Positions 1 through 64,000 of a stretch of 64,000 nt of DNA are shown here, piece by piece. The notes beneath the pieces were generated by a model. That model was not told the origin of the DNA. It was given only the letters and a program-made list of their open reading frames with translations, and did no database searches. Position 1 is the stretch's first letter. Every line of letters starts with the position of its first letter. A program made the position numbers and the translations under genes. The DNA comes from Armatimonadota bacterium (lineage in GTDB: Bacteria > Armatimonadota > HRBIN16). The stretch lies in assembly GCA_026003195.1 (NCBI GenBank), contig BPGU01000005.1:129851-193850 (forward strand). The letters run 5' to 3'.

Positions 1-432
1 GGTGGTGCACCTAAAGCGCCAGGCGGTGCAGGATCGACAGGCGGTGCAGGATCGACAGGCAATAGAGGCTACGGTGAGGATTACAGCTGGGTACACGATT
101 TTGCTCAGGGCTTGAGATCTCATGGTGCCAATCCTTACGTGACGGTAGGTGCCATGTTTGCGGATGATTTGCTTGTGCTCGGATTATCCATAGGAGCTTA
201 TCTGTGGCATCGCAGACGACGCAAGCGTGAGGACGACGATGAGGGCTCTCTCGCCGCTGCAGAGAGCAGACAGTCTCGTGGTACTGGTATAGTGGGCAAC
301 AGTCGCTTTGCGGTGCATGCCGACCCGTTCAGCATCATGCCCGGTGGACATATCCGGTTCCATTCCGATTACCGCAGACCTTCCCAGCACAGACTGAGAC
401 GTATGGAACGCGATATGGAGGGATTGCTCTGA
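1..432 (+). CDS. 3'-end of upstream gene (5'-truncated); C-terminal transmembrane helix (VTVGAMFADDLLVLGLSIGAYLW) followed by a basic RRRRKRE stretch
   Basis: Frame 1 is open from position 1 to the stop at 430-432. An 18-bp tandem repeat (ggcggtgcaggatcgaca x2) encodes GGAGST. The hydrophobic helix plus positive-inside flank was read directly from the translation. Confidence 0.45.
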   Translation, partial: GGAPKAPGGAGSTGGAGSTGNRGYGEDYSWVHDFAQGLRSHGANPYVTVGAMFADDLLVLGLSIGAYLWHRRRRKREDDDEGSLAAAESRQSRGTGIVGNSRFAVHADPFSIMPGGHIRFHSDYRRPSQHRLRRMERDMEGLL

Positions 433-512
433 TAGACGCTCTGCATTCCCAACAACCGCCTCGTACCGGCGCCGGACACCTGTTCCCCATCAAGCCTGAT
501 GCGGGACTGCTG

Positions 513-1025
513 ATGGAAAGGTTCGAGCAACCGGTGATGGCGCTGCTGAAGGCGATCCACGAGACCCGTTCCAGGCTGAACAGGTATCTGCCACAAGAGC
601 ATCTGGTATCGCTTCCCGCAGGTGAATCCGCCCTGCGTGGCACCGTCCGTCGTGTTCAGTCCATGCTGGAGAGCAGAGACCAGTTCGGCTGGCAATGGCG
701 CAAGCAGAACAGACTCTTCCTTCAGCAGATCCAGCCTGTGCCCGCCGAGACGCTTGCGATGAGTTACCTGCCTCTGATGTCTGTGTATCAGTATGCGATG
801 TCCCGGTATTTTGATAAACCAGTGCCGATAGAGGAGCACCAGTACGATGTTATCGGCGAGGGCGTTCCTCCTGTTCCGTCGGTCAACTTCTCGCCGACTG
901 TGCAGTCGAGCACGCCAATACGTTTGGTGTCACGTGCGTACGATGCTCCGTTGACCAGGATGGACAACATCCGTCGTTCGCGAGTGCTTGCCAGATTGAT
1001 GGATTCCGGTCGTGAGAGGATATGA
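513..1025 (+). CDS. hypothetical protein (170 aa)
   Basis: ORF with protein-like composition, co-directional with the virion module. Confidence 0.5.
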   Translation: MERFEQPVMALLKAIHETRSRLNRYLPQEHLVSLPAGESALRGTVRRVQSMLESRDQFGWQWRKQNRLFLQQIQPVPAETLAMSYLPLMSVYQYAMSRYFDKPVPIEEHQYDVIGEGVPPVPSVNFSPTVQSSTPIRLVSRAYDAPLTRMDNIRRSRVLARLMDSGRERI

Positions 1026-1438
1026 GCAAAGAGACCACGCAGATACTGGATATGACTGTGCGTCAGGGCTCCCTGATGCCCGTGATATGGCAGGTGGTGG
1101 CTGTAGAGGGATCCGAGCAGGTGCACCTGCGCGGTAAGGTCATTCGCGTATTGATACGCGATACCGGCGTGCCGGAATACATCTCGGCCACCGTTCCCAG
1201 ATCGCGCATCCACGGCGGTCTGTACTTCATCCAGCCCGGCGTGATGCTGGTAAGCGCCCCTTACGGCAGTGACTGGTTACCTTCCGGTGGTGACTTGCAG
1301 TATGTTGCTGCGCCCATCGGTTTTGCCGATGCCGGAGTGCCTCAAGCCCCCACTGCCGGAACGCGGCGAGTTCTACTCCTGGTCTTATGTGGCTCAGATA
1401 GAGAACCACCGCCAGTTCTTTGTGCTCGCCACAGATGA
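1022..1438 (+). CDS. hypothetical protein (138 aa); its 3' part overlaps the start of the giant ORF in another frame
   Basis: The N-terminal two-thirds are protein-like. The last ~55 codons, which overlap the 1269 ORF, are low-complexity. Possible tail-assembly-chaperone-like overlap. Confidence 0.35.
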   Translation: MSKETTQILDMTVRQGSLMPVIWQVVAVEGSEQVHLRGKVIRVLIRDTGVPEYISATVPRSRIHGGLYFIQPGVMLVSAPYGSDWLPSGGDLQYVAAPIGFADAGVPQAPTAGTRRVLLLVLCGSDREPPPVLCARHR

Positions 1439-4400
1439 ATACACATCGAAGGTGGAGGGCGAGATCATCAGGGGTCAGGGCGGTCGTACGGGACGGGTGC
1501 AGATAGTGGTCGGTCAGCCTGCATCGCCGCGCGTGAAGCAGACGCTGATGAGTCGTTCCGAGTTTACCGCTAAGAGGAACGTGCGTCGCTACCATCCCTA
1601 TCGGGACGAGTTTGAGGCGCCGGTGATGTCCGAATGGACTTCTCTGGTTCCACCGCTGATGTTCGTGCCCGAGCTGATGGAGAACGAGAGCTATACTCTG
1701 CTAGGCTATGTGAGTATCCAGGTACCTCCACAGTCCATCCAGATCCGCAGGGAGCACGAGGTGGAGACCCAGCCGGTGTTGAGGTCTTCTACACTGCACA
1801 AGTCCGTTCGGGCGAACCTGACACATGAGTGGACGATGCAGTTCGTTGTGGAGGGCGAGGATATCAACAACAGGCTGGTGCCACTGCTCCGGCAGATAGA
1901 CCGGTGTCCGTTCCTGCCCATTGTGAACATCATGTTCAACCAGATGGGCATCACCGAGGTGGTTGTGGAGAGCGTGGAGATCTCCACCATACAGGACTAT
2001 CCGAACGCCCTGCAGGTTCAGCTCTCCGGCAGGAAGTTCGATACCGGCGGACTCGGCTTCATGATGCCGTTCGGTCTCAACTTCAACTGGCCGCTGTTCA
2101 AACTGTACACGGACTACCTGCCCCGATTCCTGCCCATAGATATTCCGATGAACGGCAAGGTGCAGTTGCTGGTGCCGAGCGACGAGTACATCGCGCAGGT
2201 GCTGGACAGGTTCTTTGAGACGGGCAGGATCGGTGAGAAGCTCGGATTCGCTCCTGGCGGTGGCTCGTCACCAACGGTAACGGTACCGCCGGAGATACTT
2301 ACGCAGCCGAACATCGGACATTTTGCGCTGCTCTCGCTACCGGATGATCCGAACCGTGTCGGTCGGTATGAGGTCGTCCGTGTAGATAACCCCAGGCATT
2401 TCAAGCATCTGGCACGTGCGGTAATGGACGGTGTTGTGGAGGGGCTGGAAGCCAGATCCATCACCGTTTCAGGGGGCGATGTGCAGATCTCGCGCGGTGT
2501 CATCCCGAACAGCGAGCTGGAGCGTCTTATCCGCAACGTGGATAGCGGTAAGCAGGGGCTGGCCCGGTCTGCGATGGAGAGCGTTGCCTTCTGCTGGCGC
2601 ATGGATTCCATCGGTAAGGTCTCCCGGTCCGAGCTGAACTCCACGCTCTCCAGAGTGCTGAACGCCACCTTCCAGAGCAAGCCCAGAGAGCGTGCCAGAT
2701 CAGCCGGTCCGGTATCGGACGGCGTGCCCAGGGCAGTGGATAAGCCCGATATGGTTCCTTTCCTGCCGGAAGGTTTGAACGTGGTCTGGCAGTCCGTATC
2801 GGTTGGATTCTCCAATATCGTGTCGGCGTTGAGACGCGATGTGGGCGACCCTGTGATGCAGTATCTGGGCAAATCGGACATCACCATCGTGCTTCAGGGC
2901 GTCGCCGATGCGGAAGGTCTATCCGTGTTACGCTCGCTGTTTGACCGGTTCATCGCCATCACCTACCTGTTAAGGGGCATCAGCTTCATCCAGCCCATAC
3001 GCATCCATTTCCGGATAGAGAACGAGATAGCGCGGCTGATGGGATTGGAGGAGGTGGTGCCCATCTCGCTGGACGTACACAATCTGGAGGGCAGCCCGGA
3101 CGCTTATGTAGTGACACTGACGTTTGTGAGCATGGACCCTGGCGGTGTGCAGCGTCGTGCCATGCGCAGACTCTCGGACAATATCACGCGCTCCGAATCC
3201 ATGTTCACGCTCACCTATTCCGGACTGGACGCCTCAAAGGAGCTGGACAGGTTGACCGCGGCGCTCAGACGGAGCGAGCTCTATCCGGACTTGAGGTTGC
3301 CCACGTACGGTCTGTTGCTGGAGTGGTGTCGCGCTCTGGCTTATAACCAGGGCATGGCACGCGACTTTGTGAACGAATCCCTGCGCGGACTGGCGCCTGG
3401 ACTGGAGCCGCAATATTATGAGCGATATGTGGCCAGCATACGTCGCGAGATGGCGCGGTTCCTCAGGGAGATCGGAGAGACCGGCCTGGTCAACCGCATG
3501 AGTCGTACCCCGTACGTGTTCGCCGATCCGGACTTCTTCTTCCATGATGGCAACGGTATCGGTTCCATCATCCGCCGTTCTATCCGGCAGCAGTTGTCCA
3601 GAGGCGCCGATACCGATGTGGTGGCGTATGACGATACCGGCGTGCAGGCTTCCATCACGGGCAACAGCGGTCGGTACAACGTTGCCATACACGATTCGCA
3701 CCAGTCGCTGGCGCAGTCCCTGCAAGAGGTGGCACGGCGCACGGTGGTCAATCATCCGTCTCTGGTTCACAGGGAGCAGGATATGTCCGAGTTGAACAGC
3801 TCCATCCTGCAGTCCTTTGTGGACCTGTCTGCAGAGTCTGCCGGTGTCTCCGAGGATCCGCTGGCGGCATCTGCGAGAGACCAGTCCGGCGCCTATCGGG
3901 AGTTCAGCGACAGGTTCAGGGATGCTTATGCCATCAAACGCAGTGATATCCTCATGCGCTACGATTACGATGTGCGGGACGATTCGCCTGCGCAGATGGT
4001 ATCGCAGCTGGAGAACGGTTCCATCAACCAGATGTATCTGGCCGCTCAGGCGCTACGTCAGCTCTTTGAAGGCAGGTCCGAGATAGACTTCCGTGAAGCC
4101 GCCCCTGTATCCGGTGTAGCCGGTGGCGTGATGCGCATCATCGACAGCGCGGTGGATTCGATGGTGCAACAGGCGGCTAATCCGCCGCTGGACAAGAGTT
4201 TCAAGGTGACCAACGCCGCCACGGACGCTCAGGTTCCCGCCACGTGGACGGTTGTGTGGAAGCCGGTACGCTGGGGACTTACCGTGCGAGTGTTGAGGCT
4301 GGTCGCGCCCAAACTCAAATCGTTCATGATGGGCATGATTGAACAGGAGTCCGGTTTCAATCCGTTCGCGGACTCCGGCAAGGCTTACGGTATCGGTCAG

Positions 4401-7400
4401 TTCACCGACGCCACGTGGAACGGTCTGCTCTCCAGCGGGAGGTTCGGCATCTATCTGCTCCGGGGCGGTCAGCGTAACTCGCCAGTCTCCGGTCCGGGCA
4501 GATGGGACGCGGCTACCATCATGAGTCTCTATTACCTGATGGAGCTGGTTACCGATGCGGTGTATAACGTGGTAGGCAAGGACGAACAGGTCCGTGATGA
4601 CTTTGCCGAGTATCTCTGTTTTGACCAGCCCGGTCTCAAGGCGAAGGTGAAGTCGGATCCGACCGCCGTGTTGAACGCGCCGGCGGGCTCCTCCGTTGCC
4701 GAGCGGTTACTGGTGCTCGGAGCCTGTCTGTACAACGCCGGACCGCAGGCTCTGCGTTCGGTGTTGAGGCAACTCGCTTCCAATGTGCGTTCGGGCAAAC
4801 GGGGCGCATCGTTGTTTGCGGTATCCCGAACGGACAGAGACCATGGCAGACTGGTCTATGAGCGGTATCAGAAGTGGTTGTCCAGATTGCCTTCAGGCGG
4901 TTCCGCAGGGATGACGTCGCAGCATCAGGAGGTATCGCATGTGAGCGGAGTCAATCCGACTTACTCGCCTGCGGTGCTTCGCCGGCCGGAGTATCAGCTA
5001 CCGGAGAACGCCGGTGATCCGTTCTACGATGTGCATAACGTCAAGAACTTCCCGCTCCTGCAGCTCACCGGCTGGTCGGATATGGCAAGGCATCAGCCTC
5101 ACGGCAGACTGCTCCAGTGTTTCCCCACCTACTGCATGTTGCTGGTTCAGGGCGGGCGCTGGGTACGCTGGACACGGTTCTGGGACCACTTCTACGGGCT
5201 GTTCTCCGTGATGTCCATCGATGTGCACAAGTCCAGAGAGAGTCCGCAGCATACGGCGGAGATCATCCTGGCGAACTCGTATCGGCAGCTCAGTAACCTG
5301 ACGGTCACGCAGGCTTACGCTCAGGCGGCTATAGCGGGCATGAGACCGTTCCAGTATGTGCAGGGCGAGGAGTTGATGCGCGGTAGCACCGGCAGCGACG
5401 CCACCGATTTCCTGGTGCAGCTGGTGAAGTCTGTGCAGAACTCGCTATTCCCGTTGCTGGGCGATTATGAGCGTCACGTCTGGAACCAGGAGATGAAGGC
5501 GCTCTTCCTGCATCCTGGCGAGCGTGTGCATCTGAGGATCGGTTATGGAGCCGATGCGGCGGCGTTACCGGTGGTCTTTAACGGTACCATCGCCAGCGTG
5601 GATATACAGGGCAGCGTCATCCGCATGCTGGCGCTCGGTGATGGGCGCGAGTTCCTGCGCGAGATCGCCACAGAAGGTCAGCCCTACAAGAACTCCAACC
5701 TGCTTGGGCAGACGGTAGAGGTGCGCAATATCCTGATAGATATGCTCGTATCCAGACGGGCGGACTCCATACCGGTTATCGGACCGGTGGTGTACACCTT
5801 CTCGGCGGGCGGTCTGCTCAACGATTCCCGGTTCGGTATAGAGAGCTTCGGTCGCATCGAGGCGCTTGCAGGTTCCACCGTCTTGCAGGACGTGAAGTCC
5901 GGTAACGTGAGTGTGCGCACTTTCAAGATACTGGGCATGGCCAGCTTCCAGGCGGGTGAGGGCGAGGTCGGTGTCAACATCTACAACAGTCAGCGTGATT
6001 CCAGCAATATCAGCATCGGCATGTTGCCTTTGCTGGACACGCTCACGCTGGGACTGTCCCAGATGGCACGCAACGGAGACTATATCGCCATCGAGTTGAA
6101 GCAGGGCACGGTATGGGACGTGTTCCGCAACTGCCAGCTGGCGGTGCTGGATGCTCTGATGAGCGTGGAGCCGTTCGGTTTGAGGAGCACTCTGTTCTTT
6201 GGACGCGGTAACCAGGCGTTGCATTACGATTACTACGATGCCGCCCAGATTGAGGCGCTCGGCTTGCCCGATGTGGCTTCGCATATCGCGCTCGGTGGAT
6301 ACTGGCGCATCATGAAGTTCAAGCAGTATCGGCAGTATCATCTGGCGGTATCCGAATGGAACCTCATTGCGAACGAGTTGACCGCATCGTCCGAGCGCAT
6401 GTGGAACGAGGTACAGAGTTTTGACGCGGAGGGCGTGCCCGGCAACAAGTTCACATTCGACCCGGCGATAGTGCCTGAGGAGCGCAAGCCTCTCTCTTTC
6501 CACTCCGCGTTGTCCACCACGCTCATGTCGCAGCTGTCGCTCGGTGCCGAGAGCAACTGGATATCCGTGCTCGCCAGGATAGGTATCGTGCGTAACCTGA
6601 TAGGGGAACGCGCCGGGCTGGCGATGCCTATTCGTGCGGTGAACAACGTGTCCGCCAACCTGGTGCGCGAGGGCGTGTCGCTCATGTATGACGGTTCCAT
6701 CGTGCTGGCAGGCGCGGCGGAGATTAAACCTCACGATTTCCTGTTCATCAGCGACCAGCTCCGCGCCATGCAGGGCACTGTGGTGGTGCGTGAGGTAGAG
6801 CATCACTTCTCCACGCAGCACGGTTATACCACGCTGATAGTGCCCGATGCGTGCGTGCTCGGTAACGGCGACCTGGACACCATCAACATCGTGCAGGCTT
6901 CCAAACAGGCGTGGAACCTCATACAGTTCTACCGGATGCGATCGGAGTTGTTGCTGATATATCGTTGCTATCTGATGGGCGTTCTGTACGGCGCCTCCAT
7001 GGCGCTTGGCAGGTTGCGGTTCATCACGCGCAGGATACCGGGCGCGGACAGGATGATGGACCGGTTCCTGGCGCTCATGTCGTCCGGTATGCAGCGGTTG
7101 AAGCCCACCAGGCAAGAGGTATGGAAGCTGGTGGTGAATGCGTTCAACTCGTCCCGCTACCTTGCCAATGACTTCTTTGGCACGCTGTTCCACGGCGCGT
7201 GGACGGTGAGAAGTATGGCGGACACACTGCGCGGTCTGGCGCTGGACAGTCTCGGTGCGGTTCGGTCACTGCTCAGTGGGCGCGGTATAGAGGCGTTCGG
7301 TAACGTGGCGTCCGCCGTGCAGAGACTCGCCGGACTGGGTGCAGCCAGACCGATATTTGCACTGCGTAACGTCGCTTCGGCTGTGGTCAAAGCGGTGGGC

Positions 7401-8324
7401 ACGCGCGGTAACCTGTTGTTGCTGTTGACTGGCGGAATCGTGGAGATGGTCAATCGCAAGCTGAACAGTTACTACTGTTGTCGTCTGTATCCGGTGCGCG
7501 TGAACGGGATGCCCCTGACCGCTGGTATACGCGGTCACTTTGGCACGGTGGAGGGCGACGATCCGGCGCCGATGCAGCGCGTGATGGATATCCTGACTCT
7601 GCAGGGGCTGAACATAGAGGAGCAGTCCCCTGCCGTTCTCAAAATGGGCGCCTCGCTGGTGAAGTTGTTGTGGCCGTTACAGCGCAACGTGAAGGCGACG
7701 CCAGGCACGGCGGACGAGGAGCTGGAGAACGCCAGACAGCAGTTCGAGCGACGCAGCCGATACGACATGATGGGCGTGTTCGGTAGCGTGGCGGAGATCT
7801 ATGGAGTGTCCGCTCCCACGTTACGGGAGGGTTCGGACGAGCTGGTGCGGCGTGAGCCGTTCCGCAGGAGCACGGTAGGCTACGCCCGTGGTGATGATCC
7901 CGCCAAGGGCGACTATCTCCTGGACTACATGCAGCCTCAGGCTTCGGCGATACTGAGGCAGCTGGTTCAGGAGCTCAGGCGACGCGGGGTGCAGGTGGCC
8001 ATCCATCAGGGCAGGCGTTCGCTGGAGGAACAGCGCAGACTCTATGCCCAGTTGCAGAGCGGGCAGCGTGGCAAAGCGGTTGCCAAACCGACGCCCGGTG
8101 CGCCTCATGTGTCCGGTAGAGCGATAGATGTGCAGTACAGGTATCCGGACGGCACATACCGGAGCTCACCGCCTCCTGACCAGGAGCGCATCATCCTGCA
8201 GGTGGTGCGGGAGTTCAACGTGCGGTACGCGCCTGCAAAGGTGCGCTGGCTGGGCGATCGCAGTCGGTATTCGGGCAGCGTGTATGAGCCCTGGCACTTT
8301 GACGTCTCCTTGCCTGGAAGCTAG
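1269..8324 (+). CDS. giant virion protein (2351 aa), tape-measure-like, with an internal lytic transglycosylase (SLT) domain and a C-terminal M15 (VanY / L-Ala-D-Glu peptidase-like) zinc peptidase domain
   Basis: SLT signature MMGMIEQESGFNPFADSGKAYGIGQFTDATW (nt ~4324-4440) with catalytic Glu in the EQES context. C-terminal HQGRRSLEEQRRLY...HVSGRAIDV...EPWHFD (nt ~7990-8310) matches the H-x(6)-D...H zinc ligands of M15 peptidases. Position ahead of baseplate-like genes supports the call. The exact start is uncertain (candidates at 1269, 1548, 1626). Confidence 0.8.
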   Translation: MTGYLPVVTCSMLLRPSVLPMPECLKPPLPERGEFYSWSYVAQIENHRQFFVLATDEYTSKVEGEIIRGQGGRTGRVQIVVGQPASPRVKQTLMSRSEFTAKRNVRRYHPYRDEFEAPVMSEWTSLVPPLMFVPELMENESYTLLGYVSIQVPPQSIQIRREHEVETQPVLRSSTLHKSVRANLTHEWTMQFVVEGEDINNRLVPLLRQIDRCPFLPIVNIMFNQMGITEVVVESVEISTIQDYPNALQVQLSGRKFDTGGLGFMMPFGLNFNWPLFKLYTDYLPRFLPIDIPMNGKVQLLVPSDEYIAQVLDRFFETGRIGEKLGFAPGGGSSPTVTVPPEILTQPNIGHFALLSLPDDPNRVGRYEVVRVDNPRHFKHLARAVMDGVVEGLEARSITVSGGDVQISRGVIPNSELERLIRNVDSGKQGLARSAMESVAFCWRMDSIGKVSRSELNSTLSRVLNATFQSKPRERARSAGPVSDGVPRAVDKPDMVPFLPEGLNVVWQSVSVGFSNIVSALRRDVGDPVMQYLGKSDITIVLQGVADAEGLSVLRSLFDRFIAITYLLRGISFIQPIRIHFRIENEIARLMGLEEVVPISLDVHNLEGSPDAYVVTLTFVSMDPGGVQRRAMRRLSDNITRSESMFTLTYSGLDASKELDRLTAALRRSELYPDLRLPTYGLLLEWCRALAYNQGMARDFVNESLRGLAPGLEPQYYERYVASIRREMARFLREIGETGLVNRMSRTPYVFADPDFFFHDGNGIGSIIRRSIRQQLSRGADTDVVAYDDTGVQASITGNSGRYNVAIHDSHQSLAQSLQEVARRTVVNHPSLVHREQDMSELNSSILQSFVDLSAESAGVSEDPLAASARDQSGAYREFSDRFRDAYAIKRSDILMRYDYDVRDDSPAQMVSQLENGSINQMYLAAQALRQLFEGRSEIDFREAAPVSGVAGGVMRIIDSAVDSMVQQAANPPLDKSFKVTNAATDAQVPATWTVVWKPVRWGLTVRVLRLVAPKLKSFMMGMIEQESGFNPFADSGKAYGIGQFTDATWNGLLSSGRFGIYLLRGGQRNSPVSGPGRWDAATIMSLYYLMELVTDAVYNVVGKDEQVRDDFAEYLCFDQPGLKAKVKSDPTAVLNAPAGSSVAERLLVLGACLYNAGPQALRSVLRQLASNVRSGKRGASLFAVSRTDRDHGRLVYERYQKWLSRLPSGGSAGMTSQHQEVSHVSGVNPTYSPAVLRRPEYQLPENAGDPFYDVHNVKNFPLLQLTGWSDMARHQPHGRLLQCFPTYCMLLVQGGRWVRWTRFWDHFYGLFSVMSIDVHKSRESPQHTAEIILANSYRQLSNLTVTQAYAQAAIAGMRPFQYVQGEELMRGSTGSDATDFLVQLVKSVQNSLFPLLGDYERHVWNQEMKALFLHPGERVHLRIGYGADAAALPVVFNGTIASVDIQGSVIRMLALGDGREFLREIATEGQPYKNSNLLGQTVEVRNILIDMLVSRRADSIPVIGPVVYTFSAGGLLNDSRFGIESFGRIEALAGSTVLQDVKSGNVSVRTFKILGMASFQAGEGEVGVNIYNSQRDSSNISIGMLPLLDTLTLGLSQMARNGDYIAIELKQGTVWDVFRNCQLAVLDALMSVEPFGLRSTLFFGRGNQALHYDYYDAAQIEALGLPDVASHIALGGYWRIMKFKQYRQYHLAVSEWNLIANELTASSERMWNEVQSFDAEGVPGNKFTFDPAIVPEERKPLSFHSALSTTLMSQLSLGAESNWISVLARIGIVRNLIGERAGLAMPIRAVNNVSANLVREGVSLMYDGSIVLAGAAEIKPHDFLFISDQLRAMQGTVVVREVEHHFSTQHGYTTLIVPDACVLGNGDLDTINIVQASKQAWNLIQFYRMRSELLLIYRCYLMGVLYGASMALGRLRFITRRIPGADRMMDRFLALMSSGMQRLKPTRQEVWKLVVNAFNSSRYLANDFFGTLFHGAWTVRSMADTLRGLALDSLGAVRSLLSGRGIEAFGNVASAVQRLAGLGAARPIFALRNVASAVVKAVGTRGNLLLLLTGGIVEMVNRKLNSYYCCRLYPVRVNGMPLTAGIRGHFGTVEGDDPAPMQRVMDILTLQGLNIEEQSPAVLKMGASLVKLLWPLQRNVKATPGTADEELENARQQFERRSRYDMMGVFGSVAEIYGVSAPTLREGSDELVRREPFRRSTVGYARGDDPAKGDYLLDYMQPQASAILRQLVQELRRRGVQVAIHQGRRSLEEQRRLYAQLQSGQRGKAVAKPTPGAPHVSGRAIDVQYRYPDGTYRSSPPPDQERIILQVVREFNVRYAPAKVRWLGDRSRYSGSVYEPWHFDVSLPGS

Positions 8325-8350
8325 TGCCAATTAGTTTAAGGAGTGATGTT

Positions 8351-8740
8351 ATGCTATCCGGTTCCATCAAGAGGCAGATAGGTCAGTCCGTTCAGAACAC
8401 CTGCACTTCTGTGGCGGCGGAGGTGTTCGGCGATCCCATTCGCATGCCGGACGGCACCTATCAGGTGGTGGTGGAGATGATAGGTGGCGGTTACGGCGGT
8501 CGTTCCACGCTGGTGGCGGTGTACACGGACCAGCAGACGGGGGTGACCGGTGCGAGTTTAAAGAGCGGCGATCTGGTGCTCGTCTCGTTTGACGAGAAGG
8601 GGAGCGCCTCGCCCCGTATCACCAGCGTCATCTCCAGATACACCGCTTTCAGCAACCAGAGCATCCGCAGTCGCCCTGCGGTGTCCGATGCAACTCGTGC
8701 GGACACCACATCGATGATGGTGGTAGGTGGTGCGCCATGA
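8351..8740 (+). CDS. hypothetical protein (129 aa)
   Basis: ATG at 8351 with AAGGAG 8 nt upstream. The ORF-track alternative start is at 8324. Confidence 0.5.
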   Translation: MLSGSIKRQIGQSVQNTCTSVAAEVFGDPIRMPDGTYQVVVEMIGGGYGGRSTLVAVYTDQQTGVTGASLKSGDLVLVSFDEKGSASPRITSVISRYTAFSNQSIRSRPAVSDATRADTTSMMVVGGAP

Positions 8741-8782
8741 GTGCCGGAGGTGGTGCGCCATGAGTGCCGGAGGTGTTATGCC

Positions 8783-9352
8783 ATGACGCTGGCGGAGAGT
8801 CTGGATGCACTGTTCGAGTTGATGGAGCGAAGCGAGCGGGATGTGGCGGTAGCGCAGGGCGACGAGCTGGTGGTAGCGCATCCGCAGGGCAGGCACGGAC
8901 TGTTTGTGCGGGACGGCGGGTTCGTGGATATAGCGTCCGGCACTCAGGTAGTCGGACTGAACAGCATGGGACTGGTTGCGGACCTGAACGTGCTGGACTG
9001 CAGGGCGTCGGTGGTGTCGATCAACACGCAGTCGCTGTGGATAAACACGTTGCCTGGCGGGTTAATAGTGGACGGATACGCCGCCGACGCAGGTATCCTG
9101 CATGGCGAGTTGATAGGTCGCTATCTGCGGGACGCGAAGGTGGTTATCACCAGAGGTTCGCTGAAGCAGATCCAGAAGGCGCGTGGTGATAAGGCTTCCA
9201 GTCCCGTAGAGTCCCCGGTCTGTCAGGAATGTCCCAATCTGGTATCGGTGCCGTTGTCCAGCCTCATCGAGCCGTTCGGCTGGAGCAGACCGCTGGATGC
9301 GAAGTTGCTCAGCAGGTTCAATCAGGTATTGAACAGGGTGAGAGGGCTATGA
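8783..9352 (+). CDS. hypothetical protein (189 aa)
   Basis: ATG 8783 (MTLAESLDALF) preceded by GGAGGTG. Upstream there is a 24-bp tandem duplication. Confidence 0.5.
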   Translation: MTLAESLDALFELMERSERDVAVAQGDELVVAHPQGRHGLFVRDGGFVDIASGTQVVGLNSMGLVADLNVLDCRASVVSINTQSLWINTLPGGLIVDGYAADAGILHGELIGRYLRDAKVVITRGSLKQIQKARGDKASSPVESPVCQECPNLVSVPLSSLIEPFGWSRPLDAKLLSRFNQVLNRVRGL

Positions 9353-9798
9353 GAGACCTTACTATCCAGACGGCGCGTGTGGACCGGTTTGTAGATATCC
9401 AGCTGGAGCCGAACGGTGATCTCAAGCTGTTACCGAACGGCGACCTTGCGCTGGATGACGATATAGACGCGGTGGAGCAGGCTATCCGCTGGCGGCTGTT
9501 GACGGAGCTGGGCAGCTGGTATCTGGAGCCGGAGTGCGGTAGCGAGATACTCTCCTTTGCAGGGCGACCGAACTCGCCGGAGACGGCGCAGCTGGTGGAG
9601 TCGGAGATATACAGGGCGCTCTCTCATGACGGCTTCATCATGCCCGATGAGATAGAGATACATACCGCGCCTCTGGACGCCAGTCGGATGACGGTGATCC
9701 TGATGGTGCGGGAGGCGCTCGGTGTGGAACGCGCAGCCTTCCAGTTTGAACTGAACCTCATATCTGGAGAGCTTACGGGATGGCAGAGAATCGCTTGA
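9351..9798 (+). CDS. baseplate protein, GpW/gp25-like (149 aa)
   Basis: Size, position after the TMP-like gene, and a pattern (LKLLPNGDLALDDD...AIRWRLLTELGSWYLEPECGSEI) resembling the GPW_gp25 family. Confidence 0.45.
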
Positions 9799-11573
9799 GA
9801 ATTGCCGGTCTGGCGTCGGACGATACCGGTTGTGGTCACTACCGGTTGATCCATCCACTCAAGGCGCTTTCCGATGCCGGTCACGATACGGTATGGAGCA
9901 CGGACCCGTTACAGTTCATGAATCTGGCAGAGCAGGCGGATGTGGTCATCCTGCAGAGATGTACCTATCCGCCGATAGTGGAGCAAATAGGGCGATGGAA
10001 GCGTTCTAAGCTGGTGATCTACGAGCTGGACGACCTACTGCACTGTATACCTCCGGATAATCCCTCCTTCCGTTACTACAAGCCAGGCGGTGACCTGTTG
10101 AAACATGCTACCAGAGCGATTGTGGAATCGGACGGGATGATAGTCTCCTCTTACGAGCTCTGGAAGTATTATCAGCGCTACAACAGGAACATCATCATCA
10201 TCCCGAACTTCATTGACTTCAAGCTACGGGATTGGCAGAGCGAGTATCCCCGTGCCCGGCATCGGATAGTGGTAGGCTGGTCCGGCGGAAGTCAGCATCA
10301 GCCGGACGCGCAGTTGATAGCCTCCGTGTTGAGGACGGCGCTGGAGTATCCGCAGGTGGATATCGGTCTGTACTGTCATCCCCATTTTGCAGGCTACTTG
10401 ATGCAGTATCTGCCCGATGTGCCGCCGGAGCGTGTATTGCTTTTGCCGGTACGTCCATTCCGCGATTATCCCTATCAGCTCGGAGCGTTCGATATCGCCA
10501 TCGCGCCGGTGGCGAACAACGAATTCAACCGCGCCAGGTGTCTGCATTCCGATACGCCGGTGTGGACGCCTGCCGGTATGAGCACTATCGGCGCGTTGAA
10601 GCCCGGCGATTGGGTATGGAACGGTGAGCGTTATGTGCATGTGCTGGCGGTTCATCATGATGGCGGCTCGCTGGGCATGGAGCTGGAGCTGGATTGTGGA
10701 TTGAGCGTTCAGCTCACACCGGAACACAGGGTACTTACATCTATTGGATGGCTCAACGCAGGTAAGCTCCGACGCGGGGACAGGATACAGCTGGCTGCGC
10801 CAAACTATTCCGGCTACGGCGAGAAGCGGTATTCGCCGCAGCAGGCAGCCGAGATCGCTATGGATAACCGCCTCCAGTTCAGACCACATGAGCTGTTCTC
10901 AGGATGGAGTAACGGGGATATGGTCGCCTGGGCGCAAGCTTTATGGAGCAGGTATGGTGGTCAGGACAGGCGTGGCAGGGTCTATCTCACCGTGAGGCGC
11001 GAGGTGGCTCCGTTCTTTGCTCTGGCTTTACTGCTCTCAGGCAGAGGTTGCAGGGCGAACTGGTATACGCGCTCCGTGCGGTTCACTCTGCTGGACGAGG
11101 GCGCTCCGGAGTATTCCAGCATCAGAGGTATCCGCGCCAGGTGGATTGATGCAGTGGATATTCAGGTTGAGGGTGAGTTGTTCTGCGCGAACGGCGTGGT
11201 ATCTCATAACTCCAGTTTGAAGCCGCTGGAGTATATGGCGCGTGGTGTGCCCTGTATCGCTTCCGATGTCGCCGAGTACCGTCTGTTGTACAGACAGGGT
11301 GCGCCCTTCCTGCTTGCAAACACCATGCAGGACTGGCGCAGATGTCTGGACGCTCTGATCACGCAGAGGGTTTCCCCGACGGAATGGGTACAGACGCATT
11401 ATGACCTGCACCAGAACGTGTATCGCTATGAGCAGGCGATACAACAGTTCCTGCAGTGGAAGCGTGAAGGGTGTGTCGGTAAGGGTCAGGTGTTTGTGCT
11501 GGAACGGAAGCATCCCTGTCCCTGCGGCAGTGGCGAGCGTTACGGACGTTGCTGCTATCCGGTATTTGGATAA
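9780..11573 (+). CDS. glycosyltransferase family 1 (GT-B)-like protein interrupted by an intein, with a C-terminal SEC-C metal-binding motif
   Basis: The extein junction NNEFNRAR|SLKPLEYMARGVPCIASDVAEY reconstitutes the GT4-type nucleotide-sugar binding (EX7E-like) motif. The C-terminal HPCPCGSGERYGRCC is a SEC-C motif. Confidence 0.7.
   Translation: MAENRLRIAGLASDDTGCGHYRLIHPLKALSDAGHDTVWSTDPLQFMNLAEQADVVILQRCTYPPIVEQIGRWKRSKLVIYELDDLLHCIPPDNPSFRYYKPGGDLLKHATRAIVESDGMIVSSYELWKYYQRYNRNIIIIPNFIDFKLRDWQSEYPRARHRIVVGWSGGSQHQPDAQLIASVLRTALEYPQVDIGLYCHPHFAGYLMQYLPDVPPERVLLLPVRPFRDYPYQLGAFDIAIAPVANNEFNRARCLHSDTPVWTPAGMSTIGALKPGDWVWNGERYVHVLAVHHDGGSLGMELELDCGLSVQLTPEHRVLTSIGWLNAGKLRRGDRIQLAAPNYSGYGEKRYSPQQAAEIAMDNRLQFRPHELFSGWSNGDMVAWAQALWSRYGGQDRRGRVYLTVRREVAPFFALALLLSGRGCRANWYTRSVRFTLLDEGAPEYSSIRGIRARWIDAVDIQVEGELFCANGVVSHNSSLKPLEYMARGVPCIASDVAEYRLLYRQGAPFLLANTMQDWRRCLDALITQRVSPTEWVQTHYDLHQNVYRYEQAIQQFLQWKREGCVGKGQVFVLERKHPCPCGSGERYGRCCYPVFG
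10539..11210 (+). other. intein (224 aa) within the GT-like gene
   Basis: N-terminal block A CLHSDTPVWTPAGMSTIGAL, block B TPEHRVLT, C-terminal VDIQVEGELFCANGVVSHN followed by +1 Ser. Coordinates derived from codon positions. Confidence 0.8.
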
Positions 11574-11582
11574 CAGCTGGAG

Positions 11583-11852
11583 GTGTTCAAGTTGAATGGT
11601 TGTCCACCATGCCCGCACTCTGACGAGATAGACCGGATTAGGGATTTACTGTACGGTAACGGTGACGAAGGTATCAGGACAAAGCTCGCCAGGATGGAGG
11701 AGCGGATGGAGCGGCTCAGTGACGACATCAAAGAGATTCATGAACAGTGGATGTATCGGATGGAAGTACGTCTGCGCTGGATGGTGGCGATAGCCACGTT
11801 GATAGGTAATCTGCTGATACAGCTTCTCATCAAGTATGGAGGTAAGTTATGA
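11583..11852 (+). CDS. small coiled-coil protein with C-terminal transmembrane helix (89 aa)
   Basis: ORF. Hydrophobic C-terminus VAIATLIGNLLIQLLI. Confidence 0.45.
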   Translation: MFKLNGCPPCPHSDEIDRIRDLLYGNGDEGIRTKLARMEERMERLSDDIKEIHEQWMYRMEVRLRWMVAIATLIGNLLIQLLIKYGGKL

Positions 11853-12193
11853 GATCTCTCTGGAACAAGATGGTGCGGTTTGTCAGGGACCTGTGGTACC
11901 GGTACCGGATGGGCGACCTGTTGAAGCGTGCACTGGCGGTAGCCCTGCTGGAGGCGGCGCAGTCGGTACTGCAGAAGGATTACGCCAGTCCCGCCAGGGT
12001 GAAGTCCGCGGTGCGGAACGCGCTGAGCCATGCGGTGGAGCGGTTACGGTTGCCGGAATCCTACCGGTCGTGGTTACTGGAGCCGTTGCTGGAGCTGTCA
12101 GACCAGCTGATAGACCGGCACTATGGCGACAACGGTGCGGTTCTCAACGCCCTGCGCGTTTACCTTTATGCCAGACTCGGTATCCGGGACTGA
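11849..12193 (+). CDS. hypothetical protein (114 aa)
   Basis: ORF with 4-nt overlap to the previous gene. Confidence 0.5.
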   Translation: MRSLWNKMVRFVRDLWYRYRMGDLLKRALAVALLEAAQSVLQKDYASPARVKSAVRNALSHAVERLRLPESYRSWLLEPLLELSDQLIDRHYGDNGAVLNALRVYLYARLGIRD

Positions 12194-12208
12194 TTCTGGA
12201 GGTGTAAA

Positions 12209-13300
12209 TTGGCGGTACTCCGTCCCAGTTATGAGGAGCTGGTTGAGAGGGCGAAGGCGTTAATCCAGACGCTGACGCCTATCAACCAGTTCCATGAGTC
12301 CTCTGTGGCAGGCGCCATCGTGCGTGTGTTCGCGGCGCTCATGTCGCAGATGTATGATACGCTGGAGCAACTCGAGCGGGACTCCAACCTCAGCACGGCA
12401 ACCGGACTGGCGCTGGACAGAATCGGTCAGACGTTCGGTGTGTTGAGGTTGCCCGCTCGACGCGCCTCATCCTTTGGGGCGGCGGAGCCGGTGAAGTTCA
12501 CCAACAACACCTCCGCAGCGGTCACCGTTCCTGCAGGTACCCGTGTGTTCAGCTCCAGGTTCCCCTACAAGGCTTATCGTACCGTAGACACCATCAACGT
12601 GCCTGCCGGTGGAGAGGCGTATGTGCATGTGGTTGCCGAAGGTGACGGCAGCGATTACAACGCCGGCGCCGGTGAGATAGACCGCCATAACCTGCCCGTT
12701 ACCGGTCTGCAGGTGGTGAACGTGGCGCCGCTGGTGGACGCATCAGACGCCGAATCTGACGAGAGCTACCGGGCACGGATAGCACAGGCGTTCCTCAGAC
12801 GTTACTACGGCTCCAGCGCAGCCATCACGGCCGCCTTGCGCGAACTGCCCGGTGTGGTGGATGTGGTGCTGTTGCCGACGCGACGAGGACCGGGCACGCT
12901 GGACGTGTTCGTGGTGCCTGCCGTTCTGCCCGCCGATGGCGAGTTCGTGCAGTCCCTGCAAGAGGTGCTGGACCGGGAGGTGGTGCCCGGTATAGACTGG
13001 CGGTTGATCATACCGGATCCGACGCCTGTGGATGTGATGGTGCGGGTCAAGATGCGCGTGGGATGGAGTCAGGCGCTGGTGGACTCTGTGCGGCTGGCTG
13101 TGCGTGGTTATGTGGATAACATCGGACTCGAGGGCACGCTCTATGCCAGCGAGTTGCTGTCCAGGGTGATGGATGTCTCTACAGATATAGAGGATGCCGA
13201 GGTGCGCGTGTTTGTGCGCGGGCTGGAGATAGGCAGGAGTTATACGGCCGATGTGATGGAAGTGTTGCGTTCGCGGAACGTAGATATTATGCCGTTCTGA
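12209..13300 (+). CDS. baseplate J-like protein (363 aa)
   Basis: N-terminal pattern resembles the Baseplate_J/gp47 family (conserved ...TATGLALDRIGQTFGVLRLPARRAS...). TTG start with GGAGGTG upstream. Confidence 0.55.
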   Translation: MAVLRPSYEELVERAKALIQTLTPINQFHESSVAGAIVRVFAALMSQMYDTLEQLERDSNLSTATGLALDRIGQTFGVLRLPARRASSFGAAEPVKFTNNTSAAVTVPAGTRVFSSRFPYKAYRTVDTINVPAGGEAYVHVVAEGDGSDYNAGAGEIDRHNLPVTGLQVVNVAPLVDASDAESDESYRARIAQAFLRRYYGSSAAITAALRELPGVVDVVLLPTRRGPGTLDVFVVPAVLPADGEFVQSLQEVLDREVVPGIDWRLIIPDPTPVDVMVRVKMRVGWSQALVDSVRLAVRGYVDNIGLEGTLYASELLSRVMDVSTDIEDAEVRVFVRGLEIGRSYTADVMEVLRSRNVDIMPF

Positions 13301-13307
13301 TGTTACC

Positions 13308-14267
13308 ATGCTACGATACGACTACCTCCAGAGCCCGCTGCTGCCGGCATGGATACCGCAGAGTGGGCTATTTGTTCTGTTCCTCAAAGGTGTGCTGGAC
13401 AACCACTTCCAGGATACCCTGTTGTCCATCATCTATCCGTCCCTGTTCCCGAACTACGCCTATGTGTGCGAATACGACGACCCGCCACAGACGCTCCTGG
13501 TCACATTGACACCTGGCGGTAACGTGCCTGTAACCATCAGCACGCAACGCACCGATGTCTATGATAATCCGCTCCCGTTTGCCCTGTATGATGGCAAATG
13601 GTTAGTGATATTCAACCTGCATACGGGCTCTGCTTCCGGCGGGGCGCCCGCATCTGGATTACCGCATCCGCTCTGGTGCGATGGCGAAGTGCCGGGCACC
13701 TTGTTGACGCTGAGCGACCATCTCGTGGGCGGAAGGGCGCTGTGGAGAACGCCTGGCGGGGTATGGCGCAGCGCCACGCTGGAGGAGCGCGGTCTGTTCG
13801 TTCCAGGATCCTATGCGAGCATAGAGTGTCGTTACGAGAGACGACCGCCATATCCGTCTGCGTCGTTACCGGACAGACCGTTGCAGTTCCGGTATCTGTG
13901 GAGCAGAGGAGACGATGTGCTCCGCCTGTATGGGATGCACAGACACCGCAGGAGTCTTGGTAGGGCTCTCCAGAACGTCCGTGGCAGGTTGCCCGGCGCG
14001 CATCAGTTTGGAATCGCCTCCGAGCTGGGACTGGTGGAATTTGTGCCACGACATGAGCTGTACATGCACTTCACTGCACCTGCGGGATGCAGCGCGTTGT
14101 ACGGCACCTATCTGGCTCGTCTGCTCCGGGCAGAGTATCCGAACACGCTGTCCGGCATGGACGCCATCCACCAGTCCGGAGAGACCTCCGTTGTGCTCAT
14201 AAAGAACCTGTGGGTGGACACGTTACCACTGAGCATACGCGGCGAGCTCACCGCTGATGTGACATGA
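13308..14267 (+). CDS. tail/baseplate protein, unknown function (319 aa)
   Basis: ORF placed between the J-like gene and the tail fibre. Confidence 0.5.
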   Translation: MLRYDYLQSPLLPAWIPQSGLFVLFLKGVLDNHFQDTLLSIIYPSLFPNYAYVCEYDDPPQTLLVTLTPGGNVPVTISTQRTDVYDNPLPFALYDGKWLVIFNLHTGSASGGAPASGLPHPLWCDGEVPGTLLTLSDHLVGGRALWRTPGGVWRSATLEERGLFVPGSYASIECRYERRPPYPSASLPDRPLQFRYLWSRGDDVLRLYGMHRHRRSLGRALQNVRGRLPGAHQFGIASELGLVEFVPRHELYMHFTAPAGCSALYGTYLARLLRAEYPNTLSGMDAIHQSGETSVVLIKNLWVDTLPLSIRGELTADVT

Positions 14268-17200
14268 TAAACACCTACTTCTGGATAATCGGATGGCTAT
14301 CCTTCTCCGGTATGCTGGGCGAGGTACAGGGCGCCTCGTCCGTCACCGGTGAGCTCAGCGTTCATCGCGCCGTGTATGTGCAGGTGGAGAGCAGCACGGC
14401 ATGTGAAGGCGAACTGCACGCATGGTATGCACTACACGTCAGTCCGTCCGGTCAGTCCGATGCGGATAGCACTCACCTGTCCGCCGTTCACGTCATAGAT
14501 TCCACCGTAGAATGTTCGTCTCAACCGGATGTTCATCTATCCCGCGTGCTCCCCATCGAAGCCGAATCGTCCGGCTCCAGCTCCGTCTCCGGCAGGATAA
14601 CGATCAATCAGGTAGATATCTACGACCTGCTGGTGAGCGGAGCGTGCTCCGTATCTGGAGATATCAACAGGTTATTCAAACTGGTAGCCGAGATATCCGC
14701 CGCGTCACAGGTGGACGGCGAGTTCCAGCTGGAGCGCAGTCCTGAAGTCACTGTAGAGACTCTATCCAGCGTATCCGCCGAACTGAATGCATACTACTCG
14801 GTAGATTCCGGGATAGATTGCTCGTCCGACGTATCCGCCCACATCACCGTTAATCCCGTCGAGATAGACGCCGACCTGGAGTGCAGCTCCGGGCTGTCCG
14901 CAGACCTGTCTGTCTACTTCGCTCTCGGTTCCGACGTATCCGGCTCTACAAGCATAAACGCCCAGCCCGATGTCACTCACACGCTCCGTATGAGCGGTGA
15001 GTCGTTCCCGAGCAGCACTGTATCCGCTAACCTGAACAAATGGGGCGCCGGATACAGTGTCGTTCAGGACAAGAGCGTCGTCTCCGGATACCTGAACGTG
15101 CAGTGGGCGCTCTGGTCTTTGCTCACCACGGCGCCGTTAAGCAACACCAGACTGGACGTACACCTTTCCGTCCGATACGAGACCTCGGTAAGCATCGTCA
15201 ACCTGAAATCTACCGTTAGCGGCTGGGTGGCAACCAGGTTCGGCGTCACTTCCGGTATAGACCAGAACGCATCCGTCGTGTTCGCCGACAAGATGACGCT
15301 CAATCCGGTCTGGTTCACCGGATTGCTCGTGCAGGGCGAGACCTCGCTGGATACCGATATGCACGCCAACCGCATGGTGGCGTCCGGCGTGTCCGGTTCC
15401 TCCAGCCTCGACGTCTGGATGAACCGCTACGGAGCCTGCTGGTCTCAGGTTACCGGTAATAGTGTATGCAGTGCCTACCTGAACCGCTACGCAGCTTGCT
15501 GGACCGATCTGAACAGCCAGTCTCAGGTCACCGGCACGCTGAACGTACACAGAGCCATCCAGTCCGAAGTGTCCGGCTCCACCTCGTTGAGTCTGGACTA
15601 CTCGAGGATGCGCAACCTGTACGGTGAGTGTTCGGACAACTCCACCACCATGACCGGTAAGGTCACCATGAACCCGGCATGGATAGTGGATGCGGTGTCC
15701 GAATGCTCATCGAGCGTTACCGGTGAACTGAACAGGAAGTTCGCGGTAGAAGGCTCATCGGGCGGCGATACCTCCATGCAGGCGGACTCATACCGCATGC
15801 GCAACCTGGAGACGCTGATCGAAGCATCGAGTTCGGTGTCCGCCAGTTTGAACGCAGCGTTTGCCGTCCGGTCAACCGTCCAGCCGAACACGCAGATCAA
15901 CGTCCATCTGTCCAGACGATTCTACCTGCCGGACGTTGCTGTTACCGGTATCACCAGCGCCACAGCTTATCTGTCCGCCATACGTCCGATATCGGCGTCC
16001 GTGCCGGACTGTCGCACAACGATAGATGCCAACGCTTACCGCAAACGCAACGCGGTGCCGGACCTCATCTACGGATACAGCGTCGTTTCAGGTCACCTCA
16101 CCATAAACGCGGTGGATATGGATGGGGAAGTGCCGAACGGAGCAACGCAGGTCGATGCGGAGCTCAAGGTCGGCAAGATGGTGGAAACCACCGTCTCCGG
16201 TTACTCGGACGTATCCGCGTATATCAACGTCCACTATGGGCTGTGGACGGTACCACAATGTAGCACGCTGGTTGATTCCGGTCTGAACGCATGGTTCGCC
16301 TGCCGGTCTCAACCGGAAGCTTCTACGGATGTTCAGGCTCATCTCTCCAGAAGGTTCTACCTGCCAGACAAGACGATAGACGGTCTGTCTCAGGTATCCG
16401 CCGATATCGGTGTCAAACGCGCCGTGCTTTCCGGCATAGATGGATGCGCCTCCGATCTTGATGTGGTGCTGAACGTGAGGCGCTCCATCCTGTCGGATGT
16501 GGTCAACAGCCACTCGTCCGTCACCGGTCTGTTGAGGAAGAACATCCGATCCGTGGAAGCCACGGTACCCGGTTGTTCTTGCCTGGTGGGCGCCACGCTG
16601 AACATCAAGATGGGCGTTGCCGGAGAGTGTTCAGGTGTTACGGACGTAGACTGTACCGCCTACCGCAAGCGCAACCTGGAGGTTGTGGTCCAAACTGAGA
16701 CGGAGCCGAGCTCGCATCTATCGCGCAGATTCTACTTTGACTGGACCACTCTGGACGGTCAATCCAGTCTGAGCGTCTACCTGTCCGCCATAAGACAGAT
16801 TACGGCATCCATCGCTGGCGTCACATCCATTGACTGTACGGCATACCGCAAACGCAACGTGGTGTCCGATACCGTTGCCGGATACAGTCTCGTATCCGGT
16901 CACGTGACGGTCAACCCGGTGGAGATAGATGGCGATTCCTCAGGCAGCACGCACCTTATCGGCACGCTTTCCCTGTTCGCCTCTGTACAGACCGATGCTA
17001 CCGGCGGTTCCCTGATAGAAGGCACTCTCAACGCCGAACGCAGCATCAAGTCCGATATCGTCGGAACTTCGAGCGTGCAGGCAACTCTCAACGCCGAACG
17101 CGCCATCGGTTCCGATATCCAGTGCTCCGACGATGCATCGGCGTATCTGAACGCATGGTACTCCTGCAACTGTCTGTGCGATGACAACGATACCACGCTC

Positions 17201-19327
17201 ACCGCAGACCTGAGCAGGCATATCGCCGTATGGAGCATCGTTAGCGGTCAGAGCGTTGTCACCGGTAACCTGACGCTGAACGCCAAGGCGATGGACGCCT
17301 CCTCCGCCGGATACAGCGGCGTCACAGGTGAGCTGGATACCGCTAAATATCTGTATGCCGATATAGCAGGCGATACGGTAGTAGATGCTACCGCTTACCG
17401 TATCGTGACACTGAGTGCGACGGTTGTCGGTAGCACTCAGGTATCCGCTTCGCTGTATTCTGTCGGATACCTCTCCTCGTCTGTATCAGGTAGCAGCGAG
17501 GTAAGCGGGCAGCTGAAGTTCGTCGCCAACCTGAGCGCGTCGGTTGGCGGATACAGCTATGTGTTCGGTTCTACAGGGGAGGACCTGTCTATATACGGTT
17601 CCTCTGCAGGCAGGTCCATCGTCACGGGCTATCTGAACCTGAAGGGCGAACTGTTCGGCGGCGATCCGGACGGAGTGGTCGCAGTAGCCGGTGGCGCTTA
17701 CCTGTTGACTCTGGTATCCGACGACGGCTCGCACGGTCTGCCGGACTGGCTCCGTGCGGACCGCGTGGAAGAGTCTACGCTGGGCGGGCTTGTGGAATCG
17801 ATCCGGTTGCATGTATCCGAGATGCTGGTGTCGGAGCTGTCCGCAATCGGTATGTCTCTCAAGCAACATGTCGCAGTCTGGAGCGCACCGATGCAGGAGA
17901 AGCCTCGGAAGGTCAGTCTGGTCACTTTGAGCGGCTCGCGCATGTTGCTGAGAGAGGCTTCATCCATGCACGACCTGGTGCACAGTCCATTACCGAGATG
18001 GTACTGGCAGGACGGACAGCTCATGGTAGCGCATGTGGACGGCGCCATGGAGCTGGTGCAACCGGACGGTGACCTGTTCCGACTGGCCCGAGCCGTGCAG
18101 ATAGACAGGAACCGACCGGTGTATCTGCTCTGGTCCCGTTCCAGAGGGGATATCGCTTACCTGCTCTCCGATGAGGAGCTGAACTTTGAGAACGGTAGAC
18201 TCGCCTCAGTGTCCCGGTTCGGGTATATCATCCACGCCAGGGACCTTCAGTTTGGAGCCGACTACGGAACCTACCAGGTGTCGGCAAAGGCGAATGTATG
18301 GTTGACCTTCCAGACATCATCCGGTGGTGATACCGTGCCGGAATGTGCTCCACTTCAGGTAACGCTGAACCGCAGAGGTTTTGTGTCCGTGCAGATGCAC
18401 GAGGATAACGCGATGTTCTGGGCGGCTCGTGGTCTGCAGGTCAATCATCCGGCGGAGGGATCCCTGTCCGGTTGCTACGGCGAGCGGGGACGGCTTGTTG
18501 GTGTATTTGTCGGCAGCTCGGCTCCTTCTACTGTGCCCTCTGCAGCCCCGACGGGGAACTATACACCGGAGATAGGGCAGGTGTTCATCATCGAGCCCGA
18601 TGCGCGATACGTGGTGCCATCCGGTGCGACCAGGCTGATGATAGGTTTCCTGAACGATACCGGCTATCGGTTCGGCACGGGCGGTGCGGTTATCACGGTG
18701 GTGCAGTACGAGCCGGACGGACTGCTGAGCGTGGTGTACACAGATAGCCAGCTCACCGCACACGAGGTGAACGTCGTTGCGGATGAGCAGCCGGTGACTC
18801 TAAGGGCTGTGACGTTGCCGTCGAACCGGTTCGCCATGTGGTCCCGTATGCTCGGTAATCCGTTGCGCATGTTCGGCTGGAACGGGCACGATATCCTGCC
18901 TGGTCTGATGGCCGTCGGTGTTCGCAAACCGGTTCTGCCCGGCATCAAGCCGGTGTGGTATGAATGGGACGGCATCAACTCCATCACGGTGTCCGGTATG
19001 GATGTGGATGTGCCTGGACTGCCTCGGTGGTTCACATTCCGCGGCAGACTGGAATCCAGCCGGTTACCTTACTATCCGTCCGGCAGGGTTCTGGTGGACG
19101 GAGTTTGGGGCGATGCTGTAGCCGGGGCGAACGTGGAGATGCTGGTGCCTCTGTGGTCCGGTCAGGTGTCCGGTAACTCTATCACGGTAATACCTTCCAG
19201 GAACATGATGCCAGGTGCACGTTATCTGGTTGCAGCGTTACCGTATCGTGTACAGACCATAGAACCTGTCGTTGTGCGGCAGGGCAACGGCAACAGGCTG
19301 TTCCAGTGGTCTGCGGAGGTCACGTAA
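14264..19327 (+). CDS. tail fibre-like protein (1687 aa): ~1100 aa of ~22-residue tandem repeats (x-S-x-V-S-G-x-L-N...) plus a non-repetitive ~560-aa C-terminal domain
   Basis: Dozens of repeats of the form SSVSGxLNxxxAxxSxV, with higher-order repeats (HLSRRFYLPD x3, AYRKRN x4). The C-terminal region is Trp/aromatic-rich. Confidence 0.75.
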   Translation: MINTYFWIIGWLSFSGMLGEVQGASSVTGELSVHRAVYVQVESSTACEGELHAWYALHVSPSGQSDADSTHLSAVHVIDSTVECSSQPDVHLSRVLPIEAESSGSSSVSGRITINQVDIYDLLVSGACSVSGDINRLFKLVAEISAASQVDGEFQLERSPEVTVETLSSVSAELNAYYSVDSGIDCSSDVSAHITVNPVEIDADLECSSGLSADLSVYFALGSDVSGSTSINAQPDVTHTLRMSGESFPSSTVSANLNKWGAGYSVVQDKSVVSGYLNVQWALWSLLTTAPLSNTRLDVHLSVRYETSVSIVNLKSTVSGWVATRFGVTSGIDQNASVVFADKMTLNPVWFTGLLVQGETSLDTDMHANRMVASGVSGSSSLDVWMNRYGACWSQVTGNSVCSAYLNRYAACWTDLNSQSQVTGTLNVHRAIQSEVSGSTSLSLDYSRMRNLYGECSDNSTTMTGKVTMNPAWIVDAVSECSSSVTGELNRKFAVEGSSGGDTSMQADSYRMRNLETLIEASSSVSASLNAAFAVRSTVQPNTQINVHLSRRFYLPDVAVTGITSATAYLSAIRPISASVPDCRTTIDANAYRKRNAVPDLIYGYSVVSGHLTINAVDMDGEVPNGATQVDAELKVGKMVETTVSGYSDVSAYINVHYGLWTVPQCSTLVDSGLNAWFACRSQPEASTDVQAHLSRRFYLPDKTIDGLSQVSADIGVKRAVLSGIDGCASDLDVVLNVRRSILSDVVNSHSSVTGLLRKNIRSVEATVPGCSCLVGATLNIKMGVAGECSGVTDVDCTAYRKRNLEVVVQTETEPSSHLSRRFYFDWTTLDGQSSLSVYLSAIRQITASIAGVTSIDCTAYRKRNVVSDTVAGYSLVSGHVTVNPVEIDGDSSGSTHLIGTLSLFASVQTDATGGSLIEGTLNAERSIKSDIVGTSSVQATLNAERAIGSDIQCSDDASAYLNAWYSCNCLCDDNDTTLTADLSRHIAVWSIVSGQSVVTGNLTLNAKAMDASSAGYSGVTGELDTAKYLYADIAGDTVVDATAYRIVTLSATVVGSTQVSASLYSVGYLSSSVSGSSEVSGQLKFVANLSASVGGYSYVFGSTGEDLSIYGSSAGRSIVTGYLNLKGELFGGDPDGVVAVAGGAYLLTLVSDDGSHGLPDWLRADRVEESTLGGLVESIRLHVSEMLVSELSAIGMSLKQHVAVWSAPMQEKPRKVSLVTLSGSRMLLREASSMHDLVHSPLPRWYWQDGQLMVAHVDGAMELVQPDGDLFRLARAVQIDRNRPVYLLWSRSRGDIAYLLSDEELNFENGRLASVSRFGYIIHARDLQFGADYGTYQVSAKANVWLTFQTSSGGDTVPECAPLQVTLNRRGFVSVQMHEDNAMFWAARGLQVNHPAEGSLSGCYGERGRLVGVFVGSSAPSTVPSAAPTGNYTPEIGQVFIIEPDARYVVPSGATRLMIGFLNDTGYRFGTGGAVITVVQYEPDGLLSVVYTDSQLTAHEVNVVADEQPVTLRAVTLPSNRFAMWSRMLGNPLRMFGWNGHDILPGLMAVGVRKPVLPGIKPVWYEWDGINSITVSGMDVDVPGLPRWFTFRGRLESSRLPYYPSGRVLVDGVWGDAVAGANVEMLVPLWSGQVSGNSITVIPSRNMMPGARYLVAALPYRVQTIEPVVVRQGNGNRLFQWSAEVT

Positions 19328-19423
19328 TGGGTACTGTTATATCGGATTACGTCCCCAATATCCCTGCCAATATTTATGCTGGTATCATACTCTTCCATTC
19401 AATAAGGAGGCTGATTAGAACCT
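19328..19423 (+). promoter_or_regulatory. AT-rich intergenic region with -10-like elements and a strong SD (AAGGAGG) upstream of the next gene
   Basis: The only clearly AT-rich intergenic stretch in the virion module. TATCAT/TATACT-like hexamers. Confidence 0.3.
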
Positions 19424-19873
19424 ATGCCTGGCAGCAAGTCCAACTACTTTGAGCGCGCCGTGCTGGACTGGGCGTTCCCGCCCACCGGTAGCGCCACTTC
19501 GTTCACTCCACCGTCCACCCTGTATGTGGCGTTATGCACCGGCACCGCCCCTACGTCGGACCCGGCTTCTCTGGCTGAGCCGAGCGGTGGCGGTTATGCC
19601 CGCGTGGCGATAGACAACACGCTGGGCACCACTTCCACGTGGGGACCGGCTACGACCGACGGTAGCGGTGTGACCACCAAGAAGAACGTGGTGGAGATCG
19701 AGTTCCCGCAGGCGACCGCCTCGTGGGGCACCATCACCTGGTTCGCCATCGTGGACTCGAACGGCGCCAACCCCAACATCCTGCTATGGGGCACGCTGAA
19801 CACGTCGGTCACCATCAACACCGGCGACACCGCCGTGTTCCGTATCAACGGTATCACTATCCAGGAAGACTGA
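19424..19873 (+). CDS. small virion structural protein (149 aa)
   Basis: Strong SD. Ser/Thr/Gly-rich beta-like composition typical of small tail or decorator proteins. Confidence 0.65.
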   Translation: MPGSKSNYFERAVLDWAFPPTGSATSFTPPSTLYVALCTGTAPTSDPASLAEPSGGGYARVAIDNTLGTTSTWGPATTDGSGVTTKKNVVEIEFPQATASWGTITWFAIVDSNGANPNILLWGTLNTSVTINTGDTAVFRINGITIQED

Positions 19874-19887
19874 TGGAGGTATAGACG

Positions 19888-21447
19888 TTGCCCTCTGGTA
19901 TCATCGCTCGCGGTGTCGGCGATACGGGGGATCTGGAGGTTCGTTATGGCATAGAGCCTGCTACGGACACTATCTATGCGTTCCTCAAGCCTGGTGTGTT
20001 CTACTCCGACAACGTGCGCAGGTTCCTTTATGCGGACGCCGTGTATGAGAACCTCGGAGCCAATAACGCATGGATGAATCGTTTCATCCTGTCCAGACCG
20101 GCGGCGACTCCCGTATTGGCCAGAGCTCGCATCCGTATCGGTAGCGTCTGGAAAGACCTGACGCCTCTTTACAACGCTGTGGTGATGAACCATGTCAGTT
20201 ACTGGCAGCAGCGTGTGGACGGGCTCTGGGAGACTCCTGTCGACCTGGTGTATCCGTTGAAGGTGTACGATGTGTATGGCAACGGGTACTATCAGGTGGA
20301 CGAGTTCGATGATATCGGCGAGCACAGCTACTTCTTTGACCGTACCCGCAGATACCTTATCGCCATGAAGCCCGGTCTACTGATGGACGGACTGCGTACA
20401 TCTCCAACGGTGGAGGTGTATGAACGCGTCTATCCAGATGGTAACAAACTGCGCACCAGATGGAACGCAGCCGTCGTTCCCAGTAATCCCCAGATCAGCT
20501 GGGCTTATGCCATGTATGGCGATAAGGTGATAGCTCCCGATTCCATAGAGGGCAACGTCTGGACTTTTGCAAAGCCTCTGGACCCTGTGGTATGGGTTGT
20601 CCGCTACTTTGTGATGAACACCTTCTGCCTGTTCGGTAACGTGCTGGAGGTGTTCACCGAGATATGTGATGATATCTATGTGGAATACGATGCGGCCGAT
20701 ACCACCGGATTTGTGGAGTTTAACTCTTTTGCCGGTTCCTTTCTGAGAGGCACTCAGCTTCTCTGCGCTTCTGCGGAGGGAGCCAGCCGTACCAGTCCGC
20801 CCGCTCTGACAAATCGTGTACCGACTAAACTGGAGATGTCGGTGCTGGAGGACACTCCGTTCGGTCCGCCCGGCGTGATGTTCACCATCGGCGTCACCGC
20901 TCTGGACTCGGCGGGCAGACCGGTGCCGAGAGTGCCCGTCACCTTCAGCAGCACCAGAAGCGATGTGACCTTCGCTCCCGTGTCCGGCGAGACAGACATG
21001 TTCGGCGAGATATCCACCAACGTCTATGTGACCGGATCCACCGGACCGTGCCCCATCACTGCACAGAGCTCCACTTACGGTCTCTCCGTGACCAGAGATG
21101 TGGGATTGATAGGGGCGGGCAGCTCGCGCAACTACGTGGCGGTGCCTTTGCAGGTGTACTGGGAGCGTATCAGCAGACCGGAGCGCGATCTGGATGAGCT
21201 GATACTGCTGTTCTTCCATCCAAACGGCGCTCCTGTTAATCCGACGTCGGTAACCGTGCAGAGCGTATCCGGTCACATGTTCCGTGTGCCTGATGCAGCG
21301 GGCGACCTGGCAAAGTATACGTTCTCACAGAGCAATATGCACGGCGATGGTGTGTTGCTCATATTCATCCCCAAAGAGCCCTTATCGCTGGATCTCGTCA
21401 TACGTAACGAGGATATAGACCAGTTCTTCAGGATAGCGGAGGTGTAG
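19888..21447 (+). CDS. structural protein (519 aa)
   Basis: TTG start with GGAGGT 7 nt upstream. Confidence 0.65.
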   Translation: MPSGIIARGVGDTGDLEVRYGIEPATDTIYAFLKPGVFYSDNVRRFLYADAVYENLGANNAWMNRFILSRPAATPVLARARIRIGSVWKDLTPLYNAVVMNHVSYWQQRVDGLWETPVDLVYPLKVYDVYGNGYYQVDEFDDIGEHSYFFDRTRRYLIAMKPGLLMDGLRTSPTVEVYERVYPDGNKLRTRWNAAVVPSNPQISWAYAMYGDKVIAPDSIEGNVWTFAKPLDPVVWVVRYFVMNTFCLFGNVLEVFTEICDDIYVEYDAADTTGFVEFNSFAGSFLRGTQLLCASAEGASRTSPPALTNRVPTKLEMSVLEDTPFGPPGVMFTIGVTALDSAGRPVPRVPVTFSSTRSDVTFAPVSGETDMFGEISTNVYVTGSTGPCPITAQSSTYGLSVTRDVGLIGAGSSRNYVAVPLQVYWERISRPERDLDELILLFFHPNGAPVNPTSVTVQSVSGHMFRVPDAAGDLAKYTFSQSNMHGDGVLLIFIPKEPLSLDLVIRNEDIDQFFRIAEV

Positions 21448-21449
21448 CG

Positions 21450-24400
21450 ATGCCGTCGCTGTCGTCGGTGCCTTCAGTGGACATATTCTACGGATGCCCG
21501 GAGAAGGGAGTGGTGCTCTCCGCTATCTCTTCCCCTGTGCCGGACGATACATACGGTTACTATATTGAGACCGCAGCCGCTCTGAACAGACCGGACCTGA
21601 ACGTGAGTCTCACCTACGGGGAACGGTTTGCATGGCAGGAACAACCGCAGTACACCATGGCTCAGGCGAACGTGGTGCTCAATCCGTTCCTGCAGTATGC
21701 CGACGCCGGCAGTATCCCGTTGAACCAGATGCCTCCCCACTGGAGACTGGTCGACAGCTCCCAGACGAACGGCAGCCGATGGCGGTTCTATCCGTACAGC
21801 ATAAACCCGTCCGGCGCCACACAGAGACTACCGCACGAGCAGATCTATCGTCCCGCTCCATCCGGTGCCTACACCGTGTTCTTCCCGAACGGCTATGCGT
21901 TCCTGTACCCTGCAGACCATCCCATCCCCACCACCAGCGTCAACACCATGAAGTGTATCATAGCCGGGGAATGCGGTAACGTGCAGTTGAACAAGCCTTA
22001 TGTGCTGGAGATATACTATCTGCATGATGTCTGGCCGAGGTTCTCTACAACAGGACCTTCTCCTTATTCCTACGCTCCCAGCGGTCAAGAGAACAACTGG
22101 CGCGCTCTCTCTTACGTCCGTGTACGCGTGTTCGGTGTGGATTCTGGCGGCGTGACCACAGAGACCGCATTGCAGGCGGATTTAAAGAACGTGACGGCAT
22201 CCTCCGTGCCCGGTGTGACACGCATGGTGTTCCATGAGTACGAAGGTAGCGGTTACGGACATGCCGGCGGTGTGATGCGATGGCTGGTATCTTCCAATAT
22301 CGTGTTCTCCAACTCGTCTACGCAGAAGGCGGAGATAGAGATAGGTCTGTATGGGGCTCCTGGCTTCGCCGTCGTAGCGGTATTGATGTATCCGCTGGAA
22401 TCGCTGATGGTGTTCAATAAAGACGCTATGTCCTTCCACAGGACTCAGCAGTTGTTCAACCCGGGCATCGATTTCCTGAGCCGGTACGGTGGTGACACAG
22501 GTAACGGCACTGCGAGCTTAGAGCATGGCGTGCAGGCGCCTCTGTTTGGCGTGGCAGACAAGAGCGGATATTCCTCCAACGAGCCTGTGCCTGTGCCGTC
22601 TGAGAGTGTCGTGCCCATCTCAGAATGCCTGTCCGGCGAGCTGGTGATGTATGTGCGCAAGGCGCTGGGCAGACCGCCGTCGGTGCGTGTGAGCGGAAGT
22701 TATAGACCTGCGGAAGAATGGAGTTACGTGCCTGGTGACAGTTACTTCAAGCCTTCCAACTACGGCGTGTTGAGCTATCCATACACCGGCGGTTATACGA
22801 ATCGCCCGTTGAACATCGCGCGTGGTCAGGTATTAAAGACCTATTCCGCTCCTTCGAGCAAGCCGTACGCAACCTTTGTGGAGTTCCTGAGCTCGGATAT
22901 ACCGGTAAGACCGAACATCCGGTACGGACTACATCTGACCTCAACGATAGACAGACTAACCGGAATATGGCCGAATCCATCGTACAACTCAGCCCCTTAC
23001 GCCCGTTATTCCACCATGTGTTATCAGGTGGCAGTGTACGGTTACGATAAAGATAACAATCTGGTGGAGACTGCGTTCCTTTCCCTGCTGGACAGGTCTG
23101 CCGGTGGATATAACATCGTGGTTCCTGCGGCCACTATGGATTCACTGGAAAGCTACGTTGCACCAGACAACAGGGGATATCGTGTTTATCCGTCCATCTC
23201 TCAACCGTTCGGGTACATCATCTTCCAGAACAGCAGCGTCGTGAAGGCGAGGATAGCGGCTATCGTTTGCCAGCCTTATGTGAGGGTGTCGGATACTAAC
23301 ATCTGGGGCGGATGGCCTCCTTCTGGAGACGACACCACACCTTACCTGATGCTACCGCATCCGTCTCATGATAAGCTGAGGATTCAGAACTGGGGACTGT
23401 TCGAGCTCTGGCCAGAGCCTTTTGCCGCCGGTTCAGCCGATTTCATCCCCTCCGGCATGGCGGACTTCACATCCGGTGGATGGACCGCTTCCGGTCTGGT
23501 ATCCATATCCACCACCGGTTCTGAAGCGCCTGGATCATCTGGATACGCGCAGATTACATCCGGGTTCGCCGGCGGATCCATTTATTGCTCTCTGCCGTGG
23601 AGTCAGAGCTCGGAGAGGCAGTTATGGTTCTGCATACGGTTACGTTTACATACTACAGCCACCTACAATGGCGAGCCCCACTTTGGGGCGTTCCGGTTCA
23701 CGCTTATCTGGAAACGGTCTTCCAGAACCGTAAGGGGCACGGTGTTCTACATCAATCCCAAAGCTTCCCAGATGACCAGTCTTGGAGGTGGCTGGTACGA
23801 GGTAGAGTCTCCGGTGTTTACAAACGTTACTCCGTTTGGCATAACCGGTCCGGACTATCCGGATACGCTGGATATAGAGATATTTATGTCTCTGGTTCAG
23901 CCCGGAACGGTGAAGGTAGGATACGTCAACATCGGCTTCAAAGACGATGCGCGGTTCCACAGCACCAGGAAGGAGCGTGTATCGGTCGGTGTCGGTCCGA
24001 GTGTATCTCTGGATCTCACGAACAGGAGTCCGCGCGTGGTGGGTATCAGTCGTGTGAGCAAACACCACTGGGCGTTGAAGGTCAGACCGGGTATAGCCTA
24101 TGTGGATTACACCATACCGTCCTGTGAAAGCAGTCACAGCTGGTTAATAGAAGCCGGGTTCAATCCAGGTGACCGGTTGATGCTGGTCTATACGCTACCG
24201 GAGTATTCCCGGTTGATTCTCAACGGCGTACCTACTCTCTACGCCAGGGAGCGCGTGTTTGTCAAGAACGGTGTGTTCCGTGTATCTCGTCCGGTGAACA
24301 GCCGTATGGACATCGTTCTCACGCTGGACAACGGCACTTCCATATCAGGCAACGGGTCCGGTAGCGTGTTCCATGCAGGAATGTTTGAACAGGAGGTAAC

Positions 24401-25148
24401 TATCCGACAACCATCGTTGTCCGGATATACCGGCGAGGCGGAGGTCTACTATCCGTATTATACAACCGAGTACCTCTATACCGGTTGCTGGCATGGCAGC
24501 AAGCGATGCTATTTGAACCTCAGCGTGCACAGCACCAGCGTCGCTTCTGCACCGTTTGTCTACGGATACCTGTTCTTCCCGGACCCTCCAGATGGGAGTA
24601 CGCAGCCTCCATCCGGGCACGCCAACCGTCTGGGGTTCTACATCTGTCTGAGGCCCAGCATGGCGATACCGTACACAGACTACCAGAACGGCGTGCGTAC
24701 GGGAGTTGTGCTTCCTGCGAATGGTAATCCGGAGACGGCGAACTATCTGTACCATCTGATGGGCGTTTACTATCCGCCGAGGATGAAGAACTTTATCTTT
24801 TATGATCCCACACCGGAAACAACTCCGAACCCTCGTCAAATCGCCTCTATGGTGCTGGCGTGGGTTGCCTTCATGAAACCGCTCGGTTACGCCTACGTGG
24901 ACTTCCTGGACGTGCGCAATCGCGGGGGCGGTCTGCCTGAGGGATACCAGCCTGCCAATGAGACTTTATGGGATGTGGGGAGCTGGGACGGCGACTCGTC
25001 CCGCAGCGCAGGTCGTGCCATTGTGCGGTTGCCGGCATCGCTCTTGCAACCTGCACCGGACAGGGACGCTTTCACGCATGAACAGATCCTGGAGATAGTG
25101 GGCAGGTATCTGCCTGCCGGTATAGATTATGAGGTGGAGTATGTTTAG
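21450..25148 (+). CDS. large structural protein (1232 aa)
   Basis: ATG with GGAGGTG upstream, tightly packed with neighbours. Confidence 0.7.
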   Translation: MPSLSSVPSVDIFYGCPEKGVVLSAISSPVPDDTYGYYIETAAALNRPDLNVSLTYGERFAWQEQPQYTMAQANVVLNPFLQYADAGSIPLNQMPPHWRLVDSSQTNGSRWRFYPYSINPSGATQRLPHEQIYRPAPSGAYTVFFPNGYAFLYPADHPIPTTSVNTMKCIIAGECGNVQLNKPYVLEIYYLHDVWPRFSTTGPSPYSYAPSGQENNWRALSYVRVRVFGVDSGGVTTETALQADLKNVTASSVPGVTRMVFHEYEGSGYGHAGGVMRWLVSSNIVFSNSSTQKAEIEIGLYGAPGFAVVAVLMYPLESLMVFNKDAMSFHRTQQLFNPGIDFLSRYGGDTGNGTASLEHGVQAPLFGVADKSGYSSNEPVPVPSESVVPISECLSGELVMYVRKALGRPPSVRVSGSYRPAEEWSYVPGDSYFKPSNYGVLSYPYTGGYTNRPLNIARGQVLKTYSAPSSKPYATFVEFLSSDIPVRPNIRYGLHLTSTIDRLTGIWPNPSYNSAPYARYSTMCYQVAVYGYDKDNNLVETAFLSLLDRSAGGYNIVVPAATMDSLESYVAPDNRGYRVYPSISQPFGYIIFQNSSVVKARIAAIVCQPYVRVSDTNIWGGWPPSGDDTTPYLMLPHPSHDKLRIQNWGLFELWPEPFAAGSADFIPSGMADFTSGGWTASGLVSISTTGSEAPGSSGYAQITSGFAGGSIYCSLPWSQSSERQLWFCIRLRLHTTATYNGEPHFGAFRFTLIWKRSSRTVRGTVFYINPKASQMTSLGGGWYEVESPVFTNVTPFGITGPDYPDTLDIEIFMSLVQPGTVKVGYVNIGFKDDARFHSTRKERVSVGVGPSVSLDLTNRSPRVVGISRVSKHHWALKVRPGIAYVDYTIPSCESSHSWLIEAGFNPGDRLMLVYTLPEYSRLILNGVPTLYARERVFVKNGVFRVSRPVNSRMDIVLTLDNGTSISGNGSGSVFHAGMFEQEVTIRQPSLSGYTGEAEVYYPYYTTEYLYTGCWHGSKRCYLNLSVHSTSVASAPFVYGYLFFPDPPDGSTQPPSGHANRLGFYICLRPSMAIPYTDYQNGVRTGVVLPANGNPETANYLYHLMGVYYPPRMKNFIFYDPTPETTPNPRQIASMVLAWVAFMKPLGYAYVDFLDVRNRGGGLPEGYQPANETLWDVGSWDGDSSRSAGRAIVRLPASLLQPAPDRDAFTHEQILEIVGRYLPAGIDYEVEYV

Positions 25149-28100
25149 CGATTGGGAGCGACTGTACTCAACATGGGAGGATATCGCGTCGGCGGATGAA
25201 CGCAACGCTGCGTCGGTGTTACGTATTGGGCTGGAAGCGATACTGGAGGCGATGACCGACCTTTACCGGCAGTATGATGCCCTGGTGGAGGATATGCAGG
25301 CTGCCCATAACGCCATGTTGAGACAGATCAGCACGGTACAGACGCTGCTGGCGGACACGCGCAAGCGCATGAACGCCATATTGAAGTCCTCCATCGTGCC
25401 TGGCGGCAAAGGGCTGCATGTGCTCCAGGATATCTGTCTGCTCAACGGGTGCACATACAACTCGTTCTATGACGGTTATGCGCCGAACCCGGCTTTTATG
25501 CATGAGCCTTTGCGCAGGAGCAGGTTATCCCATTCTGAGGTGGTGGTGGACTACGCTACGGGCGATGTGACCGTAGAGGGCGACTGGTCCAGTCTGTGGG
25601 ACGGCAGTGACGATACCGCCGTGCGTTTGATAGTGCACTCTCCCGCTCCGGTATCGCTGGATAACTCCAACCTCAACGTGATAGGCAACTATACCGGTGG
25701 CGCCATTGTGAGGTTGCGCATTGGGTTCGGCGAGTATATCGCCATGAACCAGATAGTGCTGGAGACGGACGAGAAGGTGAAGGTGCTCGGCTACGGTTTG
25801 GAGAGCCCGAACTCCATCAACGGCTTGAACGTGTTTGCCGATCCGAACGTGACCGGCACGTGGTACAACGCAGCGGGTAACTATGCACTCACTCAATACG
25901 ATGAAGTCGTTGCCAGAAACGTGTTAACTCTTATCCCTGAGACGGAGAACGCCTTCGCCAGATACAACGCGGCGAACAGGGCTATTCCCTCCGGTTATGC
26001 CAGTCCTCCATATAGCTCGGGCATCTATCATTCCAGCATCTACAGGCTTCGCGTTCGGTGTCGGGCTCTGGACGCGCCGGTGGAGGCCACTTTCCGTGTA
26101 TTTGACCAGAACGACCGAACCTGTATCACTCACACGGAGGTCATACAGCCCGGGCGCGGTTATTTTGATGTGTACGCTCGTGGTGCGATGCCTAACTCCA
26201 CGCAGATAGGGGTAAGTATATCTGTCAAGCGGGTGGGATGGAATGCCGGTCGACTGCGCGTGCGGGAGGTCACGGTAGTGGACGAGTTCTTCCAGTTCGT
26301 TGTGAACCTGCCATACAGTAACAGGTTCGCGTTTCCCACGTATTACGTCAGACCGATGCGCACGATGACCATCACGCTGGGGCTACAGCACGCTCAGACC
26401 TCTCCTGATGGCGGTATAGACTATGTATGCACCATCCGCAGGCTGGATCTCAGGTTCCCCCAGTACACGAACACCGCCATGATGGTAGCTCCTCCTGTCA
26501 GACAGACCACGCATCCGATTACGGAGGTGCGCGTGTTCGTGGAGGGCGAGAACCTGGAGAACAGCTCCATCGTTGTCGGCTCGGACAGCTCGTTCCTGCA
26601 CTCCGTGACTATCCCGGCGTCTGAGGCTCAATCACCTTCTGGGGTAACGGTCACCTTCCAGCCCACTCTGGGATCGTTGCCACAACCTTCTGGATACAAT
26701 ATCCCGGTGCCGCTACAGTATGCGGTGGAGCAGTTTGAATACGGTCAGGAGTTCGAGCTATCCTATGTGCCCTACTGCAGTGCCTATGCGGTGCGCCAGA
26801 TGCTGGAAAGGATCGGCAAATACGATGCCAATCTCGACCTGAGCGAGGTGGACTTCGACTCGCTGTCCGAGATGGGATTCTCGCAGTTCCGGTCGCTTGT
26901 TACCACCGTAGATACAAACAGCGGTGAATGGTCAGGCACGTTGCTCGGTCAGAATCGCAACCTTCAGTTTGAGGACAATCCAGACTTCGTTGCCCTGTAC
27001 GGCACGCTGCCAGCCTCCGGAGGCGGTGCGGAGGATGTGGACCTGATTAACATATCCGTGCGGACGGTAGAGGGCTATCCGACGGTGGTCAAGAACGGTA
27101 GTGGCCAGCCGGGCGATAGCTGGAGCGTGACCGGTGCATGGATTTATAACACCACCGAGAGCGCCGTTCTGCCGCCTCGTGGCGCTGTGGTGCGTGGAGG
27201 AAGAACGTACACCAACCCGTTTGATTACCAGGCGCTGTTGTTAAGGGGCTATCCGCCGGGCACGAGCTTCAGCATTTATTCCAACCAGTTTACCATGGCG
27301 CCGGACAGGGATTATGTGATTCGTTACGAGATCAAGCGCGGCGATGGCGTTACCGGTACACCGGCTAACTTTGTCACCCTGTTCTATGACGGTAACCGCA
27401 GAGATTTGAAGTCCACATGGTCGCCGGATGAACTTTACTCTCAGGAGCTGCAGGTACGGTTACCGTCCAGGTCTGGGAACTATAACGCCACGCTGTTCCT
27501 GTCTACCAGAGATGGCGAAGCGCCGGTGATCAGTCCCATACAGGTGTCCCCTCTGTTCCGCTATCTGAACAGAACGGTGACTGGAGACTATGAGATCACG
27601 GAATACTCGATACCCGGTGGAGTCGTTCATACCGAGTACGTGCGCATATACATCGCATTGTATGGGGCTCCTGTGATATCTGAAGGTCAGCGCATCCGGA
27701 TTCCTGAGATATATGTGTCGGGCGCAAGCGGCTCCGGCTCCAGACCGGATATCACTATGTCTGTTAGACCTCAGGATTCGGATGGCTGGATCAACCTTGG
27801 GGCTCCGACAAACGCATCCTATTCCGGCAGCTCCGACACCGGCACCTTCACCAATCTGGAGTGGACGATGCCTGCAGGGTTTGGGAGCAGACCGGTACAC
27901 TACATAGCCATCCTTGTCCGCAGGAGCTCGGATACCGGTCTGACCATGACGCTCCGCATGAAGTTGCTCGGCAACAATGTGGGCAACAGGCTGGAGCTGG
28001 TGCGCTCTGTGGCCATACCGGATCCGAACAACGTGTCGGCGTCGTTGAGCTGGTCCGCTTCGTCGACAGACCGTGTTATCCGTTTGAGTGACAGGGAGGC

Positions 28101-29133
28101 GCTGTCCATACCGCTGGTTCTGAAGGGGTTTGGCAACAACTCCATCTCCGTCTACGTGAACAACCGCGCCTGGCCTTCGGATCTGGTGCGCATCAATGAT
28201 CCAGAGTACTTCGGTCCGGCTTCGGAGAGCGTGGAGCGTCGGTTGAGTCTGCTCATCTACGGTCAGGGTCAGCAGTTTGTGGTGGAGGATATAGACCTGG
28301 TGGCGAACGGAATGTTAAAGGACCATCCGGTGCCTGTAGCTCTCAAGGCGGGCAGACAGTTCCGCAAGATGTCCACCTTCCAGACCATCGTGCCCGTCAA
28401 GGTGACCGTGGACACTCCGTTCGGGCTGTTCAGACCGGACATCACGGGCGAGTTGCCCCTGTCCGGTAACCGCGAGGTAAGAGACGAGCGTCTGGAGCTG
28501 GCTTCGGACCTGGTGCTGGAGCAGTATGAACAGGACGTGGTGAGCGGACTCATCTCACGGAGCATCCGGTATGATAAGCCGGTATATGCCACCAGGTTCG
28601 CGCCCATAGCCCTGCACCAGAACGGTAATCCCAGACTGGAGTTAAGGATACATAAACGCTCGGACGGTTCGCTGTTCAAGAGGCTTGAGCGTCGCGACTA
28701 TGTGCTCGATCACAGGCGCGGTCTGATACAGCTTCTGGACGATCCCGGCTCGGACTATTACGTTGTCGCCGACTACTGGTTCACCGTGGTGAGCGAGGCG
28801 CAGCTCAGGGCGTATAACGAGCAGGTGCGCGGGGACTGGATAACCAGGAACAGGACGGACTACCTGTCTGGAACAATACCTTCCCTGAAGTCGCTTCGCT
28901 TCACCGCAGACGAGGTATCCGGCTATCCTGTGCTGGAGTACTACCATAACGGTAACAGGCTGATACTCTCACAGGAGATACCGCCTCCTGCCGATGCACG
29001 ATACGCCGTATCGGTAGCTTACTGGTATCTGCCGGTCAATCCGGCGGTGAAGGTCATACTGCGCCCTGGTTATGATTCCACGCTTGAGGTGAACGTGCCT
29101 CCCGTACTGCGCAGACTGGTGGTGATGACATGA
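25139..29133 (+). CDS. large structural protein (~1331 aa)
   Basis: ATG 25139 with GGTGGAG upstream. The ORF-track start is 25129. Confidence 0.7.
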
Positions 29134-30842
29134 AGCAGACTCTCATACCGGCCGAGTGGAACGGTCGTGTTGCCTCCGAACTGCCGCTGGAGGTGATATC
29201 GCTCTGCCAGGATGCACAGCAGCGGATGGAGTCCATTCAATCTGCCGCTCAGCAGCAGATAGAGAGCCTGAACCTTTCCGTGCAGGCGATGGAGTTGCAG
29301 ATAAACGAGATGAACTCTCTCATCTCCAGCATGATGCATCGGGAGCAACCGCTGGACAGGATACTTGTGCCGGAGCGGTTCCTGGAGGACTCGTCCGGTC
29401 AGGGCACGCTGGAGCGCGACGAGTTCACGGGCTCTCTGAGGCTGAAGTCCAACTCCATGCAGGTGGTCAATAACCTGATAAGCGCCGTGTGGATAGACCG
29501 GCAGAACTCTATCGGCATACCGGGCAACAACATGGTGGTTCAGTCTATTGAACAGGGCGAGAAGGGTCTGCCCACGGTGCGTCTGGTTTCCGAGACCGAT
29601 CCCCATGCGAACATCCTGCTCGCCTTTGACAACGGTCTGGACACCTGGCTGGAGTGGGAGCGACTGATGGTGATACCAAAGCAGAGACTGCGCAAGGTGG
29701 AGGACTGTGCCTACTTTGCCGACGAAGCGGGCGAGCTACTCAGCGTGCGGGACGTGACCGCCGGACACGGCTGGACCGTTCGTGTGGCCTATCCCGGTCA
29801 CGAACAGCTGGTGTCCGGTGTGCCGCTGGCTACCTTCAAGGAGGAGCCTTCCGTTGAGGACGCTCCTGCCAGGCTGGCGCTGGAGCTGGAGTTCGCCGAG
29901 ACGCTGAACGGAGTCTGGCTGGAGATAGCGCCATACCGTATCGGCGGACGCGGCACGGTGCTGGAATCGGCGTGGGTGAGCGAGGACGGCGTGAACTGGA
30001 GGAAGTCCGCCACGGGCACGGTGGTGCCGGTGGACGGCGAGGTGAACGGTATCCGCGTGTATCTGCACAATGTGCGGTATGCACGCATCTGGCTCAGGTC
30101 CACCGGCTGGTATATGCCGAGGCTGGGGCTCGGTCATCCGTTCGCAGCCGCTTTCATGAAGCAGACCAGACGCAGTTCGTTGCTTGGGTTCATCCCGCTC
30201 GGTTCGTCTACATCCAGATGGGTGGAGCGGTTGCCCACGGACGAGATATCGGTGGGCACGCTCTCCGTGGCGGAGGACGGGAACACGAAGTTTGTGTCGC
30301 GTGTGGTTGGCGGCGCCGTGGGACTGGCGACAGGTATATCCATGAAGATATTGACACAGGCGATCGGTTCCGCTGCGGTCACCGCGCTCGGTGCAGCCGC
30401 ACCGGTGATAGGCTTCCTGATCGGCGCCGTGGTGCTGGGCGGACTGATATCCACAAAGGTGACGCGCGAGGTGGAGCGCGTCGTGAACGGTGTGGATGTG
30501 TTCAAGGGCTGGCGTTCCGCTGTGGGCGTGCGCGAGATACGGGTGGTGCGCAGAAGCTATGAATCCTATGGGGAATGGACGTCCAGAACATACATGTTCT
30601 CCAAACCGGTGAAACAGATAGCGTTGTGGGTGCATGATGAGGTGCCTGAGGGCACGGAGATCCATTACTTCATCAAAGCGGGCGGTGGCGACTGGGTGGA
30701 ACTGGATGTGAGCAAAGGCAGGAGTTCCAAACTGGACCTGGATATCCCTGTGGAGGATGCACAGGTGAGGATCCAGATGCGAAGCACCGGTGAGGATGCA
30801 ACGCCGGTGGTGTACAGTTTTGTGCTGGAGGGTTATGCGTAA
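29130..30842 (+). CDS. structural or injection protein with N-terminal coiled coil and a cluster of 2-3 transmembrane helices (570 aa)
   Basis: Heptad-like N-terminus. Hydrophobic block VVGGAVGLATGISMKILTQAIGSAAVTALGAAAPVIGFLIGAVVLGGLI. Confidence 0.65.
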   Translation: MKQTLIPAEWNGRVASELPLEVISLCQDAQQRMESIQSAAQQQIESLNLSVQAMELQINEMNSLISSMMHREQPLDRILVPERFLEDSSGQGTLERDEFTGSLRLKSNSMQVVNNLISAVWIDRQNSIGIPGNNMVVQSIEQGEKGLPTVRLVSETDPHANILLAFDNGLDTWLEWERLMVIPKQRLRKVEDCAYFADEAGELLSVRDVTAGHGWTVRVAYPGHEQLVSGVPLATFKEEPSVEDAPARLALELEFAETLNGVWLEIAPYRIGGRGTVLESAWVSEDGVNWRKSATGTVVPVDGEVNGIRVYLHNVRYARIWLRSTGWYMPRLGLGHPFAAAFMKQTRRSSLLGFIPLGSSTSRWVERLPTDEISVGTLSVAEDGNTKFVSRVVGGAVGLATGISMKILTQAIGSAAVTALGAAAPVIGFLIGAVVLGGLISTKVTREVERVVNGVDVFKGWRSAVGVREIRVVRRSYESYGEWTSRTYMFSKPVKQIALWVHDEVPEGTEIHYFIKAGGGDWVELDVSKGRSSKLDLDIPVEDAQVRIQMRSTGEDATPVVYSFVLEGYA

Positions 30843-32728
30843 TGGACCCCATGGCTCTGGTTCAGTATCAGATGCTGAGGGAGCGTGTTATCGCGCAGTG
30901 GTTGCAGACCAACAACACGCTGCCGTTGCTGGAAGAGGAGTACCGTGAGATAGCAAAACTGGCTCCTTACGGGCTGGGTAAGCCACTGCCTTTGCCGTCG
31001 CCGGAATTGGTGGACTGGGAGAGTCTGAGGGACGCTTACACCACGTTGTGGTGGAACTACCTGTTCCTGCGCGAGGGGCTATCCAGGATCGAGCGGCGCT
31101 GGGATAAGGCGATACTGGCTGTGAGGTCCAGAGTGCAGGCGTTACAGAGGGAGTTAAGCGCCGAGCGCAGGCGTGTGCAGGCGCTTGCCGATCGTGATCC
31201 GAGCGTTGTGTACACGCGCTATGATTCCTTTGATACGATGGAATATGTGCATTCGTCTACGGATGCGGTGGTGGACACATCGAGCGGTGTGGTGCGTCTG
31301 GGATATTCCAACTCGCTGGTATCGAGTAGATACAGGACACTGCAGACGGAGAACGGCGTCCGTCTGGTGTTTGACCAGCCTGCAGAGGTCAGCGGATTGC
31401 GTGTACATGTAGACGGCAGTGGCGTGTTATCTATACAGGTTCAGACGGAGACCGGTACGGAGGACGTGTTCCGTTCCGCATTTGGCGGTGAGGGCGATGT
31501 GGAGTTCGGTGCCAGAAAGGCTATGGAGATCATGCTGTCCATCAGCAAGGGCGTCATCCGGTCCGTGGTGCCTTTCAACAGGCGGTACAACGATTCCAGT
31601 TATCTGGTGAGCACGGTATGGTCTATCCCTGCCGGTATACGCGGACAGCTCAGTTCCGCGTTGAAGCTGAGTGTGGAAGCGGATATGCCGCAGGGCACGT
31701 CTGTGCGCGGGTTTGTAAGGTTCACGTCGGGTAGCAGTTCCGGGAACTGGTTAGACGCTTCCAGACCGGTGCCTCTGCCGGTACTGACGGAACAGGTGGA
31801 GTTGTCGCCCGAGCAGTGGCAGCTTCAGCCGGAAGGCGTATATCGCCATCCCTATCTGTTCGATGTGGACAACCTGCGCGTGGAGGTGGGGATAGACCAG
31901 TGGTCTATCCAGTACTCACCCATGGATTCGGACGAGGTAACTCGCGTGGCTTCCCGGAAGCCCATCTCGGTGAATCCCGGCAGGTTCTCCTCCGCGCCGG
32001 GCTTCTTGAGGAGTGTGGAATGCAGTCCGATGTATGAGTCGGACGGCACTCTGAGCTCGGTGCGTCCGGTATCTCCAGTGGACCAGAACGATATACTCTA
32101 TCTGCTCATCGGCTCGGAGGCACGGTTCGCCCTGTCCGCTCACAGACTGCAGCCCGGCACGTTGTATATGATCAGCGCCTATGTGCATTCGCAGGGCGAC
32201 TCGGAGCGTGTGGTGTTCATGGAGTTGCACGGTACGAACGACAGGGTGTGTGCCGGCATGTTTGTGAATTCCCAGCAGGTGCTGTCCCATCGTATAGGTA
32301 GCGGGGAGGCGGCGGACAGGAAACAGCGTGCTACGGTGAAGTTACGCGATGGATGGAACCTGGTGCAGTTGATATTCGCCACCGCATCAGAGGATACGTT
32401 GTGGCTGGTGTTCGGGTTCGGGGCAAGGAACGTCCGGGCGTTCAACACTCCGTTTACAGAGTGTTCGCCACACCTGTTGCGGTATGATCCGCGTTACCTG
32501 AACGGATACTATGCGCTCTATCCGGTGTCCGGTGGAGTGAACGTGGAGATGGCGATGCCCATGCGCAGTATCGCTGTGGGTGGCATTGTCACCAGACCGC
32601 CTCGTGTCACCGTCACCACGTCCAGACTGGATAACGTGGACGGCGTGCAGGTGATGTTGCAGCTGGCTACCGGCGATGGTTCGGTCTCGCCTGTTGTGAA
32701 GGCTTACAGGCTGGAGGTGCTGGAATGA
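30842..32728 (+). CDS. structural protein (628 aa)
   Basis: ORF with ATGA overlap to the upstream gene. Confidence 0.65.
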   Translation: MDPMALVQYQMLRERVIAQWLQTNNTLPLLEEEYREIAKLAPYGLGKPLPLPSPELVDWESLRDAYTTLWWNYLFLREGLSRIERRWDKAILAVRSRVQALQRELSAERRRVQALADRDPSVVYTRYDSFDTMEYVHSSTDAVVDTSSGVVRLGYSNSLVSSRYRTLQTENGVRLVFDQPAEVSGLRVHVDGSGVLSIQVQTETGTEDVFRSAFGGEGDVEFGARKAMEIMLSISKGVIRSVVPFNRRYNDSSYLVSTVWSIPAGIRGQLSSALKLSVEADMPQGTSVRGFVRFTSGSSSGNWLDASRPVPLPVLTEQVELSPEQWQLQPEGVYRHPYLFDVDNLRVEVGIDQWSIQYSPMDSDEVTRVASRKPISVNPGRFSSAPGFLRSVECSPMYESDGTLSSVRPVSPVDQNDILYLLIGSEARFALSAHRLQPGTLYMISAYVHSQGDSERVVFMELHGTNDRVCAGMFVNSQQVLSHRIGSGEAADRKQRATVKLRDGWNLVQLIFATASEDTLWLVFGFGARNVRAFNTPFTECSPHLLRYDPRYLNGYYALYPVSGGVNVEMAMPMRSIAVGGIVTRPPRVTVTTSRLDNVDGVQVMLQLATGDGSVSPVVKAYRLEVLE

Positions 32729-33399
32729 GATACTTCCAGAGCATGCACTATCGGGACTGGTCGCTTCCTGTGCAGGGCGGTATCACGCTTGCGCCGGGCG
32801 CTTCCGACACGTTCCGCATGGTGCTCTACACGAGGAGCATACCGTCCGGCACGAGTGCGGCTTCGGCGCTGGTGCATCTGTACCTTTATGTGCAGACGGA
32901 CGGTCCGGTACGGTTCTCCTTCGGGAGCTCTCAGGTTGACCTGACGGAGACCGGTATAGCCTGTCTGCTCATTCCAGGCAACCAGCTTCCAGGCATAGCG
33001 TCGTATTTTGGTAACTTCGGTGGTCCGGCGTATTACGATGTGTATATCACCGCAACCAATATCGGTAATGCGCCTGTAACGTTCAAGATAAGGCATTACC
33101 AGCCCTTTATCGATTACACCAGTCTGGGTGTTCCCAATCCGGTCTATCATGGCACGGAGCCTGATACCGAATATAACAGACCGGACGCCTGCTTCCTTGC
33201 GACCAGGTTTGTGTATCGCGGTGTGCGCAGCGCGTTTCCGTTCATGACCATGTTGCAGAACACCACTCAGGGGCTGGGCACCGCGATGGTATCTGCCAGC
33301 ATCGCGCCGGTGCAGGCGAGCGGTATGAAGTCGCTCGTCTCGGCGATATTAAGACGGGAGCGGATGTTCTTCAGGGACGGAGTTTATGGAGGTGTCTGA
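32725..33399 (+). CDS. structural protein (224 aa)
   Basis: ATG with GGAGGTG upstream. Confidence 0.6.
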   Translation: MRYFQSMHYRDWSLPVQGGITLAPGASDTFRMVLYTRSIPSGTSAASALVHLYLYVQTDGPVRFSFGSSQVDLTETGIACLLIPGNQLPGIASYFGNFGGPAYYDVYITATNIGNAPVTFKIRHYQPFIDYTSLGVPNPVYHGTEPDTEYNRPDACFLATRFVYRGVRSAFPFMTMLQNTTQGLGTAMVSASIAPVQASGMKSLVSAILRRERMFFRDGVYGGV

Positions 33400-33853
33400 G
33401 GTGGCTGATCTGGACAAAGACTTCATTGTGCGTTATGCTCGTGAAATCGGTCTGGAGTGGTTGGAGTCGGCGATAGAGCCCGGTGCGCTGGCTACCAGTG
33501 AGACTCTGAACAGGTTCCGTCGCAACGTGGAGGAAGCCGTTCAGCAGATGACTTCACAGTTCAGGCAGTACGAGATGAGCAACCAGCAATCGTCCGGCTG
33601 GGTGGCTTCTATGGCAACGTGGCTGTTGAACCAGATAAACTCCACCTTAGACGCCTATAACACTCTATCGTCGGGCTGGCAGTACCGGTTTGCCGATCCT
33701 TTCATCACTCGCGGATGGACGACCAGTTCCTCCAGCATGCATAACCTCACGTTCGGGCAGATCACGCCGCCGGTGGACGATTCCACGATGGTGATGAACA
33801 GCAAAAGGAAGGTGTACTTCTCCGCCTCACAACTCGTTACCGACTCCTCATGA
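33386..33853 (+). CDS. hypothetical protein (155 aa)
   Basis: ORF overlapping the upstream stop. Confidence 0.55.
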   Translation: MEVSEVADLDKDFIVRYAREIGLEWLESAIEPGALATSETLNRFRRNVEEAVQQMTSQFRQYEMSNQQSSGWVASMATWLLNQINSTLDAYNTLSSGWQYRFADPFITRGWTTSSSSMHNLTFGQITPPVDDSTMVMNSKRKVYFSASQLVTDSS

Positions 33854-33863
33854 TGGCGGCGAT

Positions 33864-34439
33864 ATGGAGTTCGACCTGACCGGGATGATGGAGGATCCCA
33901 ACTGGAACTATCCGATTCCCCTGCCGGATATGGGCAGACAGTATCTCTGGTTGTATATGCCTCTGATTGAGTCCAGCCTGTTACCGAACAATCTGGAGTT
34001 TGCGGTGATGCCTGGCGGTTCGGTATATGTGCGTTATGTGTATGTGCGCACGAGCTCCGGCTGGGTTCAGGTGATAAATGGGCATTCCAACCTGATGGCG
34101 GGCAGGTTCTGGTGGGATGTGAGGTCTACCGGCAGAGTGACTGCGGTAGGTGTATCGCTGATAAGGAGCAATCTCTCTATGAGAACGGCGCTGGTTCGCA
34201 TGGTTCCTTACAGCACCAGGTTCCAGGAGAGCGGTGTCGCCGAGTTTGATACAAGAGCGGGATTCCTGGACTCGTCGTTCAGCGTCAAGTCCTGGACGTT
34301 GTACCCATCGTTCCCCAGCAGTCCTTCCATGACGGCATCACTGAGCGGCTCAGGTAACAGCGTGATCCGGGTTGTGATAAACAGGTTGACGCCATATGTG
34401 CCGTCCATCTTGTCCGGCATCCGTGTAGAGAAGCTGTAG
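33864..34439 (+). CDS. hypothetical protein (191 aa)
   Basis: ORF. Confidence 0.55.
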   Translation: MEFDLTGMMEDPNWNYPIPLPDMGRQYLWLYMPLIESSLLPNNLEFAVMPGGSVYVRYVYVRTSSGWVQVINGHSNLMAGRFWWDVRSTGRVTAVGVSLIRSNLSMRTALVRMVPYSTRFQESGVAEFDTRAGFLDSSFSVKSWTLYPSFPSSPSMTASLSGSGNSVIRVVINRLTPYVPSILSGIRVEKL

Positions 34440-34486
34440 TGCGTGGGTACTGATATGGTAGATGCACTGAGGAGGTGTGTTCTACC

Positions 34487-35074
34487 ATGCAAGTACCCCA
34501 TTTGCCAGGATATTATCCGCGTGATGTCTGGACCAGCGTACGTCCCCAGTTCTCCGTCAGAGTGTTAGCCAGAGGTATTGTCTTGCACCACAGCGCCGGT
34601 CCGAATGCGGAGCCCAGATCGGGACAGGAGGAGGTGCATCGGTTTGCTGCGGTTGTGCGCAGCTTCTACGATCACCACACAAAGAGCAACGGCTGGAAGG
34701 ATATCGGTTATCACTTTGTTATCAGCCGCGGCGGATTGATCTTTGAGGCGCGGAACGGTTCCGGAAAGGCTTTGATAGACGGTCTCATCCCTGTTGGTGC
34801 GCACTGTCCTGGCAAGAACGCAACCCATATTGGTATCTGTTTGGAAGGTAACTACCAGTTAGCCAGCGAGCTGCCAAGTAGTTTATGGGAGTCTCTGGTG
34901 CGGCTTATGGCGCGGTTATCTTTGGCGGCTGGTATCGAGTTGAACCGCGCCACGGTGTTGTTGCACCGTGATGTGGTAAGCACTGTGTGTCCAGGCGACA
35001 CTGTGCAGAACAAGCTGGATGCGATCATTACGCATGCCAATCGTATCAAAGACCAGATTCGTGGAGGTGCATAG
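34487..35074 (+). CDS. N-acetylmuramoyl-L-alanine amidase (Amidase_2 / PGRP fold) endolysin
   Basis: GIVLHHSAG...GYHFVISRGGLIFEARN...HCPGKNATHIGICLEGNY matches the zinc-amidase PGRP/T7-lysozyme family. ATG with GGAGGTG 10 nt upstream. Confidence 0.8.
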   Translation: MQVPHLPGYYPRDVWTSVRPQFSVRVLARGIVLHHSAGPNAEPRSGQEEVHRFAAVVRSFYDHHTKSNGWKDIGYHFVISRGGLIFEARNGSGKALIDGLIPVGAHCPGKNATHIGICLEGNYQLASELPSSLWESLVRLMARLSLAAGIELNRATVLLHRDVVSTVCPGDTVQNKLDAIITHANRIKDQIRGGA

Positions 35075-35509
35075 ATGGCTGTTATCGATGACGAGATCGT
35101 GCTCCAGTGGTTACAGGAGGATTTGCGTGGTGAGCAGCAGGCAGCTCATCAGTACCTGATAGCGCACTGGTTACTTCAGGGCGCCTTACGTCCGATGTAT
35201 CGTGACCTGTTCCGCAAGTGGGCGGTAGAAGAGATGAAGCATCTGGACGAGTTGGGCGAGTGGGTAGTGAAGTTCGGTGGTGTGCCTGACCTGTTGCATC
35301 CGCTGGCGCTGGAGGAGGTGCGAACGCCCACTCAGGCCATATCGCGTTCTTTGCAACTGGAGCAGGAGACGGTGCAGAGGTATATGGGCAGGGTGCAGGC
35401 TTTGTCCGGTACCGAGTATGAGGATCTCTCGCAGCTCTATCAGCAGTTACTGCTGGATGAATCGGAGCACCGTAACGAACTGTTGCAGATGAACGGCGGT
35501 GAGATGTGA
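35075..35509 (+). CDS. ferritin-like / bacterioferritin-like four-helix-bundle protein (144 aa)
   Basis: EEMKHLDELGEWVVKFGGVP resembles the bacterioferritin E-x-x-H iron-site motif, with a second ESEHRNEL near the C-terminus. Confidence 0.5.
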   Translation: MAVIDDEIVLQWLQEDLRGEQQAAHQYLIAHWLLQGALRPMYRDLFRKWAVEEMKHLDELGEWVVKFGGVPDLLHPLALEEVRTPTQAISRSLQLEQETVQRYMGRVQALSGTEYEDLSQLYQQLLLDESEHRNELLQMNGGEM

Positions 35510-36081
35510 TAAGGCTGATTGCCTCCATACCGTCCCTGCCACTGCCGGATCCGCTGTGGTACGGCTTCCTGCAACGCATATTCCCTGAACAGCCGGATAT
35601 CGTGCTGGATCTGGTGCAAATCACCTCTCAGGCGGAGTACACGGGGTTTACAATAGTAGACTATATTCTGTATAATTATGGAGGAGATGCTGGTGCTCAG
35701 TATCCACGTCATCGTCACTCCATACACAACGGCATCGTGTTGCTCTTGTCTGAGCGGGATATCGTGCGGTGGCAGGATATCGAGTTACCTGTTCCATTTG
35801 CCGTGCAGTGTTACGAGCATGGTCATCCTGAGGAGTGGGTAGAGCGCTATCCCGACCGTTTATGGGTGACCAGATTCTGGTTTGGCGGTCCGGTATGGCT
35901 CAGCTATCTTGGATGTGACCACATCGTGTTTGACATACCGCCCCTTCTCAGCCCTGCATGGAAGGGCGTATTGAGCAGGTTGGTCGGTTTTGTCGGTTCG
36001 TCTCATGCGGAGCTTGTGGAGCATATACCCGGGTTCTTAAATCGCGTTTGCGAGACCGTTTATGGAGGTAACCATGTCTGA
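35506..36081 (+). CDS. hypothetical protein (191 aa)
   Basis: ORF. Confidence 0.5.
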   Translation: MIRLIASIPSLPLPDPLWYGFLQRIFPEQPDIVLDLVQITSQAEYTGFTIVDYILYNYGGDAGAQYPRHRHSIHNGIVLLLSERDIVRWQDIELPVPFAVQCYEHGHPEEWVERYPDRLWVTRFWFGGPVWLSYLGCDHIVFDIPPLLSPAWKGVLSRLVGFVGSSHAELVEHIPGFLNRVCETVYGGNHV

Positions 36082-36334
36082 CGATTTGTTGACTGCGGTG
36101 TGGTTGTGCGGGAGCGTCGTGAAGTGGATATTCATGCCGCTTCTGGAGAGCTTTCCACGTATAAATGGGCTTCAAATCGGTCAAAAGCGAGGGCTGGTGC
36201 TGGTACTTTGCACGATGCTATCGCCTATCTTTTACCAGTGTAAGGGGATATCGGACCTGTTGCTGGTGGGTATGTCTGCCGGGCTGGTCGCAGTAGGTCA
36301 ACACCATCTGTTTAAGGGCAACAAGGAGAAGTGA
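36074..36334 (+). CDS. small 2-TM membrane protein, holin-like (86 aa)
   Basis: Two hydrophobic helices (LLTAVWLCGSVVKWIFMPLL; LVLVLCTMLSPIFY...LLLVGMSAGLVAV) and a charged C-terminus. GGAGGT 5 nt upstream of ATG 36074. Confidence 0.5.
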   Translation: MSDDLLTAVWLCGSVVKWIFMPLLESFPRINGLQIGQKRGLVLVLCTMLSPIFYQCKGISDLLLVGMSAGLVAVGQHHLFKGNKEK

Positions 36335-36335
36335 C

Positions 36336-36740
36336 ATGACGGACAAAGAGTTCATGCTGTTGCAGATTCCAGGGCGTGAGGATGCCACGATAAACATTAT
36401 TCTGGACAAGTCGGTTAATAACGACTATCCATATCAAGCCAAGCATGTTCGGAGGCTGGCGTGGTTGTTGTCTCAGGCTTTACCACTGCATGTGATTGAG
36501 AGTCTCATTCATGAGTTGATGTTATATGCTCAGGAGACCATCATCCGCGGTGCGCGTATGGAGGCGTCACAGAAGGGCAAGAGGCTGGTGTTCTCCGTGA
36601 AGGACGAGGCGGAATCTCCGTTCCCGGGACAGCTGATGCTCTGGTATGATGACCGGCCAGTGGAAGATGGAGCGCCTTCAGATGAGCTGGAGATAATAGA
36701 CGAACCTTTTGATGACCTGGAGGACGAGTCCGATGAATAG
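36336..36740 (+). CDS. hypothetical protein with highly acidic C-terminus (134 aa)
   Basis: ORF with AAGGAG SD. C-terminal DELEIIDEPFDDLEDESDE. Confidence 0.5.
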   Translation: MTDKEFMLLQIPGREDATINIILDKSVNNDYPYQAKHVRRLAWLLSQALPLHVIESLIHELMLYAQETIIRGARMEASQKGKRLVFSVKDEAESPFPGQLMLWYDDRPVEDGAPSDELEIIDEPFDDLEDESDE

Positions 36741-36936
36741 CCCCGCTATCTCTGAATACCAGTGTCCCAATCCAAATTGTAAGCAAGGTAAGGATAGAAA
36801 CAGGTACTTATACATGCCCAATTTGCCGTTTGAGAGGATAGAATATGTACAGATTGACCAGTTTGGCAATGAGATAAGCTCCCGTGTGGTATATCGATGC
36901 AGATACTGTGGGACGGAGTTCACGGTGCAGAGGTAG
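36733..36936 (+). CDS. zinc-ribbon protein (67 aa)
   Basis: CPNPNC...CRYC four-Cys arrangement. Confidence 0.45.
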   Translation: MNSPAISEYQCPNPNCKQGKDRNRYLYMPNLPFERIEYVQIDQFGNEISSRVVYRCRYCGTEFTVQR

Positions 36937-36940
36937 TGGT

Positions 36941-37462
36941 ATGTCCAGAAACAGTGGTCTTGCCTTTGAACGTGAGTTGCTGGCGTCTGCATCCTCCTGC
37001 GAGCACCTCGTGCTTGTGAAGATCCCTGTCGGATACTCTCCACTCAAACGCTTCGCCGGTGGTGGTTATGCGGATATGGTAGGCAATCTACACGGCATCG
37101 CCATCGCCATCGAAGCCAAGAGCTGTCGAGGCGGGCGCTTCAGCCTTGGCAGGATCACTGACAAACAGTTAGACTTCCTTCTCAAATGGCAGCAGGCTGG
37201 CGGATACGCCTTCGTGCTGCTGCGCTATGGATATCGTAACGTGCGCCTTGTTGTGATCGATGTGCGGCAGCTGCTGGCGTGGAAGGCTAAAGGCAAGAAG
37301 GGCATATCTGAGCGCGATATCCAGTATCTTCCATGCATCCCTCGGCGTGGTGCAAGGTGGTGCATGGAGGCTCTATATTCTATCATTCAGGAGGATGTAG
37401 ATGGCCATAAGCGATTTGAACGGCAAGATTCACAGGCTGGTGTTACCGGCGAAGCAAGGTGA
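36941..37462 (+). CDS. Holliday junction resolvase, archaeal Hjc / PD-(D/E)xK type
   Basis: GLAFERELL...GG..ADMVG......AIAIEAKS follows the Hjc motif order (E-R-x-L ... D ... E-x-K). Confidence 0.6.
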   Translation: MSRNSGLAFERELLASASSCEHLVLVKIPVGYSPLKRFAGGGYADMVGNLHGIAIAIEAKSCRGGRFSLGRITDKQLDFLLKWQQAGGYAFVLLRYGYRNVRLVVIDVRQLLAWKAKGKKGISERDIQYLPCIPRRGARWCMEALYSIIQEDVDGHKRFERQDSQAGVTGEAR

Positions 37463-37973
37463 TTATCAGTCGCTCTGTGAGCTCTGGGGCACGGTTCGTG
37501 GCTTCCTGATCAGGCGGTTTGCCGACAGTCTGAGGCGTGCCCGTTTGTATGATGGCGATATTGAGGGATTCTGCTACCTTGCGTTCCATGAAGCCCTGCA
37601 AAGGTATGATCCAGACCGTGGGTTCCCGTTCCTCACGTATTGCTTCTATATCCTGAAGTATCACACCATTGCCTATATGCGAGAGCGGCATCGCGTGCGT
37701 GACCTGGAGATACCGTTCCGTAACTTCTCCGATGAGGAAGGCGAATCCTGTGACGAGCTGCTGATGCGCGATATGGTGTCTCCTTCGTTTGACGATGATG
37801 TTATTACGAGAGTATGGGCGTCCGGTATACGAGAGCCTGACTGCCGTATAGCGCTGATGTTGATGGAAGGTTACACCGTCACTGAGGTGATGTATGAGTT
37901 AAAGATATCCAAATCCACCTTCTACAGGGCAAGGAACAGGATACGTCGGGCTTTGAAGGAGGTAATGCCATGA
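37401..37973 (+). CDS. sigma-70 family (ECF-like) sigma factor
   Basis: Region 2-like GFPFLTYCFYILKYHTIAYMRERHR. Region 4 HTH EGYTVTEVMYELKISKSTFYRARNRIRRALKE. Confidence 0.65.
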   Translation: MAISDLNGKIHRLVLPAKQGDYQSLCELWGTVRGFLIRRFADSLRRARLYDGDIEGFCYLAFHEALQRYDPDRGFPFLTYCFYILKYHTIAYMRERHRVRDLEIPFRNFSDEEGESCDELLMRDMVSPSFDDDVITRVWASGIREPDCRIALMLMEGYTVTEVMYELKISKSTFYRARNRIRRALKEVMP

Positions 37974-38308
37974 AGCCTGTATCCCAGTTGTTGCGCGGCA
38001 GGTTCTACTCCACGCATCTCACCGTGCGCTGTTCGGAATATCATCGATGTCTGGTGTGTGGAGGCTGTCGCCACTACGACCGTAACAGTCTGGTGTGTCG
38101 CAACTGTGAGGGGATGAAGGCTGCGCCGAACTGCAGTTGCAAGCCGTCCAGTCTGCTTGCGGTGCGTTTGATAACGCGCAAGCTGGGATACGAGATGCTC
38201 CATGCGGATATGCCCCGCAAGAGCACCGTAGTCACGCTGGAGGAGGATCCGGAGATGCAGAGGTTTATCAGTGAGAACTTGAATGCAGTGAAGGAGAGTG
38301 ACGACTAA
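37970..38308 (+). CDS. Cys-rich zinc-finger protein (112 aa)
   Basis: CLVCGGCRHYDRNSLVCRNCEGMKAAPNCSC. Confidence 0.5.
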   Translation: MKPVSQLLRGRFYSTHLTVRCSEYHRCLVCGGCRHYDRNSLVCRNCEGMKAAPNCSCKPSSLLAVRLITRKLGYEMLHADMPRKSTVVTLEEDPEMQRFISENLNAVKESDD

Positions 38309-38340
38309 CGTGGCCGGTATATCCCCCGCGTTGAGGTGCT

Positions 38341-38976
38341 GTGAACTATGATCACATCGATGATCTCGTTCGTCGGTTCCGTGAAGGTGATAGCGAGGCG
38401 GCGGAACAGCTCATACAGATGTTCCAGCCGATTATCCAGCGTGCTTTCCGGTTCTTGAGGCATGGTTATGTGGGCAACGATGAGATATTTGCGGGGCTCT
38501 GTAAGGTGTACGGCTCCGGTAAGGTGTCTGAAGGCGCCCGCATCATCGCTGACAGGCTGGGCACGCTGGAGGATGATGAACTTATTGCAGAGATACACTA
38601 CTGCTTCCTGCTGGCCGCTCATTCCAGCAGCAATCTCCAGTATGGGTTCCGCAGAAACATCGCCCGTCGCGTAGGGCATCTGCTCGCCAGGAAGAGACGC
38701 GACGTGATCTATCTGGAGGATATACCTTCAGACCATCCTTCCGATGATAACGAGATGGAGTACATCAACTGGGTGATGGGCATATCCGCTTCCGAGCCGT
38801 TTGACAGCCTCACCGAGGAGGAACGCGAGCTGCTGTACCTCCGCATCGTGCTGGAGAAGCCGTTCTCATACATCGCCGAACGGTTCGGCGCGGACGAACA
38901 ACAGCTGGTGAAGCGGTATCAACAGCTTATCAGGCGGTTGAAGGAACTCCATCTGAACACATCCTCCGGGAACTGA
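38341..38976 (+). CDS. sigma-70-like protein, divergent (211 aa)
   Basis: C-terminal region-4-like EERELLYLRIVLEKPFSYIAERFGADEQQLVKRYQQLIRRL. GTG start. Confidence 0.5.
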   Translation: MNYDHIDDLVRRFREGDSEAAEQLIQMFQPIIQRAFRFLRHGYVGNDEIFAGLCKVYGSGKVSEGARIIADRLGTLEDDELIAEIHYCFLLAAHSSSNLQYGFRRNIARRVGHLLARKRRDVIYLEDIPSDHPSDDNEMEYINWVMGISASEPFDSLTEEERELLYLRIVLEKPFSYIAERFGADEQQLVKRYQQLIRRLKELHLNTSSGN

Positions 38977-39398
38977 AGCGACAGGTGCAGCTCGTGCAAG
39001 GCGACTGGTCTCAATCTGAACTCGGATAGCTTCTGCTCTAAAAGCGGGAGAGGCTCGCCCATATCGCGCGCCGCCAGGCTGATACCGTACAGTATCATCA
39101 TGGCGGGAATGCTGTATGGTATCAGTCTGCTTCTCAGATAGACGGAACGGACCATCTGCTTCTTCAAAGTGCTCCTGGCGAGCACCTTCCATCCCTCATA
39201 ACTGCAAATCACCACATGATGAATGGGCGATTCGGAGCGCCTGCTCACTTTGAGATGTCCTACCAGCAAAGCGAGTTTAGGCACGTCCGATGCCATCATG
39301 CCCAGATAGAGCACGTTGTCCTGGATACACAGCCTGTCGTCCTCCGTAACGATAACTTTCAGCCCTTCATCCTGAAGCAACCGGATAAGGTCTTCCAT
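38919..39398 (-). CDS. hypothetical protein (159 aa), last gene of the minus-strand replication operon
   Basis: Protein-like ORF immediately downstream of the primase. Convergent 58-nt overlap with 38341..38976. Confidence 0.45.
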   Translation of the reverse strand: MEDLIRLLQDEGLKVIVTEDDRLCIQDNVLYLGMMASDVPKLALLVGHLKVSRRSESPIHHVVICSYEGWKVLARSTLKKQMVRSVYLRSRLIPYSIPAMMILYGISLAARDMGEPLPLLEQKLSEFRLRPVALHELHLSLQFPEDVFRWSSFNRLISC

Positions 39399-39417
39399 GG
39401 TTTGGACCTCTCTGGCA

Positions 39418-40398
39418 TTATCGGTTGATGGCGCTCAGGATAGGTTCCACACCGTACATCATCACGAAGTCGTCCGGCGCCATCCGACGCTCGCCTTCCA
39501 TCAACTGCAAACGTATGACACCGGCCCCTATCCTCCTCGCCAGTCTGTGAGCCGCTCTCGTTACCTGCACATTATCCTGTTCGCTGTCAAAGAGTACAAA
39601 CCTGCTTTTGAACCTGTAAATCTCGCAAATCTGTTGCAGATGATTCCATGCCGCCGTCACGCCGGGCAACGCCATCACGCTGATATTATCGGGCAGATGG
39701 TCTGCCAACACCATAGCCTTGAACTCGCCTTCTACCACAATCATCGTGGTCTGTTCCACCGCACGCGCAATGTACACACGGGCAGGATAGCCCTTCAAGG
39801 ACAGATACCTCGGCGTGTCGTCCCGGTCCAGCACCTTCCTGCTCCTGACGCTTATCACCTTCCCGTCCTGGAAATAAGGGATAATCACACGACTCGCGTC
39901 AAACACGCGCCGGAAGCATAAATCACCATACCTCTCATAAGCCAGACCGGCAGCGATTATCTCCTCACGGGAGAACCTTAAGCGCTTAATCGTCCTTGTC
40001 ACAAAACAGGCATCCGCCACCATGTAGCGATTGTGCCGAATACCTCGTCTATTCAGCTCTTTGATTGTCAACTTCTGTTCTGACTGTACAAAATTATCCC
40101 ATACAGCTGTGAGTATGTCAACTCCCAAATCGGTATCTACGGTATGGGATGGTGCAAAATCAGGTATATTTACAGTTACGTTCCTGGTGCCGTTCATGCC
40201 AAGCGCCCGCAGAATCTGATCTCTGTGGCATCCGGCGAAGCATTTGACGTTCAGCCTGTTCGCTCTCCATTCGATGATAAGACTGGGATCGTTATCGTGG
40301 TGGCAGGGGCACTGACTGCGGATGCGGTGTCCATGAACGGTGAACCGCAGACCGAGCTGTTTGAGTCGGCTCTGTATCTCCAGCCAGTCCATAAGCAT
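39418..40398 (-). CDS. DNA primase (CHC2 zinc finger + Toprim domain)
   Basis: Zinc finger CPCHHDNDPSLII...KCFAGCH. Toprim MIVVEGEFKAMVLADH...FVLFDSEQDN. The true start is probably the third Met (40390), preceded by GAGGAG. Confidence 0.8.
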   Translation of the reverse strand: MLMDWLEIQSRLKQLGLRFTVHGHRIRSQCPCHHDNDPSLIIEWRANRLNVKCFAGCHRDQILRALGMNGTRNVTVNIPDFAPSHTVDTDLGVDILTAVWDNFVQSEQKLTIKELNRRGIRHNRYMVADACFVTRTIKRLRFSREEIIAAGLAYERYGDLCFRRVFDASRVIIPYFQDGKVISVRSRKVLDRDDTPRYLSLKGYPARVYIARAVEQTTMIVVEGEFKAMVLADHLPDNISVMALPGVTAAWNHLQQICEIYRFKSRFVLFDSEQDNVQVTRAAHRLARRIGAGVIRLQLMEGERRMAPDDFVMMYGVEPILSAINR

Positions 40399-40402
40399 CT
40401 CC

Positions 40403-40816
40403 TCAGTATAGCATCTGTCTGAACTGCTCGATATCCATCACTGTCCATTCCCCATACCGGGACAGAACGGTCTCGCCTGGCCTTAGCGAGCCAGGCGAGA
40501 CGATTCTGCTTCTCCAGTCGGCATCGCCCTCACGACGGCGATGCAACACCAGCACCAGCATCTGCTGGTGCTCGTAACTGTGATGGAACACCACCACCAG
40601 CGCGGCGCTCAATCCCGACTCCAGCGACTGCTTCGCCAGCTTGTCCAGCATGTTCACAGTCAATCGGAACTGCTGTTTGCCGGTGGTCTTGCATTCCACC
40701 ATCCAGTCCTTGCCTATCCAGATGTCGCCCTTGCGGTAACCGCAACCGGAACCGGCGACACGTTTGCCTCCAAACAGGTAAGCCAGACGCTTCTCATGTA
40801 GTTTCCATGCATCCAT
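40403..40816 (-). CDS. PD-(D/E)xK nuclease, Hjc-like resolvase paralogue
   Basis: HEKRLAYLFGGKRVAGSG...GDIWIG...MVECK motif order. Confidence 0.5.
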   Translation of the reverse strand: MDAWKLHEKRLAYLFGGKRVAGSGCGYRKGDIWIGKDWMVECKTTGKQQFRLTVNMLDKLAKQSLESGLSAALVVVFHHSYEHQQMLVLVLHRRREGDADWRSRIVSPGSLRPGETVLSRYGEWTVMDIEQFRQMLY

Positions 40817-40819
40817 CGC

Positions 40820-41270
40820 TTAACCTCTGTGTCTACTCACGTCACGCAGCGTGTACATCACCCGGTCCAGCCAGCTCGCATACTCCGTAAGGATATGCTC
40901 CAGTCTCTCCAGCGGCTGTAACCACGCATCCACCTGCTTGCGCTTCATCTCCACGCCCTTGGCGTCGGAATGCTGGAGCGCCACATACTCCGCCATGATG
41001 CGTAACGACTTGACCAGAGCGGTCGGCTCGATGATCTGGAACCGTAACAGGTCGCCATGCTTCATCAACTCGCCGGCGCTCTCCGGATGCAACTCGCTGC
41101 GCTTGACCAGGAACTGGTAGTGCTCCATAAAAGCCCTGCACTCTTTCAGGGCGACCTCTATCTGCTCCAGATGAGGTTGCAGAGCGCCCGCGATGCGGGC
41201 GCTCAACTGCTCGGGAACCTCGATCTCCAGTGCAGACTGAATCTGCTCTACTAACCGATAGACTTGCATG
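40820..41270 (-). CDS. hypothetical protein (~150 aa)
   Basis: ATG at 41270 with AGGAGG upstream. The ORF-track start is 41344. Confidence 0.5.
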
Positions 41271-41285
41271 TGAACCTCCTTCTGG

Positions 41286-44087
41286 CTATTTGACCGGACA
41301 GGCGCCGGTAGAACAGTCCTCCTCATACGATGCGTTCTGTACACGAGTGGCGCTTAGCTCATACTGCTCTCTGCTGATGCGCTCCAGCGGCGACTGCGGA
41401 CGACTGGACTCGGGGAACATGGTCACTCCCTTCAATCTTGGCAAATAGAGCAACAGTAACTCGCGGATCCGGTCTGCACGCTGCTCCTCTGCACTGATGT
41501 TGATGGTGATGCTCACTGCGTTGTCCGCATACTCGCGCTGCACCAGCTCCTGCACGCGCAGGAAGTCCGATACGTCCAGATCAAACTGGCTCTCCAGCAA
41601 CGAGAGCACCTGCTCGTAATCGCCCAGATGACTCACCAGCCTGTCCACAGTGATATCCCGACACACATACGATACTACCGTCGTGTTGGGCTCGTTGATG
41701 GCAGACTCCACATGGTGGTAATCGCCACGCTCCAGCACGCGCTGTAGCTCCGTGTCGGAGTTGCTATACCGTACACGACGGATGTAGAACGGGGAATAGA
41801 GGGGCTGGATGCCCGATGTCACACCGGGGATGTTGTTGATGGTGCCGGTAGGAGCTACCGTGGTGCACTTGATAGGCTCCGCAATCCGCATCTGCCTGGC
41901 ATAACGACGCGCCTCCTCGCGCACCACCTCCCGGAACTTCCTGAGCTGACGCGCTACCCACGGTGAGGAACTGGCTTCTGAATACCGGATACCGTGCTTG
42001 ACCAGCCACTCGTGGAAGCCCAGGAAACCGACACCTATTCTCCTGTTCCGCTGCACGTTCTGCCTGGTCAACTCGTCCGAGAGCTCCGCAAAGGTAGCTC
42101 TCAACAGGAACCGGGACATCAACCGGAAGCATTCTACAGGGTCCTCCGCAAACGCCAGGTTCACATGACCGAGACAACATACGTCAAAACTGCGCATGTC
42201 AGGATAGCGCATCATCGCGATCTCGCCGCAGTTGTGACTGACAAAGCCGTTGGAGACGTAGCAGTGTGCACCTTCTACCGTGCAATCGTATACCTCCATC
42301 TCGCCCAGCGGACTCACCTGTTGCACCTGCTCCAGCCATTCGCCACGATGCTTCTTGCTCGTACGATTCAACCGGCGCAGACGCATCGCCTGACGAGCCT
42401 GCCGCATATACTGCTTGTCTATCCTCAAAGACCACGTGTCCAGCGACGGTCGGTATACCAGCACAGACTTGATGCCCAGCATGTTCAGATGCGCTTTCCA
42501 CCTGTACGGGTCCACTTTGTCCGGTAACCAGATGAACTCCGTGCCATCACTGGATTCCGAACCGAGTAGACTCAACATGTCCTGCAAGCTGTCGAACTCG
42601 TCGTCCGCGACGATCGCGCCCTGTATGACCACGCTGTCGCCAGGCTTCAAATCGGATATGGGAACCCATTGCTTTGTGCCGTCACGCTCCACCAGTAACC
42701 GATGGTCAGCAGTGGCTTCCAGACGCGAACCCTGCACGGTCAGTACCTCATACACGGGCTTCTTGCCGGTGCTGAAGAACCCGGAACTGTGGAAGAACTC
42801 ACCGTTATATACCGCCGTGAACTCGTCCCTCAGCTCCTTCACCGGCACCATGCCACGATCGGTCAAGACGAGCGTGTTCTCCGTCACGCACGGATTGGTG
42901 GAATAGAAGGTGGCGCCCGGCGCCTCGTCCACCTCGCACTGCGAGGCGTTGATGAATCCGGGCTCGCCGTTGGTCAACATGCCTTCTATCACCTCGTCCA
43001 GCACACGGTTCGCCCAGCCGTGTAGCGGATGCTTCCTGTTGCGTACCGCACGGAAGAACTCGTCGTCCACCACAACGGAGATGTTCGTCGTCCAGTGTAA
43101 CCGGAAGTCGCGCTTGCAGTGGATGAACTCAAAGATATCCTTGTCCGTCCACCACTTCATGGACATCCTGGCGGAACGCCTGGTGCCTCCGGCTATAACC
43201 GCCTGCGCGATGTAGTGGTCTATCTCCATATAGTCCAGACTGCTTAGCGGCGTGCCTGTGCGACTGTTCAACAGTCTGTTGATGCGATACAGCATCACCA
43301 TGAGCGCACCAGGTCCGGACGCCTTGCCCCCGAACCCCTTCAACTCCGCACCGTAAGGGCGAACGTTGCCTACATCTACCACAAAGTCCACCTCTCCACG
43401 ACCGGACAGGTGTAACTGCAACAGCTTCTCCAGTGCCTCAGCCCAGCCTTCACGACTGTCGTCCACGCGCAGGTAGTTGCCGTTCTCCGCACCGTCGTAA
43501 TCTACCGGATAGCGCGTGCTCAGCATGTCCCTCAAAGTGCGGAAAGGCTCGTCCGACTCCGCACCTACAGGTCGGTCTATGTCCTGATGGTTCGGGGAAC
43601 ACAGGAAATGAAGGTTCACAACGGTGTCCGGAACCCAGTAACCGTTCACCTGGTTCGGATTGGAATGGATGAACCGGTCGGAATAGTTTGCACCTACTCC
43701 ACCACCTTCCATCAACCGCAGGAAGGTGTAGGTGAAGTGTTTGTGGAACTCGTCGGTGAAATCCGCTACGAAGCAGTTGTTCACGAACTGCCGATACTTG
43801 TGGATGCCGGTAGCCCAGAGATGCCGACCGGCAGGGATGATCTGCATCGTCACCATCAGATGGAACAGCTTCTGGGGCTCCTCCGGCTCTATGAACCTGG
43901 AATCCACCAGACTGCAGTTGCCGTTGACTACTCTGGCACAGATGTCGTACCAGTCCTCTATACCGCCGTCTTGCTTGGCACGTGCATAGGTGCGACGGAT
44001 GACCGTCTCACCAAGGGGACCGAGATTCAATGGGATGCTCTGACGAGCCTGCTGAACCATCTCTGCAGTGATGTACTTCAACGCCAT
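41286..44087 (-). CDS. nrdJ: ribonucleotide reductase catalytic subunit (probably class II, NrdJ-like) containing an intein
   Basis: RNR core motifs reconstituted across the intein (STNPC|GEIAMMRY). C-terminal Cys pair. No NrdB-like gene nearby, which is the only basis for the class II guess. Confidence 0.85.
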   Translation of the reverse strand: MALKYITAEMVQQARQSIPLNLGPLGETVIRRTYARAKQDGGIEDWYDICARVVNGNCSLVDSRFIEPEEPQKLFHLMVTMQIIPAGRHLWATGIHKYRQFVNNCFVADFTDEFHKHFTYTFLRLMEGGGVGANYSDRFIHSNPNQVNGYWVPDTVVNLHFLCSPNHQDIDRPVGAESDEPFRTLRDMLSTRYPVDYDGAENGNYLRVDDSREGWAEALEKLLQLHLSGRGEVDFVVDVGNVRPYGAELKGFGGKASGPGALMVMLYRINRLLNSRTGTPLSSLDYMEIDHYIAQAVIAGGTRRSARMSMKWWTDKDIFEFIHCKRDFRLHWTTNISVVVDDEFFRAVRNRKHPLHGWANRVLDEVIEGMLTNGEPGFINASQCEVDEAPGATFYSTNPCVTENTLVLTDRGMVPVKELRDEFTAVYNGEFFHSSGFFSTGKKPVYEVLTVQGSRLEATADHRLLVERDGTKQWVPISDLKPGDSVVIQGAIVADDEFDSLQDMLSLLGSESSDGTEFIWLPDKVDPYRWKAHLNMLGIKSVLVYRPSLDTWSLRIDKQYMRQARQAMRLRRLNRTSKKHRGEWLEQVQQVSPLGEMEVYDCTVEGAHCYVSNGFVSHNCGEIAMMRYPDMRSFDVCCLGHVNLAFAEDPVECFRLMSRFLLRATFAELSDELTRQNVQRNRRIGVGFLGFHEWLVKHGIRYSEASSSPWVARQLRKFREVVREEARRYARQMRIAEPIKCTTVAPTGTINNIPGVTSGIQPLYSPFYIRRVRYSNSDTELQRVLERGDYHHVESAINEPNTTVVSYVCRDITVDRLVSHLGDYEQVLSLLESQFDLDVSDFLRVQELVQREYADNAVSITINISAEEQRADRIRELLLLYLPRLKGVTMFPESSRPQSPLERISREQYELSATRVQNASYEEDCSTGACPVK
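42231..42890 (-). other. intein (220 aa) inserted at the RNR active-site NPC|GEI motif
   Basis: Begins CVTENTLVLTDRGMVPV and ends HCYVSNGFVSHN followed by +1 Cys. Coordinates derived from codon positions. Confidence 0.85.
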
Positions 44088-44796
44088 ACCTCCGTTCCAT
44101 CATGGATGTAATGTAGTCTGTCAGATTGTCCAGATAGGGGATAAGATCAACGGGGCAGGAATCTCTGAGTCGTCTCAACGATACGAAGGTGTGCTCCAGA
44201 CAGCTGCTGCTCTCGCAATCGTCCATGACAGATAACAACTGCTGCCATAGCGATTTGCCCAGCAAGTCCATGATGTCCAGAACCGTCTCATCGTACTCGT
44301 TATCATTGTAGCCAAACGCGCTTTCCATGATGCTGGAATCCAGAAGCACCGGACTCCTCAACATGTAAGCGTTGTGCAGATGCTCCGGCAGATCTTCCAC
44401 GTCGTACCCGTTGCGCTGATACGCGCGGATGCGCTTGCTGATGTCGCGTGGAACAGGCAACTCATCCAGTACCTTGTTATACACGTAGCGCTTGACGTAG
44501 GAGACAAGATAGACGGCAAAGTCGGAGCCCCTGGTGCAATCGTACCGGTCTAGCGCTTCCAGCGCCGCCAGCCTCGCCCACTGCATCATGTCCTCACGAG
44601 GCACGCCCAGCGAATGGAGCGCCCTGTGCTGCCAGATGACCAGATAGTTCAGCAACTCCTCAACATTGCTCACATAACTCTCTAATAACCGAACCCGATG
44701 GAGCTCGTCATAACACCTGTGGTAACGCTCCGCCAGATCCTGCAAACATGGAGATATCCTGGTACGGAGGGTCTTGAATGCACTGCTCATTCCCAC
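44008..44796 (-). CDS. sigma-70 region-2-like protein (262 aa), possible third phage sigma factor
   Basis: WARLAALEALDRYDCTRGSDFAVYLVSYVKRYVYNKV resembles sigma region 2.1-2.4. Confidence 0.45.
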   Translation of the reverse strand: MGMSSAFKTLRTRISPCLQDLAERYHRCYDELHRVRLLESYVSNVEELLNYLVIWQHRALHSLGVPREDMMQWARLAALEALDRYDCTRGSDFAVYLVSYVKRYVYNKVLDELPVPRDISKRIRAYQRNGYDVEDLPEHLHNAYMLRSPVLLDSSIMESAFGYNDNEYDETVLDIMDLLGKSLWQQLLSVMDDCESSSCLEHTFVSLRRLRDSCPVDLIPYLDNLTDYITSMMERRYGVEVHHCRDGSAGSSEHPIESRSPW

Positions 44797-44922
44797 ACCT
44801 CTGAATGTGGACGGAAGCGAAGCGGCGGGATGGACGTCGCGGTCTTATCATCCCTGAGCTTCTAAACTTCCGTCTGGTTTATCAAATGATAGAGATAGTC
44901 TTGAGGCGTGGGAATGGTACCG

Positions 44923-46365
44923 CTATTGCCGGAACATTCCCGGAAGTTCTGTGCTCACATCCCACCCCACGGCGGCGCACAGGGCGCGTCGCTCCCTGAG
45001 GTAACCATCCAGCGTCGGGAAGCTGCGACTCATCTCCTTCACTATCGCCAGAACGTCCCGGTAACCGTCCACCGTGACGCTCTCCCACGGCGAACGGTCA
45101 CGGAACCTGTTACGCATCACCAGCAGCCGATAAACCAGCTCGTTGAGGGTGCGGGGCGGATACACCTGTACCAGAAGCTGGTTGAGCAGCGAAGCCAGCG
45201 TCCAGCGGTGTGTGTATCTCCGTTCTACTCTACCGCCTTCCCCGTCATCCACCTCGAACTCCCGACCGGTGATGAACATACCGCTGATTAACATGCTCGC
45301 CAGCCTGTCCAGCGCATACAGCACCTGCATCGGGCTCTCTAACCTCAACCGGACCGGATAGCCAGCCTGTTCGAACTGGTCGTAGCTCTGGTATTGCTCA
45401 AAATCTATCTGGACGCCCGTCATCAGGTCCAGAGTGTCCGCACTGGGGACGGGAACCACAAGGTCTATCTCACGACCGTCGCAGGGGATGTCCATCGGAA
45501 CCGTGTCCGACACCTGCACCGCCTGCCCGTTGACGAACAGACGACCATCTTGCACCTCATACTCCAGACAAGGGAACATCTCAGCGGGCTCCAGAGGCAA
45601 CGGACGAGCCAGCTGCACGGCAACCCCATCTCCGCTCTGCTGCCAGTACGGGTGCAGGTAGACCCTTAAACCGTTATCGCCCTGCGGGTGGAACACGGAG
45701 GAATAGCTGAACCAGTTGTGCAGAAACGGATACTCCGGGACAAGATACAACCTGTCCTGCTCGGCGTATGGATTGAGCACATCTGCCCGCGCGGACACGT
45801 ATCCCAGCGACATCACGGCGATATGCTTGCTGGACTGGATGAAATCCATCATGTGCAGGTGCGGGTTGCGACGCTCTATCCGCTCCACCAGCAGCAGGTT
45901 GCGGAAGAGTTTTGCTATCGTCTCGCCGTTGTACCTGTCCAGACTGCCTATTCGGGATTCAATGTATTTCAGCATCCCTGAAACGTCAGAGATGCCCAGT
46001 CGGTTCGCTTCCCATAAGGCGTATTCATCACGTCGGATCTCGTACTCCAGTCTGTCCTCGATTTGTTGACGGAGATGCTCCTTCAACACCTGCGAGGCGT
46101 CGGGGAAGGTTGCCCAAGGCTTTACAGCCTGGAAGAGTTGCTGTTGTTCCAGCAGGAACAGTTTGAGGTGCGCAGGACACACGATATCGGCGTGGACGGG
46201 ATGCTCGTAGAGTGCGCCCATAACATCCTCTGAGAACACCGATACCTTCACGTTCATACCGCGCTGCAGCACCTCTATCAAGTTCTCATAGGGCAGTCCC
46301 TCCTCTACACGCATGACCTTTACACGGCGATTACCGACGGATATAGCACAACGTACGTTCATCAT
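44923..46365 (-). CDS. hypothetical protein (480 aa)
   Basis: Long ORF with SD AGGAGG. Confidence 0.6.
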   Translation of the reverse strand: MMNVRCAISVGNRRVKVMRVEEGLPYENLIEVLQRGMNVKVSVFSEDVMGALYEHPVHADIVCPAHLKLFLLEQQQLFQAVKPWATFPDASQVLKEHLRQQIEDRLEYEIRRDEYALWEANRLGISDVSGMLKYIESRIGSLDRYNGETIAKLFRNLLLVERIERRNPHLHMMDFIQSSKHIAVMSLGYVSARADVLNPYAEQDRLYLVPEYPFLHNWFSYSSVFHPQGDNGLRVYLHPYWQQSGDGVAVQLARPLPLEPAEMFPCLEYEVQDGRLFVNGQAVQVSDTVPMDIPCDGREIDLVVPVPSADTLDLMTGVQIDFEQYQSYDQFEQAGYPVRLRLESPMQVLYALDRLASMLISGMFITGREFEVDDGEGGRVERRYTHRWTLASLLNQLLVQVYPPRTLNELVYRLLVMRNRFRDRSPWESVTVDGYRDVLAIVKEMSRSFPTLDGYLRERRALCAAVGWDVSTELPGMFRQ

Positions 46366-46399
46366 TGCCTCCTGTGTACTCTTTGTTGTGGTGTCGTAG

Positions 46400-48022
46400 A
46401 TGGCTTACATTTACACGGAATCGGATTATCCTCCGCTATATCAATCCATGCGCAGACTGGTGGAGTCGGATGTCAGGCTCAGCGCATGGAACTACCTGTT
46501 CCCGGCATCTCAGGCTGATGTGCTGGCGCATGCCCGTACCAGTCCGCAGATGGTGACGGCTCTTGCCTATGCGCCCAGTCATCCCAATATCCTGAACCAT
46601 CCGTTAACTTATACCACCGTCGTGGAGCGTGGTAGACGCAGGAACGCCTCGTCTCAGACCGCCCGGCTGTTCTCCGATATACTGGACACCCTGTACAGAG
46701 AGATGGGCGAGCGTCCCATATACAGTCTGTACGCCAGCCCCACCATCCCGTCACCGGCGTTTGCGCATCAGGACGACCCTGCGTTCCGACCGGGATTGAG
46801 ACCAGGCTCTGTAGAGAGCATCATCCGGCAGATGACGCCTGGGCATGTGTTCCTTGCCAGAGTGCCGTCTGACGAGTTGACGAATCCTGCACCGGCTGAA
46901 TCTGCAGAGGACCTGTCCAGAGTGCTCGGGGAATACGACGCACGTGAAGGCTTCCGGCGACTGGCGCTCCTGTATGAACGGTCGCCCGGTAAGAGCTCGC
47001 TGCTGTCCACTCTCTCCAGACAAACCGGCGCCGATGCTGATCAGATCGCCAGAGCGCTGGAGGCGAGCTCTGCTATCGGCACTGCACGCGATGCCAGGTC
47101 CATGATCCGCACGGTCGCCCATGAGTTCGCACATGCCAACATCCAGCCGGTGCCGCCCATTGCCACCTCGGCGCTGTTCAGGATGTTACGGGGCAAGACC
47201 AGTCCGACAGATGTTGCGGTTGCGGAGCTGATGCAGTCCCAGTATCTGGACGAAGCGCTATCTGATACATTCGCCGCAGCGGTCTCACTGGATCCTGAAG
47301 GCATCGCTCATTCCCGGTACGCGTTCGCCGCCGCATCACAGATATATGCAGCGGCACGCAGGAACAGGCAGGAGCTGAAGGGCTGGAAGTATGGAGACCC
47401 GTTCAAGCTGGTGGTCATGGATCCCAAACTGGTGGAGGATGTGGATTCCCCGCTTGGTAGACTGCTGAGGGACGAGTTGCGCAGGTATCCGCTGGACAAA
47501 ATCGCGGATGTGGACCAGATAGAGGACGAGAAGGGCGAGTTGAACATCGAGGCGTTGACCGGCGTTATCTCCCGAATCAGCGGTATCAACAGCACCGTCG
47601 CGCAGGAACTGTATCGCAAGCTGAGCGGGGGCACGCTGGACCTCAGTCGCTACGGTGGCGACGAGCGCCAGCTACGTCAGGTGATAGAGACCTGGGGCAG
47701 CAGACTCTGGAGCACCGCCTACATGATAGGCAAAGCCTCGCCGGAGCTGATAGGCAAGGAGATAGAGGTCACTCCGGAAGGCGTGTTCATGGACGGTGAG
47801 AAGCTGGACCTCGCTAAGACAGGTATCCCCGACCTGGACTATCTGTCCTTGACCGGCAGGGGCGAGATGCATCCGGAACAGCTGGAACGCGCCCATAACG
47901 CGCTGGAGATGTATCGTCGTGCCAAACGGGCGCTCCTGAGAGGCAAACGACTCGTTCTGCAGGCTGGTATGGCAGCCACCGAGATCGTGCAGTCGTGGAG
48001 GCGCGAGTTCGGCGCCATCTGA
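46400..48022 (+). CDS. HExxH zinc-metallopeptidase-like protein, tandem paralogue 1 (540 aa)
   Basis: HEFAH + downstream Glu. Shares GWKYGDP, IGKxxPELIGKEIxVTPEG and HPEQLER blocks with the next two genes. Confidence 0.65.
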   Translation: MAYIYTESDYPPLYQSMRRLVESDVRLSAWNYLFPASQADVLAHARTSPQMVTALAYAPSHPNILNHPLTYTTVVERGRRRNASSQTARLFSDILDTLYREMGERPIYSLYASPTIPSPAFAHQDDPAFRPGLRPGSVESIIRQMTPGHVFLARVPSDELTNPAPAESAEDLSRVLGEYDAREGFRRLALLYERSPGKSSLLSTLSRQTGADADQIARALEASSAIGTARDARSMIRTVAHEFAHANIQPVPPIATSALFRMLRGKTSPTDVAVAELMQSQYLDEALSDTFAAAVSLDPEGIAHSRYAFAAASQIYAAARRNRQELKGWKYGDPFKLVVMDPKLVEDVDSPLGRLLRDELRRYPLDKIADVDQIEDEKGELNIEALTGVISRISGINSTVAQELYRKLSGGTLDLSRYGGDERQLRQVIETWGSRLWSTAYMIGKASPELIGKEIEVTPEGVFMDGEKLDLAKTGIPDLDYLSLTGRGEMHPEQLERAHNALEMYRRAKRALLRGKRLVLQAGMAATEIVQSWRREFGAI

Positions 48023-48064
48023 TTGTTGCGCCATCTGATTGTTGCGCCATCTGATTGTCCACCG
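48020..48064 (+). repeat. 16-bp direct repeat x ~2.7 (cgccatctgattgttg) overlapping the stop of paralogue 1
   Basis: Read directly from the sequence. Confidence 0.7.
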
Positions 48065-48253
48065 TGTGTACTGGTAAGCACGGTGGATACGGATGTACAT
48101 ATTCTCCGAACAGGACCTCAACCGATCCTGGCAGGCGTTTAACGAGCTCTTCCAGCAAGACGTTGTACCCCGCATCAAGGCGAGCATCATGGGGCACTAC
48201 ATGCAGCATAAGACGCCCTATGATGCGTTCCGATACTCGCCCGCCGTCTGGTA

Positions 48254-49777
48254 GTGTCTGCCCAGTCCGCCGAGGAGCTCCGCTCCGGCATGCTCATGGG
48301 CGTAGAACGCGCCGTCATGGAAGCGGTAGGGCCTGATAACAAGCGCAGGAACCTCGCCGTATACCTGCGCGGTCAACCTGTCACCGGTCAGGCACAGGAT
48401 ATCGCCAGAGTCGGAGGCGGCGAACTCTACCATTCCATCTACAGCGAGCTTGCCAGAGCCGTAGGTGGCGCACAGTTCAACCTGTATGCCAGCAAGGAAG
48501 GACACTCTGCATGGGGACAGGAAGCCATCACGGACTATCCGGATATCAACCTGTCCGCAAGGATGCTCGCAGGTGACCGCACCGAGCTGATGCGCGAGGT
48601 AGCACGTCAGACCGCGCCGGTATATCAGATAGCGTACAAATACAACGCCCCCAACGGTGGGGATCCCGCTTCCGTACCGAGCAACCTCGTGGCTCCCATA
48701 CATGCCGGAATGGATCCAGATGAAGCCAAACGGTTGGTAAGGGAATCTTACAGATACGCTACCGGTCAGGAAGATGATCTTCCCATCTCGCTGGCAGCCC
48801 ACGAGTTCGCACACACCACGCTTCAGCCCAGCAGGATGGTTCCGCACAGCGTGGTTCAGGAATACGTGCAGGGCAAGAGATCTCTGGCGGATATCCTCAC
48901 ACGCGGCGTGCTGGAATCGCAGTTCCTCAACGAGGCTCGCGCGGACATGTTCTCCATGGCGATCAGTCTCAACCCGCAGGCGATGGTGCGCGGGCGCTAC
49001 GCGATGGGCGCATACGGTAAAGCGCTGTCCAGTCGCAGCGGCGAGATGCAGGGCTGGAAGTTCGGTGACCCCCTCAACGTGCGCGTGATTGATCCCCAGA
49101 TGATTGAATCGGAGACGTCACCGCTGGCGCAACTGGTCAACCGATACGCCACAGCGGTCTCCGAACGGATACTCCACAATACCGCCAGAACGGGTGACCT
49201 GATGGCGGATGCCGCCGCTTCTGCAATGGACCAGCAAACGGTTGAGAAGCTAAGAGCGACAATGGACCCGTTAAACATGGTGAGGAATGCGAAGCTGGAC
49301 ATCTATGCCTCCGCATACTTCTCCAGAACGATAAAGAGACTCAGCAGTGATATCATGCGCCCCATCATTGAGGACTACCGTTCCGGAATGCTCGGTAACC
49401 TGCACCCGGATGTGGAGGAGCTGATCAAGTATCAGGGCACGAGACTTTGGGCTCTCGGATACATGGTGGGCAAGAGCAGACCGGACCTGATCGGCGAGCA
49501 GTTGAGCGTAACCCCAGACTCTGTTCGTGTCGCATCCACAGGCGAGGAGTTGAACATCGCCGAGCTTTTACCTTCACTCAACATCTCATCCATGTACGGT
49601 CCGCAGGTGATGCATCCCGTGCAGATGGAGCGGGGCTTCAAGGCGCTGGAGATATACGACAGGGCGAGAGAGGCTATCAGGCAAGGTGTTCGGTTGAACC
49701 TGTCGCCCGGCACACCAGCCGCCGATGTCGTGTCCGCATGGCGCGACCGGTTCTGGAAGGTGATGAACGATGTCTAA
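48254..49777 (+). CDS. HExxH zinc-metallopeptidase-like protein, tandem paralogue 2 (507 aa)
   Basis: HEFAH. GWKFGDP. VGKSRPDLIGEQLSVTPDS. Confidence 0.65.
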   Translation: MSAQSAEELRSGMLMGVERAVMEAVGPDNKRRNLAVYLRGQPVTGQAQDIARVGGGELYHSIYSELARAVGGAQFNLYASKEGHSAWGQEAITDYPDINLSARMLAGDRTELMREVARQTAPVYQIAYKYNAPNGGDPASVPSNLVAPIHAGMDPDEAKRLVRESYRYATGQEDDLPISLAAHEFAHTTLQPSRMVPHSVVQEYVQGKRSLADILTRGVLESQFLNEARADMFSMAISLNPQAMVRGRYAMGAYGKALSSRSGEMQGWKFGDPLNVRVIDPQMIESETSPLAQLVNRYATAVSERILHNTARTGDLMADAAASAMDQQTVEKLRATMDPLNMVRNAKLDIYASAYFSRTIKRLSSDIMRPIIEDYRSGMLGNLHPDVEELIKYQGTRLWALGYMVGKSRPDLIGEQLSVTPDSVRVASTGEELNIAELLPSLNISSMYGPQVMHPVQMERGFKALEIYDRAREAIRQGVRLNLSPGTPAADVVSAWRDRFWKVMNDV

Positions 49778-51425
49778 GTTCATCCAGAACCTGCTCAAAC
49801 GCGCCGACCGGTTCCAGAGCCCTGCACAGGAGGTAATAGCCGACAGTCCCGCTCAGGAGATTCTTGAGCAGGATGTTCTTGCTACTGAGCAGGAGGTTCT
49901 TGCCGATAGCCCGGCACAGCAGGCGCTGGGCACGAGCTATGTACGGAGCTTACTGGCCGGTAACGCATTCCCCATCTACACGCAGGAGCATCTCAGGGAC
50001 TTTGAACAGCGATTCCTGTCCGCATGGAGCGATATCCAGAGCCCGGTGCGCATTCAGGAAGCGCTGGACAGGCTTCCGATGGAGTTGCTGGCTGCCACCA
50101 ACACCATCTGGGAGCCGGACGCATCCATGAGCACCGCCTATCGGGAAGGCGAGTGGAAGGTGAAGCGACCGCCCATAGGATTAAGATTGTATCAGGAAGC
50201 TTCAACCGAAGTGGACCGGATACTGGGCTATGAGAATAAGGTCAATCTGTACAGCTCGTTCCTGTCCGGTCCCTCTATGCGCGGACTGGACCCGCTTCAA
50301 CCGGACAGGACGGTTGAACCGTCAGGGCTGTTGAAGGAGACGATGCCCGCTACCAGACTGGTGTATCTGGATATGATGAACTCACCGTTTATAAGGGAGT
50401 ATATGGATGAGTACGAACGGGTCAGTCCGGAGCTCAAGCGGGTGATACAGGGCGTGCAGGACGTGGAGGTGGTGAACCGGGTGACGCCGTTCACATACCT
50501 GCACGAGTACACGCACGGCGTGATGTTCCCGCTATCCACGATAACCTACAGCAACCTGCAACGCCACCTGAGCGGCGAGTTAGGGATGACGGATATCGTC
50601 ACCAGATCGTATATGAACTACGCCATGATTCAGGAGGCGGTCGCCGATGCCATCGGAGCCGCACTGTCCGGCGACCTGGAAGGCGCATTGACCATGCGAT
50701 ATAGCGCCGAGATGGCAGTGCACGCCGGTGACGATGTGAAGCCCAGATACGGCGACCCTATCCGTCTGGAGGTAATAGACCCGGCACTGATAGAGGATAC
50801 CGAGAACAGTCCGCTCTGGCAGATGGTAAGGCAAGCCGCAAGCGATATCGAGCAGAGACGACCGAACAAGTTTATCGATGAACCGAACGTCATGAGGTAT
50901 TCCCTGGAACGCCGAGACCTGAGGGCTTTCACAACCGCCATGCAGAGTCTGGAACATATCACCAGCATGGTATACGATAAACTGATAAGCGCCGCGGAAT
51001 CCGGTAGTCTGGATAGACAACTCCGTGAGACCATCATGGGACAGGCTTCCAGAATCTGGATCTATCCCTACTTCATCGGTAAAGCCAGACCGGACCTCAT
51101 CGGTAAGGAGATAAACATCCTGCCCGAATCGATTGAGGTGGCAGAGACCGGTGAGAAGCTGAACCTTGCGGAGATACTGCCGGATATCGCACCGTTAGGA
51201 TTAATAGACGAATCCGTTGTGCATCCGGAACACCTGCGTCGTTCCTTCAAGCTGATCGAGTTATACGACCGTGCCAGGGAAAGACTGAGGGCGGAACACG
51301 CCATGCAGCAGGCTTCGGAAGCGGAGGTAGTGCACCACAGGAACTACGAGACCGCACCGCCTCCGGATACAGGAGAAGCGGTGATAGAGCGCTGGCGGGA
51401 ATGGATCAGGAGCATAGCACCTTGA
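49770..51425 (+). CDS. HExxH zinc-metallopeptidase-like protein, tandem paralogue 3 (551 aa)
   Basis: HEYTH. PRYGDP. IGKARPDLIGKEINILPES. Confidence 0.65.
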   Translation: MSKFIQNLLKRADRFQSPAQEVIADSPAQEILEQDVLATEQEVLADSPAQQALGTSYVRSLLAGNAFPIYTQEHLRDFEQRFLSAWSDIQSPVRIQEALDRLPMELLAATNTIWEPDASMSTAYREGEWKVKRPPIGLRLYQEASTEVDRILGYENKVNLYSSFLSGPSMRGLDPLQPDRTVEPSGLLKETMPATRLVYLDMMNSPFIREYMDEYERVSPELKRVIQGVQDVEVVNRVTPFTYLHEYTHGVMFPLSTITYSNLQRHLSGELGMTDIVTRSYMNYAMIQEAVADAIGAALSGDLEGALTMRYSAEMAVHAGDDVKPRYGDPIRLEVIDPALIEDTENSPLWQMVRQAASDIEQRRPNKFIDEPNVMRYSLERRDLRAFTTAMQSLEHITSMVYDKLISAAESGSLDRQLRETIMGQASRIWIYPYFIGKARPDLIGKEINILPESIEVAETGEKLNLAEILPDIAPLGLIDESVVHPEHLRRSFKLIELYDRARERLRAEHAMQQASEAEVVHHRNYETAPPPDTGEAVIERWREWIRSIAP

Positions 51426-51741
51426 TAAGGTCTACACGTTCGGAATAGTCCTCCGGATCCGTCTGTCGGTACAACTTCATCAGCTTCTCCGCCAGCTCCG
51501 GTAACCTGCCGATACTGGGCATCAATGGATGCTTCAATCCTTCGGCGATCTCGCCACCGGCAAGCCGCCAGGCGAGTATCTCCTCAGGTGTGCCTTCCAC
51601 AAGCACCAGATGCGGCATGGCGCCCACATCCAGCACGAAGTTGCCCATGTCCATGTTGCCAATTTGTAAATGCAGGGCGATCGCCTTCTCCGCCAACTGC
51701 GCCGTGGCGTAACTGCCGTCCTTCTTGTCCAGAAGCTTCAT
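51406..51741 (-). CDS. hypothetical protein (111 aa), downstream of the mini-array
   Basis: ATG at 51741. The longer ORF-track form would run into the CRISPR repeats. Confidence 0.4.
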   Translation of the reverse strand: MKLLDKKDGSYATAQLAEKAIALHLQIGNMDMGNFVLDVGAMPHLVLVEGTPEEILAWRLAGGEIAEGLKHPLMPSIGRLPELAEKLMKLYRQTDPEDYSERVDLIKVLCS

Positions 51742-51778
51742 GATATGTCCCTCCGTTGCGCCAGTTTCTATCCTGCTC

Positions 51779-52020
51779 ATTTCTATCCTACTCAGGTATG
51801 TACCGAACTCAGCACGATGCCAGAGTGTATGCATACGGTATCATCAGTTTCTATCCTACTCAGGTATGTACCGAACAGCCTATGGAGGCTGCACAGCTCG
51901 CCAGACAGTTCGCATACAGATCGTTTGCGAACCGTGCGCTCTGCGCCGTGTTGATCGCTATCGCCATATACAATATCACTCCAGTGCACAGTTTCTATCC
52001 CACTTAGGTATGTGCCCAAC
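51779..52020 (-). CRISPR. mini-array: 3 variant repeats (51779-51808, 51847-51876, 51991-52020) with a 38-nt and a 114-nt spacer
   Basis: Repeats atttctatcctactcaggtatgtaccgaac, gtttctatcctactcaggtatgtaccgaac and gtttctatcccacttaggtatgtgcccaac. The last one overlaps the final 5 codons of the RNA ligase gene. Confidence 0.6.
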
Positions 52021-53080
52021 CTGAGTTCTCCATCTCACGTACCACGATCTTCCTTATGGACCGGTTGAACTTATCGCCGGTATAGGAGACCGTCCAGCGC
52101 CATGGCGGTGGGATGTCCAGCACACGGGCTCTGCCCAGCCCGGCATAACGCTGAGCCTGTTCCGTTACCTGCCGTTCCAGACTCTCTATCCGTGCAATCA
52201 GCTCTTGCACATGAGGCAGATACACCAGGAACTCCTCCACCTCGGCGACGGTCGCCCTTAACGCTTCCAGTCCGCCCTCCAGATACGTCCTCAGCATCCG
52301 GTTCGTGGTCATACCACGAACGCTTGCCAGTCGCTTCAGATACTCCGGCGACTTCAACTTGACGAGCAGGTTACCGTAACCGTGAGTATACTGCACCACA
52401 ACGCCTTCCCAGTCCGCATGTTCCGCCATCTCCACGAGCTGCACAGCCTCGTCAATGCTATACACGGGATACTGCTGTGGTAGTCTGAGTGGAGGCTCTA
52501 AGTGACTGTAGAACTCTACCGCCGGTATCAACTCCAGCGTGCTGAGGTCTCTGAGATAGAGTATTACCAGCGCAGGCTGCGCCGGTGGAGTGCACATGCC
52601 GGGTTGCCACACCTCGTTGTGTAACAACTCGGCAACCATCGTGTAGCCTTCAGGAAGCTGTATGCATCCACCGGCGAGCTGGCTGGCGATGACGGCAGCT
52701 CTTGTCCAGATGCCGTGTCGTGAAGCGAACACGAGTTCACCTTCATGATGGAATACCTGTATCATCACACCGTCCGCCTTCTCACAGACGCAACGCACGG
52801 TCTTGTCCGCAAGATGAGCCGGCGACGTCTCATCATGCTCGTTCAAGTTGAAGAACTTGACAAGCGGTAGCGACACCAGATTGTTCTCCGAATCGATGAC
52901 CAGCCCACGACAGACTCTGAGCCATGGCGTCCACATACCACGATAGCTGGCTTTATCGGTATAGTTCAGCAAGGTGAGGTTGCCATGTGTACGCACATTC
53001 AGTATCGTGGGATCATAATCGCCAGACCGGACGATGTGGATGGCCTCATCTATCGCCCTGCGGATCTCCCGTACGGTCAT
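52004..53080 (-). CDS. RNA ligase, T4 Rnl1 family
   Basis: VCRGLVID...LVKFFNLNEHDE... mirrors T4 Rnl1 ECRGIMFE...MEKFFNLNENP. Motif I KADG with no Arg at +5. EGVVVQ (motif IV) and LVKLK (motif V). ATG 53080 with AGGAGG upstream. Confidence 0.7.
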   Translation of the reverse strand: MTVREIRRAIDEAIHIVRSGDYDPTILNVRTHGNLTLLNYTDKASYRGMWTPWLRVCRGLVIDSENNLVSLPLVKFFNLNEHDETSPAHLADKTVRCVCEKADGVMIQVFHHEGELVFASRHGIWTRAAVIASQLAGGCIQLPEGYTMVAELLHNEVWQPGMCTPPAQPALVILYLRDLSTLELIPAVEFYSHLEPPLRLPQQYPVYSIDEAVQLVEMAEHADWEGVVVQYTHGYGNLLVKLKSPEYLKRLASVRGMTTNRMLRTYLEGGLEALRATVAEVEEFLVYLPHVQELIARIESLERQVTEQAQRYAGLGRARVLDIPPPWRWTVSYTGDKFNRSIRKIVVREMENSGWAHT

Positions 53081-53091
53081 GAACGTGCCTC

Positions 53092-53544
53092 CTAACCGTT
53101 TGGTGGGGCTCTGTGCTCGTTCAACCAGATGCATGCTCTGGTTACACCATCGCCGAACAGATCTTCAGAGTAGATAACCTTATCGGAGTGATACCATAGC
53201 CACGGATGGTACAGGTTCTGGTATCCTGTCACCAGCACGGTGGTCTTGCCCCACAGGCGGGCATAGAGCAACTCCATGCTGGTGCCGATACTTGCCCGTG
53301 CCATGATGGCGATGATGGCATCCGACTGTTTGAGAAGGCTGAGGTCCGACTGCACCAGCTGCTTGCAGGCTTCCCTGAAGTTCATCTGTTCGAGCAGTCT
53401 TGGCCAGATCTCCGGGTTCATGAAGTCCATCGGCGAGATGGGTTCCAGCCCATGAGACCGAACAAGCTCCGCTACCTGCTTGAACATCTGCTGGGGATCA
53501 TAGTCTCTGTGGTTGGAGATGGGCATTCCGATATAGACACGCAT
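53092..53544 (-). CDS. nucleoside 2-deoxyribosyltransferase-like protein
   Basis: MRVYIGMPI N-terminus and SIGTSMELLYARLWGKTTVLV resemble the NDT/DNPH1 family (catalytic Glu in the G-T-S-x-E-L context). Confidence 0.5.
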   Translation of the reverse strand: MRVYIGMPISNHRDYDPQQMFKQVAELVRSHGLEPISPMDFMNPEIWPRLLEQMNFREACKQLVQSDLSLLKQSDAIIAIMARASIGTSMELLYARLWGKTTVLVTGYQNLYHPWLWYHSDKVIYSEDLFGDGVTRACIWLNEHRAPPNG

Positions 53545-54108
53545 TCAGGCCACCTCCGGATTCAGCTCGCCGTGTATGAGGTTCTTGAACCACTCATCGT
53601 CGATCTTGTGGAGATGCCTGCTGTTGTCTTTGAGAAACGCCCAGGCGCCTCCTTCGCGGAATACGTAGAGCTCATACCCGCCGACAGGTATCTTGAAGAA
53701 GTAGTCTACGCTCCTGTCCAGCGTGTTGGGGACCAGCTCGTATTCCAGACTCTCCAGAACCTGGATGATTCGTTGCAGTTGCTGTTCCGTAATGGTGAGC
53801 GTGCCGTATCGGTATATACGCCCGGAGATTTGCCGGATGATATCCTGCACGGCATCGATGGGAACAGAATACCATTTCCCACGATAGCAGAAGGAGTAGC
53901 GTTCTACTGCGACGACAGAGACCTCCTTATCCTTGATGATTTGCAGATATTTGCACCAGTCCAGTTCCTCCACCGTCTGCTCGATCTGGTAGTCTCTGAC
54001 GACGAGACCGCCGACTGTTTCCTTGTCCAACATGAACAGATCGTGTTTGTCCAGTAGTAGAGTCACAGTATCGCTGTCGGATTGGCACCGTATGGCGTAG
54101 AACTTCAT
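53545..54108 (-). CDS. hypothetical protein (187 aa)
   Basis: ORF with AGGAG SD. Confidence 0.55.
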   Translation of the reverse strand: MKFYAIRCQSDSDTVTLLLDKHDLFMLDKETVGGLVVRDYQIEQTVEELDWCKYLQIIKDKEVSVVAVERYSFCYRGKWYSVPIDAVQDIIRQISGRIYRYGTLTITEQQLQRIIQVLESLEYELVPNTLDRSVDYFFKIPVGGYELYVFREGGAWAFLKDNSRHLHKIDDEWFKNLIHGELNPEVA

Positions 54109-54149
54109 GGTTGGAACTCCTGATGAGATTGTTGTTCACTATAAACTCT

Positions 54150-54179
54150 GTTTCTATCCTACTAAGGTATGTACCTAAC
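54150..54179 (-). CRISPR. solitary CRISPR repeat unit (gtttctatcctactaaggtatgtacctaac)
   Basis: 28/30 identity to the array repeat. Sits in a 90-nt intergenic space. Confidence 0.75.
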
Positions 54180-54198
54180 CACTATAACTCTTGGCAGG

Positions 54199-55251
54199 TT
54201 ATATGGGGCAATTGTTGAGGTCTATATCGTATTCCAGCAGCATCACCTTATCGCCCATCATCAGGGACACCTGTGGCGTCAATCTGGGCAGCTGGTTCAT
54301 GAGAGAGGCGATATGCATGAGGTTACCACGTGCCAGCGGTCGCACGAAGCAGCTGTTCTTTATGGGATGCGGGAACAGCTCGCTGACGGCGCTTCTCATT
54401 GTCATGCCGGGCTCCACAATGATGTATCGCTGGTAGACACTAATCACGTCATGGGTTTGTACCAGCACGTTGTTGATACGTACCAGGACGACGTTGAAGC
54501 GGATATCGTATCCAGATTTCAGGGCGAACCGAAGGGCGGCGAGCCGCACCATGTAATGAAGGAGATCTCTGGCAAGATGCTCTATACTCCTGTAACCGTA
54601 TGTGTCGTTGATCTCGCTTCTGCAGTTCAGGAGTTGCTCCTGTCTCACGAGCATGATGCGGTAGTGTCCTGCCGCTTCAGACTGCACATAGTTCGTGGAT
54701 AACAGATTGGCAAGAACCAATACGTCCTGGAACAGCTTATCCAGCGGTAAAGACTGCACAAAGTCCAGGAACGAAGCGGTGTACCGGATATGCTGTTCGG
54801 AAGCCTGTTCGCATGCCCTTATCCACTCCTGCCGTAGATAGTCAAAGAATGCGGATGATTCGTTGCACATCTGGCTTATCATCCTGCCCTGTCGTTCCTG
54901 GAGGGAATCATCGTTCTCAAGATGCTTCATCATCTGCATCAGCCAGTTGCGGGACGCTATTCTGGCACCGGGCAGGTTGTGACTGTGTTCGTTGATAGTT
55001 AGTTCCACGTCTCCTATGCGTAGCAGGATGGTGCCTGGAGTATCACTGTCTGCTGGCTGATAACGTAGAGACACACCATGGGGCAGCGTCCATCCGTAGG
55101 ACTCTGCAGGATAGACTATCCGCACGGGCCAGACGTCGGGGGGTCGAATGAACGGCTCCATGAAGAGCTCTCTGGTCTTGTTACGAACGAAGCTGATGAA
55201 CTTGAGTGGGGTGTTGACCATGCCCGGTTCTCCTCCATACACTAAGATCAT
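54199..55251 (-). CDS. unknown protein (350 aa), paralogue of the ORF at 63036..>64000
   Basis: Shared block FFDYLRQEWIRACEQASEQHIRYTASFLDFVQSL vs FFRRFRREWKDACEQALWEDATRYTAPFIKFISSL. Confidence 0.6.
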   Translation of the reverse strand: MILVYGGEPGMVNTPLKFISFVRNKTRELFMEPFIRPPDVWPVRIVYPAESYGWTLPHGVSLRYQPADSDTPGTILLRIGDVELTINEHSHNLPGARIASRNWLMQMMKHLENDDSLQERQGRMISQMCNESSAFFDYLRQEWIRACEQASEQHIRYTASFLDFVQSLPLDKLFQDVLVLANLLSTNYVQSEAAGHYRIMLVRQEQLLNCRSEINDTYGYRSIEHLARDLLHYMVRLAALRFALKSGYDIRFNVVLVRINNVLVQTHDVISVYQRYIIVEPGMTMRSAVSELFPHPIKNSCFVRPLARGNLMHIASLMNQLPRLTPQVSLMMGDKVMLLEYDIDLNNCPI

Positions 55252-55265
55252 AGTCTGTTCTGTAA

Positions 55266-55295
55266 GTTTCTATCCTACTTAGGTATGTATCTAAC
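55266..55295 (-). CRISPR. solitary CRISPR repeat unit (gtttctatcctacttaggtatgtatctaac) between cas3 and the 350-aa gene
   Basis: Lies 4 nt after the cas3 stop and 14 nt before the next start codon. Confidence 0.75.
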
Positions 55296-55299
55296 GTCA

Positions 55300-57366
55300 C
55301 TATACAATCAACGCTGAATTGCCTTCCCCCTTCTCCGGCTTGACTAGTCCGTACTCCTCCGAGTAGTCTGCATCAATAGTATACGAACCGCTTCCTATGT
55401 ACGATATCCTGTTCCCATACCACTGCTTCCATTCGAATGGAACAGGAACCAGTAGCTCCCTAGCTTGCAAATACCTGCCCTCGTCTGTCAGCTGCATGAA
55501 CTCATCGAGATAGCAAGCAGGAACGACGTCTATCGTACCTGCTATCTTTTGCTCGATGTCTTCCATTGTAGTGGTTATGTATGCTTTCATGCTCCTCACG
55601 TGATTCGAGAACACATCAAGCTTGCGTAGATATCTACGGTCCTGTAGCATGTTCTGATAGACATGGTTGACCCAATCCCGCTGGACGTGCCAGCTGATAG
55701 CCTGTTCCGATATTGCATTCAGCGTGTTCTTGAGGTACTCTTCATCGTAGACGTACTCCAGCTTGCCAGCATCATACGTCGTCGCTACATGCACATCGAC
55801 TATGCCGTGCTCACCGCGACGGTTGACTCTACCGAACCGCTGAAGCAGATCGTCAACAGGAGCTACTTCGGTATAGCATGTGTCATAGCTGATGTCCAGT
55901 GATACCTCCACAACTTGAGTGGCGATGAGTAGCTGAGGTTTGTGGTGCAGGATGTCGTTCTCTATCCGTGACCTATCCCTAATCATGAAGCGGGAGTGCA
56001 ATAGCCGTCTGGATGGGATATCGGAGAACGTCTGGTACATGGACACAGCTTGATCTACTCTGTTACAGACCACCAGCACGGACTTGCCCAGTTCCAGATC
56101 TCGGCGGATGAGAGGAATACAATCCTCCAGCGTCTGGTCCAAACGCTTCAGGTAGTGCCTGTCCGGCAACGCCACATCGGCAACAATGTGCTTCACGTTA
56201 TGTAGACGGCGTTTCAACTCGTCTACCAGTGGTTCAGGCAACGTGGCTGACATCACCATTACCTTGCCACCAAGCTGCTGAATCACATCAATCAATACCG
56301 TAATCATTGCCAGCGTACTGCTGTCGTATGCATGTATCTCATCGAACACGAAGCAGGCATCCTTCATCTGTACGATGCCTACTTCGAACCGCTTGATGCC
56401 GATCAGGTAATTCAATAGCTGATACGGTGTGGTTATCTTGACCGGCTTGTGCACCAGCCTGTTCAGGTTCGCATCCTGCTTAGCTTGCTGTGATGCCAAA
56501 TCCTCGTTACCTTCATCCATATACCTCCGGAATGCATATAGCATGTCACGCCCATGCACAACACCGACTTCATCCCCCTGGAACACACCTCGTTGAACAA
56601 ACCGCTCCTGCATTGCTTCAATAGACGATTGGTAAGGTAACACATAGAACAGCCGTCGGTTGCCGTTCCGGTTACGGTCATACCAGAGAAGGGCTGCCTC
56701 GGTCTTACCACTGCCGGTTGGTGCCTCCAGAATGAGGTTTCCTTCTGTCTCAGCTGCTTGTTGCTGGAAGCCGCGCGGTGAGATGTTGAGGTTGACCTTC
56801 TTGACCTGAACGGGCTGTTTCAGCCCGGCACTGGCGGCATGGTCTGCTGCGATCAGATAACCACGTAGCAGAACGTGATCCGTGTAGATACCTTCGTCTA
56901 TACCGTAGCGGAGGTACTTAGTATGCTCCACTAGCTTACGCACAATATCCTCTGGAACCGGTACAGGAAGCTCCCCGGCCTTATCAAGCACTATCCCTAT
57001 ATTGCGGAGGTGTGCAGAGATACTTCCCTCTGGCTCGCGGTTGTGTGGATGTTCTATATCTCGATGATGCGTAAGGATGGCTCCGAATACTGCAGGATCA
57101 AACTCCTCCTGCATGAGGTATATCAACGCTGATAGTACTTCGTGTCGGTAGTGCCACTTGAAACCACTATCCTCAAGCTGCCTTTGGAATCCGCTTGCTT
57201 GCTTACCGAGATCATGATAGACCGCCGCCAGATGAGCTCTCTCATCATCCGTTAAGTGCTTGATGTAGTTCAATACATCCAGCGTATGCTGCTTGAGTGT
57301 TGTGCCATCGGACTTAGCGAGGTAGCAATCAAGAGAATCGAACAGGGAAGAGTACCTTGCCTTCAT
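55300..57366 (-). CDS. cas3: Cas3 (HD nuclease fused to SF2 helicase)
   Basis: HD motifs HTLDV...AAVYHDLGK...FQ...IAADHAAS. Helicase motif I APTGSGKTEAAL, motif II DEIH, motif III SATLP. Confidence 0.85.
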   Translation of the reverse strand: MKARYSSLFDSLDCYLAKSDGTTLKQHTLDVLNYIKHLTDDERAHLAAVYHDLGKQASGFQRQLEDSGFKWHYRHEVLSALIYLMQEEFDPAVFGAILTHHRDIEHPHNREPEGSISAHLRNIGIVLDKAGELPVPVPEDIVRKLVEHTKYLRYGIDEGIYTDHVLLRGYLIAADHAASAGLKQPVQVKKVNLNISPRGFQQQAAETEGNLILEAPTGSGKTEAALLWYDRNRNGNRRLFYVLPYQSSIEAMQERFVQRGVFQGDEVGVVHGRDMLYAFRRYMDEGNEDLASQQAKQDANLNRLVHKPVKITTPYQLLNYLIGIKRFEVGIVQMKDACFVFDEIHAYDSSTLAMITVLIDVIQQLGGKVMVMSATLPEPLVDELKRRLHNVKHIVADVALPDRHYLKRLDQTLEDCIPLIRRDLELGKSVLVVCNRVDQAVSMYQTFSDIPSRRLLHSRFMIRDRSRIENDILHHKPQLLIATQVVEVSLDISYDTCYTEVAPVDDLLQRFGRVNRRGEHGIVDVHVATTYDAGKLEYVYDEEYLKNTLNAISEQAISWHVQRDWVNHVYQNMLQDRRYLRKLDVFSNHVRSMKAYITTTMEDIEQKIAGTIDVVPACYLDEFMQLTDEGRYLQARELLVPVPFEWKQWYGNRISYIGSGSYTIDADYSEEYGLVKPEKGEGNSALIV

Positions 57367-57955
57367 GCACTAAACCTCTCGCTTGCTGAACAGGTTGTTG
57401 CTTGCAATCGATAACAGTGAAGCTGCGTATGCTTGTTGGGTGACGCGGCTCGGTTCTGGTGAAGTCTATCGGTAGTGCGTAGATGGCGCCGAATAGTTCC
57501 AGCCGCTTCGCTTCGTCGCTATCTACTAATACACCTGATACCTCACCTTCTCCGTCGATGAGTTCTACAGTCTCTACGAGTTCGACAGTAGCGAGATCCT
57601 GGCTTCTGCCAAGTGTGAGGATACCATGGGGATTCTTCAATGCATACTCAAACTCTGGATCGATGTACAGATGCAGTGTTGTATTGTATAGAAACTCCCT
57701 GCTAACGATGTCTGTGCCCTTCTCGATTGCTTTGGTCTTGTAGATCTTCTCCACATCAATTCCACGCTCAGCGTATTCGAAACGATAGGCAAGGAACGAT
57801 ATCTCATCTGTGTCAACCCAGCGCCCCGCTGCGTTTCTGAGTAAGCCGATGATGGTGGAAGGTGGTGGCACAGACAACGTGGGCTGAGGTTTCATGAAGT
57901 AGTGTACTCTGAAGCTTGCCGTTTCAGATCTGATAACAGCATGTACAACTTGCAT
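57329..57955 (-). CDS. cas5: Cas5
   Basis: Hallmark N-terminal PTLSVPPPSTIIGLLRNAAG. GGAGG SD. Start abuts the degenerate end of the array. Confidence 0.7.
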   Translation of the reverse strand: MQVVHAVIRSETASFRVHYFMKPQPTLSVPPPSTIIGLLRNAAGRWVDTDEISFLAYRFEYAERGIDVEKIYKTKAIEKGTDIVSREFLYNTTLHLYIDPEFEYALKNPHGILTLGRSQDLATVELVETVELIDGEGEVSGVLVDSDEAKRLELFGAIYALPIDFTRTEPRHPTSIRSFTVIDCKQQPVQQARGLVHEGKVLFPVRFS

Positions 57956-57969
57956 TGCTGTAGAACCTC

Positions 57970-59416
57970 CGTTTCTATCGTTTCTATTCTAGCTTCCATC
58001 CTACTCACTTCTATCCTACTAAGGTATGTACCCAACTGGCTTAGGTATGTACCGAACTCAGCTCGTAGTCCTGAACCTCAAAGGTCACACCTTGAGTTTC
58101 TATCCTACTTATTTCTATCCTACTTAGGTATGTACCTGACCATTGCTGTATCTGGCGATGGCTGTCGGGGACTGGATTCGTTTCTATCCTACTTAGGTAT
58201 GTACCTGACTGATCAATCTGTAGACAACAGTGACTTCAACTTCACTGGTTTCTATCCTACTTAGGTATGTACCTGACGTGAGCACTCATGCCTGTTTCTA
58301 CCTTAACCTGGAGCTGTTTCTATCCTACTTAGGTATGTAACTGACTTGAAATCGCAATGTCACGATGATAACGATGCCTCCAGGTTTCTATCCTACTTAG
58401 GTATGTACCTGACCGCATTGGGCTGGTTAAGAACAGTAGCACGTTCTCCGTTTCTATCCTACTTAGGTATGTACCTGACTACCCGAACGTGCCTGCATGG
58501 TTGAGAGTGCCAGCGTTTCTATCCTACTTAGGTATGTACCTGACTGGCAAGGGTGCTGTTCGTTGGTGCTTCCCCCAACGACGTTTCTATCCTACTTAGG
58601 TATGTACCTGACACGATGAAGTAGACTTCGTCCCCTGCCCGCTCTGCAAGTTTCTATCCTACTTAGGTATGTACCTGACAACATCAGCGTGCGCCCAGTG
58701 CGCCGCGAGTTCGTGCGTTTCTATCCTACTTAGGTATGTACCTGACCCTTCATGATGACAAACAACTAACGAAACCAAAAGGGTTTCTATCCTACTTAGG
58801 TATGTACCTGACCGCGCCGGAAGAAGAGACGATAGTGTTTCGTGATGCAGTTTCTATCCTACTTAGGTATGTACCTGACACCTCCGAAGCCAGACTACTT
58901 CCGTGAGGTATCGGCGTTTCTATCCTACTTAGGTATGTACCTGACTGGCACGACGCTGACCAGGGTGAAGGGACAGTCGTTCGTTTCTATCCTACTTAGG
59001 TATGTACCTGACCTTTGCTTCACCCGTTAGTACGTCAACAATCCTGTACCGCGTTTCTATCCTACTTAGGTATGTACCTGACATAGCACGCGTCCTCAAG
59101 ACCACACCGGAATGGCTCGCGTTTCTATCCTACTTAGGTATGTACCTGACGAGTGTTTACGCTTCCTGTATGACCGCTTCCCGAATGGTTTCTATCCTAC
59201 TTAGGTATGTACCTGACCCGTACGGGAAAGAATACATACCTCTCTACGAAGATTGTTTCTATCCTACTTAGGTATGTACCTGACTGGTGTTCTCTGCCGA
59301 ACGCGCCATGATATAGCCGTGTTTCTATCCTACTTAGGTATGTACCTGACCACTCCTTTGTCAGACTTCACGTTTTCCGCGAATAGGTTTCTATCCTACT
59401 TAGGTATGTACCTGAC
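57970..59416 (-). CRISPR. CRISPR array: 20 full 30-nt repeats (58110-59416) plus a degenerate trailer (57970-58109), 19 spacers of 35-40 nt
   Basis: Consensus on plus strand GTTTCTATCCTACTTAGGTATGTACCTGAC. Transcribed sense GTCAGGTACATACCTAAGTAGGATAGAAAC (AUAGAAAC 5' tag). Degenerate repeats lie at the cas5-proximal (trailer) end. Confidence 0.9.
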
Positions 59417-59610
59417 CAAACCGACATGTCACTTGACTGATTAGTCATCAATCAAGTGACGCTAAACGTGTGTTTGAGTATGAGATAACTAATCACTGTG
59501 TTGTCTAAACCACAAACACAGTGCTAAATGAGTCGTCTACCTCCTTCGTGGAGATACCAAACCGGAGGTAGACGACTCTTGATGACAGCAGTCTACTCTT
59601 CACTAAGTTC
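59417..59610 (-). promoter_or_regulatory. putative CRISPR leader (AT-richer, two inverted repeats)
   Basis: Lies between the newest repeat and a solitary repeat. Palindromes gtcacttgactgattagtcatcaatcaagtgac and gagtcgtctacctcc...ggaggtagacgactc. Confidence 0.5.
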
Positions 59611-59640
59611 ATTTCTATCCTACTTAGGTATGTACCAAAC
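59611..59640 (-). CRISPR. solitary repeat unit (atttctatcctacttaggtatgtaccaaac) between the cas7 stop and the leader
   Basis: Lies 14 nt after the cas7 stop. Confidence 0.7.
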
Positions 59641-59654
59641 AGAGAGACAGCAGC

Positions 59655-60767
59655 CTACTCTTCATCGATCTCCCGCTGATCTGCCAGCTCCTGCTGTTCG
59701 TTCTGCTCCTTGCCCTGCTTCCTGCCCTTAGCCTTCTTAGCAGCCGCCGCGGCTTCTATGGACTGACGTAGAGATTCAGCATCCACTGCACGCTCTTCCT
59801 GCTGCAAGTCATCGTAGAACTTGTCTACTAAGTTTGCAACAGCAGTAACTAGTTCCTCCATCGTGCTGTGCCAGCGTACGAACTCTAGCTGTTTGACAGC
59901 CTGCTCGTTGATAACAACACCAGGCACAGCACTGATGTGAAGCTCTTCCAGCAGGTTGCGATCACGCAGGTACTTCAGTCGCTCTATGTCGATAATGATG
60001 CTATCGTCGCGCTTCTTGAAGATGCCCTGCAGTATTGCGTTGCCATGCTCGACCGCTGTCAGCACCAGCACCTGAGGTGTGACGTCTGTGTTGTTCCTGG
60101 CGAGATTCGCACCGCCCTCCAGCAACGTCAGCGCCTTCAGCAGATCCCTCACTCTGCGCTTGCGCTCGTCCCGACTCAATGCGAACTTATCATGCGTAAC
60201 CTGCACTAACTTGTTCGCATGATTCCGTAACGTCTCAGCGTCCAGCTCACCGCCAGCACGTCCCTCGACGAGCGGAGCCTCGAACACGCCGACACGCTCC
60301 AGATCCAGCGAGAAGTTCGCAGCCATCCACGCAGAGTATACTTCACGCTGAAATACAGCGTTGTCGCCGGCAACCGACAGGACACCGAAGTCAGACACTG
60401 GTCGAGCATCGTGGATAGCAGACAACGCAGAACAGTGAAGTGGCGACGTGCGCTTGATAGCGTTGTTGCCCTTCTCAGCACGCATGTAACCGAACAGGTC
60501 GTCATCCTCGTGCTCGACTGGATCACATGCAGCGTAGCCATGCGCACCGGCACCCTCCGCCTTCACCATCTCATAAGTGGTCGGATTCCAGCCGAAGTGG
60601 TTGTACAGCACATTACGCCACCAGTGACGCCATGCTTGACCGGATGCGTAAGGGCGATTGCCCACCTTCTTGACAAGGGAGATCTGTCCGATATCCGCTT
60701 GCTCAGTCTTATTGCAGTTCAATGCAGCAACATCTGCATAGATAGCAAATGTTCCGGTAAGTTTCAT
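59655..60767 (-). CDS. cas7: Cas7 (Csa2/Csh2-like backbone subunit)
   Basis: RPYASGQAWRHWWR corresponds to the VPVISGEALAHAYQ signature of Csa2-family Cas7. ATGA overlap with the upstream gene. Confidence 0.65.
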   Translation of the reverse strand: MKLTGTFAIYADVAALNCNKTEQADIGQISLVKKVGNRPYASGQAWRHWWRNVLYNHFGWNPTTYEMVKAEGAGAHGYAACDPVEHEDDDLFGYMRAEKGNNAIKRTSPLHCSALSAIHDARPVSDFGVLSVAGDNAVFQREVYSAWMAANFSLDLERVGVFEAPLVEGRAGGELDAETLRNHANKLVQVTHDKFALSRDERKRRVRDLLKALTLLEGGANLARNNTDVTPQVLVLTAVEHGNAILQGIFKKRDDSIIIDIERLKYLRDRNLLEELHISAVPGVVINEQAVKQLEFVRWHSTMEELVTAVANLVDKFYDDLQQEERAVDAESLRQSIEAAAAAKKAKGRKQGKEQNEQQELADQREIDEE

Positions 60768-62404
60768 TCCTCTACCTCCTGATCTTCAGTGTAGGTATCT
60801 TCCTCCTCTTCATCCTGGTCCTCGTCATCTACTTGAATGCCAAGCTCGCGTAGCTTGCTGGCGATGAGGATCTCCAGCACCTGCGCAGCTGCCCTGGCTC
60901 TCATGCGATTCTGCTTCTCTGTGTTAGCATCCAGCATGAAGTCTATAGGACACAGCAGAACGAAATCCTGCCAGCTGAGCTTCCCGATACGAGCGAGATA
61001 TGCATACAGCGATCGAATCGCCTTCATGTCGCCAGACCATGCAGCACTGCGTAGCCTCTTATGTAGCGTAGCAGCACGGTCCATCGATACGAAGCTATCA
61101 GCGATACGCTCCATCAGCAAGATTGCCTGATCCTGAGACTGTACCTGTTGCTGTACATTGTCGTCGAACTGTAAGCCAGTGTGTCGACAACGAACGTAGT
61201 CGTATACAGCAACAGAGAGGTATTGAAGCACTCTCGTCAGGTCATGATACAGGAACAGGGGAGCGAGCAGAGACGCATCCACCTTACCGTCTCTTGCCAG
61301 CCTCGTCAAGAACCGTATAGTCTTGTCCCTATCCCTGCTGTTCACCAGATTCAGCATCTCACGCTTCGCCGATTCCAGCACATCGTCGCTGTTTGATACA
61401 GACTGGTAGATATGATCGCCAGCAGCGATGGCAACCTGTGTCAACGCTGAAATCAATCCATTGTCCATTCCACGTACCTCCGTCAGGTATCTGCGTACTG
61501 CATACCATCTATCGCCCAGTTCAGGCTGGTACTTGCCCTGTAAGTAGAGGTCAAGCTGCGTGTCTCTACCACGCTGCTTGCACCGATCCTTCAATGTGTT
61601 GATGAAGTGGAAACTTGACAGCCCCATGTGATACTCTACGGTGTCAAGCTTCGTTATGTGGTCTATTACACGGTTCGGTATCACCATGTAGCTGATTTCA
61701 CCTTCACCCCGCTGCGAGCTGTTGATCAGCCATATCGTTACAGACTCGCCACGATAGGAGTTCTGTGCTACGATATCCTTGACAATATCCGCTCTCGCCT
61801 GCCCAGGAGTATCCATCCTGAACTTAGCTTGCTCTCCATTGGTGGAAGTTGCTACCTTCTGGTAGTTCTCTCTGTAGATCCTGTCTACTATCGCCTTGCC
61901 AACCAGTTCGTTCTGTATATGCGGTATCACCATATGCACGTTGTTGATGTGGTCGGCAGCGATGAAGGCGGAGAGTGCAGCCAGCTCACATAACCCGCAG
62001 ACTGGCATACCGTCCATCAGTGACGGATAGAAGTTGAACTCGCCATGCAGGAACGGTAGCACATGACGCTTCGCCGATACAATAGCCTCTTCTGGAACAC
62101 GCTTGCCACAGATATGACAGATGGAACTTCCAGAGGTCAGAGCCAGCTTGGCACGATGGATAAGCCGGTCAATGGCATCATTCCATTCTGGTTGTCCATA
62201 GGCGCCTTGAGTGAACACGCAGTTGGGAGTGAAGAAGCGCAACTTCTTACGGAATAGCTCGAAGCTCTCCTGGGCAAGCATATCCCTCAGCGGGCCTGCC
62301 ATATTGTCGATAGCCTGATCATCTATCTGGTTGCTACGGGAGATCTTCAGTATAGCGGTGAGCCCGTAGTCTACGACGAAGTGACCTGTCCACGGTACAG
62401 CCAT
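60764..62404 (-). CDS. Cas8-like large subunit (546 aa) with a four-Cys zinc finger and an acidic C-terminal tail
   Basis: Position immediately upstream of cas7. CHICGK...CGLCEL. C-terminal DEDQDEEEEDTYTEDQEVEE. Family assignment (Cas8a vs Cas8b) is uncertain. Confidence 0.5.
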   Translation of the reverse strand: MAVPWTGHFVVDYGLTAILKISRSNQIDDQAIDNMAGPLRDMLAQESFELFRKKLRFFTPNCVFTQGAYGQPEWNDAIDRLIHRAKLALTSGSSICHICGKRVPEEAIVSAKRHVLPFLHGEFNFYPSLMDGMPVCGLCELAALSAFIAADHINNVHMVIPHIQNELVGKAIVDRIYRENYQKVATSTNGEQAKFRMDTPGQARADIVKDIVAQNSYRGESVTIWLINSSQRGEGEISYMVIPNRVIDHITKLDTVEYHMGLSSFHFINTLKDRCKQRGRDTQLDLYLQGKYQPELGDRWYAVRRYLTEVRGMDNGLISALTQVAIAAGDHIYQSVSNSDDVLESAKREMLNLVNSRDRDKTIRFLTRLARDGKVDASLLAPLFLYHDLTRVLQYLSVAVYDYVRCRHTGLQFDDNVQQQVQSQDQAILLMERIADSFVSMDRAATLHKRLRSAAWSGDMKAIRSLYAYLARIGKLSWQDFVLLCPIDFMLDANTEKQNRMRARAAAQVLEILIASKLRELGIQVDDEDQDEEEEDTYTEDQEVEE

Positions 62405-62490
62405 GAGGTTCCTCCTGTTATTTCTGTGCTGCTCTGTTATGTTCCTGATGCTCCAGAGGACGAACCTTTGAGCTCGCCCTCTCGAGTCAT

Positions 62491-62688
62491 CTACACCTGG
62501 CTCACGCAGTAATCCTCCTCTATATCATCTGCCATCTCAGCGGTAACGTTGGTCAGCTCCCAGCGGGTACCGCACCGTGGGCACTCGCCGTCGTAGGTGT
62601 TCTGATACTGACCACCTACCAGCTCCAGCTGAACCTGAGAACCGCAGGGGCAGGTAATGATGATGTACTGGGGATTGGTGTTGTACAT
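62491..62688 (-). CDS. zinc-ribbon protein (65 aa)
   Basis: CPCGS...CPRCG. AAGGAG SD. Confidence 0.5.
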   Translation of the reverse strand: MYNTNPQYIIITCPCGSQVQLELVGGQYQNTYDGECPRCGTRWELTNVTAEMADDIEEDYCVSQV

Positions 62689-62705
62689 GGCTTCTTAACT
62701 CCTTC

Positions 62706-62767
62706 TTGTTCCCATCCTGCTTGTTCCCATCCTGCTTGTTTCTATCCTGCTCTGGTATGTTGCTAAC
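62706..62767 (-). CRISPR. degenerate solitary repeat (62738-62767, gtttctatcctgctctggtatgttgctaac) embedded in a 15-bp x3 tandem repeat (cttgttcccatcctg)
   Basis: Read directly. The conserved GTTTCTATCC end is retained. Confidence 0.5.
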
Positions 62768-62996
62768 GTGTGTTCTCGTCAATGTTAGCTTCCTGCCTCT
62801 GGATGGTCTCCCTGACACGCTCCCACGCTTCGTCCAGCTCGTCTCTGGTTAACTGCAGTCGCCACTGCTCCATATCGATAAGGTGCTGGTAAGCGAACAG
62901 GAGCATGTCCTCCAGATCCAGGGATTGCTCTTGCTGTTTCATGAACAGCACATCCTGTAACATGAACTCAACTGCTTCCTGTACCCGTTCGTCCAT
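62763..62996 (-). CDS. hypothetical acidic protein (77 aa)
   Basis: GGAGG SD 7 nt upstream. Confidence 0.5.
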   Translation of the reverse strand: MDERVQEAVEFMLQDVLFMKQQEQSLDLEDMLLFAYQHLIDMEQWRLQLTRDELDEAWERVRETIQRQEANIDENTR

Positions 62997-63035
62997 GTCG
63001 TATACCTCCAGATAATGTATTTGTGCACGCCAGGT

Positions 63036-64000
63036 CTAACATGATAGCACTTCCAAGAGTGCCTCAACACCTTTGTCACCACGTACGCTATACTCCAGCA
63101 CAAGCGCTTGCATGTCCTGACCGGTCTCCACCTTCTGCCAGGTAACCTCATGCACAATGGGCTGGGTGTTCAGTATGCGGTCTATTAATGTAGCCAGATA
63201 GGGCAGACTGCCCTTGCAAAGCCTCTCCAGAGCGTCGTCCAATCTGAAGGTTCTAATAAGCCTGCGTGCTTCCGCTTCCAGATTGGCATCTGGAGCCAGA
63301 ACCCTGTACGAGCTTGCAGAGACGTCGTAATATGCATGGATCAGTAAGTTGTCTATGATGACCAGATTCCTGGCGTCCTTCAGATCCATGCCTCTGCGTA
63401 GATACTGCTCCATGGATGCAAGCGATATCAGATCTGCAGCCAAACGACGACCATACAGGAGCAGATCGTCGTACCTATCGTATAGCGTATTCCTGAACTC
63501 ACTTTTGGCTATCCGGGATTGATAGTCCAGCGCATCTCTCAGAGTCTCGATAACGTGTCTGGAGTAATATGTATCCCTCATGCCGTACATGAGCTCTGCC
63601 CTTACTACAGCGTTGGTGAACCGATCCTTGATAGACAGGGAGCTGATGAACTTGATGAAAGGAGCCGTGTATCTCGTAGCGTCCTCCCAAAGAGCCTGTT
63701 CACAGGCATCTTTCCATTCCCGACGGAACCGCCTGAAGAACGTGCAGGCATCCCTGTGAGCCCGTTCCACTTCGTTACCGTACAGGTAGTGGTACATTCG
63801 AGAGCCGTCCGGGTTACTCAGAATGGACTCCCTGAGCATCCCTTCTCCTGCGCGGATGAAGGAATCGCTGAAGGCTGCCCCATCATCGTATTCAGATACA
63901 GCAACTTCCATATCGCCTGCGCGTACAACAAACGTACCCTGCTCATCGATATGCCTGCCCGGTTTGTACAGGAGAGTGGTGCCAGGAGTGAGTTCTACCT
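63036..64000 (-). CDS. unknown protein, paralogue of 54199..55251; 5'-truncated, the ORF stays open to the window end
   Basis: The frame is open upstream of Met63911 through position 64000. Shared EW(K/I)(D/R)ACEQA...RYTA.F..F..SL block with the 350-aa protein. Confidence 0.55.
   Translation of the reverse strand, partial: VELTPGTTLLYKPGRHIDEQGTFVVRAGDMEVAVSEYDDGAAFSDSFIRAGEGMLRESILSNPDGSRMYHYLYGNEVERAHRDACTFFRRFRREWKDACEQALWEDATRYTAPFIKFISSLSIKDRFTNAVVRAELMYGMRDTYYSRHVIETLRDALDYQSRIAKSEFRNTLYDRYDDLLLYGRRLAADLISLASMEQYLRRGMDLKDARNLVIIDNLLIHAYYDVSASSYRVLAPDANLEAEARRLIRTFRLDDALERLCKGSLPYLATLIDRILNTQPIVHEVTWQKVETGQDMQALVLEYSVRGDKGVEALLEVLSC

Follow-up and report, generated by a model that had tools for sequence, protein, structure and literature searches.

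How is a phage-borne RNA ligase gene that lies between CRISPR repeats connected to the CRISPR-Cas system that surrounds it? An initial annotation proposed that an Rnl1-type RNA ligase, a nucleoside 2-deoxyribosyltransferase (NDT)-like enzyme and a 187-aa protein form a counter-defence or RNA-repair cassette coupled to the CRISPR locus or, alternatively, that RNA-end processing is linked to the repeats. We address this question for a window of 64 kb, i.e. the whole stretch of DNA analysed here, out of a 202-kb contig.

The u187-NDT-ligase unit

All three proposed open reading frames are present on the minus strand, where the annotation had placed them:

52004-53080, minus strand: Rnl1-family ATP-dependent RNA ligase, 358 aa (P0001, NCBI KatS3mg023_3761)
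53092-53544, minus strand: NDT/DNPH1-like protein (PF05014), 150 aa
53545-54108, minus strand: 187-aa protein (u187), first gene of the unit

The u187 stop codon directly precedes the ATG of the NDT-like gene, 11 nt separate the NDT stop codon from the ligase ATG, and each gene has its own Shine-Dalgarno sequence; the three genes constitute one translationally coupled unit on the same strand as the cas genes. The ligase reading frame spans 52004-53134 and the actual start is the ATG at 53080, which is preceded by an AGGAGG Shine-Dalgarno sequence 7 nt upstream and agrees with the deposited 358-aa protein.

The proposed Rnl1-type identity of the ligase is borne out by profile, motif and structure comparisons. 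The protein matches PF09511 in Pfam (1.5e-12, 48.3 bits, cut-off 28.3), phrog_562 in PHROGs (2e-29) and T4 Rnl1 in the PDB (9e-7), and it carries the KFFNLNE block and a KADG motif I. In the alignment, motif I (EKADGVMIQ) pairs with KEDGSLVS of T4, and the Arg that follows the Gly in DNA ligases, which would have contradicted the assignment, is absent (KADGVM). K101, D103 and G104 are invariant across 24 homologues; likewise, K75, F76, F77, N78 and E81 of the N-terminal element are invariant among homologues, as are E225 and G226 of motif IV and K241 and K243 of motif V, which align with T4 residues. R58, K75 and F77, also invariant, align with R54, K75 and F77 of T4, the Rnl1-specific N-terminal residues known from mutational studies. 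The AF2 model (pLDDT 92) has a helical C-terminal part (residues 245-352) and its top Foldseek match is T4 Rnl1 (2c5u_A, E 1.2e-14) with a moderate full-length TM-score of 0.55/0.52 that does not fix the detail of the C-domain; 9do4, 5tt6 and then Trl1 structures follow in the ranking. With 34.7 bits against a cut-off of 242.25, the ligase falls far short of the NCBIfam equivalog model for T4 RnlA (TIGR02308) and is thus a distant family member and not a T4 RnlA equivalog. Judged by its motifs and its predicted structure, the protein has the T4 Rnl1/fungal Trl1 fold and should be catalytically intact as an RNA ligase. A variant on a co-binned second contig (P0002) is identical from KFFNLNE to the C-terminus, ends in the same way and diverges over the first ~70 residues.

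The assignment of the 150-aa protein was also correct. It matches PF05014 above the cut-off (2.9e-8, 34.3 bits versus 28.8) as well as phrog_355, and a profile of its family gives weak matches to the NDT 6qai and to DNPH1/Rcl (E 0.009-0.04); the single sequence matched no solved structure. S85-I86-G87-T-S-M90-E91 and YHPWL are invariant across 4 homologues, and the E91 motif aligns with CGTAFEL of 6qai and SLGVGYEL of DNPH1. The Glu of the SxGxxxE motif is the nucleophile in NDT and Rcl, and the protein retains this candidate catalytic Glu. Searches for loci based on the NDT-like protein returned nothing in the viral and genome collections. As for u187, Pfam, PHROGs, NCBIfam and PADLOC contain no match, tblastn against phages found none, and a HMMER scan of 1.8 billion representatives returned only 3 credible homologues; two further matches were discarded as spurious repetitive proteins. 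Its AF2 model is unusable (pLDDT 42.6), and a variant (P0034) has a different C-terminus.

A cas operon punctuated by repeats

The unit belongs to an operon with the following elements:

62420-62767, minus strand: degenerate repeats at 62767-62738 (plus two half-repeats) and 62449-62420
59655-62404, minus strand: cas8b (62404-60764) and cas7/Cst2 (60767-59655)
59611-59640, minus strand: solitary repeat, 3 mismatches, between cas7 and the 194-nt leader
58111-59416, minus strand: CRISPR array of 20 repeats (GTCAGGTACATACCTAAGTAGGATAGAAAC as transcribed) and 19 spacers of 35-40 nt
57971-58057, minus strand: degenerate repeats and half-repeats between array and cas5
55300-57955, minus strand: cas5b (57955-57329) and cas3 (57366-55300), type I-B
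55266-55295, minus strand: solitary repeat, 2 mismatches, between cas3 and u350
54199-55221, minus strand: u350, a 340-aa protein, paralogue of the 291-aa protein at 63036-63911
54150-54179, minus strand: solitary repeat that differs from the array repeat at 2 positions and leaves 41 nt to the u187 ATG
51991-52020, minus strand: solitary repeat, 4 mismatches, overlapping the ligase stop codon and encoding the C-terminal GWAHT*
51406-51741, minus strand: 111-aa ORF (u111), the next unit after a mini-array (described below)

The type I-B call is based on Cas8b, Cas7 (Cst2/DevR), Cas5b and Cas3 together with an array of ~30-nt repeats that, with its 194-nt leader, is positioned within the cas operon. 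The cas insertion is bounded by two backbone paralogues, u350 and the 291-aa protein, and the window holds neither Cas6 nor a Cas1/Cas2/Cas4 adaptation module. The possibility that Cas6 is hidden among the uncharacterised proteins of the window was pursued and dropped, as none of them matched Cas6 or defence models; Cas6 and the adaptation genes could each come from another part of the contig or from the host. The u350/291-aa family has no match among PDB profiles, and the 291-aa protein gives a weak PIN match below the cut-off. GC3 is 0.51-0.63 in the cas genes, 0.66-0.72 in the ligase, NDT-like and u187 genes and 0.66-0.74 in backbone genes. The exact repeat is absent from 185,579 representative genomes (GTDB), IMG/VR and JGI metagenomes, and GenBank phages have no blastn match to the locus or the array. 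Look-ups of identical proteins for window proteins and for P0001, P0002 and P0039 likewise returned no record.

The two solitary repeats reported to flank the unit are real (2 mismatches at 54179-54150, 4 mismatches at 52020-51991), and the last five codons and the stop codon of the ligase gene are supplied by a copy of the CRISPR repeat. These copies are part of a wider pattern: the 11-nt 3' part of the repeat occurs 32 times with at most 1 mismatch versus 0.37 expected, and all copies except one chance match lie within 51.7-62.8 kb. About nine solitary repeats are oriented with the genes and lie either 15-51 nt ahead of a start codon or at a stop codon, so that a repeat copy precedes almost every transcription unit of the operon; the copy at 62449-62420, for instance, ends 15 nt ahead of the cas8 ATG, and a 65-aa zinc-ribbon ORF (62688-62491) is bracketed by degenerate copies. 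Across the solitary repeats the 3' 24 nt are well kept and positions 3-5 are variable, and some copies in the window are degenerate with 6-9 mismatches. The shared strand, the repeats and the finding that minus-strand terminator-like sites do not exceed chance in the window uphold the view that the three genes are embedded in, and probably co-transcribed with, the repeat-punctuated cas operon.

We suggest that the solitary repeats are probably also cleavage or binding sites that would split a long transcript into crRNAs and separate mRNAs. Neither Cas6 nor another repeat endonuclease could be seen in the window, whose repeat is unstructured, which makes processing at these sites conjectural. 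As to a promoter embedded in the repeat, the repeat has only a weak -10-like TAGGAT.

Cargo, backbone and spacer targets in related phages

Comparison with related phages separates backbone from cargo. The relative L005 has the order u350-like, 194 aa, u187, 380 aa, NDT, 131 aa and u111, with u187 and NDT 62% and 86% identical to the window proteins and with neither repeats nor ligase; the relative L001 has the ligase, lacks u187 and carries the NDT-like gene 7 kb away. In HR16 the u350 and 291-aa paralogues that flank the cas module in the window are adjacent, from which we conclude that the cas module was inserted between them. Thus, the linkage of the three genes stands for the window, and their conservation as a cassette does not: in these relatives the genes are partly unlinked, which the initial annotation had named as evidence against its proposal, the u187-NDT-ligase trio is no conserved cassette, and the NDT-like and u187 genes are conserved backbone of this phage group.

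The region downstream of the ligase connects the window directly to L005:

51877-51990, minus strand: 114-nt inter-repeat segment in which the 5' part of the L005 131-aa gene survives as a sense-strand remnant
51779-51876, minus strand: mini-array with a single 38-nt spacer (51809-51846) between two repeats that have 3 and 4 mismatches
51764-51778, minus strand: 15-nt half-repeat after the mini-array

The 131-aa gene is the occupant of this position in L005, between NDT and u111. Its 114-nt remnant has a local score of 31 versus a shuffle maximum of 27 (0/500 shuffles reach it), and 28/38 positions of the mini-array spacer (26/30 in the core; 0/2000 shuffles reach this) agree with the antisense strand of this gene, with mismatches in the seed. 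As the match is imperfect, L005 itself is probably not the actual target. The window spacers, translated in six frames, matched none of the fetched proteins including the divergent N-terminus of P0002, and a target is known for none of the 19 spacers of the main array. A self-regulatory target of the CreA/crlRNA type was considered for the mini-array spacer and rejected, as the window offers no convincing seed match.

Ligase and array are neighbours in a second lineage too, where the CRISPR subtype is a different one (I-C versus I-B in the window). In this sister lineage, about 34 nt lie between the end of a type I-C array and the ATG of the ligase gene in 14 contigs; a HAD hydrolase gene comes next after the ligase. 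Outside arrays, 17/106 unique spacers match sibling contigs, 15/17 of the protospacers have a 5' GTN PAM, and at least 10 of the 17 matching spacers fall in sibling ligase alleles, in a set of loci that were retrieved via the ligase and are therefore biased toward ligase-region protospacers. The carriers' own copies of the protospacers are mutated: spacer s94 matches siblings at 37/37 positions with the PAM GTC and its own contig at 31/37 with ATC. Between strains, DNA identity is 73-84% in the ligase region versus 94-96% in the HAD and cas5d regions. Solitary repeats or remnants of the repeat handle lie just upstream of neighbouring genes and coincide with breakpoints of between-strain homology; some copies are reduced to the 3' handle, and a solitary repeat has kept its 8-bp hairpin with a different stem sequence. 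The adjacency is found in only 2 of about 11 ligase lineages, and apparent arrays near distant Rnl1 genes in IMG/VR (L115, L142) turned out to be plain tandem repeats.

How ligase and CRISPR-Cas may be connected

The connection to CRISPR that the data show is that spacers are aimed at the ligase region in sibling phages. Combining this with the repeats and the comparison of relatives, we suggest that the ligase unit is cargo in an array-proximal variable zone of the phage-borne I-B operon and that its link to CRISPR is positional and evolutionary, not enzymatic, a reading in which our confidence is evenly balanced. The zone would be targeted by the arrays of sibling phages and reshuffled by recombination, with repeat copies marking its junctions. 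For the window lineage, such a conflict zone has only one spacer match in its favour, an imperfect one (28/38), besides the remnant of the matched gene and the divergent variants P0002 and P0034.

The ligase would then most likely be an RNA-sealing counter-defence gene in the array-proximal battleground of an inter-phage CRISPR conflict. By analogy with other large phages, it may seal RNA, most likely tRNA, that is cut by host nucleases. The window contains no tRNA genes or Rfam families. As the initial annotation had noted, no Pnkp is visible: Pfam scans of most ORFs and tblastn with a phage polynucleotide kinase found none in the 64-kb window, and 47 loci of the ligase subfamily hold no end-healing enzyme. 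The HAD hydrolase of the sister lineage was examined as a Pnkp-like healing enzyme and set aside, being closer to generic small-molecule HAD hydrolases. With no healing enzyme nearby, either healing would be encoded in a part of the 202-kb genome outside this neighbourhood, or the breaks would arrive with 5'-phosphate and 3'-OH ends of the kind produced by metal-dependent nucleases.

A more far-reaching and rather unlikely reading is that the phage arrays act as homing or marker-exclusion elements, whose spacers would preferentially cut sibling alleles beside the array's own position, in the ligase gene and its neighbours. When the victim mends the cut by recombination with the attacking genome, it would receive the array together with the repeats around it and the linked ligase allele; the junction repeats would be footprints of such exchanges and the homology used in them, and cleavage at them might also punctuate the operon transcript. 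In this drive, the ligase would be a hitch-hiking marker that diversifies fast.

Functional coupling, the reading of the initial annotation, seems rather unlikely to us. In it, the CRISPR operon would have been deliberately furnished with a counter-defence module for RNA repair, consisting of the ligase and perhaps the NDT-like protein and u187. The ligase would be made from the array/cas transcript and freed by cleavage at repeats, so that crRNAs and repair are deployed together. The absence of space for a promoter in the roughly 34 nt between the last repeat and the ligase ATG in the sister lineage, the position of the window unit 41 nt after a repeat on the strand of the cas genes, and the adjacency to two CRISPR subtypes (I-B and I-C) all fit such coupling, and the two adjacencies could reflect selection for co-expression instead. 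The HAD hydrolase that follows the sister-lineage ligase fits as well, as RNA ligases of jumbo phages are accompanied by standalone HAD phosphatases (PMC7824862). However, the HAD protein resembles generic small-molecule hydrolases, no kinase was found in the window or the 47 subfamily loci, in nine further ligase lineages the flanks covered show no array, L005 has u187 and NDT without ligase or repeats, and co-expression leaves the targeting of the ligase region by spacers unexplained. Of the proposed CRISPR-coupled repair cassette, the embedding in the locus is supported; a conserved cassette and the processing of repeat ends are not.

It is improbable that decaying arrays or recombination left the solitary repeats behind as inert scars without a role in expression or conflict, with the ligase nearby by chance in an accessory island. 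Repeat units that stand alone occur widely in CRISPR-cas loci and are often judged spurious (PMC10120712), and both the window copies with 6-9 mismatches and the sister-lineage copies that retain only the 3' handle would be expected of scars. Yet the gene-oriented placement of about nine copies 15-51 nt before starts or at stops, the conservation of the 3' 24 nt while positions 3-5 vary, the hairpin kept in the sister lineage despite a different stem sequence, and the significant match of the mini-array spacer at the allelic position all argue against inertness.

Still less probable is a role of the solitary repeats and of the mini-array as regulatory or decoy RNAs, either as crRNA-like regulators of cas or cargo genes or as RNA anti-CRISPRs that would titrate type I-B proteins of the host, with the ligase unit as regulated cargo. 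Such classes are already known (PMC10120712, PMC10651486), repeats lie upstream of cas8 and the cargo genes, and a phage without Cas6 in the window may rely on a host system with a compatible repeat. However, the mini-array spacer and the post-repeat sequences have no partial match to promoter regions in the window, the repeat is missing from the genome and metagenome collections listed above, and the phage's own Cascade genes come with the same repeat.

Finally, that the ligase joins or circularises RNA ends cleaved by Cas proteins, or is mainly a tail-fibre attachment factor like T4 gp63, is very improbable despite its physical closeness to the repeats and the PHROG label 'RNA ligase and tail fiber protein attachment catalyst': Rnl1 chemistry requires 5'-phosphate and 3'-OH ends, repeat endonucleases yield 5'-OH and cyclic phosphate, the locus holds no healing enzyme, and the tail-fibre role is a moonlighting function specific to T4 from which the label was inherited. 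The proposed RNA-end processing linked to the repeats finds no support, as nothing ties the ligase to repeat ends and no healing enzyme was found.

The genes themselves, an Rnl1 ligase and an NDT-like enzyme, are of known kinds. The setting is unusual: (i) in a phage-borne type I operon the array sits amid the cas genes, repeats precede nearly every unit and an RNA ligase is carried as cargo, and (ii) in a second lineage an array abuts the same ligase family and has PAM-supported spacers against sibling ligase alleles. If the cargo reading is true, CRISPR-based conflict between viruses, which has so far been documented mainly for cas-less mini-arrays of archaeal viruses, would also take place among bacterial phages with full effector modules, and CRISPR repeats would serve as junctions for cargo exchange and possibly as mRNA punctuation. 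It would also offer an explanation for the clustering of protospacers beside viral arrays, a proximity that was noted and left unexplained (PMC6858448).

The ligase shares its fold, the nucleotidyltransferase motifs and the N-terminal KFFNLNE element with T4 RnlA/gp63 and the ligase domain of fungal Trl1 and, as with many Rnl1 genes, it is encoded by a large phage; it is only about 16-28% identical to characterised Rnl1 members and, unlike T4 RnlA and Trl1, sits between CRISPR repeats. In the Streptomyces phage EGole the ligase gene lies among tRNAs with a polynucleotide kinase 0.5 kb away, neither of which is near the window ligase. The intergenic repeat-like sequences, including those upstream of cas8, and the non-cas cargo in a hotspot of gene shuffling are shared with the loci of Shmakov et al. 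2023 (PMC10120712); the window differs in that no complementarity between spacers and promoters was found, in its unusually many solitary copies (about nine, before nearly every unit), and in being phage-borne, with no Cas6 in the window and with an RNA ligase instead of toxin-antitoxin genes as cargo. Like Racrs (Camara-Wilpert et al. 2023, PMC10651486), the window has solitary CRISPR repeats in a viral genome, but here the phage itself encodes the cognate Cascade and Cas3, and no host system with the window repeat was found. Closest in pattern are the mini-arrays of Medvedeva et al. 2019 (PMC6858448), which are short and viral with a spacer that matches a close relative, as in the window. 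Virus-borne arrays of this kind target array-proximal regions of sibling viruses, and the carrier's orthologous locus is mutated or deleted (PMC6858448); likewise, the target in the window adjoins the array's own position, the carrier's orthologous locus is deleted or mutated, and the sister lineage repeats the pattern at a larger scale and with a PAM. In contrast to those viruses, the window represents a bacterial phage with its own type I effector genes, a 19-spacer array and arrays inside the cas operon; its spacer match is only imperfect, and the contested region holds an RNA ligase gene.

An Rnl1-type ligase in a large tailed phage

The initial annotation took the ligase to be Rnl1-type from its KFFNLNE block and KADG motif I, and profile, alignment and structural data agree: the protein is above the Pfam cut-off for PF09511, matches the phage Rnl1 PHROG and, by sequence, T4 Rnl1 in the PDB, and its structure model (pLDDT 92) has T4 Rnl1 as the top match, followed by the fungal tRNA ligase Trl1 and then by Rnl3, Rnl5 and DNA ligases. 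The KFFNxxE block, motif I (K101-x-D103-G104), motif IV (E225-G226) and motif V (K241-x-K243) are invariant across 24 aligned homologues, and the Arg of a DNA-ligase-type motif I, looked for in this alignment, is absent, an outcome that favours an RNA ligase. The enzyme is distant from the Rnl1 proteins of cultured phages (about 25-28% identity) and falls far below the NCBIfam equivalog threshold. A Shine-Dalgarno sequence, the N-termini of homologues and the deposited protein agree on a start at 53080, not 53134.

Rnl1-type ligases in other large phages are thought to seal RNA or tRNA breaks inflicted by the host (PMC7824862), and by analogy this is most likely the function of the ligase described here. 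As remarked initially, no Pnkp is visible: a search of the window and of 47 loci of the ligase subfamily turned up neither a polynucleotide kinase nor a Pnkp-like phosphatase, suggesting that the partners of the ligase are encoded elsewhere or that the RNA ends are directly ligatable. In this respect all of these loci differ from Streptomyces phage EGole, where ligase, kinase and tRNA genes stand in their classical arrangement. One phage-like contig (L004, 1912-11110) carries three paralogous ligases of the subfamily within 10 kb and also encodes a UvsX-like recombinase and a DnaB-like helicase.

The window belongs to a large tailed phage and encodes a baseplate J protein, an amidase, giant structural ORFs, an intein-containing ribonucleotide reductase, a sigma factor and RecU, the last three lying, with a ferritin-like protein, near the CRISPR region. 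Its ligase matches NCBI entry KatS3mg023_3761 exactly; that entry comes from a 202-kb contig assigned by binning to an Armatimonadota MAG.

Phage genes outside the CRISPR region
1269-8324, plus strand, very large ORF, 2351 aa
14264-19327, plus strand, very large ORF, 1687 aa
21450-25148, plus strand, very large ORF, 1232 aa
25129-29133, plus strand, very large ORF, 1334 aa
35075-35509, plus strand, ferritin-like protein
36884-37462, plus strand, RecU-like resolvase
41286-44087, minus strand, B12-dependent ribonucleotide reductase with intein
44008-44796, minus strand, phage sigma-70-like factor
46400-51425, plus strand, three tandem paralogous ORFs, 540, 507 and 551 aa

The four very large ORFs presumably encode virion or tail proteins; the first (2351 aa) is the only one with a family match (endolysin-like phrog_20474). 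The three tandem paralogues, which lie just upstream of the CRISPR region, match no Pfam or PHROG family, share a GWK(Y/F)GDP block and each contain an HExxH motif (HEFAH, HEFAH, HEYTH); they may be an array of zinc-metalloprotease-like genes.

A type I-B locus punctuated by its repeats

Between 51.4 and 63.9 kb every gene lies on the minus strand. The cas genes are of type I-B (Cas8b, Cas7/Cst2, Cas5b and Cas3), with a 20-repeat array in mid-operon between cas7 and cas5; Cas6, Cas1, Cas2 and Cas4 were not found in the window.

Genes of the CRISPR region
52004-53080, minus strand, Rnl1-type ligase
53092-53544, minus strand, NDT-like protein
53545-54108, minus strand, u187, a 187-aa protein
54199-55221, minus strand, u350, a 340-aa protein
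62491-62688, minus strand, 65-aa zinc-ribbon protein
62763-62996, minus strand, 77-aa acidic protein
63036-63911, minus strand, 291-aa protein, paralogous to u350 (about 24-27% identity)

The 291-aa and 340-aa proteins flank the cas module. Their homologues stand side by side on the 'bacterium HR16' contig (L166, 8917-11038), so that the whole cas module of the window is an insertion between them. The cas genes also have a lower GC3, in line with an insertion. One of the pair is also present in the syntenic relative L005; neither has a PDB or family match, the 291-aa protein having a sub-threshold PIN match.

Repeat copies are restricted to 51.7-62.8 kb, where they are far commoner than expected by chance. 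About nine lie beyond the array, all in gene orientation and 15-51 nt upstream of the start codons of units: the 65-aa zinc-ribbon ORF, cas8, the array leader, cas5, u350, u187 and u111 (a 111-aa ORF). The copy at 54179-54150 ends 41 nt upstream of the u187 ATG; the last five codons of the ligase and its stop codon lie in the copy at 52020-51991. The solitary copies begin with 5' GTT, versus GTC in the array repeats, and keep the 3' 24 nt well; the window repeat is unstructured. The locus showed no promoter-like or terminator-like sites beyond those expected by chance. The repeats may also act as cleavage or binding sites and split the long operon transcript, which fits their position and orientation; the processing enzyme is absent from the window.

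Tandem half-repeats follow three of the roughly nine solitary copies. More generally, array ends, like some of the solitary repeats, have tandem copies of the repeat's 3' half or handle on their downstream side, immediately ahead of the next gene. Upstream of cas8, a repeat and two half-repeats precede the zinc-ribbon ORF (CPCG...CPRCG), and the stop codon of the 77-aa ORF lies inside a repeat copy.

Half-repeat and handle copies
58096-58110, window, AAGTAGGATAGAAAC
51764-51778, window, GAGCAGGATAGAAAC
62708-62737, window, AAGCAGGATGGGAAC twice
10017-10036 of L001, a 21-kb type I-C locus, ATTGAAAC three times

The ligase and its two neighbours

As initially described, the three ORFs lie between solitary repeats. 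They are tightly packed, the NDT ATG directly following the u187 stop codon and 11 nt separating the NDT stop codon from the ligase ATG. The NDT-like assignment holds: the protein passes the PF05014 cut-off and keeps an invariant SIGxxME motif, aligned with the motif that holds the catalytic Glu in NDT and DNPH1. Searches assigned u187 to no family, structure prediction gave no usable model of it, and it has just three real homologues among 1.8 billion representatives.

The proposal that the trio is a cassette fails on gene order. L005 reads u350-like, 194 aa, u187 (62% identity), 380 aa, NDT (86%), 131 aa and u111-like, with neither a ligase nor a CRISPR repeat; in the window, the ligase and its downstream repeats take the position of the 131-aa gene. 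Elsewhere NDT and ligase co-occur loosely, about 400 nt apart in L004, 7 kb in L001 and 3 kb in L034. The L004 NDT-like gene, near the first ligase paralogue, is 54% identical to that of the window.

A 28-kb contig co-binned in the same MAG (KatS3mg023) encodes variants of both outer proteins. Its ligase P0002 (gene _3938) diverges over the first ~70 residues, whereas from residue ~73 (KFFNLNE) as far as the repeat-encoded C-terminus identity is 100%, and its u187 P0034 differs at the C-terminus; judged from these alignments both are recombination mosaics, and in P0002 there looks to be a recent breakpoint inside the conserved KFFNLNE block. By locus-tag numbering, this variant phage has three genes between u187 and ligase, versus one in the window.

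Sibling phages and a proposed array-proximal contested zone

The ligase subfamily comprises about 11-13 lineages, one of which, besides that of the window, places a CRISPR array immediately ahead of the ligase gene. This sister lineage (14 contigs, ligases 65-100% identical among themselves) has a type I-C array with a 37-nt hairpin repeat, the last repeat ending ~34 nt before the ligase ATG, followed downstream by Cas5d, Csd1, Cas7, a second array and Cas3. As the second array lies between cas7 and cas3, both lineages have coding-strand arrays within the cas operon. In L001 the array leader is duplicated (8895-9138 and 17061-17304, 83% identity), the second copy heading the array between cas7 and cas3. 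Neighbouring genes again have solitary repeats or bare 3' handles just upstream of their ribosome-binding sites; one of these elements retains an 8-bp hairpin whose stem sequence differs, and between-strain homology breaks immediately after such elements. DNA identity between strains is 73-84% in the ligase region versus 94-96% in the HAD and cas5d regions.

For 17 of 106 unique spacers, sibling contigs contain a near-full match outside arrays; ten of the 17 protospacers lie inside sibling ligase genes and seven in genes just upstream or downstream, 15 have a 5' GTN motif and, in L001, every match is no farther than about 1.1 kb from the array; the related loci were retrieved via the ligase, so that throughout this comparison of lineages the database favours ligase-region targets. 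In the spacer-bearing contig, its own copy of the target shows additional mismatches or an altered PAM. The window carries a comparable signature downstream of its ligase, where the 38-nt spacer of a mini-array (51779-51876) matches the L005 131-aa gene at 28 of 38 positions (maximum 23 in 2000 shuffles; at most 22 for the other 19 spacers). Between the ligase-stop repeat and the mini-array, 114 nt of sense-strand sequence remain from the 5' part of that gene.

For the alternative that the ligase processes repeat-derived RNA ends, as had been proposed, no support was found. Comparing these sequences, we suggest that position best accounts for its presence inside the CRISPR locus: the ligase unit would lie in an array-proximal, recombination-prone zone contested between sibling phages, the junctions of which would be marked by repeat copies. 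From the earlier interpretation a likely RNA-repair role and the location in a CRISPR locus are retained; the cassette and repeat-end processing are not.

Our literature search found no report tying an Rnl1 gene to phage arrays. Standalone repeats, mini-arrays and cargo genes are known in CRISPR-cas loci (PMC10120712), and viral solitary repeats are known as RNA anti-CRISPRs (PMC10651486). In archaeal viruses, mini-arrays carry spacers against siblings, the targets lie near the array and the orthologous locus of the carrier is mutated or deleted (PMC6858448); the window and the sister lineage follow the same pattern. The components are ordinary; the locus architecture and spacer-target geometry are the new part, a variant of known phenomena.

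Follow-up and report, generated by a model that had tools for sequence, protein, structure and literature searches.

This raises the question what copies of a CRISPR repeat do outside the array, in the gaps between the genes of a cas operon. The case at hand is a type I-B CRISPR-Cas operon carried by a large (~200-kb) hot-spring phage that was binned with an Armatimonadota MAG; the 64,000-nt stretch analysed here is referred to as the window. The operon comprises 11 genes, is promoter-poor and holds its array inside, between cas7b and cas5b and co-directional with the cas genes (Table 1). According to PADLOC and Pfam, the type I-B interference module (Cas8b, Cas7b, Cas5b and Cas3) is complete in the window. 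The reading frames of cas8b and cas7b overlap with zero gap (block 59655-62404), as do those of cas5b and cas3 (block 55300-57955). Scans of about 30 proteins of the window, of 10 kb upstream in relatives and of the relative L011 did not reveal a recognisable cas6, and the adaptation genes cas1, cas2 and cas4 were found neither among the scanned window proteins nor in the same regions of the relatives. That leaves Cas5b, a Cas6 of the host or a distant phage Cas6 as candidates for the processing nuclease. The phage also encodes sigma-70-family proteins and a type III-A module, making the locus a composite one (I-B plus III), and close relatives of its CRISPR components occur in the host lineage (Csm5 at 88% identity, located on a 1.34-Mb contig of that MAG). 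The spacers of the main array gave zero matches in the window or the phage database.

Table 1. Repeat units, genes and other features of the phage I-B locus, in window coordinates (listed in the direction of transcription)
Feature	Position	Strand	Size	Remarks
Solitary unit, GTTAGCAACATACCAGAGCAGGATAGAAAC	62738-62767	-		head of the Zn-ribbon/cas8b/cas7b block
Two tandem half-units, AAGCAGGATGGGAAC twice	62708-62737	-	15 nt each	copies of repeat positions 16-30
Zn-ribbon gene		-	65 aa	head of the Zn-ribbon/cas8b/cas7b block
Degenerate unit, ATCAGGAACATAACAGAGCAGCACAGAAAT	62420-62449	-		9 differences; ends 15 nt before the cas8b start codon
cas8b	60764-62404	-	546 aa	PADLOC Cas8b, 5e-10
cas7b	59655-60767	-	370 aa	PADLOC Cas7b, 1.7e-41; Pfam DevR, 3.8e-15
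Solitary unit, GTTTGG...GAAAT	59611-59640	-		14 nt past the cas7b stop codon
Hairpin, then A+T-rich array leader	59417-59583	-	16 bp (hairpin)	hairpin at about 59531-59579
Main CRISPR array	58111-59416	-	20 repeats	19 spacers of 35-40 nt
Array trailer	57966-58110	-		runs into the cas5b Shine-Dalgarno
Trailer: half-unit	58096-58110	-
Trailer: 5' partial unit	58040-58057	-
Trailer: degenerate unit	58007-58036	-
Trailer: half-units/tag copies	57966-58006	-
cas5b	57329-57955	-	208 aa	PADLOC Cas5b, 5.7e-41
cas3, HD and helicase domains	55300-57366	-	688 aa	PADLOC Cas3b, 4e-171
Solitary unit 'a', GTTAGATAC...	55266-55295	-		4 nt past the cas3 stop codon
Cassette gene	54199-55221	-	340 aa	absent in N, truncated in J
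Solitary unit 'b', GTTAGG...CCTTAG...	54150-54179	-		between the 340-aa and 187-aa genes
Cassette gene without assigned function	53545-54108	-	187 aa	absent in N
Protospacer of the N mini-array spacer	54045-54082	-		5' CCA at 54083-54085; inside the 187-aa gene
Cassette gene, nucleoside 2-deoxyribosyltransferase	53092-53544	-	150 aa	absent in N
Rnl1-type RNA ligase gene	52004-53080	-
Solitary unit 'c', GTTGGGCAC...	51991-52020	-
Window-only insert	51779-51990	-		114-nt stretch, then one-spacer mini-array
Window mini-array: repeat	51847-51876	-
Window mini-array: spacer	51809-51846	-	38 nt
Window mini-array: repeat	51779-51808	-
Half-unit, GAGCAGGATAGAAAC	51764-51778	-		22 nt upstream of the 111-aa gene start codon
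111-aa gene	51406-51741	-	111 aa

Outside the 20-repeat array we identified nine full-length repeat units at seven sites, plus several half-units of 14-15 nt. The array repeat is 30 nt long (transcribed form GTCAGGTACATACCTAAGTAGGATAGAAAC), from which seven of the units differ at 2-5 positions, one at 6 and one at 9. A preliminary description of this DNA had reported copies at five sites (59611-59640, 55266-55295, 54150-54179, 62738-62767 and the triple 51779-51808, 51847-51876, 51991-52020); all five were recovered at exactly these positions, with 2-6 differences from the array repeat. It had missed the degenerate unit at 62420-62449, a unit and partial units within 57966-58065, and half-units (repeat positions 16/17-30) at 62708-62737, 58096-58110 and 51764-51778. 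A search with a 26-nt core, allowing up to 3 mismatches, returned 27 matches compared with 0.00 expected in shuffles, and outside the locus the window contains a single 11-mer match to the repeat, inside coding sequence.

The placement of the units is not random. All of them lie on the same strand as the array, that is, the strand transcribed for genes and array. Although the non-coding share of the region is only 7.9%, a unit is present in every gap of at least 74 nt, and zero units occur in gaps of up to 11 nt between genes. Units follow the preceding stop codon at a distance of 0-19 nt, which is tighter than their spacing to the next start codon. At two sites unit and gene even overlap: positions 3-5 (TAG) of the unit at 62738-62767 are the stop codon of an upstream 77-aa gene, and unit 'c' encodes the C-terminal residues and stop codon (TAA, repeat positions 15-17) of the RNA ligase. 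In sister phages the former site reads GTCAGGAAC..., and the upstream gene extends to a TAG at repeat positions 24-26 (84 aa). The tandem half-units next to it stand directly upstream of the Shine-Dalgarno of the Zn-ribbon gene.

Variation among the units is concentrated in repeat positions 3-7. Relative to the array repeat, substitutions affect 12/42 of positions 1-7, but only 7/138 of positions 8-30 (Fisher 9e-5; 0.03 if position 3 is removed); position 16 accounts for four changes and A20G for one more. Seven units show hardly any change in positions 8-30, which hold the putative cleavage site together with the ATAGAAAC tag; in the two most diverged units (62449 and 62767) changes adjoin the putative cleavage site. 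The 5'-end difference given in the preliminary description is correct, with GTCAGG in the array versus GTTNGG, GTTAGA or GTTAGC in solitary units. A 3' end common to all copies, as also claimed there, applies to most units (...GAAAC), but not to those starting at 59611 and 51779 (...GAAAT).

The idea that the units are processing sites fits this anatomy: they lie on the transcribed strand and retain positions 8-30 with the ATAGAAAC tag, each gene downstream of a unit has its own GGAGG-type Shine-Dalgarno, and no sigma-70-like promoter was detected on the gene strand in any gap by a sigma-70 consensus scan (phage-specific promoters are beyond such a scan). Probably the units undergo the same cleavage as the repeats of the array, but this is an inference, as no Cas6 gene was found. 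Processing leaves the half-units unexplained. On balance, we lean towards the view that the units represent a dispersed array, the phage's own I-B repeat having spread from the array into each sizeable gap of the co-directional operon. The region from the leader to the 111-aa gene would then be read as long transcripts, and a repeat endonuclease would cut each unit 8 nt before its 3' end, as with array repeats, since the units keep repeat positions 8-30. A 38-nt insert between two units would be released as a crRNA, and a gene between two units would yield an mRNA that begins with the ATAGAAAC tag and carries its own ribosome-binding site. The 30-nt identities may furthermore provide crossover points during co-infection by related phages.

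Three haplotypes can be compared, namely the window, N (L001) and J (L173). In sister phages of more than 98% identity the units occupy the same sites, and most departures from the window fall at unit ends; the same unit variants are found at the same sites in independent assemblies (NCBI, JGI, Logan), and Cas5b and Cas3 are 100% identical in the sister phages. The preliminary description had suggested looking for the units in related genomes; their positions are indeed conserved in the sister phages, so the units are not random decay remnants. In N, 55265-53106 of the window (2.2 kb) is swapped for a 38-nt spacer and one consensus repeat, whereas in J 54708-54204 (505 nt) is swapped for exactly one consensus repeat. 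The stretch 51987-51793 is missing from both N and J, and both of its ends fall inside units. Unit 'a' is, in N, the first repeat of a one-spacer mini-array, and unit 'b' is kept in J (L173 8713-8742) and deleted in N. From cas3 to the 111-aa gene, haplotype differences thus mostly start or stop at the end of a unit, and cassettes are present, absent or replaced by a repeat, depending on the haplotype. There are two exceptions: the right end of the 2.2-kb cassette (53105) is without a unit in the window, and J has a 360-nt deletion, fusing the 187-aa and 150-aa genes, without a unit at either end. As short-read assemblies can mis-join at repeats, the D5-primase cassette of L173 and the tail of L010 are doubtful. 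Judged by these sequences, a best-supported role of the units, and one not foreseen in the preliminary description, is that of junctions in gene-cassette rearrangements among sister phages. The 340-aa cassette gene and the PIN-like gene at 63036-63911 are paralogs (26% identity, E 4e-24).

A second role, equally unforeseen and likewise best supported, is the seeding of one-spacer mini-arrays against sister phages. The spacer of the N mini-array (L001 16666-16763) matches J at 38/38 and the window at 36/38 positions, with a CCA flank in both; the two window mismatches are both synonymous, and N itself is without the gene that its spacer targets. In the window mini-array both repeats are of the same variant (GTTCGG...CCTGAG), and the 114-nt stretch ahead of it contains a possible 35-aa ORF (51860-51967). 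Its spacer has a diverged match of 24/38 (seed 11/12, 5' CCA) in the window ORF 38919-39398, compared with 0 in 300 shuffles; a perfect target is not on record. Of the two perfect protospacers, one is flanked on its 5' side by CCA and the other by CGG.

Mini-CRISPR arrays carried by viruses serve in conflicts with related viruses (Medvedeva et al. 2019, PMC6858448; review PMC11656645), and the N spacer follows this known virus-versus-virus pattern (PMC6858448). As there, one-spacer arrays occupy gaps between viral genes, the gene hit by the spacer belongs to a close relative and lies near the array locus, the carrier (N) is deleted at the orthologous site and the sibling (window) has point mutations there. 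In contrast to those viruses, this phage has its own complete I-B interference module including Cas3, a 20-repeat array and a type III-A module; its mini-arrays are leaderless and lie inside the cas operon, and on the 3' side of most units there is a gene rather than a spacer. Both solitary repeats and mini-arrays have been described before in viruses and cas loci, mostly as a single element with a single role. In the present I-B system, carried by a phage, a repeat stands at every sizeable gene gap of the operon that also holds the array, and natural haplotypes tie these repeats to gene-cassette turnover, a newly seeded mini-array and sister-phage targeting. With three co-existing alleles at one locus, it is a tractable case of phage-against-phage CRISPR warfare.

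One may go further, to a reading that we regard as less likely than not, and take the CRISPR repeat as a general, integron-like operon punctuation and cassette boundary, with captured promoterless genes being expressed from the array/cas transcript and freed by the crRNA-processing nuclease. Each mRNA would then begin with a crRNA 5' tag 15-51 nt ahead of its start codon. Cascade assembly would be able to reach this tag, and in this way translation of the locus could become tied to the amount of Cas protein. Engineered Csy4/Cas6 cleavage sites between cistrons reportedly insulate synthetic operons. The layout is alike in that a repeat stands between cistrons that each have their own ribosome-binding site and that cleavage would yield separate mRNAs, but those sites are synthetic and their cleavage is said to have been demonstrated, whereas the arrangement seen here is natural and its cleavage putative. 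If processing were confirmed, the locus would be a natural counterpart of such insulators, and CRISPR repeats could organise gene expression and genome plasticity beyond immunity. Conserved boundary sequences also mediate cassette shuffling at the PeSL elements of T4-type phages and the attC sites of integrons. By analogy only, short conserved sequences here surround promoterless cassettes that differ between close relatives; the boundary element, however, is a CRISPR repeat, and a dedicated recombinase is not evident.

Such density of units is rare. Of 50 related I-B loci with arrays, five contain a single solitary unit and one contains three; in none is every gap occupied. About 10% of the control I-B loci have a solitary unit ahead of cas8. 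In the distant relative L006 (Cas7 39% identical) a degenerate unit and a half-unit stand ahead of cas8, and in L011 a half-unit ahead of cas3. That repeat-like elements recur ahead of cas8 or cas3 in relatives (Cas7 identity 38-39%) argues against the units being neutral scars, i.e. leftovers of array fragmentation, slippage and illegitimate recombination in a phage region prone to recombine, tolerated between genes without a selected role in processing or competition. The avoidance of positions 8-30 by substitutions, the retention of old GTTNGG variants at the same sites in independent assemblies and at least one derived mini-array with a perfect, CCA-flanked sister-phage target speak against it as well. 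We therefore consider neutral scars unlikely, although they would account for several details. Half-units vary in number between 98%-identical genomes, as slippage would give, and those at 62708-62737 vary in sequence as well; the units 62449 and 62767 are decaying; and the two copies of an 18-nt direct duplication (59647-59664 and 59584-59601) lie on either side of unit 59640. This unit is present in L002, L003 and L004, but N has lost it together with hairpin and leader, with no obvious harm. The array trailer is identical in L001, L173 and L174.

Rather improbable, in our view, is a function as CreA/CreR-type regulators, in which a unit and its downstream sequence form a guide and Cascade, bound to a partial match without cutting, represses cas or cargo genes. 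Standalone repeats, which like mini-arrays can act as regulators of cas loci (CreA/CreTA, CreR, crRNA-like RNAs), are enriched in I-B loci and near cas8, and most of all in composite I-B plus III loci (Shmakov et al. 2023, bioRxiv 10.1101/2023.03.03.530964). The present units likewise occupy intergenic gaps of an I-B locus, one directly upstream of cas8 as in L006 and about a tenth of the control loci, and are conserved at the same sites in sister phages. In a variant of this reading, repeat plus half-unit would serve as guide with a 15-nt seed (repeat positions 16-30): the half-unit behind repeat 51808 is identical to positions 16-30 of unit 62767, where they follow CCA, and the one behind the final array repeat is identical to positions 16-30 of every repeat. 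Since CCT precedes these positions in each repeat, Cascade could occupy its own repeats and throttle the operon. However, when the seeds of all pseudo-spacers were scanned (12 nt, up to 1 mismatch), only the repeats themselves came up and no promoter or 5' region with a PAM-proximal partial match, so that the crRNA-like or CreA-like regulators considered in the preliminary description did not gain support. Most units are also without a second repeat or terminator that would delimit a small RNA, it is uncertain which PAM applies (CCA versus CGG), and the varying half-unit length (14-15 nt) would shift the would-be PAM. Moreover, nine units at seven sites mark gene boundaries throughout the operon, unlike the one mini-array of the known systems.

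An anti-CRISPR role, also put forward in the preliminary description, is very improbable. RNA anti-CRISPRs (Racr) are solitary repeat units in phages, and candidates are described as located directly downstream of a promoter and unlinked to cas genes (Camara-Wilpert et al. 2023, PMC10651486). As decoys, such units could sequester the Cas6 and Cas7 proteins of a related I-B or III-A system in the host, and both the host's CRISPR components mentioned above and the similar repeats used by related I-B systems would suit them. The units here, though, sit inside the phage's own complete interference operon, the sigma-70 scan found no promoter directly upstream of them, and, because they match the phage's own array, decoys would also poison its own Cascade. 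Least credible of all is a phage-specific promoter or other transcription signal, e.g. for a phage sigma factor, that resembles the repeat by chance: most genes of the block are preceded by units and the phage has its own sigma-70-family proteins, but the same 30-mer recurs 20 times at regular intervals in the array, separated by spacers of 35-40 nt, ordinary bacterial cas8-cas7-cas5 loci contain homologous repeats, units hug stop rather than start codons, and the rest of the window has just the one 11-mer match.

In L011 the array is located between cas5 and cas3, and a perfect promoter is found only before cas8. The hairpin is always positioned just ahead of the leader in L006, L007, L008 and L011, and its stem sequence is invariant in all four despite a Cas7 identity of only 38-42%.

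All genes between 64.0 kb and 51.4 kb lie on the minus strand (see table), and PADLOC assigned the effector genes to type I-B. The phage is large, encoding a baseplate wedge protein, giant structural proteins, an intein-bearing ribonucleotide reductase and a sigma-70-family protein, and its Cas7 is 100% identical to KatS3mg023_3767, whose 202-kb contig was binned with a hot-spring Armatimonadota MAG. No cas6, cas1, cas2 or cas4 was recognised among the window proteins scanned, and no Rfam family matched within 51-64 kb. The 340-aa gene and the weakly PIN-like 291/364-aa gene are full-length paralogs (26% identity, E 4e-24). AlphaFold single-sequence models of the cassette proteins were not usable (pLDDT 36 for the 340-aa and 43 for the 187-aa protein). 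The small Zn-ribbon gene lies shortly 5' of cas8b, as it does in the distant relative L006, and its product may have an accessory or regulatory role in this I-B subfamily.

Table. Coordinates of the operon, its repeat units and features of related loci (W, window haplotype; N and J, sister-phage haplotypes; L-numbers, retrieved loci of relatives; numbers in brackets, operon order)
Feature	Locus	Coordinates	Strand
PIN-like gene (1)	window	63036-63911	minus
77-aa gene (2)	window		minus
65-aa Zn-ribbon gene (3)	window	62491-62688	minus
Zn-ribbon gene	L006	45-236	
cas8b, cas7b (4-5)	window		minus
18-nt duplication around unit after cas7	window	59647-59664, 59584-59601	
Hairpin (6)	window	59531-59579	minus
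Hairpin in relatives	L006	4421-4470	
Hairpin in relatives	L007	3648-3695	
Hairpin in relatives	L008	3688-3735	
Hairpin in relatives	L011	11841-11880	
Leader (6)	window		minus
20-repeat array (6), cas7-cas5 interval	window	58111-59416	minus
Array, cas5-cas3 interval	L011	11992-13624	
Main array of N	L001	12785-13880	
cas5b, cas3 (7-8)	window		minus
Unit a, after cas3	window	55266-55295	minus
340-aa gene (9)	window	54199-55221	minus
Unit b	window	54150-54179	minus
187-aa gene, 150-aa nucleoside deoxyribosyltransferase (10-11)	window		minus
Rnl1-type RNA ligase, 111-aa gene (12-13)	window		minus
Unit c, RNA ligase end	window	51991-52020	minus
35-aa ORF	window	51860-51967	minus
First rearrangement	W	55265-53106	
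Second rearrangement	W	54708-54204	
Third rearrangement	W	51987-51793	
Three tandem paralogous genes, 507-551 aa, upstream of the locus	window	46400-51425	
Sigma-70 region-2 protein, upstream of the locus	window	44008-44796	
Class II ribonucleotide reductase with intein, upstream of the locus	window	41286-44087	
ORF with diverged spacer counterpart	window	38919-39398	
11-mer match	window	36791-36801	plus
Primase cassette of J	L173	1-5400	
Type III-A module	L171	1-6422	
Type III-A module	L009	1-1407	
Array spacer	L002	13099-13134	
Match of L002 spacer	L173	344-379	

Outside the array we found nine full-length copies of the 30-nt repeat at seven sites, all on the transcribed strand, where zero would be expected by chance, together with half-units (14-15 nt, repeat positions 16/17-30). 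The solitary repeats of the preliminary description are thus real at each site it listed, although several units and all half-units had been overlooked. For the eleven genes considered, with 7.9% of the region being non-coding, a unit is present in every intergenic gap of at least 74 nt and in none of the gaps of 11 nt or less. Units begin 0-19 nt after a stop codon and end 15-51 nt before the next start codon, each downstream gene having a GGAGG-type ribosome-binding site, and three upstream ORFs terminate within a unit in a common frame relative to the repeat. Constraint is seen in the 3' two-thirds of the units: when six independent well-kept units are compared with the array repeat, differences occur at 12 of 42 sites in positions 1-7 as opposed to 7 of 138 in positions 8-30 (Fisher 9e-5, or 0.03 without the shared position 3). 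The latter changes include four at position 16 and an A20G. Therefore, the part with the putative cleavage site and 8-nt tag is kept while the 5' end drifts. The contrast between GTCAGG in the array and GTTNGG-type 5' ends in the units was confirmed, whereas the exact repeat end is not kept by all of them, two ending in T instead of C. Since the repeats of relatives (GTTACA..., GTTTCGGG...) look similar to the GTTNGG form, the sequences suggest that the units predate the current array consensus.

Some smaller features adjoin the units. An 18-nt direct duplication (GAAGAGTAGRCTGCTGTC, one mismatch) surrounds the unit after cas7; phage N has one copy and no unit at this site. Between unit c and the mini-array, the 114-nt insert contains a 35-aa ORF (MAIAINTAQSARF...) with GGAG 11 nt upstream; its stop falls within the following repeat and, relative to the repeat, has the frame in which the RNA ligase and an 84-aa sister-phage gene also stop. 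Outside the CRISPR locus, the 11-mer AGGATAGAAAC has its sole match inside a small Zn-ribbon ORF, probably by chance.

Apart from one close cluster (98% identity), a Cas8b search returned a single distant protein. Three haplotypes could be read at the locus, with 97.8-99.1% DNA identity in shared blocks: W, N (GCA_017880035.1, 218-kb contig; loci L001, L009 and L172) and J (L173, 91.8-kb contig, JGI 3300038964). The units are positionally conserved among these related genomes, a comparison suggested earlier as a check, with identical variants at identical sites in all three. Between cas3 and the 111-aa gene, the haplotypes differ by four rearrangements, and units or repeats form the junctions of three. 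In the first, a W segment with the 340-aa, 187-aa and 150-aa genes and unit b gives way in N to a 38-nt spacer and one consensus repeat; unit a forms the left border and the 3' end of that repeat the right one. In the second, J has exactly one consensus repeat in place of the 3' half of the 340-aa gene. The third, comprising the 114 nt and the mini-array, is missing from N and J, both ends lying within units; the fourth is a 360-nt in-frame deletion in J that fuses the 187-aa and 150-aa genes, with no repeat at the junction. Half-units vary in number and sequence among haplotypes, as expected from slippage.

The spacer of the N mini-array corresponds to a stretch of the 187-aa gene, matching J at 38 of 38 and W at 36 of 38 positions, both mismatches being synonymous; the 5' flank of the match is CCA in J and W, and N itself lacks the gene. 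An origin of this spacer as a deletion remnant of the 187-aa gene was rejected, because simple deletions in J or W could not give the order unit a, 38 nt, consensus repeat, and the spacer length and the CCA flank at the source contradict it as well. A match in siblings to a gene that the carrier lacks is the pattern reported from viral mini-arrays, whose spacers match sibling-virus genes near the array while the carrier is deleted or point-mutated at the site (PMC6858448). Units also act as seeds of mini-arrays. In the window mini-array, both repeats carry one set of private variants, suggesting that a single unit was duplicated. No perfect target of this mini-array's spacer is on record, and neither mini-array spacer matched IMG/VR. 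A diverged counterpart of the window spacer lies in a window ORF (24/38, seed 11/12, 5' CCA); none of 300 shuffles gave such a match, and the spacer when translated resembles the protein of this ORF at the matched site, which together suggest capture from a sibling's ortholog. The 26 concatenated spacers gave no blastn match in 50,697 phage records. An array spacer of L002 matches J at 36 of 36 positions beside a tyrosine-integrase fragment; its 5' flank is CGG rather than CCA, so the perfect matches differ in their putative PAM. If CCN is the PAM, a guide from the N consensus repeat adjoining the RNA ligase 5' UTR (L001 16764) could target W-type genomes, in which the same 40 nt (53104, minus strand) are preceded by CCC in place of a repeat end. 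In N, the main array shows irregular repeats and spacers that look low in complexity, which probably reflects noise in the consensus of a heterogeneous array in that assembly; these spacers were excluded from the analysis. In J, 16 nt separate a 3-repeat array from the downstream genes for a 1094-aa D5-type primase and a 127-aa protein, a partial repeat ending the cassette. This could be a mis-join at repeats in assembly or a chimera, or, by analogy with ICP1 and PLE, a satellite-like element that the phage targets.

Array and genes are transcribed in one direction. The repeats of the array end in ATAGAAAC, the leader and hairpin lie on the cas7 side and a degenerate last repeat on the cas5 side. 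The order hairpin, leader, array recurs in relatives. The stem of the 16-bp hairpin (GAGTCGTCTACCTCC...GGAGGTAGACGACTC), immediately before the leader, is invariant and without covariation across systems whose Cas7 proteins are 38-42% identical; therefore, the sequence itself seems to be recognised, and the hairpin may function as a terminator, leader element or protein site.

Located downstream of the array and lacking a recognisable promoter, cas5, cas3 and the genes that follow probably owe their transcription to read-through from the leader or a cas promoter. A nuclease maturing the array would cut the units too, yielding mRNAs with a ATAGAAAC 5' end and a 22-nt repeat 3' end; we infer such processing from the arrangement of the locus. 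A conserved repeat hairpin was dropped as evidence, the possible 3-bp CCU/AGG mini-stem not being conserved in the L007 and L011 repeats. PADLOC and Pfam detected no Cas6 when applied to about 30 proteins from the window and about 20 from relatives; a RAMP protein upstream in relatives was rejected as Cas6, being Csm5 of a type III-A module. This module is complete in the sister phages (cas10, csm2-5) about 9 kb upstream of cas8b, past the window end. Locus L171 opens with a different repeat (TTACGAGCCTACCTATAAGGGATTGAAAC) 70 nt ahead of cas10, which is related to the I-B repeat (20/30 positions in a hand alignment). A Csm5 with 88% identity is encoded by the same Armatimonadota MAG, presumably that of the host, on a contig of 1.34 Mb. 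A Cas6 shared with the III-A system is plausible, though none was seen.

If the units were neutral scars with no selected role, half-unit polymorphism and decaying units would be accounted for, but constraint, conservation and targeting would be left unexplained. Regulation in the manner of the crRNA-like CreA/CreR, an earlier proposal, was not supported, as no pseudo-spacer seed matches any promoter. The only seed matches are those of half-units to the repeats themselves, beside CCT or CCA, which makes self-throttling via the repeats an intriguing but unsupported variant. RNA anti-CRISPRs (Racr), likewise proposed, are described as having their own promoter and no linkage to cas genes, and the units do not fit this description: they are linked to cas genes, and no sigma-70-like promoter was found on the gene strand of the gaps that hold them. 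A phage promoter motif that resembles the repeat is excluded, since the sequence sits in an array context and ordinary bacterial loci contain homologous repeats.

Viral mini-arrays, solitary repeats and standalone repeats in cas loci are all known kinds; what merits attention is the operon-wide dispersal, the placement at gene boundaries and the natural haplotypes with cassette turnover and sibling targeting. Exact scans with the repeat core gave no matches in IMG/VR, JGI metagenome contigs or GTDB genomes, nor did blastn with cas8-cas7 in the 50,697 phage records. A set of 50 related, array-containing I-B loci taken from metagenomes and genomes included five with a single solitary unit, typically about 2.5 kb 5' of cas7 and hence before cas8, and one with three; in none did each gap hold a unit. 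In the nearest subfamily (L006, L007, L008 and L011; Cas7 38-42% identical), the order is cas8-cas7-cas5-hairpin-leader-array. Neither in the window nor in L011, in the latter within 10 kb, are cas6 or adaptation genes (cas1, cas2, cas4) found near the array, which in both lies within the cas operon and is co-directional with it. Judged from this comparison of sequences, the in-operon array is a subfamily trait, and the dispersal of units is particular to this phage lineage. In L011, the only perfect promoter lies 5' of cas8, and cas3 comes after the array with a 15-nt half-unit ahead of it; immediately 5' of its cas8, L006 carries a degenerate unit and a half-unit.
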